Made by a program: the position numbers and the translations under genes. Source: Marsupella aquatica (taxonomy: Eukaryota > Plantae > Marchantiophyta). From it: a stretch of DNA of 64,000 nucleotides. Location: the NCBI GenBank assembly GCA_973895155.1, contig OZ316894.1, forward strand, positions 557,968 through 621,967, in the 5' to 3' direction. Of this stretch, positions 1 through 64,000 are shown piece after piece (position 1 is the first letter of the stretch; each line of letters begins with the position of its first letter). Under the pieces are notes generated by a model, which worked only from the letters and a program-made list of their open reading frames with translations, ran no database searches and had not been told where the DNA came from.

Positions 1-1087
1 GGGTTCCCATGACCCCACGAATTCTAATAGGTCTGACTCCGGTACCTCCGGCTTCAGCCATGGTAATCTTACAAAGGCCTCCAAGCCGGATCTGGCCATG
101 AAGCCTTGGTACTTCTTGGTCTGCATGGCCGTAAAGCATGCATCCTCCTCCCGTGCAAAATGTAGTTGCACCTCCACTGGTAGGGTTGCCGCCCAGCCCT
201 TCCAGGTGTCATCCCTTGTTGGAATGGCCTTGATGGGATCGACCTCCTCCTCTTCGGCTTCTCCCTGCCTCCTGCTCTGCTGCTCGGCTGGCTTCTTTGG
301 TGCCGTCGACCTCGTTCTTTTTGCCGGGGTGGCTTCATCGTTGACGGCTCCCTTCCTCTTCATCTCTGCTGCCGTGGAGGTTTCTCCTAGCACCGTTGCC
401 TGGGTCCACCTTTCCGTGCTACCCTTTAATTCCCAGTGTATGTCGTTGCAGTTCTTGATGGCCTCTCGGATGCCGACGACGCTGTCCTTGCAAAACAGAA
501 GATCGTCGAGTTGATTGGAAGTAGGCGTCCACAGGAACTTGTCCTTGATGAGTTCGCCTCCTAAGAAAGCCGTCTTCTGCAGCTCCCACAATCGAGCGAG
601 CTCCTGCCGTTCTCGAGTGCCCTTTCTGACTCCTCGTCCTCGTAAGTCTTGATGTACTCAGTTGCCCGTTCGAATAGGCATCCCCAGAAATGTGCCGCTT
701 GATTGACGTTGCTCATACCCTCCTTAGGTTGATCGTCGGTATCTACTCTCTCCCGAGTGCTTGCCTAAGCAGCTGACAGTAGTTGGCCTCCGTAGTCGTC
801 TGCCTAGTTCGTGCTCGCAAATGAGCCACCATCTCCTGCAAGCGCTCCTTACCCCTCTCCTCTGCCGGTCCTTCTTCCCGTTGATCCTTCCTAGCCGCCG
901 ACGCTTAACGCGCCCTAACCCTAATCGGGTTTTCACCCTCAGCCTTACCTCCGGCCTCTGCCCGGGTTCCATGGTTGCCCCTAATTGTTTATATTTTCCT
1001 TGTTTTGTCACTATACTAAGGTGTTCCTAGGGTGCCTTCCTGCTTTACCCACTTAACCGGCCGAGTGATTCCTGTCTAGGCATCACA
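1..1087 (-). mobile_element. Family A LTR, 5' portion (continues off the window), inserted into another family A LTR
   Basis: Ends ...CTAGGCATCACA at 1087, the reverse complement of the family A start TGTGATGCCTAG seen at 29100 and 47425. It is colinear with 15112-16101. It is followed directly by internal LTR-A sequence CAGAGCTCGACAAGG. Confidence 0.9.
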
Positions 1088-1830
1088 CAGAGCTCGACAA
1101 GGAGCTAAGAGCAACCCAGGAGGAGAGGACTACCTTGAAACAAGAACGGGAGGAAGCCCAGAAGGAACTAGAGGAGGCACGCAAGGACCTGGATGAGACC
1201 CAGGAGGAGTTGGAGGAAATCACGAGGAAGATGGAGAACCTCCAGCGGCGGGCCGACAACCAAACGGAGCGGCTGAAGAAACAAGCTGCAGTATTTAAGT
1301 GCTTGTCTTCATCAGGCCCAACTCCAATTGGGGCAACCAAGTTACCAGGAGTGGTACTGGCCGAAGAAAAAGCCGCGCCAACTGCACCAGTGCCGGAAGT
1401 AAGTGGGAAGGGGAAGGGACCAGCTGCCAAACCAGAAAAGAAGAAAAAGCGGAAACCTTCAGGGTCAAGGAGTAATCCGACTCCACAAGCCGTGGTGACC
1501 AAAGAGGTAGAACCAGCACCATCCTCCGGCATGAATACGGCAATAGATCCCGCTATCATCACAGGTGGGGGTGGTGCGGCCCAAGCTGAACTACTCAGTA
1601 ATGAGGCCAGTATTCCAGATCCGCCTCTTGAGCAGGCCGGGGAGACCGTAGCCGAGGCTGAGGCCGTAACCGATTCCCAAGCCGATGCCGACGCCGATGG
1701 TGGACCCAGTCAGGCCGAGGAAGAATTGACTCAGTCAAGGGCAGGTAATCTGTCAAGGAATGAGCCTACGGCAGTGGCTGAGGAGGAAGCGTTGGGGGCG
1801 TCCATTAAGGATCCACCACCGGTGTCGTGA
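1088..1830 (+). pseudogene. C-terminal coiled-coil and acidic part of the LTR-A-encoded protein (5' part displaced)
   Basis: ORF 1135-1830 (KELEEARKDLDE...SSGPTPIGATKLPG) matches ORFs at 9587-10951, 36150-36617 and 50482-50820. Confidence 0.8.
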
Positions 1831-2741
1831 CGGTGCAAGGGCGCCGTTCCTTTTAGGGAGGGCGGACGTGGAGGGAGGAGGCGTGAGTGGGCAGGGCGGG
1901 CGCGGATCTCCACGTTTAGGATTAGGATCAGAACCAGGAGCGGCCCTGACACTTAGCTTAGTGGGATTGCGGTCCCACTGGTAGGAGCAACACTTGTGCT
2001 CCTGCCTTGCTGTACATAGGTAGATTCGGGCAAGTAGATTACTGTTAGGTAGATTAGGCTTACGATGCAAAGAATGGTGGATCCACTACCAGGATAAGTA
2101 CCTGGGCAGCGGGGAGCTCAGGGCCTCTTCTTTAGCAAGTTTTTAGTTTGCACCAGCCGGGCTGGGATCAAGTAGTACGAGAAGCTCTCGGTTAGTCATA
2201 CAGTGACCCTTGTGTATATTCATGTTTCCTCATGCCTAAGAGCTGAATAGAGTTGGCCTCACGGCTTAGTTCGCAGAACTTGTGTATGAGATGTACTGTT
2301 TGTATGGCAAGTGCATGGTATGACTCAGTCAGAATGAGTCATTTTGCTATTTGTGTGTCGCATTAACTTGTGTGAAGAGTGCCCACATCAACCAAAAGGA
2401 AGGAAAGTAAGCAGGGGAGTGAGAGTTGGATGTGTCGAGCTGAGAGAGGTCTTAGCGGCTTAACCAAGCCTATTGGGGATCATTCCGGCGGCGGAATCCA
2501 AACATACCTAACAAGACGGAGGGGAAGACAGGGGAAGGCCTAGATTAGGCCGGCTACGTATCTCATGACCCGATGAAGGATCTGTCCAGTATATGTGTGT
2601 AAAATGTTAATAGTAGTAGTAGAAGGTTAGCAGCGTCCCATGCCGCTAAGCCGCGGAAACGGCCTCGCCAAGCGCGAAACCTGTGGGAATCGGCTTGAGC
2701 TGGGGGGTTTCTTGGTTTAGGGAGCCATGGGACGCACCACA
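1088..2741 (+). mobile_element. Family A LTR, 3' portion (3' or solo LTR), inserted into the integrase of element A1
   Basis: Ends GGGAGCCATGGGACGCACCACA at 2741, as at 36995 and 56087. No PBS follows; integrase sequence on the minus strand resumes at 2742. Confidence 0.9.
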
Positions 2742-5705
2742 ATACTGCTGCTTCATGATATTCTGTCTATATTCTACTCTCTCGGCTGAAATCATTCTTG
2801 CCTCCTCTAAAGCTTCTAATCTATATTCTCGCTCTTTCAGGCTTTCCTCCTCTGAGACTCTTTCCTCAATGGTAACTTGAAATGTCGGTATCTCAAGTTG
2901 CATGGGTACCAGAGCTTCTTGTCCAAAGGTTAAGAAAAAGGGTGTATGACCGGTAGTGGATTTATAGGCTAGATTGTAAGCAAAAACAGCAGCAAACAAT
3001 TTATCATCCCAATCGAGTTTGTTCTAAGCTACTGTTTTGTTCAATATCTTTCCTATAATCCCATTGGCTCGTTCTGTCAATCCATTTGCCTTTGGGTGGT
3101 AAGGAGTGGTAGGCCTATGTCTAACTAAATACTGCTCATTTAAACGACTAATTATATCATTCAGAAAATGGGTTCCTCTATCACTAACTAATTCTAGGGG
3201 TGCTCCATACCTGGTGAAGATCTGCTCATACATAAATCGAGCTGTAGTAATTGCATCGTCCTTCGTTGTTGGCCTGGCCTCCACCCACTTAGTTGCATAA
3301 TCCGTGGCCAGGATTATGTACTTGTTTCTCCGAGGATGGGTTAATGGTTTCAGCGGTCCAATGTAATCTATACCCCACTTCTCAAATGGTGCCAGAGGTA
3401 GAATAGGGTGCAGTGGATGTCTTGTAGACGCCCTTGGTCCTCCTGCTCGTTGACAAGGATCACACTGTTTGATGAACTAATAGACATCCTTGTGCAAGGT
3501 GGGCCACCAGTAACCGGCATTTAATATCTTTTTAGACGTGGTTACTGGAGCAAAATGTCCTCCGGCCTCTTCTCCATGCATAGCCCGTAAGACTCGTTTT
3601 ACCTCTCCTTTTTCTAAACACCTTTGGATAGTGCCGTTGATTCCATACCTGTGTAGCACACCCTTAATGTACTGATACTGTCTGACCTTCCGCAGAAAGA
3701 CTGCGGCTTGTTCTCGGTTTAGCCCTGGCTGTAATCTGGATGTGCTGAGGAATTGCAAAATCTCCGGGTACCATGTATCGGCTATTTCCACAACGAATAG
3801 CTCCTCGTCGGGGAATCGATCATCGATGCAATCCGTGGCTGGTTCACCGGTGATCCTTGAAAAGAAGTCGGCATTGGCGTGTAGCTTCCCTGGCTTGATC
3901 TTTAGCTCGTAGTCAAACTCCTGTAATAGCAAAATCCATCTTGCTACCCTGCCTGTAAGGTCCGGCTTATTTACTATGTACTTCAAACTTTCATGATCGG
4001 TATGAAAGATTACCTTGTACCCTAGCAAATAATGCCTAAACTTTTTACATGAATAAATGACTCCTAATGCTTCTCTTTCTGTGGTGGAGTAGTTCCGTTC
4101 GGCATCGGCAAGCTGACGGCTTGCAAAGTATATGGGATGGTCCCTCCCTTTTTCATCCAACTGACTTAGTACTGAGCCGATACAGAAGCCTGAGACATCT
4201 ACAAAGACATGAAATTCCTTGTTCCAGTCTGGTGCTATCATGACTGGGGCTTCCACTAACTTTTGCTTTAATTCCACCACAGCTATTACTCTTTCTGGTG
4301 TGGGTTCAAAGTCTCCGCCTGCCTTGAGCATGTTGGTTAATGGTAAAGCTAGCTTGGCAAAATCTTTAATAAACCGGCGATAATACCCAATGCAGCCCAA
4401 GAAGGATCTCACATCCTTTATGTTCTTAGGTTGCATGATGTCAAGCCATATTGCTAGCTTACCTTTGTCAATCTCAATGCCCTTCTTTGATACCTTGTGA
4501 CCTAGTAGCACACCTTCTGTTACCCCAAAGAAACATTTATCTGGGTGTAACTTGAGACCTACCTCTCTGCATCTCATGAAGGTCTTCCTTAGATATTTAG
4601 CATGTTTCGATGCCTTCCCGAATACTGCAAAGTCATCAATGAAGATTTCCATGAACTTTCTCAAGTAATCATGGAAAATGTTCACCATTAATCGTTGAAA
4701 CATAGCTGGTGCGTTACAGAGTCCAAACGACATGCGATTGAAGACATAGATCCCCCATTCCGTGATGAAGGCTGTCTTGATTTGGTCCTCCTGCCTAATC
4801 CTGATTTGGTTATAACCAAAGTACCCATCCATGAATGAATATAGTTCATGACTGGCTACCATGTCTAGTACCATATCAGTAAAGGGTAAAGGAAAATGGT
4901 CTTTTAACGTTGCTTCATTCAGCTTCCTGTAATCCTGACAAACCCGGATCTTGGGTTTACCATCGGGTCCAGCTTTCTTGGGAACTATCACAATTGGGGA
5001 CACCCAGTCTGAATGGAGGACTGGAGTGATGAATCCGGCTTCCACTAGTTTGTCAATTTCCGTTTTGACCATCAGGGAATACTTAGGATTCATCCTTCGA
5101 ATTGGTTGTCGAAATGATTTGGCTCCTAACATGAGATCAATTCGATGTTCTCCTAATGTTGGGTCTACTCCCTTCAGATCTTGGTGACTCCATGCGAACA
5201 CATCCTAGAATTCAATCAGTAAGTCACTGATCTCTTTTTCAAGCTCAGGTGCTAGGTCTCTCCCTAAGTTCAGTTCCCTTCCTTCTCCTAAGTCGAGCTT
5301 CCGGTATTGCCGTGCTTGGATCATATTAATCTGCTTCTTCAAATTCGGTGCCAGCTCGACTTCCAGCCTTTCCAGTCTCATACCTCCATAAACTGGAATC
5401 TTGGCTGTACTAGCCGAGTCGGTTTCTTCCTTGGTGTCCATAGATTGTCCCCTTGCCGGTCTCTCCGATTTTGAATTGGTAGTCGGCTTCCCTTCCTGAC
5501 TCGGCTTTGGATTGTGTCTGTGCATCTCATCCGCCTCTTCCTCCTGAGGGTCAGGCCGCTGTGCTCTACCGGCTTCTAATAGGGCCCCGATTTGTTTAGC
5601 CCTTGTAATCGGCTTGTATGCTGATCCCTTGGTATTTAATTCCTTGCCGATGATAGATGGCGTTGTGGATCCTGCCGGCTCCGCCACAATGCCTGAGGAA
5701 AATCC
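2742..5705 (-). pseudogene. pol: pol (reverse transcriptase, RNase H, integrase) of A1, with premature stops
   Basis: RT motifs SPIVIVPKK, DYRKLN, FGLCNAPAMFQR and FIDDF; RNase H motifs DVSGFCIG, ERNYSTTEREAL and TDH; integrase motifs GGHF, YWWPTL, LVSDRGTHF and YHPKANGLTER. In-frame stops at 5205, 3477 and 3024. Confidence 0.95.
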
Positions 5706-8615
5706 ACCATCTCGGGTATAGCTCCCCACTTAGCCGTTTCCAACTGGCTCTCGTCTTGCGCTTCCTCCGGAATTGAAGATAAAAAGGTGGACTCTATGGC
5801 AAAGCAGTCCTCGGCTTCCTCGTCACAATCCTCCAAGTCACCTTCCATAGGTTCTTGCCATAGTCCGCTGGGGGATACCTCTGGTCCAAAGACACTTTCT
5901 TCGGTTTGGTCAGCGAGGCATTCTAGCCATCGTACCTCATCGGCTGATTCCAGTCCACTGTCGTACCCGTCTACCTCCCTGATGCTTCTTTTGCGGTCAT
6001 CCTTGGTATCCCAGGATACCGTGATAGAGGGGGTCCCAAAGGTGAACTCCTTCTTACCCCAATCCTCTATTACCTTGGCTAGGTATAGCCATGGCCTACC
6101 AATCAATAGCCGGAATGACGTAGGATTTACCGGCTTCATTACTACATAGTTAATGCTAAAGAAGATGCCTCCTATCTCTGTCTTGATGCCGGTTAACACT
6201 CCCGTGGGAATGACCTGATATCCATTGGCCATGTTCAGCACTCTTCCAGTCATCTCCGGTGTTAGACCCCACCCCTTTGCTGTTGAATCAATCATAATAC
6301 ATACCCCTGATCCTCCATCGATGGGTACCCGTAGTAATAATTCTCCTTGAATCATTAATGGTAATGCTGGGGCTCCTTGATCTTCTTCTATCATTAGTAC
6401 ATCGGATCTGGTCGCTACCTTGGGTAATCTTGGCTTGCCAAGGATTGCCTTTCTTAACTGCTTCCGGAAGTACGGGCTATTTTTCAATAGTTGACCTACT
6501 GTTGCCGAGACTCTAGATTCTAGTACATCCTTAGCTAGGTCATAGGGAACTAACGGCTTCTCTAGTGGTGTCTCTATCTTGGATTCGGCCTGTTTTTTCA
6601 CGCTAGTCCCCACAATCGTTGGATCCTCCGAAGCAAACAATGCTTTTGCTCGTTTTATATCTTTGGCTATGGCTTCAGTATTTTCCAGGGATTCTAATTC
6701 TCGGAGTTGTTCTTTAACACTAGCCGTGATAGATGGGTAGAACAACTTGGGGTGATCTCGATTGAAGTCACTGTCCTGTGAAGGATTGGGCTCACTGGTG
6801 GGTTCATGGCTTACCTGTGTTGACGGTGCCCTTCCTTCTCCTTCCGTTGATGTTGACGAAGAGTCAATCTTTTCTTCCTGAACCTTCCCTTTATTTTTGG
6901 CCAGCCCATCCCACCTTTCCTTCCTTCTGGTTGATCGAGTAGAGACCCGGTAGCAATCATGATCCATATCCTCTTCTGAAAATGTTGATAGGGCCTCGGT
7001 CTCATCATCAGATGGTCCAAACTCTGCCTCGGCATCCACCTGCCATCCGAGCTCGATGTGGTTGATTTGAACTCCTCCTGGGGTAGTACCTGGCGGCAGG
7101 ACCTTGACCGGCAAGAGCTTATGATTTGCGGCCAATCCTGCCAACCAAGTAGGACATTGTCCTAGCATGTGACCCTCCTGTCGGCATCCCATACATAGCT
7201 GAGCTTGCTGTCCATCACCTTGTTTACGTGCATTTGGGCATTCTCTAGCAAAATGGCCAGGTTGACCACAATTATAGCATGCCGCAAATCTTTGCACATT
7301 TGGCCTAGGAGGTACTGACGGATTCTGAATAATCTGAGGATACATCTCTCCTGGATTGTTCCTTAATCCTGACCAGAGAGATGCAGGTCGGTTGGATAGG
7401 TCTCGTGCTCCAGTCTCATTGATGCCGAAAACACTATCAGCGGCATCTCCTAGAAAGTACTCTACTTCTCCCTGACATGGTCTGACTTCAGCCACATGCC
7501 GAATATGACTAGTATTGAGCTTAGGACATGCATCTTTATGATGTCCGGTTTTATAACATAAGGCACACCATACAGAGCTATCCTCCTACACTACCTTCTT
7601 CTTCGGCTTCACCTCTGCTATTATAGCTTTAAGCTGCTCAGTAAGGGCTACGATGTTATCTGGTGGTTTAGCCTCCGGCTTGACTTTCGTCTTCCCTCTC
7701 CTTCTGCCCTTCCTTTTCCTAATTTTTTCTTCTTCAGAACTAGAAGATGACTCACTCTTGCTACTTCCACTATCCGAGCTGGAGTTATCACTTCTTGACT
7801 TCTTAGAGTGTTTCTTTTTCTTGTCCTTTTTCTTATGGGGTGATCCTTCCTCCGAGGAGGAACTCTCAGACTTAAGCTGTTTCTTCCGGCTTGTGATGTC
7901 TGCATTAATGTATAATTGAATATCTCTAATTGCCTCGGCTAAAGTCTCTGGGTTCTCCTTCCTAATTGCAAAACTCATCTTCTGTGGCAAAGCATTCACC
8001 AACCATTGAAGTTGCATACCTTCAGATGCATTGGTCTTTGTACGTCTTACCAATTTCTGAAAGCGTTGCAAGAACTTCCTGAAGGATTTGTTCTCCTTGA
8101 ACCGAAGTCGTCCCAACTTCAGCACTGCTAGTTCTGAAGTTCCAATGGGTCGAAACTCCTTAACAAATAGTGTTTTGAAGATATCCCAGATGGCTTGATC
8201 TTCCACATCCAATGCTCTGTACCAAGGCCTAGCCTCACCCTTGAACAGGCCGGGAAGAATCTGCATCTTGATGGCCGATTCTCCATTTGTTGCAGCGGTT
8301 CCCTCGAAATCATCCAACCATTCGTCCGGATCCTCATCTCCTCTCCCATGAAATGCCTTGTAATGAATGCGCGACCGTTGGCTCAGTCTGGTCCCTAGCC
8401 TCTCGTCTGGCCATGCCTCTGGTTCCCCCATGTCGATTGGGTACTCGTGTCTTCCTACCGACTCTTCTTCTGATATCTCTTCTTCGATGCCACTCCCAGC
8501 TACCAGCTCTTTCTGCCCCTCTCAGTCACTGTGTATCATGCCACCCGACGAGCTGCTGCAGACAAGCTCTCTCCCGTTGAATCGCTCTTTCCTCTCTTGG
8601 CGTAGGTTCAGTCAT
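5636..8615 (-). pseudogene. gag: gag-protease of A1 (capsid, three CCHC knuckles, aspartic protease)
   Basis: DPDEWLDDFE and GEARPWY capsid motifs; knuckles CALCYKTGHHKDAC, CYNCGQPGHFAREC and CMGCRQEGHMLGQC; protease PIDGGSG and LLIGRPWL. Stop at 7586; the 5' start is approximate. Confidence 0.9.
5646..5705 (-). promoter_or_regulatory. Candidate -1 ribosomal frameshift signal (G_GAT_TTT plus stem/pseudoknot) between gag-pro and pol
   Basis: Minus strand reads GGATTTT-CCTCA-GGCATTGTGG-CGGAGCCGGCAGGAT-CCACAACGCC-ATCTATCA-TCGGC, inside the overlap of ORFs 5636-7495 and 5205-5729. Confidence 0.7.
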
Positions 8616-8662
8616 TACCTACGCTTCTTTCCTAACTTCATATCTCACGGCTTAAGAAATGC

Positions 8663-8680
8663 CCCCTCCATCTAGCGCCA
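8663..8680 (-). promoter_or_regulatory. Primer-binding site, tRNA-Asn type
   Basis: TGGCGCTAGATGGAGGGG lies 4 nt from the LTR end. It matches 17/18 with the complement of the plant tRNA-Asn 3' end as I recall it (TGGCGCTAGAAGGAGGGG). Confidence 0.8.
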
Positions 8681-9739
8681 AAAATGTGGTGCGTCCCATG
8701 GCTCCCTAAACCCAAGAAACCCCCCTGCACAAGCCGATTCCCGTAGGTTTCGTGCTTGGCGAGGCCGTTTTCGCGGCTTAGCGGCATGGGACGCTGCTAA
8801 CTTCCTTCTACTACTACTATTAACATTTTACACACATATACTAGACAGATCCTTCATCGGGTCATGAGATACGTAGCCGGCCTAATCTAGGCCTTCCCTT
8901 GTCTTCCCCTCCTTCTGGTTAGGTATATTTGGATTCCTCCGCCGGAATGATCCCCAATAGGCTTGGTTAAGCCGCTAAGACCTCTCTCAGCTCGACACAT
9001 CAACTCTCACTCCCTTGCTTACTTTCCTTCACCTATTAGTTGATGTGGGCACTCTTCACACAAGTTAATGTGACACACAAATAGCAAAATGACTCCTTCT
9101 GACTGGGTCATACCATGCACTTGCCATACAAATAGTACATCTCATACACAAGCTCTACGAACTAAGCCGTGAGGCCAACTCTATTCAGCTCTTAGGCATG
9201 AGGAAACATGAATATACACAAGGGTCACTGTATGACTAACCGAGAGCTTCTCTTACTACTTGATCCCAGCCCGGCTGGTGCAACTAAAAACTTGCTAAAG
9301 AAGAGGCCGTGAGCTCCCCGCAGCCCAGGTACTTATCCTGGCGCGGATCCGCCTAATTCCTTGCAGCGTAAGCCTAATCTACCTAACTGAATCTACCTAT
9401 GTACAGCGAGGCAGGGGTACAAGTGTTGTTCTTACCAGTGGAACCGCAATCCCACTAAGCTAAGTGTCAGGGCCGCCTCCTGGTCCTGATCCTAATCCTA
9501 AACTTAGAGATCCGCGCCCGCCCTGCCCACTCTCGCCTCCTCCCTCCACGTCCGCCCTCCTTGAAAGTAGCGGCCCTCCACCACCGTCATGGCAGCAGTG
9601 TCTGTTCCCCAGTGGACGCCCCCAACGCTTCCTCCTCAGCCACTGACGTAGGTTCGTTCTCTGACAGATTACCTGCCCTTGACTGAGTCAACTCTCCATC
9701 GGCCTGACTGGGTCCACCATCGGCTTCTGCCTTGGCATT

Positions 9740-9984
9740 GGCTACGGCCTCAGCATCGGCTACGGCCTCAGCATCGGCTACGGCCTCAGCATCGGCTACG
9801 GCCTCAGCATCGGCTACAGCCTCAGCATCGGCTACGGCCTCAGCATCGGCTACGGCCTCAGCATCGGCTACGGCCTCAGCATCGGCTACGGCCTCAGCAT
9901 CGGCTACGGCCTCAGCATCGGCTACGGCCTCAGCATCGGCTACGGCCTCAGCATCGGCTACGGCCTCAGCATCGGCTACGGCCT
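9740..9984. repeat. 18-bp tandem repeat (GGCTACGGCCTCAGCATC, ~13.5 units) encoding (AVADAE)n
   Basis: Directly visible; near-perfect units with one substitution. Confidence 0.97.
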
Positions 9985-12673
9985 CCCCTGCACACTCAAG
10001 TGGCGGGTTCGGTACCTCGGCTTCATTACCGAGTATCCTGGCCTCGGCTTTGCCGTCCCCTCCTTCTAGGGTAGTTGGATCCTCTGCCGTGACCCTGCCT
10101 GGGGTCGGTGCTAGGTCTACCTCCTTGGTCACCACGGCTTGTGGAGCCGTATTACTCTTTGACCCTGAAGGTTTCCGCTTCTTCTTCTTTTCTGGTTTGG
10201 CAGCTGGTCCCTTCCCCTTCCCACTTACTTCCAGCACTGGTGCAAGTGGCGCGGCTTGTTCTTCGGCCAGTACCACTCCTGGTAACTTGGTGGCCCCAAT
10301 TGGAGTTGGGCCTGATGAAGCCAAGCATTTAAATACTGCAGCTTGTTTCTTCAGCCGCTCCGTTTGGTTGTCGGCTCGCCGCTGTAAGTTCTCCAGCTTC
10401 CGCGTGCTTTCCTCCAACTCCTCCTGTACTTCGTCCAGGTCCTTGCGCGCCTCCTCTAGTTCTTTCTGGGCTTCCTCCAGCTCCTTGTGGGCTTCCTCCA
10501 ATTCCTTCTTCAAGGTAGCCCTCTCCTCCTGGGTTGCTCTTAACTCCTTGTCGAGCTCTGCAATGATGACAGACTCCATCTGGTTCATCTTGGCGTAAGT
10601 CTGATCGAGCATATTGTCCTTCTCACGCAGGTCGGCCTTGAAGCTGGCCGTTAGGGATGCAAGCTCCTGCTGCAGCGCAATAATCCCTTGATAGGATTTC
10701 CCTAACTCGGCCTCCTTTTGCTCAAGGGCTCCGCGGATATTCTCGAGCTCCCCCTTCAATGCCCATTCCCTTCTTTGGGTCTCCGCCATGGCCCGGTTGT
10801 TGGCTGTTATGTGGGCCTCCTCTACATTCCTCAGCTCTCGCTTCCACTTCTCCCGCTCCTTGATCGCATCGGCCAACTCACCTAAGGTTTGAGTCAGTTT
10901 ATTCTCGATAATTCGGTTGTCTGACTGTGCGGTATCCAACTGGCCCTGCATGATATTTAGCTCATGCCGCTTAATCCGCAGCTCATCTTGGGTTTCTTGG
11001 TCGTCCTCAGGTCCTTGATTTTGGCTTCCCTTTCCCTAAGCCGACGGATGACCTCGTCCTTCTTGCTTCTTTCCAAAGCCACCGCTTCTTCTAAATGGCG
11101 CTTCTCCAACATCTCCCTCTGGAAAAAGGGTCCCTGCTCCAACTCCTCCCCAAAGATGCTGAGTGCCAGCTCTCCACACATCTCCCCGTACTCCATGGCT
11201 CTATTTTTAGCATAGGTGGAGGAAGTAGCAGTCATCGGCATCATCCACCGCGGCCTTTGTTCCCAAGCCACCTTGCGGATCTCTTCTATTGTGGCTGGAG
11301 GGCTGCTTCGTTTTTTCTGCAAGCCGCCTGATGTTCTCTGGCCATTCTCCTCTTGGTAAATCCTTCTCCCTAGCCAGGGCTGCCTCCTCTTCCTCCCTGA
11401 TTCGCTCCTGAAATTCCTGCGCCGTCTGTTTTATGCCGTCAAAGCTCGGGGGAGCGACATCTGGTGGGGGAGACTCGGGGCTGCTCTGCTGGCTCGGGTC
11501 TCCTCGGACTACTCTTGGGAGCGTGGGGATGAACCGGCCACAGGTCCTTACTCCTGAAACATGATGATCCGACCCGTAGCCGGAGTTATCATTGGTGTAG
11601 TCCTCCACCGCCTCCTCCTCGGCTTGGACTACCGGCTTCTCCCGTTGTTCTCCTGGTTTTGTCGTGAACACGGCTTCATCTCCTGCCGGTCTTGGTTCCT
11701 CCTCCGGCTTCCATGTTGATCTCTTGTTCTCCTTGTCGTGGCCGGGAGCTATGGCCTGCTTCTCCTCGGCTTCGGGACTAGAGGCTCCTACATACATCCG
11801 GACTCCCGGTTCGTGTTCCGGCCTCTTTCTCTCCTTGACTCCGGTAAAGGGGTTTTCCCTTGTAAGCCGGTTTAGGCCTACCTCTAGAGCAGTGTCCTGC
11901 ATTGTTGCCGTTGCCGTTGTTGTTGTCGTTGCCGATGCCGTAGCCGTTCTCTTTTCTTTCTCCAGCAGTTTCAGCAGATTCTGCATGCCTGGTTGCTGCA
12001 TCGGCAACTTCTCCGTCCTTGGCCTAAACACCTGCTCAATTGTAGGACTGTCGGGCGGGCTGGGTTTCTCCGTTGCCGGCCTCTGTTCCGGAACCTCCTC
12101 TAGTGCCCTTGCCTGTAGGGGAAGTACCGGGGCAAAGGTCTTACTCCGGGCATACCGGCACAATAGCGGCATGTGATAACCAAGCCGAGACACGCTTCCC
12201 TTGCCCCACCAGCTGTTCCTCCTTCAAGATCTTCTTTAGTTGAGTGAGGAGGTAACCGTTGTAGTCCCGCCTTGGGTCTGGCCTCTCTGCCAGATAGACC
12301 TGTGCCTTGCCGATCTCTGCTCTCGGCCAGTTGCAATGCATGGTTACCCGCAAGAAATCGATCATCTCTCCTATATGCGGGTTGGTGCAAGTGCTACGGA
12401 AGAAGCCATTCTTCGTTGAAGGCCCTGGAAACGACCTGAACTCCGTGTTTGGCAAGGTCTTCCTGGTATCTACCTTGGTCTTATTGCCCATTGGCAACCC
12501 AAACACTTCGGCAATCACCTGGGGAGTGAGATAGAAATCCTTCCCATACACCCTTGTGGAATTGGTCTCGGACTCCCATGATCCCACGAATTCAAGTAAG
12601 TCTGAATTCGGCACCTCCGGCTTCAGCCACGGTAACCTTACGAAGGCTTCCAAGCCGGATCCGGCCATGAAGC

Positions 12674-15106
12674 TGTCACGCGATTGACATGGGTCTTAAC
12701 ACCAAAGACGTCACTATGGGTGCCAAAACCATCTCCTTGTACCTGAGGATCACGAAGGGATGCTGTGAAGGCCGGTAAACACCAATTTATGCCCTTAACA
12801 CCAGAATATCATAACAAGACTCCGTCACACATCACCCAAGCTCAATCCCTAAGAACCAAGGTTGGGAATCAGATCCGCGCTCATGATAGTTCTGGTGAGA
12901 AGGAGTCTTCATATCGGGCCCGTACACACAGGGCCTAGCGCTACGGTGCGCATAGGTCTATACGTATGCTTACTGTCATAGGTATGTTTCTATTCCGCCG
13001 CCGGAATATACCCATAAACCAGTGACTCTTGACTGATTCCCGGCTTAGGGACTTCTAAGCCATTGCCCCACCACTCTGCCATTCCACTCTCAGCAATCAG
13101 AGCTATGACAGTCCTCACCCAGCCCGCTTCAATGCACCCTGTACACCTCTCAGTGGCGCTGCTAGTCCCATCATACACTTAGATTGCCTCACACACACAC
13201 ACATCCATGAGAGAAATGAGGCCTGAGAGGAAAACTCAATTAGATTCAACGATGTGCACAATAGTTCACTGAGAACACTTGATCCGAACAATAGGCCCGA
13301 AGGCTGTCTACTCCAGATTGCAGCGTGCTTGCCCCGCAAGCCCCATGCTTGCCATGCAAGCTCAATCCTGAACCTGAGCCCGGCTCACTCCAGATTGCGA
13401 CGGCATATTGGACTCAAACCAATCCCGTACTTGCCTTGCAAACTCAATCCTGAACTCAACCTCCTTCACTGCACTTCATTCTTGGGGGCACATACAGATC
13501 TCACACCCTCCAATTCAGAACGTCAAGTTACGCATACATAGTTGACTCGACTTCAAAGCTGGTACCAGGCCTAACGGCGATCTACCCCAGACTGCAATGA
13601 GGCCCGGCCTCACGCTTGCCCTGCAAGCTCTGCTCTGGCCATAGATCCCTTAGTGCTCTCCACCAGACAAAGGCCGGGACTCCCCATGGATCACGTAGCC
13701 TTGCCAGACTGAACTGTAAATGCTCCTCCTGCTGCCCCTCAATCAGTGTCTCAGCCTCCCTAATGTGCTCACCACAAATCAAATTGACATCCTCCCCACA
13801 GTTTACAATCACCAATACATCACCTATCACCAAGGCTCTGTATCGGGGGAAAAGAACCCAGTTGTGCTACTCACTAGAAAGAGCCACAATCCAGCTCGCA
13901 AACCTAGCAACCCGTTGCTGTGAAGCTTGGCTGATTACTCCCTGAGTAATAGCACAACCAAGCTCTCCCCCAACACGCAACGTCCAAGTCCAGCCTTGCT
14001 TGCACAGAGCTCCTCCCTGCTGCTCAGTCTAAGTGAGATCACACAACTGAAGTCCCCCCCCCCATCTCTACCGGGGGGCTGCTCTATATACTCTCATACT
14101 GAGCCCAAATGGCTGGATACTACGCTGCTGGAGCCCCATCCCAGCCCTAACAGAGCTGCCACTATCTCTAACTACTGAACCCTAACTCGCAGCTTTATTT
14201 CTATCTCGAATTGGCTATGTACTTCGGATTTGGCCCTCCTCCATGGTTTTCGCGAGCTTACGCCTCCTCTCCCGATTTCTGTATTCAACCATTTGCTGCG
14301 TGGATAGCAGCGTTGGAAGCGGCTTGAGCTCCTCTTTCCAACGAGGTCAATTATAGCCGATTTGGTCAAATACACAGAGAGTTATGCCCCCGCAACCGAG
14401 AGGGGGTACTCACTGCTGCGCTAACCCGAGTTACATAGCTAACCCGAGTTCGGCTAACCTAGCTATCCTATCTAACCCGAGTAGAGCTAACCCGTGGTCT
14501 CGGGTTAGGCCGCTACCCGCTATCCGCTAACCTAGCCTAAGCTGAGCCCGAACCCGAGCTTACCTATGCTAACCTGAGCCCGAGTTTAGGCTAACCCGAG
14601 TTCAATCTAATCCGAACCTAGGTTAAGCCTAAGCTGAAGCTGTGCTGACCTAAGCTAAGCTGAAGCTGTGCTTACCTGAGCTAAGCTGAAGCCGTGATCA
14701 CCTGAGCTAAGCTGAAGCCGTGCTCACCTGAGCTAAGCCGTGGTCGAGCTTGATTTAACCCGAAACTGAAGCCGAATCCACTAATTCCGGCCATAAGTTA
14801 ACTCGTGACACTAATCAGGCCGTATCTCTCTTAATACACCTCCGTTTCCCGAGTGTTTTATATCGATTTTACTCGCCTTGACCAGATCTTTCCAATGCTC
14901 TTTACAGATCCGGATTTGGTGACATATTGAAAGAGATATGGTCGTCGACCACCCGCGACATAGTTTTTATTTCCCTACTCTTAACGCCATGATTGCCCTT
15001 ATTCTTGCCATCTTGCTAATTGTTATGTAATATCAATAGCTACTCCTTGCATACAGCAACCTACTTAATCAGATTACAAAATAAGGACCATGTCATTGGC
15101 GTCACA
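12674..15106 (-). mobile_element. Family C solo LTR (2433 bp), no long ORF
   Basis: TG...CA ends and TSD GAAGC at 12669-12673 and 15107-15111. It interrupts the LTR-A ORF. Orientation is inferred from termini and motifs shared with family B. Confidence 0.9.
14420..14770. repeat. Degenerate short tandem repeats inside the family C LTR (CTAACCCGAG-like units, then ~26-bp CACCTGAGCTAAGCTGAAGCCGTGCT-like units)
   Basis: Repeated CTAACCCGAG and GCTAAGCTGAAGC words are directly visible. Confidence 0.8.
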
Positions 15107-16101
15107 GAAGCCCTGATACTTCCAAGTCTGCATAGCCGTAAAGCATGCATCCTCCTCCCCTGCAAAGTGTAATTGGACCTCCTCGGGGAGGATCGCCGCC
15201 CAGCCTTTCTAGGTGTCATCTCTCGTTGGAACAGCGTTGATGGGGTCGACCTCCTCCTCCTCGGCTTCTCTCTGCCTCCTGCTCTGCTGTTCGGCTGGTT
15301 TCTTTGGTGCCACCGACCTCGTTCTTTTTGCCGGGGTGGCCTCGTCGTTGTTATTTCCCTTCCTCTTCATCTCGGCTGCCGTGGATGTCTCTCCGAGCAC
15401 GGTTGCCTTTGTCCACCCCTCCGTGCTACCCTTCAACTCCCAGTGTAGGTTGTTGCAGCATTTGATGGCTTCGCGGATGCCGACGACTCTGTCTTCGCAA
15501 AACAGAAGGTCGTCGAGTTGATTGGTAGTAGGAGTCCACAAGAATTTGGCTTTGATGAGTTCTCCTCCTAAGAAGGCAGCTTTCTGCAGCTCCCACAATC
15601 GAGCGAGCTCCTGCCGTTCTTGAGCTGCTCTCTCCGACTCTTCGTCCTCGTAAGTACCAATGTACTCAGTTGCCTGTTCGAACAGGCATCCCCAAAAATG
15701 TGCCGCTTGATTGACGTTGCTCATACCCTAATCGAGTTGATAGTCGGTATCTGTTCCCACCCTGAGTGCTTGCCTAAGCAGTTGACAGTAGTTGGCCGCC
15801 CGTAGTCGTCTGCCCAGTTCGTGCCTGCAATTGAGCCACAACTCCTCGCGAGCGGTCCTTACCCCTCTCCTCCTTGGCGTCTCTCTCCCGTTGGTGACCC
15901 CTAGCCGCCGGCACTTAGCGTGCCCTAACCCTAATTGTGTTCTCTTCCCTGGCGTCCTTACTTCCGGCCTCGGCTTGGGTTCCATAGTCACCCTTAATTG
16001 TTTATATTTTCCTTATTTTTGTAACTATACTAAGGTGTTTCTAGGGTACACTTCCCTTTTCCACTTTAAACTAGCCCATTGATTCCTGGCTAGGCATCAC
16101 A

Positions 16102-16143
16102 GGGGGTCTAGTTCCCATGAAGTTCTGCAGGTGCTGGTAGAAG
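16102..16143 (-). mobile_element. 42-bp remnant of a family B LTR (target of A1)
   Basis: AGTTCCCATGAAGTTCTGCAGGTGCTGGTAGAAG matches the minus-strand B LTR at ~41197-41230. Confidence 0.8.
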
Positions 16144-16144
16144 T

Positions 16145-16162
16145 TGGCGCTAGATGGAGGGG
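16145..16162 (+). promoter_or_regulatory. Primer-binding site, tRNA-Asn type (identical to family A)
   Basis: TGGCGCTAGATGGAGGGG. Confidence 0.8.
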
Positions 16163-16377
16163 GCACTCTACGTGTAGTAGAGGGGAGACATGTGCGAGTG
16201 CACCAGGGCGAGGTACACCAGGCCCCATTTCGTTACTAACCATTGCATTTATACGAGTAGAGGCCCGTCACCCGTTCTCAAGCTACTTACTTGAGGAGAT
16301 TGACCAGCGAACAAGAGAGTGCGACCACAACAAGCTCCGAATCCTCAGGCTCGGAGGATTTGCCATCGCCTCGATGA

Positions 16378-19300
16378 ATGAACATACCACCGGGACCTTC
16401 GAGGTCCGGTCTAGCCAGTCCTGCTCTGGTCCATGCTGCACCACCGCCAGCACCGCCACCGCCAGCAGTACCGATGGCAGCAGCCCCACCAGCTATGGCC
16501 CGCGCTGCCCAAGCTCCCCCACAAATATCACAACGGTCACAGTTTCATTATCGACCTTTCAAAGGGCGTCACGGGGATGATCCAAATGAATGGTTGGATG
16601 AATTTGAAGCCACTGCTAAGGCCAACGGGGAAGACACCATTAAGCTAACCGTCCTCCCCGGTGTGATGCGGGGAGAAGCTCGTCCATGGTACAACTCGCT
16701 GCCACCCGGAACTACATGGGGACAATTCCAAGTTGCATTGCTGCAACAGTTTCATGCCATTGGATCAGGGCAGCACTCGTTAGTAAAGATCGGCCAGCTT
16801 CGCATGGGAAAGAAGGAATCCTTGCGAAAGTTCACTCAGAAGTTTCAAAAACTTGCCGCCAAGATCCAGCCCAGGCCAGGTGATGCTCTCCAGCTTACGT
16901 GGTTCCTCCATGGTTTGCCCACGAATATGCAATTTTGGGTGCGTCAGAATAACCCAATTTCAATGCAAGTGGCCATAGCGTGCGCCGGAACCTACCGGGA
17001 GTCCACTTATAACTCTCGGCAAAGCCAACGAGCACGCCGCAAGAAGGGCAAATACGAGACCTTCAGTGATAGTGACTCCAAATCGGACGACGAGAAGAAG
17101 AAGAAACGCAAGAAGAAGAAGAAACATTGTTCGACCTCGTCCAGTTTGGAGACAGAATCTAGTTTGGATTCGACTTCGACTAGCGGATCCTCCACTTCCA
17201 GCTCATCGGGAAGTGATTTGGGGAACGAGAGCCGGAGCAAGAAGAAGAAGAGGCGGGCTAAGAAGGAAGAGAAGGTCAAGCCTCGTGTTCAACGAACGAT
17301 CCCTGATCCGAAGGCCGTTGAAGCAGACAAGCTCAATGAAATTACGGATCATCTCAAAGCACTATCAGTACACCTTGCGGACAAGCCCATGGAGAAAAAG
17401 AAACCTTCCAAGACCAGAGCACACGCATGGTGCTCCAAGTGTTTCCAATCCGGGCACGTGGTGCAAGAATGCCCGCGATGGAAGAATAGGGTCCATCAGG
17501 TGGAATTGGAGGACGCTGACAGCCCGGGACCAGAACCGGAGTCCACCGAGTACTTCTTCAAAGACTCCACAGATTCTATATACTAGATTTCTACGATGGG
17601 TCCGTGCAACTTACCAGGTAGAATGGCCTACCCTTACCCTAACAATGGCAGGAACGTCCAGGTTATCAGTAACCCAAGCATCCCTCCTAAACCCGGGATT
17701 TGGCGATCCCCGGTTTGTTACAACTGTGAGAAGCCGGGCCACTTTGCTAGGGAATGCACCGAGCCAAGACGGCAAGGAGATGGCCGGGGCACTCCACTAT
17801 GTCAAGTTTGCAAAATTGAGGCCCACTCCACGGCCAATTGCCCCTTGGTGATTGCTGCCCGAGCAAGTGTAGCCAGGCCGGCCCTGGGAGGTCCTGCTAC
17901 TAGCGATGTTGTCGTACAAATGATTGTTGTAGAATGGTAAGATGATACCACGGAATGGGTAAATCTGGTGGATGTGGTGGAACACCCGAACCCGTCGGAC
18001 AAAGTTGAGTGCTACCGTGTGTCGACTTGGGCCGAACGGAAGCAAGAGAAACAGGAAGAGAAGCGTCAGAAAAAGCAAGATACTACCCCGGTGCAGCCAG
18101 CAGTAGAAATTTCCCTAGAGGAGGATGACGATTACCGGCGAGACGACCCAAAGCTATTCTTCCCCCGTATCGAAGAATTGGTTAAGAAGCAGTTGGAGGC
18201 TTATGAAGCACGCAAATACCAGAAAGCTATCGACAAGGACATCAAAGCAGCAGAAACTGCCCAAAGACAAGAGCAGGAGAAGCGACAGGAGGAAGCCCAA
18301 CAACGTCCCAAGGAAGAGAAGAAGGAGGACTACGATATCTGGCAAGATGTGAAAAGTTGCTCGGTCACGGCAACAGTAGGGAAATTACTGCACAATAACC
18401 CTCAGTATCGACAGCAACTGAGGCAGTTACTCACGGGTCGACGATGAAGGCGGCTACCCCGGGTGGGGATGACAAATTGCAACATGATCTGCGAAGACCT
18501 CAGTGCGCCGGACATATCTATTGAGATAAACAATTGCACCATCAAGATGGTCCTGGTCGATGGCGGCGCGGGAGTCAACATCATGACTGAAGAAACGTCG
18601 ATCAAACTGGAGTACCTCACGTATCAACCCACGGCCCGAGCCATCCGATTGGCGAATGGGGCACGGGTCCTTCCCTTGGGCACGCTCACACGGGTGCTCA
18701 CTCTTGTGGGGGGCGTTGAGTTCTACCTCAACTTCCTAGTCATGAGGCCGGTGAGACCATCCTCTTATCCAGTTATGCTGGGGAGGCCATGGCTGTATAG
18801 GGGCAATGTGGTCATGGATTGGGGAAAGAAAGAGTTGCAATTCGGGACACCCATCATGCGAGTGTTGTGGGCCTTGGATGACTATCAGGGAGAGACACCA
18901 TAGGGGCCGGAGGAATATGATTTAGAGACCTCGGAGGAAGAAGAGCTCAACATGATAGAGCTCATCTCATCTCTTTCCGAGGAAGATGTTTTCGGGATAG
19001 AGGCAACACGAGACACCCATCTCATGAACTACCCGAAAGAAGACACGTGCAACCTCAACCCGAGTTCCTCTAACCCCTTGACTAAGGTGCAACCCGCTCA
19101 AAGTCTCAGCCCAAAGGACACGCAGAATGCAGCTCCAGCTAAGCAAGGAGCTGAAGCCATTATGCCTACCATCAACCCCTCAGGAAGCGAGGCCACCACG
19201 ACCTCAGCTGAAGCCGAGATTTCGGGGCCCAAGCATAGGAAGCAAGTATCCTAGGACCCTTCTATCCCAATGGAAGAAGACATGGTCGCAGCCCCAGAGT

Positions 19301-22170
19301 CAAACCCGACCCCGCCGACGTACGGAGGAGTCCGCTTAGCAGAGCTAGACGCTAGCCTGGACCCGGGCTTGCGTAATCAAGTAGAAGTCATCAGGAAGGA
19401 GCACTACCGGAAGTACACCACGGGGATGGATAAGACGTTCAACTTAGGCCATGCCTTAACGGGTGAGGCCAAGAAATCCATTCAGTCACTGCTCAAGGAA
19501 TATGAGGATGTGTTCGCATGGAGCCATCATGACCTGGCGGGTGTCTCTCCCGAGCTAGGAGAACACACGATCACCTGAACCTAGGCACACACGCGGTATG
19601 GCAGCGCCAACGACATATGAACCCGAGATATTCAATCTTGGTGAAAGAAGAGATCGATCGTCTACTAGCTGCGGATATCATTTATCCGGTAATGGCGAGT
19701 GATTGGGTATCTCCCATTGTCATCGTGCCAAAAAAGGGAGGCACGGAAGGGAAACCCAAGATCCGCATCTGTCAAGATTATCATAAGCTAAACGATGCTA
19801 CCCGAAAGGACCACTACCCGTTACCATTCACGGACATGGTTTTGGATACGGTAGCTCGGAATGAAATCTACACCTTCCTTGACGGCTATTCGGGCTACAA
19901 CCAGATTTGGATCCGCCTCTCGGATCAGCTAAAAACCACGTTCACTACCGAGTGGGGGACATTTGCATTTTGGAGGATGCTTTTTGGGCTGTGTAACGCC
20001 CCGGCCATGTTCCAGCGGCTCATGATGAATATTTTCCATGATTTCCTACGGGAGTTTTTGGAAATATTTATCGATGACTTCGCCATCTTTGGAACTGTGG
20101 TCATGCACCCCGAACACCTACGACGTACTCTATAGCGATGCTGGGAGGTTAACCTTAAGCTCAACCCGGGCAAGTGTTTTTTTGGGGTAGAAGAGGGAGT
20201 GCTGCTCGGCCATCGGGTATCCAAACGAGGTATTGAAGTGGACCAGGAGAAGGTAGTAGCTTGGATGGCAGTAGTGTTCCCCGTGGATCAAAAGGCTGTA
20301 AGGTCTTTTTTGGGCTGTGTCGGGTACTATCGCCAGTTCATTAAAGACTTTGCTAAAATTGCGTTGCCCTTAACTGAGATGATGAAGAAGGATGCAGTGA
20401 TCGAGGAGACACCCGAAGACTGATCGCTTTTGAAGAACTCCGTAAACGACTCACCACCTCACCTATCATGGTCACCCCAGACTGGAATAAGGAGTTCCAT
20501 GTGTATGTCAACGTGTCCGGGTTCTGTATCGGGTCCGTGCTCAGTCAGCTTGATGAGGACGGACGTGACCACCCCATCTACTTTGCTAGCCGTCAACTAT
20601 TCGCAGCCAAGAAAAACTATTCTCCCACTAATCAAGAAGCTTTGGGTATTATCTACTCATGTAAGAAGTTCTGACACTATCTGCTCGGCTACAAGGTCAT
20701 ATTCCACACGGATCATGATAGCCTAAAGTACATGGTCAACAAAGCAGATGTCATGGGACGGATAGCCCGGTGGGTGTTACTACTGCAAGAGTTTAATTAC
20801 GAATTACAGGTTTGACCCGGGAAAGCGCACCTCAACGCTGATTTCTTTTCAAGACTGGATGGAGTACCAGTCGAGCAACCTATTAACGACACCTTCCCCG
20901 ATGAGCAATTGTTCCATGTAGGGACGGAAGCGCCAACGTGGTATGGGCCAATCATTATGTTCCTTCTGACTGGACGCATCCCCAACGACATCAACCAGGA
21001 AGCTGCCGCCGTGTTTCTCCGAAAGGCGGGGCCGTTCATTATGATACGGGGCCACTTACACAAGGAAGGAGTTAACAGGAAACTACGGCGCTGCCTGGAG
21101 TACAAAGAAACTCTCATTGTGATGCGGGCCTTGCACGAAGAAGAAGCAGGAGGCCATTTTGCGGCTATCACCACAGCCCGGAAGATTCTCGACTCGGGGT
21201 ATTGGTGGCCCACGTTGCATACTGATGTACAGTGCTTCATCAAAGGCTGTGACCTATGTCAATGGGCTGGGGCTCCAAGACAAGCTCATCATCACCCTCT
21301 CACATCCGTGCTTCCCTTAGCACCTTTCAAAAAGTGGGGTATTGATTATATCAGGCCGTTCACTCCCGTTACCCGAAGACGAAGATGCAGGTACATCCTG
21401 CTAGCTATAGATTACTCCACCAAGTGGGTCAAAGCACGGGCTACGGTGAGGGACGATGTTGCCACAAGCGCCCGATTCTTATACGAGCAGATCTTCACCC
21501 GGTTCAGGCCTCCCTTGGAATTAGTAAGCGACCGTGGAACACACTCCCTCAATGACACTATAGCACGGCTTACGGAGCATTACCTAGTCAAGCACCGCAA
21601 GACTACCCCGTATCATCCTAAAGCCAATGGGCTGATAGAGAGAGCCAATGGTATCATTGAGAAGATCCTCAACAAGACAGTAGTCGCGCACAAAATGGAT
21701 TGGGATGATAAGTTGTACGCAGCGTGTACTCGTATAATCTAGCTTACAAGACTACTACGAGTCACAGCCCGTACTTTCTCGTGTTTGGCCAACATTCATT
21801 GGTGCCCGTTGAGTTCGAAGTAACACTCCACGGGTCAGCATTTGAGATTGCTTACCCAAACCTGAAAGTTTGTCAGACCGAGCTTATCAGATTGAAGCCT
21901 TAGAAGAGGCACGGCTACTGGCAGCTCGACACACCGTAAAGCAGCAGGCAACTTCCAAGAAGCAGCACGACAAAGGACTACGAAAGATCGACGTTGTGAT
22001 GGGCGATCTAGTCCTGCTGTACGATAGTAGGTACATGCAATTTTTGGGGAACCCGTTGGTTAGGGCCTTTCCTAGTCAATCAGATCTACCCTAACGGATC
22101 TTTGGAACTCGCAACGTACACCGGCAATTTACTCCCCACACAAGTCAGTTACGATCGTGTGAAGATGTGA
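16378..22170 (+). pseudogene. gag-pol: gag-pol of family B, degenerate
   Basis: DPNEWLDEFE, three CCHC knuckles, VLVDGGAG, MLGRPWL, RT FIDDF, RNase H, integrase GGHF/YWWPTL/YHPKANG and a C-terminal GPF motif. Many stops and several frameshifts. Confidence 0.93.
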
Positions 22171-22231
22171 AGAAGTACCACCATCAAGACGACGACGCCG
22201 ATAGTGATGTTTGCGAGGACGCTTCACAATT

Positions 22232-22244
22232 AAGCAGGGAGCTA
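22232..22244 (+). promoter_or_regulatory. Polypurine tract of family B
   Basis: AAGCAGGGAGCTA immediately before the LTR TG, shortly after the end of integrase. Confidence 0.6.
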
Positions 22245-25200
22245 TGTGACGCCGCCAGTACGGCGGGTAATGAGTGATTCGGCCTAACCACGCTTAGCAT
22301 GCGCGTTAGGGGTATCTTAGGCCATAATTATTAGCATAACGGTAGTATTTAGGTAGCCATTATGAGTAGGAAATCATTAGTCAATAAGGGGCATTCGTGT
22401 TTGGGCTGGCGGCAGGTCGCCATTTGCACGCTCGGGTTGCAAGTGTGTAATGGGCCCCCTGGGTCCGTATAACAAACTCCGGGAGGCGGCCACTAACACG
22501 CGCTGACCCAGACTGGCGGAGTGGCCGGTACACTGCAAGCGTGAAAGGCTCGGCCTATAAGAGACGAGGAGGCATTGGGCGACCAACGAGCTCTCAGGGT
22601 ATACAAAGGGGGCCGATTCCTTTGTAGTGCACCAGTTCTTCAGTCCACGCGCCATCTTTGACACCAGTTCTCTCGCCCATCCTTAGTCGCCTTCTATGTC
22701 ACACACGATCCTTTCCAGTTCGGCCATATGATTCTGGACGCAGTTCCTGTCTATCGGGGGCACTTGGCCGACTCATTAAAACACGCCAACCCGAGCTGAT
22801 ACGAAATTGAACGCGAGTACGAGAGAGCCATCTGCCTAGCAGGCCGCCACCACTATCTCTTTCACTTTGATTACCCATCCCAGAGCGAGCTTTACCGACC
22901 CAAAGAGATATCAGGGTACTTCTTCAACGGGGCAAATACATCGGCTTCTGGGAGGCATTGCTTCGGCTTCCGAACGTGGTCTTCACTATCCCGGGCATGA
23001 TCAACTTACAACGGCACCACTTCGACCACATCCCCGCTTGGGTCCAGGCCATCATCAATAGCCAGTTCAACACTACCCGGTTGACAAGGCCGTCTACACT
23101 TGCTTTGGAAAACCTCCACCGACACTTGCAGAACTTCATGGGAACCATACCATCAACCACCGGTGCCGGCCCAGTCGAGCCCGTGCCCGTATCCGCACCA
23201 ACACCGGCTCCGACTCAGGCTCCGCCTCAGCCTAGCCGATCCCCACCGCTGGTCGCCCCGCCCATACAGGTGCGATCCGTCATCAACGCTGTGGACCTCA
23301 GCAATGATGATGAGGCTACCCCACCTTGCTCAGGCGGGCCAGATGAGCGAGCACCCAAGGAACCGACACTACATTGCCCCCTCCTAGGCCCGAACCCGAG
23401 TAGCAGCTTCGATGGACAACACGGTGACCATAGCCGCCCCGGCCCCAATACTAACGGCGGTGGCACTACCCATACCCGATCGGGAGGATGGAGAGATGTC
23501 ACCCTCTCCAAGCCATCACGGGAGCCAGTCTCGGGGAAAGAAGAGGAAGGAACCCACAGCTGTATCTGGGTTAACCATGGCCACGGCAGCCGTGGCCAAA
23601 GTGACAAAGCACCGCATGGGGGAGAACGTGCATAAGAACATCCTCCACCCCAAACATGTGATGTACTTGAAGACTCAGGGGTTTGAGCACCTCGCCTCTC
23701 TTCCCCGGAACACCTGCAGGTACTCCGAGGAGGACATGACGGAGTTCGTCAAGAATTATGATGACGTCGATCAGCATACTTGGCTACAGGGAGGAATATG
23801 TCCCTCACGTAGGAGAGACTCAGGATGATCTTTGGGCTACCCGGGGGAGATCAACGAGTCAAATCACGGGCTCCCGAGGGCAAAAGAGCCAAGTACCAAA
23901 CCTCGAGTTTCCCCTCCGAGGGGTCAGTGGACAACGGGTTCATGATGAGGACCCGCCTCATCCCCGAGATAGCCCAGACTGGAGTTCCAGAGGTACGCCC
24001 TCCACATGATGGAACCCCGGGGCGAGATCTCCACTGCCCAGGTTATCCAGGTCAAGAATTATCGGCCTAGGAAGTGGGCGTTGTACTTTGCTGAGAAGTT
24101 CCATGAAGAGATGGAAAGGCAAAGGAAGGTGTTGTACATTGGTGGGAAGGCGTATTTTGCAAGCCACATCGAGATCGTTCTCGAGTGGTACGCCCGGTTC
24201 GATCGACGAACCCTTCCCCGGACCAACGTAACTAAGTTGGTCCCGTCTAGGTGGGTCTTCCCAGCCTTGGAGAGACGGCCTCAGCCCAAAGTCCGGTGGC
24301 CACGCAGGCCTCACCCACCCCACCTCCACAAGTAGCCATAACCGTGGCCGAAGAGGTACCGGACAAGGCAGTGATCACAACCTTAGACGCGATCAACCAG
24401 GTCGGGCTGAGCACAGAAGTTGGGGCGGTGGAGGCCTTGCCCGAGCCCGAGGGTCCAGAAGACCCACCGGTGGCTATTCCAGAGGACAGCACGATGATGG
24501 AGGACACTCCAGCCCCTTCCAACACTACATCCCCAGAGCTGGATGTCACTACCCCGGCTCCCGCGCGAGTTGACGTCTGCCCGTGCCCAACTCCAGACGG
24601 ACACAACTTGGACCACCCAGAACTCTTCGTACTGGGTGCATTTCTGAACGGGCTGTTGGGAGATTTCTCCCAACAGATTGCCCGGGATACCGGGGAGTTC
24701 ATGGCCCAAAAGGTAGCCTACTTCTTCAACCAGGAGTTGGTTACCGCAATAAAGGTGGGTCGGGCCCAGTCGGAGGTCCTTTAGAGGATAGAGCGGTACC
24801 GGGTTTAGGGTCCGTGTACCTAAAGGGCAAACTTGAGACTCAAGAGGCTAAGCTCCTGCAACTACGACCCAAGGTTGCAGCCGCCAATGAGTTGTTAGCA
24901 AATGCGCGCGCTCTTACCACCTTAGCTGAACAGGCCAAAGCTGGGAAGGAGGCCAAGATTGCACGGCTCCGGACCCAGATTGACAATTTGAAGAATCAAA
25001 CTGTCATCTGGCAGAAAGACCTGGAGGGGGCCAACGAGCGGGCCCAGCGTGACACTACGGAGATTGCCGCCCTAAAGGCCAAAGTAGCGTGGCTTCAAAT
25101 CAAAGCTGAGAAGCAGACCCAGATGATGGGCAAGTTGACAAACAACGCCCAGCAACTGGAAGAGGCATGCCAGGAGGCAGCTGAGGAGACGGACGCAGCA

Positions 25201-26195
25201 AAGCAAGAGAATGAACCCTAAGTCCAGCTCCTCAAGATGGACAACGACAGACTCCGTAGACAACGGGATGGCCGCTCCCACTCGGACGGCTCTGGCAAGC
25301 GCACCAGGCATTAGCGGAGGGTAGGGATTAGAATAGAACTAGGAGTAGCTAAAATAGGCTATTAGGACAAGTGCCGGCCAGAAGATAGCGGCGCTGACAC
25401 ATTAGCCAGCCTGTGTAGAATAGGTTAGACTAATAGGACAAGCCGTAACCAGCTTAGCAAGGATATAAGTTAGCATAGATTCGGGCACGAGGCCAGGCTG
25501 GTCCTCAACCCTTAGTATTTAGCATCCCCCCGGTAGAGGCATGCAGGGGGGATTTTAGACTCAGAAGTTGGCCATTCGCGGTACGCGTGGGGAGTCCCGA
25601 ACTCGATGAAGTGCCAGAGTGCCAAGGGGAGGATATACGACTAAGCTTGCTGGGCAAGTGTGGAGCCGGGCTCCGTTGTAGTGTATACTCCTTGGCCTTG
25701 GCCCGTTCATTCACGAGGTGTCGGGTCAACCAATCATAAGTGTATGATCATATATGAATGAAATCCTTTCCCCTCAATTCCTTCATGTAAATCGAGATTT
25801 ATGGTTATGTATGAATGCATGTATGAGTCTCGTGTGCAAGTATCAATGTCGGGCCAAACACGTTATGCCAAGCGTGCACGGGGTGTAGGTTACGGGTACG
25901 GGGTTGCGAGCCAGGGTTGAGCACTTGTACTAATGGATCCGGATCGAAGGCGGTAACACGAAGGCTTAGAAGTCCGTAAGCCGGGATTGAACCCTTTTCG
26001 ACTAAGGTACATTCCGGCGACGGAACACAAACCATACCTAGGAGGTGTCCGTACATAACATTAGGCGTACTTAGCGCTAGTTTACGTGAGTTAGGTGTAT
26101 TCTGTGCTTCCCTCCCTGCCCGAACCCTCATGTTTACGAAGGATGTGCCTGTCTAAGCCAAAGCCCGGGTTAAGGCCTAGGCTGACGACGTGACA
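22245..26195 (+). repeat. Family B 3' LTR (3951 bp; divergent subfamily)
   Basis: Same termini as and colinear with the four solo B LTRs; its right flank (GTATG...) is family A LTR sequence. Confidence 0.92.
22696..25314 (+). pseudogene. LTR-B-encoded protein, frameshifted copy
   Basis: ORF pieces 22958-23635, 23412-23828, 23825-24070, 24006-24335, 24251-24784 and 24583-25221 match the 874-aa protein. Confidence 0.88.
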
Positions 26196-26637
26196 GTATG
26201 TTTGGATTCCGCCACCGGAATGATCCCCAATTGGCTTGGGTTAGCCGCTAAGACCTCTCTCAGCTCGACACATCCAACTCTTACTACCTTGCTTACTTCC
26301 CTTCTCTCTTGGTTGATGTGGGCAATCTTCAAACAAGTTAATGCGACACAAAAATAGCAAAAAGACTCCTTCTGACTGAGTTATACCATGCACTTGCCAT
26401 ACAAACAGTACTTCTCATACATAAGATCTGCGAACTAAGCCGTGAGGCCAACTCTATTAAGCTCTTAGGCATGAGGAAACATGAATATACACAAGGGTCA
26501 CTGTATAACTAACCGAGACCTTCTTTTACTACTTGATCCCAGCCTTGCTGGTGCACTAAAAACTTGCTAAAGAAGAAGGCCCTGAACTCCCCGTTGCCCA
26601 GGTACTTATCTTGGCAGTGGATCCGCCTAATTCCTTG
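26196..26637 (-). mobile_element. Truncated family A LTR fragment
   Basis: Colinear with 8923-9363; ends abruptly at TTCCTTG (26637). Confidence 0.88.
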
Positions 26638-27125
26638 ATCAGCCTATTCATTAAAAGTGTATTTTCTTTTGTTCACAAATCAGTCTTGAAATGTACACTT
26701 TCATGTCCCCAAATGTACACTTTTTGGTCCCTAAATGTACACTTTATAGGCCAAATCATATTAGTATTATATTAATAAATAATACATATTATATCATTTA
26801 TTGATTCACAAAGAATAATAGGATAGAGATCATTATTTATTAATTCACAAAGAATAGTAGGATAGAGATCATACTTATAAAAACATTTCAGCACAAAGAA
26901 ACCCTTGAATATGTGTGAACAAAATGACATAACTCCAAATAGATTATAAAATTATAATATACAATTATCTCCAAATTTACAATGTATTTCTTCTATCTAA
27001 GGGGCTTAACATGAGTCAGATCTCTAAACAAAGTGTTCCTTACAATGTGTATTTGAGCACGTGCCCTTGTCTCCTTTACTATCTACCCTAGTGTCATAGT
27101 TGCAAGTCCCTTTATCTTCAGGGAG

Positions 27126-28054
27126 CTAAAACTTGGTGGTGTTGTTCCTAATGGCTATAATCTCCCGCAAAAAGTGTCTGGGATTTTCTCTATGCGGACC
27201 TGAATAGTCCCTTCCTACAAATTCTTTAGCAAGTGACGTGACAAGTGCATCGTCAAGTTCTGCCTCAGGACGTAAACTACATATACGATGCTTCACGTTC
27301 CAAGGAATCTCATTGCTATTGAGGTCCAACACACTATGCGTAAACTATGACTTCCAAATTTTTGTTGCACATCTCTTACTAAGTTGATCATAAGTAATTT
27401 CATTTTTTACCTTGTCTCTTTTTATGTGCAATAGAGACCACAGTGGAGAGTTAAGAAGAAGATAACATCTAATGTCACTTGCATGGGATAGTTTCTCAAG
27501 ACAAGGCCAAAGAATTGTTAGAAGAAAATTATCTCCACCATTGGTATGCGTGTAGGGCACTAGAAATAGTCCGGTCATGCTTGGGTTGGCAAATGCCTTA
27601 AGGGGGGAGTCATCCACAAGGAGGGTGTTGGTTTCATCATATAGATTTCCAAATCCACTCCATACCACCGAAAATCCTTCAGTAGCACATTTGCCTTTCC
27701 GTTTGTAATGTCACGCCTTTGAATGCCTGTGTCAAAGGTTTCCACCTGTGTGAATACAAACTTAAGTTTCAACCGCTCCTCAACAATGAACATCATGTTC
27801 AGCATTTTCACTGTTCCATGTACCCCAGCACATGTCCAAATTGCAACGTCAAATTGGTCAAAAACCAACTTTAGAAACTCATGGAGCCCTGGCCTTTCTG
27901 TGTACATGCGACTAATTCCATTTTAACTATCCCAATGCACTCCACTTGGGGTCACAACATTTCTGGATTTGCCCTTGCTTTGGAATTCAACTGAATCCCA
28001 AAGTATTTTGTTAAGATCCAAAATCAGCAATTTGCGCTGTCATGAGGTTTCCAT
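27126..28054 (-). pseudogene. FCP1/NIF-family HAD phosphatase-like pseudogene
   Basis: KLLILDLNKILWD (motif I variant), ERPGLHEFLKLVFDQFDVAIWTCA and NTLLVDDSPLKAFANP; stops and frameshifts present. Confidence 0.8.
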
Positions 28055-31000
28055 CCTAAAGGAGGAATCCTCATGTTTTGTGAAGGAAGTTGAAACCAAT
28101 TTTTGCTTCTAACGTGGGCAAGTTGACTTGACTTGAGCTAACTTGACCAAGGGGAAGGAGGAAGTAGAGTTATGAGGGTCAAGGTAGGGATGAGGTCGAG
28201 CCTACCCACCCTTGTTACTATTGTGGGGTATGTTTTTCATTTGTGACCAGCAATTAAGTTATCATTTGGCGGATTGGCGGAATGGAGGTTGCTTGCTCAA
28301 CAAGCAAGGTATTTAGGGTTTTGGCAACATGGTGACCAGGTTCATTGAATACATGGAGGAGGTGACCAGGTTCAAGGCATGTAAGAGGGTTTGGTCCAAG
28401 TGCATCAGTTTTGTGAGATATGGGCCAGATTCCTAGTTTTGTGAAATAAGGACTAGATTCATTGAACCTACATCAACGGTGGATCTTGGTTGAGTCAATG
28501 GATGAATGGATAGGATTGAGGATGAGGACGTGCCTTAGGGTTTGGAGGAGGTCGAGGTTTTTTCGAAAGTGCGAAGCCTCATTTGGTTACAAAGTTACAA
28601 AGGATGGTATTTTGGCTCATTTTTTACCCTTAGATCTTTTTGATGGATGATCAAGGGCTGAAAATTGTCGAGGACTTAAACCATAAGTGGAGGGCTCGTG
28701 CCTTGCCCCAGGCCTTCCCACGAGAGTTCTAAAGAGGAGAGTTCAAAGGGCAAGGGCTCTCTCACACCGTGATGCTGCTAAAGTGCTGCCGCTTTTGGCA
28801 GTTTTGGAGTCTTTGAGTAAGTTTCAAATAGGTAGGAGCGAACCTCTTGAGGGGAGCTCGAGCATGAGGCATGAGTGAAGGGGGATCCCTCCTCCTTGGC
28901 CATGGCCTTAGGATTTTGAGGGTAGGAGATGTAGAGGCAATTTTGTGAAGAGATAGACGGAGTAGAAGCTTTGAATGTGAAGAGATTGAGTTTTGTGACG
29001 GTTTTTCTAGGGATTTGGAGAGAGGTTTTGAATGTAGGAGAGGCTGACTTGAAGCCTTAGGAAGGAGGTAGGATGTGAGTAGGAAGTATAAGGAGCTTGT
29101 GTGATGCCTAGCCAGGAATCACTGGGCTAGTTTAAAGTGGAAAAGGGAAGTGTACCCTAGAAACACCTTAGTATAGTTACAAAAATGAGGAAAATATAAA
29201 CAATTAAGGGTGACTATGGAACCCAAGCCAAGGCCGGAAGTAAGGATGCCAGGGGAGAGAACATGATTAGGGTTAGGGCACGCTAAGTGCCGGCGGCTAG
29301 GGGTCACCAACGGGAAAGAAAAGTCGAGGAGGAGAGGGGTAAGGACCGCTCGCGAGGAATTGTGGCTCATTTGCAGGCACGAATTGGGCAGACGACTACG
29401 GGCGGCCAACTACTATCAACTACTTAAGCAAGCACGCAGGGTGGGAGTAGATACCAGCTATCAAACTCAATTAGGGTATGAGCAACGTCAATCAAGCGGC
29501 ACATTTTTGGGGATGCCTGTTCGAACGGGCAACTGAGTACATTGGTACTTACAAGGACGAAGAGTCAGAGAGAGCAGCTCGAGAACGGCAGGAGCTCGCT
29601 CGATTGTGGGAGCTGCAGAAAGCTGCCTTCTTAGGAGGAGAACTCATCAAGGCCGAATTCTTGTGGACTCCTACTACCAATCAACTCGACGACCTTCTGT
29701 TTTGTGAAGACAGAGTCGTCGGCATCCGTGAAGCCATCAAACGCTGTAACCACCTACACTGGGAATTGAAGGGTAGCACGGAGGGGTGGACAAAGGCAAC
29801 CGTGCTCGGAGAGACATCCACGGCAGCCGAGATGAAGAGGAAGGGAAATAACCACGACGAGGCCACCCCAGCAAAAAGAACGAGGTCGGCGGCACCAAAG
29901 AAACCAGCCGAACAACAGAGCAGGAGGAGATCGACCCCATCAACGCCGTTCCAACGAGAGATGACACCTGGAAAGGCTGGGCGGCGATCCTCCCCGAGGA
30001 GGTCCAATTACACTTTGCTAGGGAGGAGGATGCATGCTTTACGGCTATGCAGACTCGGAAGTATCAGGGCTTCATGGCCGGATCCGGCTTGGAAGCCTTC
30101 GTAAGGTTACCGTGGCTGAAGCCGGAGGTGCCGAATTCAGACTTACTTGAATTCGTGGGATCATGGGAGTCCGAGACCAATTCCACAAGGGTGTATGGGA
30201 AGGATTTCTATCTCACTCCCCAGGTGATTGCCGAAGTGTTTGGGTTGCCAATGGGCAATAAGACCAAGGTAGATACCAGGAAGACCTTGCCAGACACGGA
30301 GTTCAGGTCGTTTCCAGGGCCTTCAACGAAGAATGGCTTCTTTCGTAGCACTTGCACCAACCCGCATATAGGAGAGATGATCGATTTCTTGCGGATAACC
30401 ATGCATTGCAACTGGCCGAGAGCAGAGATCAGCAAGGCACAGGTCTATCTGGCAGAGAGGCCAGACCCAAGCCGGGACTACAACGGTTACCTCCTCACTC
30501 AACTAAAGAAGATCTTGAAGGAGGAACAGCTGGTGATCGGCAAGGGAAGCGTGTCCCGGCTTGGTTATCACATGCCGCTATTGTGCCAGTATGCCCGGAG
30601 TAAGACCTTTGCCCCAGTACTTCCCCTACAGGCAAGGGCACCAGAGGAGGTTCCGGAACAGAGGCCGGCAACGGAGAAACCCAACCCGCCCGACAGTCCT
30701 ACAATTGAGCAGGTGTTTAGGCCGAGGACGGAGGACTTGCCGATGCAGCAACCAGGCATGCAGAATCTCCTGAAACTGCTGGAGAAAGAAAAGAGAACGG
30801 CTACGGCATCGGCAACAACAACAACAACAACAACGGCAACGGCAACAATGCAGGACACTGCTCAAGAGGTAGGCCTAAACCGGCTTACAAGGGAAAACCC
30901 CTTTACTGGAGTCAAGGAGAGAAAGAGGCCGGAACACGAGCCGGGAGTTCGGATGTATGTAGGAGCCTCTAGTCCCGAAGCCGAAGAGAAGCAGGCCGTA

Positions 31001-31265
31001 GCTCCCGGCCACGACAAGAAGAACAGGAGATCAACACGGAAGCCGGAGGAGGAACCAAGACCGGCAAGTGGTGAAGCCGTGTTCACGACAAAGCCAGGAG
31101 AACAGCAGGAGAAGCCGGTAGTCCAAGCCGAAGAGGAGGCGGTGGAGGACTACACCAATGATAACTCCGGCTACGGGTCGGATCATCATGTTCCAGGAGT
31201 AAGGACCTGTGGTCGGTTCATCCCCACGCTCCCAAGAGTAGTCCGAGGAGACCCAAGCCAGCAGA

Positions 31266-34200
31266 TGTGACGCCGCCGGTACGGCGGTTAATGAGTGATT
31301 CAGTCTAACTGCGCTCGGCACGCGCGTTAGGTGGGTCTTAGGCCGCTATTATTAGCATAACGACAGTATTTAGGTAATCATTAGGGGTAGGACATCATTA
31401 GGCAATAAGGGGGACTTCAGGTTCGGGCTGGCGGCGGGTCGCTATTCGCACACCCGGGTTATGAGCATGGAGGGGCCCCTCCCTCGGGTCCGTATAACGA
31501 ACTTAAGGAAGCGGCCACTGACGCACGCTGACTCAGACCGGCGGAGTGGCCGGTACACCACAAGCGTGAGCGGTTCAACCTATGGGCGTCGAGGAGACGT
31601 CGGGGATCGACAAGCCCTCAAAGTATAAAAGGGGAGCCAACCCTTTGTAGTGCACCAGTCCATCAGTCCGCGCGCCAGCTTCGACCCCAGCTCTCTCGTT
31701 CTCTCTAGGTCGCCACTACTATCTCCTCTGAATGTCGCACACGATCCTCTCCAGCTCGGCCATTCGATTCTGGACGCAGTTCCTATCTACCGGAAGGCAC
31801 TTGGCCGATTCATTGAAACACGCCAACCCGCGCCGATACGAGATCGAACGCGAATACGAGAGAGCCATCCGCCTAGCAGGACGACACCACTACGTCCTTA
31901 ACTTTGACTACCCGTCTTAGAGCGAGCTTTACCGACCAGCTGAGGTATCTGGGTACTTCTTTGACGGAGACAAATATATCGGGTTCTGGGAAGCATTGCT
32001 TCGGCTTCCGGACGAGGTCTTCAATATCCCGGGTACAATCGACCTGCAGCGACATCACTTCGACCACATCCCTGCCCAGGTTCGGGCAGTCATTAACGGC
32101 GAGTCCAGTACCAACCGTTCGACAAGGGCGTCCGCACTCGCTTCGGAGAACTTCTACCAGCACCTACAGAGCTTCATGGGAACTCGACCATCAACCAACA
32201 TGACCAACTCAGCCGGACCCGTACCCGTACCCGTACCCGTGCCCATGCAACCTCAGCTTCAGCTTCAGCCTCAGCCGCAGCCTAGCCAAACCCCACCACC
32301 TATCACCCAGCCAGCACAGGTACGCTCCGTCATCAACGCTGTGGATCTTAGCGATGACGACGAGGCTACCCCACCCTTGACCAGGCGGCCCAGAGGAACA
32401 AGCGCTCGGGGGGCCGACACTATATCGTCCCCACCCCCTGCTCTGACCCCAGGAGCGGCCCCAGCAGACAACATGGTGACCGTGGCCGCCCCGGGCCCGT
32501 TACCAACCGCAGTGGCACTCCCCAGGCCCGATCGGGAGGATGGGGAAGTATCACCTTCCCCGAGTCAGTCACGGGGAAAGAAGAGGAAGGAATCCGCCAG
32601 TGCATCCGGGTTACCGTTGGCCACGGTAGCCGTAGCCAAGGTAACGATGCATCGCATGGGGGAAAACGTTCACAGCAACATCCTCCATCCCAAGCATGCG
32701 GTGTACCTGAAGACTCAGGGATTTGAGCACCTCGCCTCTCTCCCCTGGAACACTTGCAGGTACTACGGGGAGGACATGACAGAATTCGTCAAGAATTATG
32801 ACGACGTACGTCAACAGACTCGGCTGCGGGGAAGGAATATGTCCCTCACAGAAGAACGGCTCAAGATGATCTTCGGGTTACCCGAAGGTGACCATCGAGT
32901 CGAATCACGGGCTCCCGGGGGCAAGGGGGCCAAGTACCAATCTTCAAGTTTTCCCTCAGAGGGATCAGTAGACAACGGGTTCGTGATGAGGACCTGCCTC
33001 ATGCCCGAGATAGCTGAGCGGCTGGAGTTCCAGAGGTACGCTCTCCACATGATGGAACCCCGGGGGGAGATCTCCGCCGCCCAGGTCATCCAGGTCGAGA
33101 ACTATCGACCTAGGAAGTGGGCGTCGTACTTCGCTAAGAAATTCCATGAAGAGATGGAGCGGCGAAGGAAGACGCTGTACATTGGCGGGAAGGCGTATTT
33201 CGCTAGCCACATCGAAATCATTCTTGAGTGGTACGCCCGGTTTGATCGACGAACCCTTCCCCGCATCAACGTTACAAAGCTGGTCCCAGCTAGGTGGGTT
33301 TTTCCGGCATTGGAGAGACGGCCCCAACCCGAGGCCCGAAGTCCAGTGGACACGCCAGCTTCACCCACCCCACCTCCACAAATAGTTGTAATCGTAACCG
33401 AGGAGGCGCCGAAGGGGTCGGTCGTCGCAACCGTTGATGCGACCCAACTAGCCGGGCTAAGTACAGAAGTTGGTACGGCAGAGGTCTTACCCGAACCCGG
33501 GTCTCCCAAGGACCCGCCGGTGGCAATTCCGGAGAACCGGACATCGCTGCAGGAGGATACTCCGGCCCCTTCCAACGTTATGTCCCCAGGGCTGGACGTC
33601 ACTGCCCCGGCCCCTGCGCGTGTTGATGTCTGCCCGTGCCCAAATCCGGACAGGCACAACTTGGACCACCCGGAACTCTTCGTACAGGGTACGTTTCTGA
33701 ACGGGCTTCTGGGAGATTTCTCTCATCAAATTGCCCGGGATACCGGGGAGTTCATGGCTCGGAAGGTAGCCTGTTTCTTCAATCAGGAGTTGGTTGCCGC
33801 CGTAAAGGCAGGGCGGGCCCAGTCGGAGGCCCTTCAGAGGATAGAGCGGTACCGGGTGGAGTCCGTGTACCTAAAGAACGAAGTGGCGGCTCAAGAGGCT
33901 GAGCTTCTGCAACTACGACCCAAGGTTGCAGCCGCCGATGAGTTGTTAGCAAAGGCGTACGCTCTTACCGCCCTAGCCGAACAGGCCAAAGCTGGGAACG
34001 AGGCCGAGATTACACGACTCCGGAACCAGATTGACAGTTTGAAGAAACAAGTTGTCACCTGGCAGAAAGACCTGGAGGAGGCCGAGGAGCGAGCCCAGCG
34101 GGACGCGACGGAGATAGCCACGCTGCAGGCCGAGATGGCGTGGCTCCAAACCGAGGCCGAGAAGAAGGACCAGCTGGCGAGTAAACTGGCGAGCGACGCC

Positions 34201-35272
34201 CAGCAGCTGGAGGAGGCATGTCAGGAGGCAGCAGAGGAGACGGACGCGGCGAGGCGAGAGAACGAATCTCTGCTGGACCAGGTCCAGCTCCTCAAAGCGG
34301 ACAATGACAGGCTTCGAAGGCAGCGGGATGGCCGTTCCCATTCGGGCGGCTCTGGCAAGCGTGCCAGGCATTAGCGGCGGAGTAGGAATAGATTAGGATT
34401 AGGATTGGCTTAGTCAGGCTCTTGGGACAGGCACCTGCCTTAGGTACGGCAGCGCTGCCCTGCTGTCCAGCCTGCGTAGATTAGGATCTTCTAATAAGAC
34501 ACAGCCGTTTTCCGGCCTGACTGTCAGCTTAGTTAGGACCTTGGTCAGCGAATCTTTGGCGGGAGGACACCCCGTTCCTCGGCTCTTAGTATTTAGTGCA
34601 CCCCTCGGTAGAGGCAGGGGGGTTTTTAGTTTCAGAGTCGGACATCCGCGGGACATGCGGGGAGTCCCGACCTCTGGGAATGACAGAGTACCAAGGGGAG
34701 GGGGTAGGACTAAGCTTGCCGGGCGAGTGCGGAGCCGGGCTCCGTTGTAGTGTGCACTCTTGGCCTTGAACCTGTGCATTCCAGGGCTGTCGTGTCAACT
34801 AAGTGTACGCATATGTTCCCTTTGTAGTAAAAATCCTTTCCCATCATTTTTCCTTCGTGTAAATCGAGATTGTATGCATGTGTGCGCATATGTGTGTGGG
34901 TTTCTCGTATATGGGTGGCAGCGCCGGGCCGAACGCACTACCCGAGACATGCACAGGGTGCAGCCTGCGGGTAAGTGGTTGCGAGCACGGGTTGAGGACC
35001 TGTATCATCGAATCCGGATCGAAGGCGGACAGCACGAAGGCTTAGAAGCCCTTAAGCCGGGGTCGATCCTGCTATCAACTAGGGTACGTTCCGGCGGCGG
35101 AACACAAACCATACCTAGGAGGTGTTCGTATTTAGCAGTATGCGCACTTAGCGCTAGTTTACGAGAATAAGGTGCATTACGTGCTTCCCTTCCTGCCCGA
35201 ACCCTCAGATTTACGAGGGATGTGCCCGTCTAAGCTGAAGTCTGAGTTAAGGCCGAAGCCTACGACGTGACA
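31266..35272 (+). mobile_element. Family B solo LTR (4007 bp)
   Basis: TGTGACGCC...CGTGACA; TSD GCAGA at 31261-31265 and 35273-35277. Confidence 0.96.
31732..34374 (+). pseudogene. LTR-B-encoded protein with a single premature stop (CAG>TAG at 31918-31920)
   Basis: ORFs 31732-31920 and 31996-34374 are in frame and nearly identical to 60092-62716. Confidence 0.9.
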
Positions 35273-38097
35273 GCAGAGCAGCCCCGAGTCTCCCCCGCCA
35301 GATGTCGCTCCCCCGAGCTTTGACGGCATAAAACAGACGGCGCAGGAATTTCAGGAGTGAATCAGGGAGGAAGAGGAGGCAGCCCTGGCTAGGGAGAAGG
35401 ATTTACCAGGAGGAGAATGGCCAGAGGACATCAGGCGGCTTGCAGAAAAATGAAGCAGCCCGCCAGCCACAATAGAAGAGATCCGCAAGGCGGCTTGGGA
35501 ACAAAGGCCGCGGTGGATGATGCCGATGACTGCTACTTCCTCCACCTACGCTAAAAATAGAGCCATGGAGTACGGGGAGATGTGTGGAGAGCTGGCGCTC
35601 AGCATCTTTGGGGAGGAGGTGGAGCAGGGACCCTTTTTCCAAAGGGAGATATTGGAGAAGCGCCAATTAGAAGAAGCGGTGGCTTTGGAAAGAAGCAAGA
35701 AGGACGAGGTCATCCGTCGGCTTAGGGAAAGGGAAGCCAAAATCAAGGATCTGAGGGCGGCCAAGAAAGCCCAAGATGAGCTGCGGATTAAGCGGCATGA
35801 GCTAAATATCATGCAGGGCCAGTTGGATACCGCACAGTCAGACAACCGGATTATCGAGAATAAACTGACTCGGACCTTAGATGAGTTGGCCGATGCGATC
35901 AAGGAGCGGGAGAAGTGGAAGCGAGAGCTGAGGAATGCAGAGGAGGCCCACATAACAGCCAACAACCGGGCCATGACGGAGACCCAAAGAAAGGAATGGG
36001 CGTTGAAGGGGGAGCTCGAGAAAATCCGCGGAGCCCTTGAGCAGAAGAAGGCCGAGTTAGGGAAATCCTATCAAGGGATTATTGCGCTATAGCAGGAGCT
36101 TGCGTCCCTGACGGCCAGCTTCAAGGCCGACCTACGGGAGAAGGACAATATGCTCGATCAGACTTACGCCAAGATGAACCAGATGGAGTCTGTCATCATT
36201 GCAGAGCTTGACAAGGAGTTAAGAGCAACCTGGGAGGAGAGAGCTGCATTTAAGAAGGAATTGGAGGAAGCCCATAGGGAGCTGGAGGAAGCCCAAAAAG
36301 AACTGGAGGAGGCGCGCAAGGACCTGGACGAAGTACAGGAGGAGTTGGAGGAAAGCACGCGGAAGCTGGAGAACTTACAGCGGCGAGCCGACAACCAAAC
36401 AGAGCGGCTGAAGAAACAAGCCGCAGTATTTAAATGCTTGGCTTCATCAGGACCAACTCCAATTGGGGCCACCAAGTTACCAGGAGTGGTACTGGCCGAA
36501 GAACAAGCCGCGCCACTTGCACCAGTGCCGGATGTAAGTGGGAAGGGGAAGGGACCAGCTGCCAAACCAGAAAAGAAGAAGAAGAAGAGTCACTTTGCTA
36601 TTTGTGTGTCGCATTAACTTGTGTGAAGAGTGCCCACATCAACTAATAGGTGACGGAAAGTAAGCAAGGGAGTGAGAGTTGGATGTGTCGAGCTGAGAGA
36701 GGTCTTAGCGGCTTAACCAAGCCTATTGGGGATCATTCCGGCGGCGGAATCCAAAAATACCTAACCAGAAGGAGGGGAAGACAAGGGAAGGCCTAGACTA
36801 GGCCAGCTACGTATCTCATGACCCGATGAAGGATCTGTCCAGTATATGTGTGTAAAATGTTAATAGTAGTAGTGGAAGGAAGTTAGCAGCGTCCCATGTC
36901 GCTAAGCCGCAAAAACGGCCTAGCCAAGCGCGAAACCTGCGGGAATCGGCTTGCTGGGGGTTTCTTGGGTTTAGGGAGCCATGGGACGCACCACAGCTTG
37001 CATGAGAGATTGCCCACAAGAAGGCATACTCGAATGTAGGTTTGTTGCTTCAAGTTTTGAGGAGAATGGACTTGTAGGAGATTTTCGAAAGCTTAGAGGA
37101 GATGAGACCTAATCTTGTTGAAGCTTGGGAGTCTTGCATTAGAGATGGCTCACTAAGAAGGCCTACTCTCTTGTAAACTCCTTGACTTGAAGCTTCGAAA
37201 GTAGATTTGGTTGATAGAAGGAAGTATGAGAGAAGGAGACTAGGGTTTTGAAGCTTGGATAGGCTATGGAGGGATTTTGAATGCTTGGTTGATGATTAGA
37301 CTTGGTGATGATTCATTTTTTCTAGGAGGGTCTTGCTTGTGACCCATGTTTTTACTTGGAGGCCATGATGCTACATGTGCCTTCTTGCTATGCATTTAGA
37401 GGAGAGGTATCCTCGTTTTTGAGATGTGTGTTGATGCCTTGCTTTGGCTATGAGTGATGGAATGGTTAGAATGAATGTCTTCATGCCATTTTTGAATGTT
37501 GTTGTGAGCTTGAAGGTGTTTTTGAAAGTAGATGGGTTGAATGAAGGTACTTTCAAAAGTAGCTATTATGCATGAGGGAAGTTGCAAGAGTAAAGAGTGA
37601 AGGCATTTTCGATTGATGGAATGGGTTGTTTGTGGATTATACTTGGTGGTTCTACTAGAGGAAGGGACTAAGGCCAATTCCATGTTTGTTAAGGAGTTTG
37701 TTGACCAACCCTAGGTCAATTTTCGAAAGTAGTTTCCCATGTTTTGAAAGTTGGATGTTTGAATGGTGCATAGAGATGCCTTGCATACCTTTGGATGTCC
37801 CACTTGTCTTAGCCACAACCAAGAGTGACCCTTAACTTGACCACATTGAATGTACACTTGAACTTGTGTACCTTAGAAGGTTGCAAGGGATTGTGTGCAA
37901 TCAAGTGTTGGAAAAGGAATGGTGACCAATTGAATGTTGGGCTTAGACTTGTGAGGATTACATTGGGAAGCTTGAACTAGTTATTTTGATTGTGATTGGA
38001 TATGAGTATGTAAATGGCTTGAGTTTCAAAAGCATGCATGCTTGCTTGCTTGTGATGATGTGGATGAAAGGAAGTCCTTAGGGTCTACTTTATCTTG

Positions 38098-41000
38098 TGT
38101 CACGTCGTAGGCTTCGGCCTTAACTCAGACTTCAGCTTAGACGGGCACATCCCTCGTAAATCTGAGGGTTCGGGCAGGAAGGGAAGCACGTAATGCACCT
38201 TATTCTCGTAAACTAGCGCTAAGTGCGCATACTGCTAAATACGGACACCTCCTAGGTATGGTTTGTGTTCCGCCGCCGGAACGTACCTTAGTCGATAGCA
38301 GGATCGACCCCGGCTTAAGGGCTTCTAAGCCTTCGTGCTGTCCACCTTCAATCCGGATTCGATGATACAGGTCCTCAACCCGTGCTCGCAACCACTTACC
38401 CGCAGGCTGCACCCTGTGCCCGTCTCGGGTAGTGCGTTCGGCCCAGCGCTGCCACCCATATACGAGAAACCCACACACATATGCGCACACATGCATACAA
38501 TCTTGATTTACACGAAGGAAAATGATGGGAAAGGATTTTACTACAAAGGGAACATATGCGTACACTTAGTTGACCCGACAGCCCTGGAATGAACAGGTTC
38601 AAGGCCGAGGGTGCACACTACAACGGAGCCCGGCTCCGCACTCGCCCGGCGAGCTTAGTCCTACCCCCTCCCCTTGGTACTCTTTCATTCCCAGAGGTCG
38701 GGACTCCCCGCATATCCCGCGGATGTCCGACTCTGAAACTAAAAACCCCCCCTCCCTCTACCGAGGGGTGCACTAAATACTAAGAGCCGAGGGACGGGGT
38801 GTCCTCTCGCCGAAGATTCGCTGACTAAGGTCCTAACTAAGCTGACAGTCAGGCCGGAAAACAACTGTGTCTTATTAGAAGATCCTAATCTACGCAGGCT
38901 GGACAGCAGGGCAGCACTGCTGTACCTAAGGCAGGTGCCTGTCCCAAGAGCCTGACTAAGCCAATCCTAATCCTAATCTATTCCTACTCCGCCGCTAATG
39001 CCTGGCACGCTTGCCAGAGCCGCCCGAATGGGAACGGCCATCCCGCTGCCTTCGAAGCCTGTCATTGTCCGCTTTGAGGAGCTGGACCTGGTCCAGCAGA
39101 GATTCGTTCTCTCGCCTCGCCGCGTCCGTCTCCTCTGCTGCCTCCTGACATGCCTCCTCCAGCTGCTGGGCGTCGCTCGTCAGTGTACCCACCAGCTGGT
39201 CCTGCTTCTCGGCCTCGGTTTGGAGCCGCGCCATCTCGGCCTGCAGCGTGGCTATCTCCGCTGTGTCCCGCTGGGCTCGCTCCTCGGCCTCCTCCAGGTC
39301 TTTCTGCCAGGTGACAACTTGTTTCTTCAAACTGTCAATCTGGTTCCGGAGTCGTGTAATCTCGGCCTCGTTCCCAGCTTTGGCCTGTTCGGCTAGGGCG
39401 GTAAGAGCGTGCGCCTTTGCTCACAACTCATCGGCGGCTGCAACCTTGGGTCGTAGTTGCAGAAGCTCAGCCTCTTGAGCCGCCACTTCGTTCTTTAGGT
39501 ACACGGACTCCACCCGGTACCGCTCTATCCTCTGAAGGGCCTCCGACTGGGCCCGACCTGCCTTTACGGCGGCAACCAACTCCTGATTGAAGAAACAGGC
39601 TACCTTCCGGGCCATGAACTCCCCGGTATCCCGGGCAATTTGATGAGAGAAATCTCCCAGAAGCCCGTTCAGAAACGTACCCTGTACGAAGAGTTTCGGG
39701 TGGTCCAAGTTGTGCCTGTCCGGATTTGGGCACGGGCAGACGTCAACACGCGCAGGGGCCGGGGTAGTGACGTCCAGCCCTGGGGACCTAACGTTGGAAG
39801 GGGCTGGAGTGTCCTCCTGCAGCAATGTCCGGTTCTCCGGAATTGCCACCGGTGGGTCCTTGGGAGACCCGGGTTCGGGTAAGACCTCTGCCGTACCAAC
39901 TTCTGTACTTAGCCCGGCTAGTTGGGTCGCATCAACGGTTGCGACGACCGACCCCTCCGGCGCCTCCTCGGTTACGATTACAGCTATTTGTGGAGGTGGG
40001 GTGGGTGAAGCTGGCGTGTCCATTGGACTTCGGGCCTCGGGTTGGGGCCGTCTCTCCAATGCCGGAAAAACCCACCTAGCTGGGACCAGCTTTGTAACGT
40101 TGATGCGGGGAAGGGTTCGTCGATCAAACCGGGCGTACCACTCAAGAATGATTTTGATGTGGCTAGCGAAATACGCCTTCCCGCCAATGTACAGCGTCTT
40201 CCTTCGCCGCTCCATCTCTTCATGGAATTTCTTAGCGAAGTACGATGCCCATTTCCTAGGTTGATAGTTCTCGACCTGGATAACCTGGGCGGCGGAGATC
40301 TCCCCCCGGGGTTCCATCATGTGGAGAGCGTACCTTTGGAACTCCAGCCGCTCAGCTATCTCGGGCATGAGGCAGGTCCTCATCACGAACCCATTGTCTA
40401 CTGCTCCCTCTGAGGGAAAACTTGAAGATTGGTACTTGGCCCCCTTGCCCCTGGGAGCCCGTGATTCGACTCGATGGTCACCTTCGGGTAACCCGAAGAT
40501 CATCTTGAGCCGTTCTTCTGTGAGGGACATATTCCTTCCCCGCAGCCGAGTCTGTTGACGTACGTTGTCATAATTCTTGACGAATTCTGTCATGTCCTCC
40601 CTGTAGTACCTGCAAGTGTTCCAGGGGAGAGAGGTGAGGTGCTCAAATCCCTGAGTCTTCAGGGACACCGCATGCTTGGGATGGAGGATGTTGCTGTGAA
40701 CGTTTTCCCCCATGCGGTGCATCGTCACCTTGGCTACGGCTACCGTGGCCAACGGTAACCCGGATGCAGTGGTGGATTCCTTCCTCTTCTTTCCCCGAGA
40801 CTGACTCGGGGAAGGTGATACTTCCCCATCCTCCCGATCGGGCCTGGGGAGTGCCACTACCGTTGGTAACAGGCCCGGGGCGGCCACGGTCACCATGTTG
40901 TCTGCTGGGGCCGCTCCTGGGGTCAGAGCAGGGGGTGGGGACGATATAGTGTCGGCCCCCCGAGCGCTTGTTCCTCTGGGCCGCCTGGTCAAGGGTGGGG

Positions 41001-42115
41001 TAGCCTCGTCGTCATCGCTAAGATCCACAGCGTTGATGACGGAGCGTACCTGTGCTGGCTGGGTGATAGGTGGTGGGGTTTGGCTAGGCTGCGGCTGAGG
41101 CTGAAGCTGAAGCTGAGCCTGAGGTTGAGGCTGGGGTTGCATGGGCACGGGTACGGGTACGGGCACGGCTGAGTTGGTCATGTTGGTTGATGGCCGAGTT
41201 CCCATGAAGCTCTGCAGGTGCTGGTAGAAGTTCTCCGAAGCGAGTGCGGACGCCCTTGTCGAACGGTTGGTACTGGACTCGCCGTTAATGACAGCCCGAA
41301 CCCGGGCAGGGATGTGGTCGAAGTGATGTCGCTGCAGGTCGATTGTACCCGGGATATTGAAGACCTCGTCCGGAAGCCGAAGCAATGCTTCCCAGAAACC
41401 GATATATTTGTCTCCATTGAAGAAGTACCCAGATACCTCTGCTGGTCGGTAAAGCTCGCTCTGAGACGGGTAGTCAAAGTTAAGGACGTAGTGGTGTCGT
41501 CCTGCTAGGCGGATGGCTCTCTCGTATTCGCATTCGATTTTGTATCGGCGTGGGTTGGCGTGTTTCAATGAATCGGCCAAGTGCCTTCCGGTAGATAGGA
41601 ACTGCGTCCAGAATCGAATGGCCGAGCTGGAGAGGATCGTGTGCGACATTCAGAGGAGATAGTAGTGGCGACCTAGAGAGAACGAGAGAGCTGGGGTCGA
41701 AGCTGGCGCGCGGACTGATGGACTGGTGCACTACAAAGGGTTGGCTCCCCTTTTATACTTTGAGGGCTTGTCGATCCCCGACGTCTCCTCGACGCCCATA
41801 GGCTGAACCGCTCACGCTTGTGGTGTACCGGCCACTCCGCCGGTCTGAGTCAGCGTGCGTCAGTGGCCGCTTCCTTAAGTTCGTTATACGGACCCGAGGG
41901 AGGGGCCCTTCCACGCTCGTAACCCGGGTGTGCGAATAGCGACCCGCCGCCAGTCCGAACCTGAAGTCCCCCTTATTGCCTAATGATGTCCTACCCCTAA
42001 TGATTACCTAAATACTGTCGTTATGCTAATAACAGCGGCCTAAGACCCACCTAACGCGCGTGCCGAGCACAGTTAGACTGAATCACTCATTAACCGCCGT
42101 ACCGGCGGCGTCACA
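38098..42115 (-). mobile_element. Family B solo LTR (4018 bp)
   Basis: B termini on the minus strand; TSD TCTTG at 38093-38097 and 42116-42120. Confidence 0.96.
38995..41649 (-). pseudogene. LTR-B-encoded protein with a single premature stop at 39421-39423
   Basis: 742-aa ORF plus the in-frame C-terminal ORF 38995-39330. Confidence 0.9.
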
Positions 42116-42485
42116 TCTTGTTTGCAACCGTTTCCTATCTCAAGCAGCCATACACCCTGCGTGTCCCTTGAGCCTCTTTTCCCACCTCTTTGCTTATCCT
42201 CAGGACAGCGCTTGATGGAACAAGGTCTTGGTTCTGCAAGTGCAACAAATACCAATCTTAGAGAAAAAACCACATTTGAAGTTTGGATAGAGATCATCTC
42301 TGTCAATCCAACACAAGTGGCCAACCACAAAGAAAATATATCTGCATACTGATCGTATTCATTGAGAAACCGTAAAGAGGAGATGGATATTGATACTGAT
42401 GCTCTAATTGTTAAACTTGAAGTATAATTATACAGACTATATTATATCAAATTGATAAGGTCACATCGCTCAATCTAGACCTTGG

Positions 42486-45400
42486 CTAACAATGCGATCC
42501 ATATTCATCAATCAAGATATCATCACCGAGTTCTTGTTGGATCTCATAATTGACATCAGAGGTACTCTCCTCTACCCAATAAGGTGCAGACCAAATCGGA
42601 GTTATCAATCTCAATTCTCCACTTCTATAAGTTGGATCTTTCTTGTGCTTTTTGTACGAGTGATTGTTCAAAATTGATTGAGCAGCATCCAACGCAACTT
42701 TAGTTCCTACATTGGGTACACTTTTCCACACGTAACATCGACGATCATATTCAAGTGACTTATATCCATTTGATCCTACTCTCTTCCCTTTCTTTTTTGA
42801 GAGTGGAAGGATAACGGGACTTCTTGATTGTGATCGAACAAACACCAATTTGTCATCAAAAGTGGAAAAGAGTGTATCAGGACAAATTGAAGCACCTGCC
42901 TGGTTGTCAGCAGTCATGGATGCACTTGCTTCATTCACGGGAATGTCACCTATTTGGATGGGCTGTGGTCTCAATCCCAATGTGTCGAGTTCATTGGACT
43001 CACCATGCCTCTCCGCAACTTGATTGAGAAGGTTGTTTGAAGAAAGTTTTTCAAAAGTATCAACTTCCATCTCTTGTCCGGGCACTTGTGGATGGAGACC
43101 ATCTCTATCCAAGTTATCATCATACTGGCCCTCGTTGGGGCCCATGGGGGCAACATCTGTAATTGGTGAACTGCAGGGTGCAGATCCAACAATCATATCG
43201 TCTTCCACAAGGTCAATATTTTCACCCTCGCCAACTCGGTCATCCAAATTCTTCACGTATGCCCCCTCCGATGGCCCATTGTCTTTGACTGATTGGTCAG
43301 CTCCATCTTCTTGATCACCATCTGACTCATCCTCAATAGCAACAGCGACAAAAGAGAGTTCCCAATGTCTAGAACTTCCACCGACATAGCGATCATAACG
43401 ATCTTTGATGGTGGGAACCTTCTCACAAAGGAACGAAGCGTATGCTTCCACAAAATGTCTCTCATGTTGAGAGTCACAATAAACAAAACATTCACGTTGA
43501 GAAAAAAGGAATGCCTTCATCACTTAACCGCCAGAGAAAAAGTCAAGAATCAAATCCCCCGGCTCGGACAGTGTTTGGATGATCTTTTGGATCATCCGTG
43601 TGGGTTTGGCATGAGGATTCACCCACCCACCCCGAGCGCCGACAGTCGCAAATCGAGGTGCCATGTGCAAAAGTATTGCCGCCTCTTGTAGGGTCATCAT
43701 ATTTCTTAGATCTTCATGCAATGACTCCTCGTCCGCTCCTTTCCCTTTCCCTTGACCTTCTCAACCACGAAATCAGTATCCTTTTCACCGTACACCCATT
43801 TTGGCTTCATCTGGTTGGGCTTGAACACTTCATCCCAGCTGGCGTTCTCTTCGCGAGAAATTCCCGCAAAGATAACTTCTTCTATTCCTCCCTTCCAACA
43901 TGAGTCGTGAGGGTGAGGTTGATCATCTCGGTAATAACTCCCATACTCAATGTGAATAGTCAGAGTTTTTGAATGTCCTAATTTATGAAGAGCGCTTAGG
44001 ACATTCAGTACAAGGTAACCCGAATGGACAGTTATCATCACAACAATGGTCGGATTCCGTGGTAGCTCTACTATGTATTGGAAGAGTACCAAAATCTTTG
44101 CTTTGGTCCACTCCTTCTGTTGAAGTCGGCTGAAATCAACAATTGCAAGAAGGCATGTTGGAGATTGTTCTTCCAACGACTCTGGATCCACTGTCTTCAT
44201 TAGGTTGTTACTAAAAAATGTGACCCACGGTTGGGTTCGAGAACTTGTCCCACCGCCAAACTTCTGACAGTAAATATCATCTAGACGCATCACCAATGTC
44301 ATTGGCAATATCTCACTCTCTTTTGTATGATTAGACTTCAATAAATTTGTCAACCATACTTCACCAGCCGCTCTTCGGCACCTGTTCAACTCCGATTCGG
44401 CACCTAACAATGGGAGGACCTCAATTACTTTAACCCAATCACTATCTGCTGGGAAGTTTTTTGGATCCTTCTTGAAGTAGTAATCTCCAATAAGAGACTT
44501 CAGTTTGATCAATATCTTCACCTCCTTTGCAAAGTCCTCCATTGCTGGAACATCTGACTTATTTGTCGGATCCTACTTCAATAAAACCTGACCTGACTTC
44601 ACCTTGTTCAAAATTCTGGTCAAATCTCTATTTGAGATTTCACCATCAAAACAACGAAACATTGCGACCGTTATACCCTTTTTGGACCTTTTGTTTCCCT
44701 GTGTACCAGCTCCATCAGGAAGATGTCCATCAATCCACATCTAGCACACTAATCGCCAGAGCTCAAAAAGATCATTCTCGGCAAAAAGCAACCAATATAC
44801 ATTTTTCAAGTCTTTTCTCCCCATGGTCATCCTTGCCAATGCCAAATAATCCTACAGTCAAAAATTAGGGGAAAATAAGTTATCTACAATCAATGAGATT
44901 TGACAACAAACTATCACTTGCTTGTTGGACAGAGACCATCTCCATCCAAGTCATAACCAAAAGTAAAAGGAAGAGAAATCTTTGGAATGGACGATCACAC
45001 TCTTGGACAGAGACCATCTCCATCCAAGTCATAACCAAAAGTAAAAGGAAGAGAAATCTCTGGAATGGACAATCACACTCTTGGACAGAGACCATCTCCA
45101 TCCAAGTCATAACCAAAAGTAAAAGGAAGAGAAATCTCTGGAATGGACGATCACACTCTTGGACAGAGACCATCTCCATCCAAGTCACAACCAAAAATAT
45201 ATTGAACTAAAATCAATGTAACGGACGGTCACACTCTTGGACAGAGACCATCTCTGTCCAAACAAGAAAAATGTTTCTCACCTGAAATTTTTGATTCTCT
45301 TGGGCGTTTGACTTGTTGTCCCCGTGCTTTGGCTTTCTTGGTGCTCTGCATTCAAGGAATTGTTTCCTTGCATGAACAATTGTATCTTTGAAGCACGATT

Positions 45401-46892
45401 GAAACACCATCATCAAATTGATGGCATTTGATCTCATTGAGTGCTCAACCAATATCGCCGATGGTGTAAGGTCTGACAATAATCTAGACTTCCTATATTT
45501 TAACTTTTTTGCCAACACTGCCAGCTTGGCATCAGTTTTAGCCCATTCGAGAACCCACTTGGCCGCCCTAGCCGAATGTTGCCCACTGATGGCAAAGAAA
45601 CCAATCTCACCTTTCTTCACTCCTGCAAGAAAGTCTTTGCGGTCGTTCTCCGTGCTGTCAAAATGGAGCAACTTTCTAAGCTTCAGATTATAAGGAAGCA
45701 GGTCCGCGACGTGAGGTTCATGTCCAGGGTTTTTGACCATGGATTCAGTAGTACCCAGTGCTTCACATGGGTACTACTGAGCATCCTGTAACATAATCTT
45801 GCAGGTGCAGGCATAATTTTCTCCACTGGAATAGAAAATAGTTCATTTATCCCAAAAGTATAGTACTGCTCTATTCTCTGGAGAACATCATTTCCTTCTA
45901 AGACCTTCTTCTCCTTAGGGGCATCAAGTTTGTCTCCCTCATCTTCTGGGAGCATCTGTACGTCCGTAGGGGTTGATTGCACAAGAGACTTGTTAGTTTT
46001 CTATTTCTTTGCTACTGGCTTCTTCTCGGGTTCCTTCGGCAATGTCTCAATTTTCTCGCGCTCCTTCCTCTCTCTTAGTCTTCGCTTCCCTACCACTTGT
46101 TTGGTGCTTGTCCCAGCCATTGTTCTTGCAGTCCCTATTGTTGTCTCCTGAGATATTTTTCTAGGTTTGGGAACTTCTTTGTTAACAACTATTGGAAGCT
46201 CGTTCACTGCTACTGGTGCAACATTTGTAGGCTTGGGTAATGATTCTACCCACTTTTTTGCATTATCCATCGCAAACTCCTCCGCAAATGCAATTTGCTT
46301 GTCAAGGCAAACACCTGATTCCAAAGATAGGAATCCTGCCTTGTCGAGCAAATTATTTAAAATCCATGTCACCGGAAATGTATAATTCCCTTGGTGTTTA
46401 TGGATATTCAGCTTCACATATTGAAACCCATACATGATGTCAAGTGGAAGAATCCCCTTCACTCCAGCAATCACCTTTTGAGTTGAATACGACTTAGGGA
46501 AAAAGTCCATTGCCATCACGCCAAGTTCTCCAACAGTAGACCACTCAACATTGAACTCTGAAGAATACGCCTTTGATAGTAGATGTAGCTTAACCCATCG
46601 TATCCTTTCATGGAGCTCAAGGATGATGGAAACAAACCCCTCTTCCTTCAATTCCAATGAAGACTACAGGTCCGAGTACAAGAGTCTCTTGATCTTCTAT
46701 TTTGACCTTTATGCACAAAATGGGATCCCGTCTCTCTGACGTGCTAAGGAAATCAAAATCAACTCTAGAGAACTCAAGGCCCCAACAAAAATCTGGTTTG
46801 CTCTGCTCCAACAAGACTCCCTCGGAGCAACTTGATTCTGAAATTGCTGGTTTCAATCCATTTAGATCGCTCCCTGCAGTAGTCCCATCCAT
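42486..46892 (-). pseudogene. Intron-containing pseudogene: ParB/Srx-like domain plus N6A/N4C DNA methyltransferase-like domain plus acidic tail
   Basis: FSIPVEKIMPAPARLCYRMLSSTHVK...FFAISGQHSARAAK (ParB-like); GT-AG phase-0 intron 45281-44852; NPHAKPTRMIQKIIQTLSEPGDLILDFFSGG (amino-MTase motif X/I). Several stops and frameshifts. Whether the upstream ORFs (46001-46892) belong to the same gene is uncertain. Confidence 0.68.
44925..45261. repeat. 78-bp tandem repeat inside the intron; five copies of the palindromic TTGGACAGAGACCATCTCCATCCAA motif
   Basis: Motif starts at 44925, 45003, 45081, 45159 and 45237 (exact 78-bp period). Confidence 0.95.
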
Positions 46893-46951
46893 GCATATTA
46901 GTTTGGAAAATCTTAATTTTGTAATCGACAAATATGAGGTTCTCTCATAGT

Positions 46952-47395
46952 TTGGACAGAGATGATCTATGTCCAATTGGACAGGGATGATCTCTATCCT
47001 CTACTTGGATAGGGATGATCTCTGTCCAATTCCTAATAAAGATAATCTTTGTTCGATCAGAGGATACTGACGATCTTTATTAGGAATTGGACAGGGATCA
47101 TCTCTATCGTCTACTTGGATAGGGATCATCTCTATCCAATTCCAAATAAAGATCCTCAACATCCTCTGATAGGACAGTTTCGATCCTCTAGTTGGAATCC
47201 TCTATCGTCATTTTGGAAATAGATGATCCCTATCCAATTGGACAGGGATGATCTCTGTCTTCAGTTTGGACAGAGATCATCTCTATCCTCAATTTGGACA
47301 GAGATCATCTCTATCCAATTCCTAATAAAGATCACTATCTTCTACTTGGACAAGGATCATCTCTATCCAATTGGACAGAGATGATCTCTATCCAC
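46952..47395. repeat. Cluster of ~11 copies of a 25-bp near-palindrome TTGGACAGAGATGATCTCTATCCAA
   Basis: Copies at about 46952, 46977, 47005, 47087, 47115, 47213, 47238, 47266, 47294, 47346 and 47371, plus the inverted pair CCAATTCCTAATAAAGAT/ATCTTTATTAGGAATTGG. Confidence 0.92.
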
Positions 47396-50300
47396 TGCAC
47401 AAATATTGAACTTGTTACCGAGATTGTGATGCCTAGCCAGGAATCCCTAGGCCAGTTTAAATGGAAAAAATGAGAAGTGTACCCTGGAAACACATTAGCA
47501 TAGTGACAAAAAACATGGAAAATATAAACAATTAAGGGTGACTATGGAACCCGAGCCGAGGCCAAAAGTAAGGACGTCGGGGGAGGGAACACGATTAGGG
47601 TTAGGGCACGCTAAGTGTCGGCAACTAGGGGTAACCAACGGGAGGGAAGACCAGGGAAGGAGGGGGGTAAGGACCGATCGCAAGGAATGATGGCTCATTT
47701 GCAAGCACGAACTAAGGAGACGGCTACGTGAAGCCAACTACTGTCAACTGCTTAGCCAAGCACTCTGGGCGGGAGCAAATACCGACGATCAACTCAAGGA
47801 GGGTATGAGCAACGTCAATCAAGTGGCACATTTTTGGGGATGCCTGTTCGAACGGGCAACTAAGTACATTGGGACCTACAAAGACGAAGAATCAGAGAGA
47901 GCAGCTTGAGAATGGCATGAGCTCGTTCGACTGTGGGAGCTGCAAAAGTCTGCCTTCTTAGGAGGAGAACTCATCAAGGCTGAATTCCTGTGGACACCTA
48001 CTGGCTACGAGCTAGACGACCTTCTGTTTTGCGAAAATAGAATCGTTGGCATCCGGGAACCATCAACCGCTACAACATACATTGGGAGTTGAAGGGTAGC
48101 ACGGAGGGGTGGACGAAGGCAACCGTGCTAGGAGAAACATCCACGGTAGCCGCTATGAAGAGGAAAGGGAACAACAACAAAGAGGCCACCCCTGCAAAAA
48201 GAACGAGGTCGGCGGCACCAAGGAAGCCAGTTGAGCAGGAGAGCAGGAGGCAGGCAGAAGTAGAGGAGGAGGAGGTCGACCCCATCAAGGCCGTTCCAAC
48301 AAGAGATGACACCTGGAAAGGCTGGGCGGTGACCCTCCCCAAGGAGGTGCAATTACACTTTGCACGTGAAGAGGATGCATGCTTTACGGCTATGCAGACT
48401 CGGAAATACCAGGGCTTCATGGCCGGATCCGGCTTGGAAGCCTTCGTGAAATTACCATGGTTGAAACCGGAGGTGCCGGATTCAGACTTATTAGAATTCG
48501 TGGGATCATGGGATCCCGAGACAAATTCCACAAGGGTGTATGGGAAGGAGTTCTATCTCACTCCCCGGTGATTGCCGAAGCGTTTGGCTTGCCGATGGGC
48601 AATAAGACCAAAGTAGATACTAGGAAGACCTTGCCTGACAAGGAGTTCCGGTCGTTTCCAGGGCCATCAACGAAGAATGGCTTCTTCCGGAACACCTGCA
48701 CCAACTCGCACATTGGAGAGATGATCGATTTCTTGCGGGTGACCATGCATTGCAACTTGCCGAGGCCAGAGATCGGCAAGGCACAGGTTTACCTGGCGGA
48801 GAGGCCAGACCCCAGTCGGGACTACAACGGATACCTCCTCACCCAATTGAAGAAAATCTTGAAGGAGGAACAGCAAGTGATCGGCAAGGGAAGTGTGTTC
48901 CGGCTTGGCTATCACATGCCGCTGTTGTGCCGGTATGCCCAAAGTCGGATCTTTGCCCCGGTACTTCCCCTGCAGGCAAGGGCACCAGAGGAGGTTCCGG
49001 AACAGAGGCCGGTAGCAGAGAAACCCAACCAGTCTGACAGTCCTACGATCGAACAGGTGTTTAGGCCAAGAAAAGAAGACTTGTCGATGCAGCAACCAAG
49101 CATGCAAAATCTGCTGAAATTGCTAGAGAAGGAGAAGAGGACGGCACCGGCAACGGCAACGGCAACGCCACCAATTTAGGACACTACCCCAGAAGTTGGC
49201 ATAAGCCAACTCATGAGGGAAAACCCTTTTACCGGAGCCAAGGAGAGAAGAAGGCCGGAACACGAGCTGGGAGTCCGAATGTATGTAGGAGCCTCGAGTC
49301 CCGAAGCCGAGGGAAAGCAGCCCAAAGCTCCTGGTCGCGACCGGGAGAAGAAGAGATCAGTCGGGAAGCCGGAGGAGGAACCAGTACCCGTGAGCTATGA
49401 GGCCGTGTTCACGGCAAGACCAGGGGAGTAGCGGGAGGAGCCGGTAGTCCAAGCAGTGGAGGAGGCGGTGGAGGACTACGGCAATGATAACTCCGGCTAC
49501 GGATTGGACCATCATGTTCCAGGAGTAAGGACATGTGGCCGGTTCATTCCCACTCTTCCAAGAGTAGTTCGAGGGGACCCCACCCAGCAGAGCAGCCCCG
49601 AGTCTCCCCCACCAGATGTCGCTCCCCCGAGCTTTGACGGCATAAAACAGACGGCACAAGAGTTTCAGGAGCAACTCAGGGAGGAAGAGAAGGCAGCCCT
49701 GGCTAGGGAGAAAGATTTACCAGGGGGAGAATGGCCGGAGCACATCAGGCGGCTTGCAGAAGAACGAAACAGCCCTCCAGCCATGATAGAAGAAATCTGC
49801 AAGACGGCTTGGGAACAAAGGCCGTGATGGTTGATGCCGATGACTTCTACTCACTCCGCCTATGCTAAAGAAAGAGCCATGGAGTACGTGGAGATGTGTG
49901 GGGAAGCGCTCAGCATCTTTGGGGAGGAGTTGGAGCAGGGACCTTTTTTCCAGAGGGAGATGTTAGAAAAACGCCGATTAGAAGAAGCGGTGGCTTTGGA
50001 GAGAAGCAAGAAGGATGAGGTCATCCGACGGGTTAGGGAGAAGGTAGTCGAGGCAGACCAGAGGGCGGCCAAGAAAGCCCAAGATGAGCTGCGAATTAAG
50101 CGGCATGAGCTAAACATCATGCAGGGGCAATTGGATACCGCGCAGTCTGATAATCAGATTATCAAGGATAAACTGACTCAGACCCAAGGAGTGTTGGCCG
50201 ATGCGATCAAGGACAGGGAGAAGTGGAAGCAGGAGCTGAGGGACACAGAGGAGGCCCACATAGCCGCCAACAACCGGGCCATGGCGGAAACCCAGAGAAG

Positions 50301-50993
50301 GGAGAGGGCGTTGAAGGGGGAACTCAAGGATATCTGCGGAGCCCTTGAGCAGAAGGAGGCCGAGTTAGGGAAATCCTATCAGGCGATTATTGTGCTGCAG
50401 TAGGAGCTTGCATCCCTGACGGCCAGCTTCAAGGCCAACCTGCGTGAGAAAGACGACCAGCTCGACCAGACTTATGCCAAGATGAATAAGAAGGAGTCTA
50501 AGGTCATAATAGAGCTCGACAAGGAGCTAAGGGCAACCGAGGAGGAGAGGGCTACCTTAAAAAAGGAATTGGAGGAAGCCCAGAAGGAGCTGGAGGAGGC
50601 GCGCAAGGACCTGGACAAATTGCAGGAGGAGTTGGAGGAAAGCACGTGGAAGATGGAGAACTTACAGCGGCAAGCCGACAACCAAACGAAGCGGCTGAAG
50701 AAACAGGCCGCAATATTTAAGTGCTTGGCTTCCTCAGGTCCAACTCCAATTGGGGCAACCAAGTTTCCAGGAGTAGTACTGGCCAAAGGACAAGCCGAGA
50801 CACTCACACCAGTGCCGTAGGTAAGTGGCAAAGGGAAGGGACCAACTGCCGAAACAGGGAAGAAGAAGAAGCGGAAACCTTCTGGGTCAGGGAGTAACAC
50901 GGCTTCTCAGGCCGGCGTGACTAAGGAGGTAAACCCGGCACCAACCTCAGGCAGGGTCACGGCAGATCCAACTGTCCTACAAGGCAGGGATGG

Positions 50994-53900
50994 TGTGACG
51001 CCGCCGGTACGGCGAGTAATGAATGATTCCGTCTAAACCAGGTTTAGCACGCGCGTTAGGGGTATCTTAGGCCGCTATCATTAGCATAACGACAGTATTT
51101 AGGTAGCCATTATGAGTAGGAAATCATTAGTCAATAAAGGGGATTCATGTTCGGGCTGGCGGCGCGTCGCTATTCGCACGCCCAGGTTGCGATCGTGTAA
51201 TGGGCCCCTTCCCCCCCCCCTCGGGTCCGTATAACAAACTTTGGGAGGCGGCCACTGTCACGCGCTGACTCGGACCGGCGGAGTGGCCGGTACACTGCAA
51301 GCATGAGAGGTTCGGCCTATAAGCAACGAGGAGGCTTTGGGCGATCGACGAGCTCTCAAGGTATAAAAGGGGGCCGATCCTTTGCAAGTGCACCAGTCAT
51401 TCAGTCCACGCGCCAGCTTCAACCCCAGCTCTCTCCCTTCTAGTCATCACTGCTTTCTCCTCTTAATGTCGCACACGATCCTCTCCAGTTCGGCCCTACG
51501 ATTCTGGACGCAGTTCCTGTCTACCAGAAGACACTTGGTCGACTCATTGGAACACGCCAACCCGCGCTGATTCAAAATTGAACGCGAGTACGAGAGAGCC
51601 ATCCGCCTAGCAACACGACACCATTGTATCTTTAACTTTGGCTACCCGTCTCAAAGCGAGCTTTACCGACCGGCAGAGGTAGCAGGGTATTTCTTCAACA
51701 AAGACAAATATATCAGGTTCTGGGAAGCTTTGCTTCGACTTCCGGATGAAGTCTTCAATATCCCGGGCACGATCGACTTGCAACGGCATCACTTTGACCA
51801 CATCCCTGCTCGGGTCCAGGCTAACATCAATAGCGCGTCCAGCACTACCTGTTCGACAAGGCCCTCTATACTTGCTTCGAAGCTACTCTGCCAGCACCTG
51901 CAGAACTTCATGGGAACTAGACCCTCAACCACCGGCGTCGGGCCAGTCGACCCCATACCCGTACCCGCGCCAATGCAGGCTCAGGCTCAGGCTCAGCTTC
52001 AGCCTCAGTCTCAGCTTCAGCCTCAGCCTAGCCAATCCCCACCACCGATCGTCCCGCCAGAGCAAGTGCGCTCCGTCATCAACGCTGTGGACCTTAGCGA
52101 CGACGATGAGGCCACCCCCCCTTTGCTCAGGCGGCCCCGAGGAGCGGCTCCAACAGACAACGCGGTGACCGTGGCCGCCCCGGCACCAATACTAACGGCG
52201 GTGGCATTACCTATACCCGATTGAGAGGATGGGGAGGTGTCACCTTCCCCGAGCCAGTCACGGGGAAAGAAGAGGAAGGAGGCCGCTGCTGCATCCGGGT
52301 TACCCATGGCCACGGTAGCCGCGGCCAAGGTGACAATGCACCGCATGGGGGAAAATGTGCATAAAAACATCCTCCATCCCAAGCATGCGGTGTACCTGAA
52401 AACTCAGGGATTCGAGCACATCGCCTCTCTCCCCTGGAACACTTGCAGGTACTACGGGGATGATATGACGGAATTCGTCAAGAATTATGACGATGCCCGT
52501 CAACATACTCGGCTGCGGGGAAGGAATATGTCCCTCACGGAAGAAAGACTCAAGATGATCTTTGGGTTACCCGAAGGTGACTACCGCGTTGAATCACGGG
52601 CTCCCGGGGGCAAGGGAGCCAAGTACCAATCCTCGGGTTTTCCCTCCGAGGGAGCAGTGGACAACGGGTTCGTGATGAGGACTTGCCTCATCCCCGAGAT
52701 AGCTGAGCGACTGGAGTTCCAACGGTACGCCCTCCACATGATGGAACCCCGGGGTGAGATCTCCGCTGCCCAGGTTATCCAGGTCGAGAACTATCGACCT
52801 AGGAGGTGGGCATCGTACTTCGCTAAGAAATTCCATGAAGAGATGGAGAGGCAAAGAAAGACGTTATACATCGGTGGAAAGGCGTATTTTGCAAGCCACA
52901 TCGAGATCATTCTTGAGTGGTACCCCCGGTTTGATCGACGAACCCTTCCCCGTGTCAACATACCTAAATTGGTCCCAGCTAGGTGGGTTTTCCCGGCCTT
53001 GGAGAGACGGCCCCAACCCGAGGCCCAAAGTCCAACGGCCATGCATGCTTCACCCACCCCACCCCCACAGGTAGCTGTAGCCGTGGCCGAGGAGGTACCG
53101 GATGGGTCGGTAATCGCAGCCATAGATACGATCAACCAGGCCGGGCCAAGTACAGAAGTCGGGACCGTGGAGGCCTTACTCGAGCCCGGGTTTCCTGAAG
53201 ACCCACCGGGGGTTATTCCGGAGGACCGGACGTTGCTGGAGGAGGACATTCCAGCCCCTTCCAACACTACGTCTCCACGGCTGGATGTCACTACCCCGGC
53301 CCCCGCATGTGTTGACGTCTGCCCGTGCCCAAATCCGGACAGGCACAACCTGGACCACCCGGAACTCTTCGTACCAGGGACATTTCTGAACGGGCTTTTG
53401 GGAGATTTCTCTCAACAGATTGCCCGGGATACCGGGGAGTTCATGGCACGGAAGGTAGCCTGTTTTTTCAATCAGGAGTTAGTTGCCGCAGTAAAGGCAG
53501 GTCAGGCCCAGTCAGAGGCCCTTCAGAGAATAGAGCGGTACCGGGTGGAGTCCGTATACTTAAAGGACGAAGTGGCGGCTCAAGAGGCTGAGCTTCTGCA
53601 ACTACGACCCAAGGTTGCAGCCGCCGATGAGTTGTTAGCAAAGGCGCACGCCCTTACCGCCCTAGCCGAACAGGCCAAGGCTGGGAACGAGGCCGAGATT
53701 TCACGGCTCCGGTCCCAGATTGATAGTTTGAAGAATCAAACTGTCATCTGGTAGAAAGACCTGGAGGAGGCCGAAGAACAGGCCCAGCGAGATACTGTGG
53801 AGATAGCCACGCTACAAGCCGAAGTAGCGCGGCTTCAAACTGAAGCCGAGAAGTAGGACCAGTTGGTGGGCAAGCTGACGAGCGATGCCCAGTAGCTGGA

Positions 53901-54941
53901 GGAGGCATGCCAGGAGGCAGCAGAGGAGATGGACGCAGCAAAGCGAGAGAACGAATCTCTGCTAGACCAAGTCCAGCTCCTCAAGTCGGACAACGACAGA
54001 CTTCGCAAGCAGCGGGATGACCGCTCCCACTCGGGCGGCTCTGGCAAGCGTGCCAGACATTAGCGGCAGAGTAGGAATAGCTAAGTCAGGCTATTGGGAC
54101 AGGCACCTGCCTTAGTTACAGCAGCACTACCATGGTGTCCAGCCTGCGTAGATTAGGATCTTCTAATAAGACAGCCATTTTTCGGCCTGACAGTCAGCTT
54201 AGTTAGGACCTCAGTCAGCAAATCTTCGGACGGGAGGCCACCCCGTTCCTCGGCCCTTAGTATTTAGTGCACCCCTCGGTAGAGGCAAGGGGGGGTTTTT
54301 AGTCTCAACTTGGACATCCGCAGTATGTGCGAGGAGTCCCGACCTCTGGGAGTGGAAGAGTATCAAGGGGAGGGGGTAGGACTAAGCTCGTTGGGCGAGT
54401 GCGGAGCCGGGCTCCATTGTAGTATACACCCTCGGCCTTGAACCTGTTCACTCCAGGGCTGTCGGGTCAATCAAGTGTACGCATATGTCCCCTTTGTAGT
54501 AAAATCCTTTCCCACTATTTCCTTCGTGTAAATCGAGATTGTATGCTTGTGCGTGTATGTGTAAGTGTGAATCTCATGTATAGGCGACAACGCCGGGCCG
54601 AACGCACTACCCGAGTCGTGCACGGGGTGCAGCTTGCGGGTAAGTGGTTGCGAGCACGGGTTGAGGACCTGTATCATCGAATCCGGATCGAAGGCGGACA
54701 GCACGAAGGTTTAGAAGCCCTTAAGCCGGGGTCGATCCTGCTATCGACTAAGGTACGTTCCGGCAGCGGAACACAAACCATACCTAGGATGTGTCCGTAT
54801 CTAACAGTAGGCGCACTTAGCGCTAGTTTACATGAATTAGGTGCATTATGTGCTTCCCTCCCTGCCCGAACCCTCATTGTTACTAAGGATGTGCCCGTCT
54901 AAGCCGAAGCCCGAGTTAAGACCGACGCCGACGACGTGACA
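50994..54941 (+). mobile_element. Family B solo LTR (3948 bp, older copy)
   Basis: B termini; TSD GATGG (50989-50993) versus GATGT (54942-54946), one mismatch. Confidence 0.92.
51466..54063 (+). pseudogene. LTR-B-encoded protein with several stops
   Basis: ORFs 51730-52224 and 52237-53754 match the 874-aa protein. Confidence 0.88.
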
Positions 54942-56091
54942 GATGTCAAGGGCGAAGCCGGAATGCTCAGTGATGAGGCCAGTGTACCGAATCCACCACT
55001 AGAGCAGGCCGGGGAAGCCGTAGCCATACCAGAAGCCGTGGCCGATGCTAAGGCCAAAGCCGGACCGAGTCAGGCCGATGGAGAGTTGACTTGGTCCAGA
55101 GCAGGTAATCTGTTAGAGGTCGGGCCTATGGTAGTGGTTGTGGAGGAAGTGTTGGGGGCGTCCATTGAGGATCAGCCACCGCTACCATGATGGTGGTGGG
55201 GGGCCGCTCCTTTTAAGGAGGGCGGACGTGGAGGGAGGAGGCGTGAGTGGGCAGGGCGGGCTCAGATCTCCAAGTTTAGAATTAGGATCAGGACCGGGAA
55301 GCGGCCCTGACACTTAGATTAGTGGGATTGCGGATCCACTGGTAAGAGCAACACTTGTGCTCCTGCCTCACTGTACATAGGTAGATTACAGTTAGGATAG
55401 ATTAGGCTTACGCTGCAAGGAATTGGGCGGATCCACTGCCAGGATAAGTACCTATGCAGCGGAGAGTCCAGGGCCTTCTTCCTTAGCAAGTTTTTAGTGC
55501 ACTAGCAGGGCTGGGATCAAGTAGTAAAAGAAGCTCTCGGTTAGTTATATTGTGACCTTGTGTATATTCATGTTTCCTCATGCCTAAGAGATGAATAGAG
55601 TTGGCCTCACGGCTTAGTTTGCAGATCTTGTGTATGAGAAGTATTGTTTGTATGGCAAGTGCATGGTATAACTCAGTCAGAAGGAGTCATTTTGCTATTT
55701 GTGTGTCGCATTAACTTGTTTGAAGATTGCCCACATCAACCAAGAGAAGGAAGTAAGCAGGGTAGTAAGAGTTGTATGTGTCGAGCTGAGAGAGGTCTTA
55801 GCGGCTTACCCAAGCCAGATGGGGATCATTCCGGCGACGGAATCCAAATATACCTAAAGCAGAGAGGAAGACAAGGGAAGGCCTAGATTAGGCCGGCTAC
55901 GTATCTCATGACCCGATGAAGGATCTGTCCAATATATGTGTGTAAAATGTTAATAGTAGTAAAGAGCAAGTTAGCAGCGTCCCATGCCGCTAAGCCGCGA
56001 AACCGGCCTTGCCGTGAGCTAAACCTGCAGGAATTGGCTTGCGCACGGGGGGTTTCTTGGGTTTAGGGAGCCATGGGACGCACCACATTGT

Positions 56092-56109
56092 TGGCGCTAG
56101 ATGGAGGGG
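56092..56109 (+). promoter_or_regulatory. Primer-binding site, tRNA-Asn type
   Basis: TGGCGCTAGATGGAGGGG, 4 nt after the LTR end. Confidence 0.8.
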
Positions 56110-56156
56110 GCATTTCTTAAGCCGTGAGATATGAAGTTAGGGAGGAAGCATAGCTA

Positions 56157-59144
56157 ATGACTGAAACTACTCCAAGGGAGGAAAGAGCGATTCAATGGGA
56201 GAGAGCTCATCTGCAGTAGCTCGCTGGGTGGCATGATACACAGCGACTGAGAGGGGCAAAAAGAGCTAGTCACTCCGTAACTGAAAGTGGTGTCGAAGAA
56301 GACATACCAGAAGAAGAGTCGGTAAGGAGAAGAGAGTCCCCAACCGACATGGGGGAACCAGAGGCACAGCCAGACAAGAGGCCAGGGACCAGATTGGGCC
56401 AACGGTTGTGCATTCATTACAAGGCATTCCATGGAAGAGGAGATGAGGATCCAGACGAATGGTTGGATGACTTCGAGGGAACCGTTGCACCAAATGGAGA
56501 ATCGGCCATCAAGATGCAGATTCTTCCCGGCCTGTTCAAGGGTGAGGCGAGGCCTTGGTACAGAGCACTGGATGTGGAAGATCAAACCACTTGGCATACC
56601 TTCAAATCACTATTTGTCAAGGAGTTTCGACCCATTGGAACCTCAGAGCTAGCAGTGCTGAAGTTGGGACGACTTCAATTCAAGGAGAACAAATCCTTCA
56701 GGAAGTTCTTGCAACGCTTCCAAAAGCTGGTAAGACGTACAAAGACCAATGCATCTGAAGGTATGCAACTTCAATGGTTGGTGAATGCTTTACCGTAGAA
56801 GATGAGTTTTGCAATTAGGAAGGGGAACCCAAAGACTTTAGCCAAGGCAATTAGAGATATTCAATTATACATTAATGCAGATATCACAAGCCGGAAGAAA
56901 CAGCTCAAGTCTGAGAGTTCCTCATCGGAGGAAGGATCACCCCATAAGAAAAAAGATAAGAAAAAGAAACATTCTAAGAAGTCAAGAAGTGATAACTCAA
57001 GCTCAGATAGTGGAAGTAGCAAGAGTGAGTCATCTTCTAGTTCTGAAGAAGAAAAATCAGGAAAAAGAAGGGCAGAAGGAGGGGCAAGTTGAAAGTCAAA
57101 CTAGAGGCTAAAACGCCAGATAACATCATAGCTCTTACCGAGCAGCTTAAAGCTATAATAGCCGAGGTAAAGCCAAAGAAGAAAGTAGTACTGGAGGATA
57201 GCTCTGTATGGTGTGCCTTATGTTATAAAACCAGACACCATAAAGATGCATGTCCTAAACTCAATACCAGTCATGTTCGACATGTAGCTGAGGTCAGACC
57301 ATGTCAGGGAGAAGTAAAGTACTTTCTAGGGGATGCCGCTGATAGTGTTTTCGGCACCAGTGAGACTGGAGCACGAGACCTATCCAACCGACCTGCATCT
57401 CTCTAGTCAGGATTAAGGAACAATCCGGGAGAGATGTATCCTCGGATTATTCAGAATCCGTCAGTACCTCCTAGGCCAAATGTGCAAAGATTTGCGGCAT
57501 GCTATAATTGTGGTCAACCTGGCTATTTTGCTAGAGATGCCCGAATGCACGCAAACAAGGAGATGGACAACCAACTCAGCTATGTATGGGATGCCGACAG
57601 GAGGGTCACATGCTAGGACAATGTCCTACTTGGTTAGCAGGCCTGGCCGCAAATCATAAGCTCTTGCCGGTCAAGGTCTTGCCGCCAGGTACTACCCCAG
57701 GAGGAGTTCAAATCAACCACATCGAACTCGGATGGCAAACGGATGCCGAGGCAGAGTTTGGACCATCTGATGATGAGGCCAAGGCCCTATCAACATTCTC
57801 CAAAGAGGATTTGGATCATGATTGCTATCGAGTCTCTACTCGATCCACTCAACGGAAGGAAAGGTGGGATGGGCTAGCCAAAAATAAAGGGAAGGTTAAA
57901 GAAGACAAGATCGACTCTTTGTCAACATCAACGGAAGGGGAAGGAAAGGCGCCAGCAACACATGTAAGCCATGAGCCCACCAATGAGCCCAATCCTTCAC
58001 AGGACAGCGACTTCAATCGAGACCACCCTAAGTTGTTCTACCCCTCTATTACGGCTAGTGTTAAGGAACAACTACGAGAATTAGAAACCCTGGAGAATAC
58101 CGAAGCCATAGCTAAGGATATGAAACGAGCAAAAGTGTTGTTTGCTTCAGAAGATCCAAGGGCTGTGGAAACTAGCGTGAAAAATAGACCAAAGCCAATA
58201 CGAAGACACCAGCAGAGAAGCCGATAGTCCCCTATGACCTGGCTAAAGATGTACTAGAATCCAGAGTCTCGGCAACAGTAGGTCAACTGTTGAAAAATAG
58301 CCCGTACTTTCGGAAACAGTTAAGGAAGGCCATTCTCGGCAAGCCGAGATTACCCAAGGTAGCAACCAGATCCGACGTGCTGATGATAGAAGAAGATCAA
58401 GGAGCCCTAGCATTACCATTAATGATTCAAGGAGAAAGATTACTACGGGTACCCATTGATGGAGGATCAGGGGTATGTATTATGATTGATTCAACAGCAA
58501 AAGGATGGGGACTAATGCCGGAGATGACTGGAAGAGTGTTAAACATGGCCAATGGGTATCAGGTCATTCCCACGGGAGTGTTAACCGGCATCAAGATTGA
58601 GATAGGTGGGATCTTCTTTAGCATTAACTATGTAGTAATGAAGCCAGTAAACCCTATGTCATTCTGACTATTGATTGGCAGGCCATGGTTGTACCTAGCC
58701 AAGGTAATAGAGGATTGGGGTAAGAAAGAGTTCAGTTTTGGGACCCCCTCTATCACGATATCCTGGGACACCAAGGATGACCGTAGGAAAAGCATCAGTG
58801 AGGTAGACGGGTACGATAGTGGACTGGAGTCAGCCGATGAGGTACGTTGGCTAGAATGCCTCACTGACCTAATCGAAGAAAGTGTCTTTGGACCAAAAGT
58901 GTCCCCCAGCGGACTATGGCAAGAACCTCAGGAGAATGACTGGGAGGAATGTGAAGCAGAAACCGAGGATTGTTTTGCCATAGAGTCCACCTTTTTAGCT
59001 TCAATTCCGGAGGAAGCACAAGAGGTGGACCAGTTGGATGAAACGACTAAGTGGGGAGCTACAACCAAGACAGTGGATTTTCCTCAGGCGTTGTGGCAGA
59101 GCCGACAGGATCCACAACGCCGTCTATCCTCGGCAATAAATTAA
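56157..59144 (+). pseudogene. gag: gag-protease of A3, degenerate
   Basis: ORF pieces 56349-59144 are nearly identical to A1 gag-pro (CCHC knuckles, PIDGGSG). Confidence 0.9.
59075..59134 (+). promoter_or_regulatory. Candidate -1 frameshift signal: G_GAT_TTT, 5-nt spacer, 10-bp stem and pseudoknot
   Basis: GGATTTT 59075-59081; GGCGTTGTGG 59087-59096 pairs with CCACAACGCC 59112-59121; loop GCCGA pairs with TCGGC 59130-59134; the downstream ORF is in the -1 frame. Confidence 0.75.
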
Positions 59145-59983
59145 ATACCAAAGGATCGGCTTACAAGCCAATCATGAGGGCAGAACAAATTGAGGCCCTA
59201 CTAGAAGCCGGAAGAGCACAACGGCCGGACCCGTAGGAAGCAGGAATGCATGAGATGCATGGGAACAATCCAAAGCCGAGTCAAGAAGGGAAGCCGACAA
59301 CCAATTCAAAACCAAGCAGAACGGCAAGGGAACAGTCTGCGAATAACAAGGAAGAGATTAAGTCAAACCACTCAGCTAGTACAGCCGAGATTCCAATTTA
59401 TGGAGGTATGAGACTGGAGAGGCTGGAAGCCGAGCTGGACCCGAATTTGAGGAAGCAGATTAATATGATCCAAGCACGGCAATACCGGAAGCTCGACTTA
59501 GGAGAAGGAAGGGAACTGAACTTGGGACATGACCTCGCACCAGAGCTGGAGAAGGAGATCAGTGAATTACTGATTGAATTTCAGGATGTGTTTGCATGGA
59601 GTCACCAAGACCTGAAGGGAGTAGATGTGACGCCGCCGGTATGGCGGTTAATGAGTGATTCAGTCTAACTGTGCTCGGCACGCGCGTTAGGTGGGTCTTA
59701 GGCCGCTATTATTAGCATAACGGCAGTATTTAGGTAATCATTAGGGGTAGGACATCATTAGGCAATAAGGGGGACTTCAGGTTCGGGCTGGCGGCGGGTC
59801 GCTATTCGCACACCCGGGTTATGAGCATGGAGGGGCCCCTCCCTCGGGTCCGTATAACGAACTTAAGGAAGCGGCCACTGACGCACGCTGACTCAGACCG
59901 GCGGAGTGGCCGGTACACCACAAGCGTGAGCGGTTCAGCCTATGGGCGTCGAGGAGACGTCGGGGATCGACAAGCCCTCAAAG

Positions 59984-59990
59984 TATAAAA
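59984..59990 (+). promoter_or_regulatory. TATA box upstream of the LTR-B ORF
   Basis: TATAAAA(GGGG) ~100 nt before the ATG; conserved at 31624, 51362 and ~41751-41757 (minus strand). Confidence 0.6.
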
Positions 59991-60091
59991 GGGGAGCCAA
60001 CCCTTTGTAGTGCACCAGTCCATCAGTCCGCGCGCCAGCTTCGACCCCAGCTCTCTCGTTCTCTCTAGGTCGCCACTACTATCTCCTCTGA

Positions 60092-62716
60092 ATGTCGCAC
60101 ATGATCCTCTCCAGCTCGGCCATTCGATTTTGGACGCAGTTCCTATCTACCGGAAGGCACTTGGCCGATTCATTGAAACACGCCAACCCGCGCCGATACG
60201 AGATCGAACGCGAATACGAGAGAGCCATCCGCCTAGCAGGACGACACCACTACGTCCTTAACTTTGACTACCCGTCTCAGAGCGAGCTTTACCGACCAGC
60301 TGAGGTATCTGGGTACTTCTTCAACGGAGACAAATATATCGGGTTCTGGGAAGCATTGCTTCGGCTTCCGGACGAGGTCTTCAATATCCCGGGTACAATC
60401 GACCTGCAGCGACATCACTTCGACCACATCCCTGCCCAGGTTCGGGCTGTCATCAACGGCGAGTCCAGTACCAACCGTTCAACAAGGGCGCCCGCACTCG
60501 CTTCGGAGAACTTCTACCAGCACCTGCAGAGCTTCATGGGAACTCGGCCATCAACCAACATGACCAACTCAGCCGGGCCCGTACCCGTGCCCATGCAACC
60601 CCAGCCTCAGCCTCAGCCGCAGCCTAGCCAAACCCCACCACCTATCACCCAGCCAGCACAGGTACGCTCCGTCATCAACGCTGTGGATCTTAGCGATGAC
60701 GACGAGGCTACCCCACCCTTGACCAGGCGGCCCAGAGGAACAAGCGCTCGGGGGGCCGACACTATATCGTCCCCACCCCCTGCTCTGACCCCAGGAGCGG
60801 CCCCAGCAGACAACATGGTGACCGTGGCCGCCCCGGGCCCGTTACCAACCGCAGTGGCACTCCCCAGGCCCGATCGGGAGGATGGGGAAGTATCACCTTC
60901 CCCGAGTCAGTCACGGGGAAAGAAGAGGAAGGAATCCGCCAGTGCATCCGGGTTACCGTTGGCCACGGTAGCCGTAGCCAAGGTAACGATGCATCGCATG
61001 GGGGAAAACGTTCACAGCAACATCCTCCATCCCAAGCATGCGGTGTACCTGAAGACTCAGGGATTTGAGCACCTTGCCTCTCTCCCCTGGAACACTTGCA
61101 GGTACTACGGGGAGGACATGACAGAATTCGTCAAGAATTATGACGACGTACGTCAACAGACTCGGCTGCGGGGAAGGAATATGTCCCTCACAGAAGAACG
61201 GCTCAAGATGATCTTCGGGTTACCCGAAGGTGACCATCGAGTCGAATCACGGGCTCCCGGGGGCAAGGGGGCCAAGTACCAATCTTCAAGTTTTCCCTCA
61301 GAGGGATCAGTAGACAACGGGTTCGTGATGAGGACCTGCCTCATGCCCGAGATAGCTGAGCGGCTGGAGTTCCAGAGGTACGCTCTCCACATGATGGAAC
61401 CCCGGGGGGAGATCTCCGCCGCCCAGGTCATCCAGGTCGAGAACTATCAACCTAGGAAGTGGGCGTCGTACTTCGCTAAGAAATTCCATGAAGAGATGGA
61501 GCGGCGAAGGAAGACGTTGTACATTGGCGGGAAGGCGTATTTCGCTAGCCACATCGAAATCATTCTTGAGTGGTACGCCCGGTTTGATCGACGAACCCTT
61601 CCCCGCATCAACGTTACAAAGCTGGTCCCAGCTAGGTGGGTTTTTCCGGCATTGGAGAGACGGCCCCAACCCGAGGCCCGAAGTCCAGTGGACACGCCAG
61701 CTTCACCCACCCCACCTCCACAAATAGCTGTAATCGTAACCGAGGAGGCGCCGGAGGGGTCGGTCGTCGCAACCGTTGATGCGACCCAACTAGCCGGGCT
61801 AAGTACAGAAGTTGGTACGGCAGAGGTCTTACCCGAACCCGGGTCTCCCAAGGACCCGCCGGTGGCAATTCCGGAGAACCGGACATCGCTGCAGGAGGAT
61901 ACTCCGGCCCCTTCCAACGTTATGTCCCCAGGGCTGGACGTCACTGCCCCGGCCCCTGCGCGTGTTGATGTCTGCCCGTGCCCAAATCCGGACAGGCACA
62001 ACTTGGACCACCCGGAACTCTTCGTACAGGGTACGTTTCTGAACGGGCTTCTGGGAGATTTCTCTCATCAAATTGCCCGGGATACCGGGGAGTTCATGGC
62101 TCGGAAGGTAGCCTGTTTCTTCAATCAGGAGTTGGTTGCCGCCGTAAAGGCAGGGCGGGCCCAGTCGGAGGCCCTTCAGAGGATAGAGCGGTACCGGGTG
62201 GAGTCCGTGTACCTAAAGAACGAAGTGGCGGCTCAAGAGGCTGAGCTTCTGCAACTACGACCCAAGGTTGCAGCCGCCGATGAGTTGTTAGCAAAGGCGT
62301 ACGCTCTTACCGCCCTAGCCGAACAGGCCAAAGCTGGGAACGAGGCCGAGATTACACGACTCCGGAACCAGATTGACAGTTTGAAGAAACAAGCTGTCAC
62401 CTGGCAGAAAGACCTGGAGGAGGCCGAGGAGCGAGCCCAGCGGGACGCGACGGAGATAGCCACGCTGCAGGCCGAGATGGCGCGGCTCCAAACCGAGGCC
62501 GAGAAGCAGGACCAGCTGGCGAGTAAACTGGCGAGCGACGCCCAGCAGCTGGAGGAGGCATGTCAGGAGGCAGCAGAGGAGACGGACGCGGCGAGGCGAG
62601 AGAACGAATCTCTGCTGGACCAGGTCCAGCTCCTCAAAGCGGACAATGACAGGCTTCGAAGGCAGCGGGATGGCCGTTCCCATTCGGGCGGCTCTGGTAA
62701 GCGTGCCAGGCATTAG
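60092..62716 (+). CDS. Intact 874-aa LTR-encoded protein: novel N-terminal domain, Pro/Gln linker, NLS-like RGKKRKE, PMD/plant-transposon-protein-like domain, C-terminal coiled coil
   Basis: Uninterrupted ATG-to-TAG ORF wholly inside a solo LTR; conserved in five copies in the window. Confidence 0.85.
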   Translation: MSHMILSSSAIRFWTQFLSTGRHLADSLKHANPRRYEIEREYERAIRLAGRHHYVLNFDYPSQSELYRPAEVSGYFFNGDKYIGFWEALLRLPDEVFNIPGTIDLQRHHFDHIPAQVRAVINGESSTNRSTRAPALASENFYQHLQSFMGTRPSTNMTNSAGPVPVPMQPQPQPQPQPSQTPPPITQPAQVRSVINAVDLSDDDEATPPLTRRPRGTSARGADTISSPPPALTPGAAPADNMVTVAAPGPLPTAVALPRPDREDGEVSPSPSQSRGKKRKESASASGLPLATVAVAKVTMHRMGENVHSNILHPKHAVYLKTQGFEHLASLPWNTCRYYGEDMTEFVKNYDDVRQQTRLRGRNMSLTEERLKMIFGLPEGDHRVESRAPGGKGAKYQSSSFPSEGSVDNGFVMRTCLMPEIAERLEFQRYALHMMEPRGEISAAQVIQVENYQPRKWASYFAKKFHEEMERRRKTLYIGGKAYFASHIEIILEWYARFDRRTLPRINVTKLVPARWVFPALERRPQPEARSPVDTPASPTPPPQIAVIVTEEAPEGSVVATVDATQLAGLSTEVGTAEVLPEPGSPKDPPVAIPENRTSLQEDTPAPSNVMSPGLDVTAPAPARVDVCPCPNPDRHNLDHPELFVQGTFLNGLLGDFSHQIARDTGEFMARKVACFFNQELVAAVKAGRAQSEALQRIERYRVESVYLKNEVAAQEAELLQLRPKVAAADELLAKAYALTALAEQAKAGNEAEITRLRNQIDSLKKQAVTWQKDLEEAEERAQRDATEIATLQAEMARLQTEAEKQDQLASKLASDAQQLEEACQEAAEETDAARRENESLLDQVQLLKADNDRLRRQRDGRSHSGGSGKRARH

Positions 62717-64000
62717 CGGCGGAGTAGGAATAGATTAGGATTAGGATTGGCTTAGTCAGGCTCTTGGGACAGGCACCTGCCTTAGGTACAGCAGCGCTGC
62801 CCTGCTGTCCAGCCTGCGTAGATTAGGATCTTCTAATAAGACACAGCCGTTTTCCGGCCTGACTGTCAGCTTAGTTAGGACCTTAGTCAGCGAATCTTTG
62901 GCGAGAGGGCACCCCGTTCCTCGGCTCTTAGTATTTAGTGCACCCCTCGGTAGAGGCAAGGGGGGGGTTTTTAGTTTCAGAGTCGGACATCCGCGGGACA
63001 TGCGGGGAGTCCCGACCTCTGGGAATGACAGAGTACCAAGGGGAGGGGGTAGGACTAAGCTCGCCGGGCGAGTGCGGAGCCGGGCTCCGTTGTAGTGTGC
63101 ACCCTTGGCCTTGAACCTGTGCATTCCAGGGCTGTCGTGTCAACTAAGTGTACGCATATGTTCCCTTTGTAGTAAAATCCTTTCCCATCATTTTTCCTTC
63201 GTGTAAATCGAGATTGTATGCATGTGTGCGCATATGTGTGTGGGTTTCTCGTATATGGGTGCAGCGCTGGGCCGAACACACTACCCGAGACGGGCACAGG
63301 GTGCAGCCTGCGGGTAAGTGGTTGCGAGCACGGGTTGAGGACCTGTATCATCGAATCCGGATCGAAGGCGGACAGCACGAAGGCTTAGAAGCCCTTAAGC
63401 CGGGGTCGATCCTGCTATCGACTAAGGTACGTTCCGGCAGCGGAACACAAACCATACCTAGGAGGTGTCCGTATTTAGCAGTATGCGCACTTAGCGCTAG
63501 TTTACGAGAATAAGGTGCATTACGTGCTTCCCTTCCTGCCCGAACCCTCAGATTTACGAGGGATGTGCCCGTCTAAGCTGAAGTCTGAGTTAAGGCCGAA
63601 GCCTACGACGTGACAGTAGACCCAAAATTAGGAGAACATCGAATTGACCTCATGTTAGGGGCCAAATCATTTTGACAACCAATTCGAGGGATGAACCCTA
63701 AGTATTCCCTGATAGTCAAAACTGAAATCGACAAGCTAGTGGAAGCCGGATTCATCACTCCAGCCCTACACTTAGACTGGGTGTCTCCAATTGTGATAGT
63801 TCCCAAGAAAGCTGGTAAACCCAAGATCCGGGTTTGTCAGGATTACAAGAAGTTAAATGAGGCTACGTTAAAAGACCATTTTCCTTTACCCTTTACTGAT
63901 ATGGTGCTAGACATGGTAGCCAGTCATGAACTATACTCATTCATGGATGGGTACTCTGGTTATAACCAAATCAGGATTAGGCACGACGACCAAATCAAGA

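Follow-up and report, generated by a model that had tools for sequence, protein, structure and literature searches.

The stretch of DNA analysed here (the window, 64,000 nucleotides) contains a family B solo LTR of 3,990 bp on the plus strand at 59626..63615, which interrupts a family A element in its RT region. The unit opens with the letters TGTGACG, closes with CGTGACA and is bracketed by the target site duplication (TSD) GTAGA at 59621-59625 and 63616-63620. An accessory ORF (P0001, 60092..62716, plus strand) encodes 874 aa with no stops; its 874 codons span LTR positions 467-3091 of 3,990, equal to 66% of the unit, and are situated wholly inside the LTR. A putative TATA box (TATAAAA, 59984..59990, plus strand) precedes the ORF start by ~100 nt, and similar boxes were also found in the copies at 50994 and 22245. 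The 3′ non-coding part (62717..63615, plus strand) carries a TTAG-rich cluster after the stop codon and the hairpin TTCCG-N4-CGGAA (63431..63446, plus strand), which is located about 170-330 nt from the 3′ end in LTR families A, B and C; the last 400 nt of the B LTR are homologous to family C, whose LTR has no ORF.

Five B copies were detected in the window. The three further solo LTRs are located at 31266..35272 (plus strand, TSD GCAGA/GCAGA), 38098..42115 (minus strand, TSD CAAGA/CAAGA) and 50994..54941 (plus strand, intermediate subfamily, TSD GATGG/GATGT, 4/5 letters); hence, the 5-bp TSD is perfect in three of the four solo copies. TG...CA ends with short inverted termini (TGTGACG/CGTGACA, complementary at 6/7 letters) were present in all five copies. 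For the 31266 copy, public contigs span the site in its empty state, and both flanks of the 38098 copy were present in such contigs. The 59626-63615 insertion with its intact ORF is recent. Summed contig depth was high on the young B copies, a depth that does not represent copy number. The fifth copy (22245..26195, plus strand) belongs to an older subfamily and forms the 3′ LTR of element G. It has no TSD, and integrase followed by a PPT is placed directly upstream, as the preliminary description had stated. The internal region of element G (16145..22244, plus strand) comprises a PBS-like motif at 16145, a decayed gag-pol and a PPT/junction motif at 22214-22244, and its PPT/LTR junction (22214-22245) falls in register when aligned with those of the relatives L004 and L008, which are true junctions. 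On the basis of the TG...CA ends, the 5-bp TSDs on four copies and the fifth copy at this junction, the B unit is a true LTR of a non-chromovirus Ty3/gypsy element, as originally claimed.

B might instead be no LTR at all: it could be a mobile unit of its own, or an internal segment whose short LTRs went unseen, and could have come to stand behind integrase by chance. This reading draws on the window itself, where no B element with two LTRs was found, none of the five copies has a PBS after it, and the sequence upstream of the element G PBS is an inverted B fragment and not the end of an LTR. The pattern of a B end plus a PBS gave 0 matches in the metagenome contigs, and no such joint occurred among the joints listed, a minority of all joints, from contigs of four sequencing runs over 16001-36000 and 38030-38230. 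Loose contig ends at the B LTR end were mixed (agreement 0.5-0.57). However, the element G junction matches true LTR starts in exact register, the B unit contains no internal direct repeat, family A shows both an LTR-PBS-gag arrangement and a solo copy with a homologous gene, and the relatives L001 and L002 have matching LTR termini; B as a non-LTR unit is therefore highly improbable.

Family A carries a homologous gene in its own LTR. A family A 5′ LTR (47425..56087, plus strand), ~4.7 kb long once the B insert is discounted, leads into a PBS and gag-pol and contains a homologous ORF that is broken and has about 1,140 codons (47805-55190, plus strand). A second 5′ LTR (8685..16101, minus strand) is interrupted by LTR C and is likewise followed by a PBS and gag-pol, and a solo LTR (29100..36995, plus strand, TSD GCTTG) carries the homologous ORF, has received a B insert and has lost an internal segment. 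Thus, the direct passage from LTR to PBS was seen twice and a solo copy with a TSD once. The core domains of families A and B are 28% identical (E 6e-19), and the family A ORF gave dN/dS values of 0.13-0.37; no family A copy in the window retains an intact ORF. The preliminary description had tied the gene to the B lineage. The gene is indeed present in the B LTR, but it is not special to family B and is common to family A and a sister clade elsewhere.

The coding state of the B ORF agreed with the initial account, in which the ORF fills about two thirds of the unit, is intact here and has a single stop in two other copies. Exactly one stop and no frameshift were found in each of the copies at 31266 (codon 63) and 38098 (codon 733). 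The 50994 copy has five stops and 0 frameshifts, and the decayed ORF of the 22245 copy has seven stops and about 10 non-triplet indels; an intact ORF is therefore retained in one of the five B copies. Between subfamilies, the full ORF gave dN/dS values of 0.22-0.30, not near 1, with bootstrap intervals for these between-subfamily pairs within 0.17-0.37, and the core domain gave 0.08-0.20. The control values were 1.06-1.59 for shifted sense frames and 0.71-1.05 for the non-coding LTR, and all four indels in the three younger comparisons were in frame. The B ORF is very probably a gene under purifying selection that is borne by the LTR. The antisense frame that shares third positions also gave low values (0.29-0.37), and it was rejected as a coding frame because it contains 8-31 stops per comparison.

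The predicted protein begins with a helical N-terminal domain (60104..60454, plus strand, about aa 5-121) that is common to family A and liverwort homologs; its model (pLDDT 81, 8 sequences) yielded no fold match (Foldseek best E 4.2; VIA best Z 5.3). The basic stretch RGKKRKE (60914..60934, plus strand, aa 275-281) resembles an NLS; the full-length homolog P0043 has RKRK at this place and GKRAR at its C-terminus. The coiled coil proposed in the preliminary description was predicted at about aa 695-860 (62174..62671, plus strand) and is conserved in P0043, but its coiled-coil-type Pfam matches were weak and below the cut-off.

Between these parts, a core domain (60962..61624, plus strand, about aa 291-511) has a predicted VANC21-like (DUF1985/PMD-type) fold, with a model of pLDDT 89 and pTM 0.84. 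The structure search suggested at the outset returned one clear match, VANC21 bound to DNA (9LNJ). In Foldseek, this best match reached a probability of 0.99 and a TM of 0.52 (next TM 0.14), with an E of only 9e-3. In VIA, VANC21 was the sole chain among 48,161 with a Z of at least 5 (200 residues aligned, rmsd 4.2), and its Z of 8.3, against 2.7 for the next chain, is barely over the level that the tool calls common. Identity to VANC21 was 8-10%. R387, R424, R429 and R438 are conserved basic residues. The language-model neighbours included Transposase_32, ATHILA and DUF1985 (scores 0.81-0.84), which are treated as a lead only. The DUF1985, PMD (PF10536), ATHILA and Transposase_32 Pfam profiles matched none of the 38 family members at E<=0.05, P0001 itself gave no DUF1985 match, and only the relative L008 weakly matched Transposase_32 (E 2.5e-4; 21 bits, below the cut-off of 45). 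Word-based protein searches with P0001 and with longer forms of the core alignment gave no match, a PDB sequence search with the core profile gave coiled-coil matches only, and nothing in a viral fold library matched at E<=0.001. The named protein relatives of the B ORF are from liverworts, and Calypogeia fissa has homologs. Judged by the structure models, the core domain likely belongs to the VANC/PMD superfamily; a shared fold does not in itself show function.

Relatives indicate how the gene may have entered the LTR. In the two metagenomic relatives L004 and L008, the gene is internal, between pol and the 3′ LTR, and is flanked by two PPT-like motifs, which bears out its description as an accessory gene. 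In L001 and L002, the 5′ LTRs end with TCCCACA and are followed by a PBS, the post-pol junction opens with TGTGGGA, and the homologous ORF starts 660 nt (L001) and 514 nt (L002) inside the LTR; a TATA box precedes the ORF in L005/L016 as in B. The link between the L001-clade ORFs and the B core is weak (hhalign 86%, 61% and 21%). Four of the 62 pol-bearing loci matched the core profile, most of the others being too short to judge, and L001, L002, L005 and L016 were added by reading the 3′ regions. The domain order is RT-RH-INT, no chromodomain match was obtained on the integrase fragments scanned, and the best pol matches were Calypogeia (66-68%) and Riccia. The elements with the gene in the LTR formed one RT clade (support 97/90) in a tree without labelled REXdb references that left out L011, L016 and a short plus-strand family A fragment; a label shuffle, with only two internal-ORF rows, was not significant (85/500).

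These relatives suggest that the ancestral gene would have been located between pol and the 3′ LTR, with a PPT-like motif on either side, the arrangement of L004 and L008. Priming of the plus strand would then have moved to the upstream PPT-like motif, whereby the promoter and gene would have become part of the LTR, probably of U3, and the gene would thereafter have been copied into both LTRs and retained by every solo LTR. Such an upstream shift of the LTR border, taking in the gene, is the origin that we favour with some reserve from the arrangement of these sequences. Alternatively, the upstream PPT-like motifs of L004 and L008 could mark where an LTR once began. Mutual duplication of the 5′ and post-ORF non-coding LTR parts was considered and was unsupported, and the region after the B ORF yielded no relic PPT (local alignment z between -1 and 1.8).

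The reading to which we give slightly better than an even chance is that the LTR of a non-chromovirus gypsy element carries a selected gene with a VANC/PMD fold, whose product binds its own LTR DNA and holds off host silencing. The mRNA would start from the TATA box at about LTR position 360; the protein would enter the nucleus via its basic stretches, oligomerise through the coiled coil and bind LTR motifs sequence-specifically, and binding would act in trans on members of the family and lower their DNA methylation or H3K27me3. The VANC21 fold match backs the anti-silencing role guessed in the preliminary description, but no DUF1985 or PMD profile match accompanies it, and the role itself appears evenly balanced. 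VANC is reported to bind motifs in its own element and remove methylation (PMC5735166), and PMD-C proteins are described as resembling VANC and opposing H3K27me3 (10.1101/2024.09.27.615353). MAIL1/MAIN, by the account in PMC5418596, have the same fold with a role in host silencing, which counts against deducing anti-silencing from the fold. No VANC-style tandem array stood out in the B non-coding LTR, where the top 7- and 8-mers were at the shuffle 95% level. The 10-mer YAGTATTTAG occurs twice in all five B copies and resembles the YAGTATTAY of VANC21; it is kept as a lead only, because chance alone can account for two copies of such a word.

Two other roles for the product were weighed. The LTR-borne protein with its VANC-like fold may be an integration-targeting or pre-integration-complex factor that attaches to LTR cDNA or heterochromatin and directs new insertions into other elements. 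The four solo B copies are all nested in other repeats, the scanned integrase fragments show no chromodomain, and nuclear accessory roles have been proposed for plant extra ORFs (PMC7264820); however, any pile of repeats would show nesting, and the only solved structural relative is an anti-silencing protein, which leaves a targeting role unlikely. With its place 100 nt upstream of the ATG, the TATA box may belong either to a promoter internal to U3 or to the main one. If it were the sole promoter, the ORF would be in a very long R as the first cistron of the genomic RNA, and the protein would act on element RNA or the particle, not on chromatin. Ogre ORF1 would be a parallel for such a first cistron. 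The TATA box before the ORF in B and L005/L016 suits this arrangement, and TTAG (UUAG), whose excess was noted post hoc, is enriched on the sense strand only, as would suit an RNA-level signal. Yet R would have to be 3 kb long, the 5′ polyadenylation site would have to be read through and gag would be a cistron far downstream, and the fold match is a DNA-bound protein; moreover, the relatives keep the gene 3′ of pol, and U3 placement is therefore favoured. We consider an RNA-level role quite unlikely.

Solo-LTR formation is regarded as a host's way to disarm LTR elements, and an LTR that retains a full accessory gene would turn this disarming round. Under the anti-silencing reading, leftover solo LTRs would likely be self-contained genes that help the family escape silencing. 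VANDAL DNA transposons are a known case of sequence-specific anti-silencing. What plant extra ORFs do is named as an open question in PMC7264820; an intact ORF with a predicted VANC21-like fold and its probable target DNA occur here within one 4 kb, and the question is therefore directly testable. The relatives show a plausible path for an LTR border to move and capture a gene. The finding also bears on whether the VANC/PMD fold originated in transposons or hosts, a point left open in the discussion in PMC5418596. More tentatively, and with the odds somewhat against it, a whole clade of non-seed-plant gypsy elements may have moved a VANC-like, sequence-specific anti-silencing gene into the LTR by a PPT switch. 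Every solo LTR would then stay an expressible trans-acting anti-silencing gene, and the VANC/PMD fold would have retrotransposon roots in early land plants and would not go back solely to a MAIN-like host gene captured in dicots.

MMTV sag and HIV nef are retroviral LTR/U3 ORFs, carried within the LTR and repeated at either end of the element; the B ORF shares the first feature and would share the second. In contrast, no homology was seen (no viral fold match), and the B ORF encodes 874 aa in a 4-kb LTR with a presumed U3 placement. The rice elements Retrosat2, RIRE3 and RIRE8 combine very long LTRs (over 3 kb) with an extra ORF, as B does, whereas the description in PMC3485330 places their ORF0 upstream of gag-pol and not as a part of the LTR. 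VANC21 of Arabidopsis VANDAL21 (MuDR; PDB 9LNJ/9LNK; DUF1985) shares the core fold predicted for the B ORF and is also an accessory protein encoded by a transposon, with a coiled coil that in VANC21 has been modelled (PMC13547354). However, VANC21 is encoded by a VANDAL/MuDR DNA transposon and the B ORF by a gypsy retrotransposon inside its LTR; the B protein is 8-10% identical, lacks a DUF1985 profile match, has an extra N-terminal domain and is accompanied by no tandem target array found in the non-coding LTR, and VANC is described as dicot-specific, whereas the B relatives named are liverwort proteins. The extra ORFs of OTA (Ogre/Tat/Athila) elements (PMD-A, Transposase_28 and Athila ORF-1) are likewise accessory ORFs of non-chromovirus gypsy elements, and L004 and L008 have the ORF in the classic place of this group, in sense orientation, after pol and before the 3′ LTR. 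These extra ORFs are described in the internal region in PMC7264820, PMC6317226 and PMC3485330, whereas the B ORF is wholly inside the LTR and is retained by solo LTRs; the two probably belong to the same fold superfamily.

The window was made up of nested Ty3/gypsy elements that had piled up. The B unit at 59626-63615, a solo LTR of about 4 kb, starts with TGTGACG, ends with CGTGACA and is flanked by a GTAGA duplication; 5-bp duplications were also found on three further B copies, with four of five positions matching in one. Its ORF (60092-62716) is open over 874 aa and occupies 66% of the unit. The copies at 31266 and 38098 are 97-99% identical and carry one stop apiece in the ORF. Five stops but no frameshift interrupt the ORF at 50994, and that of the 22245-26195 copy is decayed. 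The preliminary description of a unit with TG...CA ends, 5-bp duplications, an intact sense ORF over about two thirds of its length and a single stop in two other copies was borne out, and the observation is real. The 22245 copy lacks a duplication and is preceded by a decayed gag-pol and then a purine tract; four of its deletions were absent from public-run contigs and therefore look private to it.

That this copy is a true LTR following a polypurine tract (PPT), as had been proposed, is supported by alignment: the junction at 22214-22245 falls in register with that between PPT and LTR in L004 and L008, two metagenomic relatives in which the LTR start is clear, and likewise with the junctions of five other elements. 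No internal direct repeat was found in the B unit, and neither the public-run contigs nor a pattern search of metagenome contigs showed a primer-binding site (PBS) after a B end. Much of this gap is closed by the layout of family A, a second LTR family with a unit of 4.7 kb. In two cases (47425-56087, plus strand; 16101-8685, minus strand) this unit leads into a PBS-like motif and gag-pol, and it is also present solo, with a GCTTG duplication. Its ORF, broken and about 1,140 codons long, is homologous to that of B in the core (28% identity, E 6e-19) and alignable with it in the N-terminal domain. The PBS motif of G, the decayed element ending in B, is that of family A. Within the group, TGGCGCCGCTGCC serves as PBS in L001, L002 and L004, and TGGCGCTAGATGG in families A and B (16145, 56092 and 8680), implying a switch of primer tRNA. 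Where the 5' LTR end of G is expected, a rearrangement has left 44 nt of the B ORF region in inverted orientation (16102-16145) directly against the PBS; the closest match of this segment is not G's own 3' LTR. Elsewhere, a further element contributes two ORFs at 42486-44572 (minus strand), of which one weakly matches the integrase C-terminal domain and the other weakly matches steryl acetyl hydrolase (E 0.003, below the cut-off), and an AT-richer stretch carries short tandem arrays at 44925-45261 (78-bp unit) and 46952-47394 (degenerate).

The ORF has evolved under constraint. The proposed comparison between B subfamilies gave dN/dS of 0.22-0.30 (0.08-0.20 over aa 291-520), well below the 1.06-1.59 of shifted sense frames, with 0.71-1.05 in non-coding LTR; differences fell mostly at third positions (10/8/23%). 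The family A ORF gave 0.13-0.37, near A gag and pol (0.16-0.19). One of the family A ORFs carries an in-frame expansion of an 18-nt unit (AVADAE), about 14-fold, at its C-terminus (9715-9985, minus strand).

A full HMMER search of 1.84 billion representatives returned 41 relatives; four of ten clusters looked up are named proteins of the liverwort Calypogeia fissa, and the others are unnamed or hypothetical. One relative, P0043 (906 aa), shares the B architecture over its full length. The nearest proteins to family A pol are from Calypogeia (66-68%) and Riccia, which makes a liverwort or another related non-seed plant the probable host. A pol-based scan yielded 62 metagenomic loci, four of which match the core profile. 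In L004, which was assembled as a circle holding the whole element and has a 3' LTR of about 1 kb, and in L008, the homolog (hhalign 96%; E 5e-9 and 9e-10) is located after pol and ahead of the 3' LTR, with a degenerate PPT-like motif upstream and the true junction downstream. In L001, L002, L005, L007 and L016, an intact junction directly follows pol and an ORF starts about 510-770 nt further on. In L001 and L002 the 5' LTR ends in TCCCACA, just before the PBS, and this end is the inverted repeat of TGTGGGA at the post-pol junction; the start of the ORF is therefore within the LTR. Neither the 1.1 kb after the L007 ORF nor the last 1.4 kb of the L001 5' LTR, two stretches with weak similarity (z 4.9), contained a second junction. 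The ORFs of these five loci share 36-57% identity, and their links to the B core are weak (hhalign 86%, 61%, 21%). Towards their 3' side, LTRs of this sister clade contain tandemly duplicated segments of about 250-280 bp (L001 180-677; L007 5440-5843), both TCCGGA-rich, which may be target arrays.

In the RT tree, A, G, L001, L002, L005 and L007 grouped with two unscored Calypogeia rows in a single clade (97/90); the L004 group was its sister, and L008 fell outside. The simplest reading is a single capture of the gene from an internal position into the LTR, although only two rows of the tree have internal ORFs and a label shuffle was not significant. On this reading, plus-strand priming would have shifted to the upstream PPT-like motif, placing promoter and gene in U3; a relic PPT was not found after the B ORF, which counts against this route. 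Movement in the reverse direction is possible.

From the N-terminus, the B protein consists of a helical domain, a linker that is rich in proline and includes a basic stretch, and the core; another linker then leads to a coiled coil, and the tail is basic. Pfam gave no named domain in any part. The core was modelled with a 38-sequence alignment (pLDDT 89, pTM 0.84). The best Foldseek match in the PDB was DNA-bound VANC21 (9LNJ; E 9e-3, probability 0.99, TM 0.52), the runner-up reaching E 1.2 and TM 0.14. In an independent all-against-all structural alignment, VANC21 (Z 8.3, rmsd 4.2, 200 residues) was the sole chain at Z of at least 5 among 48,161, the next being 2.7. The match spans most of the core and stands alone, with moderate scores and just 8-10% identity. 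Language-model neighbours (Transposase_32, ATHILA, DUF1985; 0.81-0.84) agree with it as a lead only, and the N-terminal domain had no structural match in the fold searches. Published work describes VANC proteins as recognising short motifs within the elements that encode them and as stripping DNA methylation (PMC5735166). VANC, a structural homolog of MAIN, is termed specific to dicots, with an origin in a MAIN-like gene (PMC13547354). PMD-C proteins act at DNA motifs against H3K27me3 (10.1101/2024.09.27.615353), and PMD-A domains are gypsy-encoded, their ancestry left open (PMC5418596). By family tests the B protein is not a VANC; the predicted fold, read with this literature, suggests that its mode of action is probably that of a VANC/PMD chromatin factor.

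Most likely, each LTR would be a transcription unit with a candidate TATA at 59984, the ORF and a 0.9-kb tail. The product would enter the nucleus, oligomerise via its predicted coiled coil and bind LTR motifs, keeping family promoters open in trans, possibly from solo LTRs. Only weak candidates for the target motifs emerged: the sense strand of non-coding parts of A, B and the ORF-less family C is enriched in TTAG (p 0.003-0.04, post hoc), YAGTATTTAG occurs twice in each of the five B copies, and no tandem array stood out in B in a word-count search. Alternatively, the protein could be an integration-targeting factor, or the ORF could be the first cistron in the R region and its product act on RNA. 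A hairpin, TTCCG-N4-CGGAA followed by ATACCTA, lies near the 3' end of LTRs of families A, B and C (63431-63446, 54757, 26011, 55828, 36735, 13006); one closing pair varies on both sides (G-C/A-U), a second helix is predicted, and it is probably an R/U5 RNA element. Family C is a 2.4-kb solo LTR (12674-15106, minus strand; duplication GCTTC) with B-like ends, homology to the last 400 nt of B (z 28) and, close to the 5' end, a tandem array rich in TTAG; a profile search found no trace of the accessory ORF.

No gene inside a plant retrotransposon LTR was described in the titles and abstracts of the literature searched; REXdb tables may hold such cases. LTR/U3 ORFs are known from retroviruses (MMTV sag, HIV nef), and Ogre ORF1 is an extra ORF forming the first cistron of the genomic RNA. 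Plant extra ORFs are placed in the internal region in PMC7264820, PMC6317226 and PMC3485330, as also in PMC10508981, PMC13468544, PMC12844716 and PMC12885004, whereas the B ORF lies wholly inside the LTR. Compared with VANC, the B protein has a core of predicted VANC21-like fold, and its gene is carried in the LTR of a Ty3/gypsy element.
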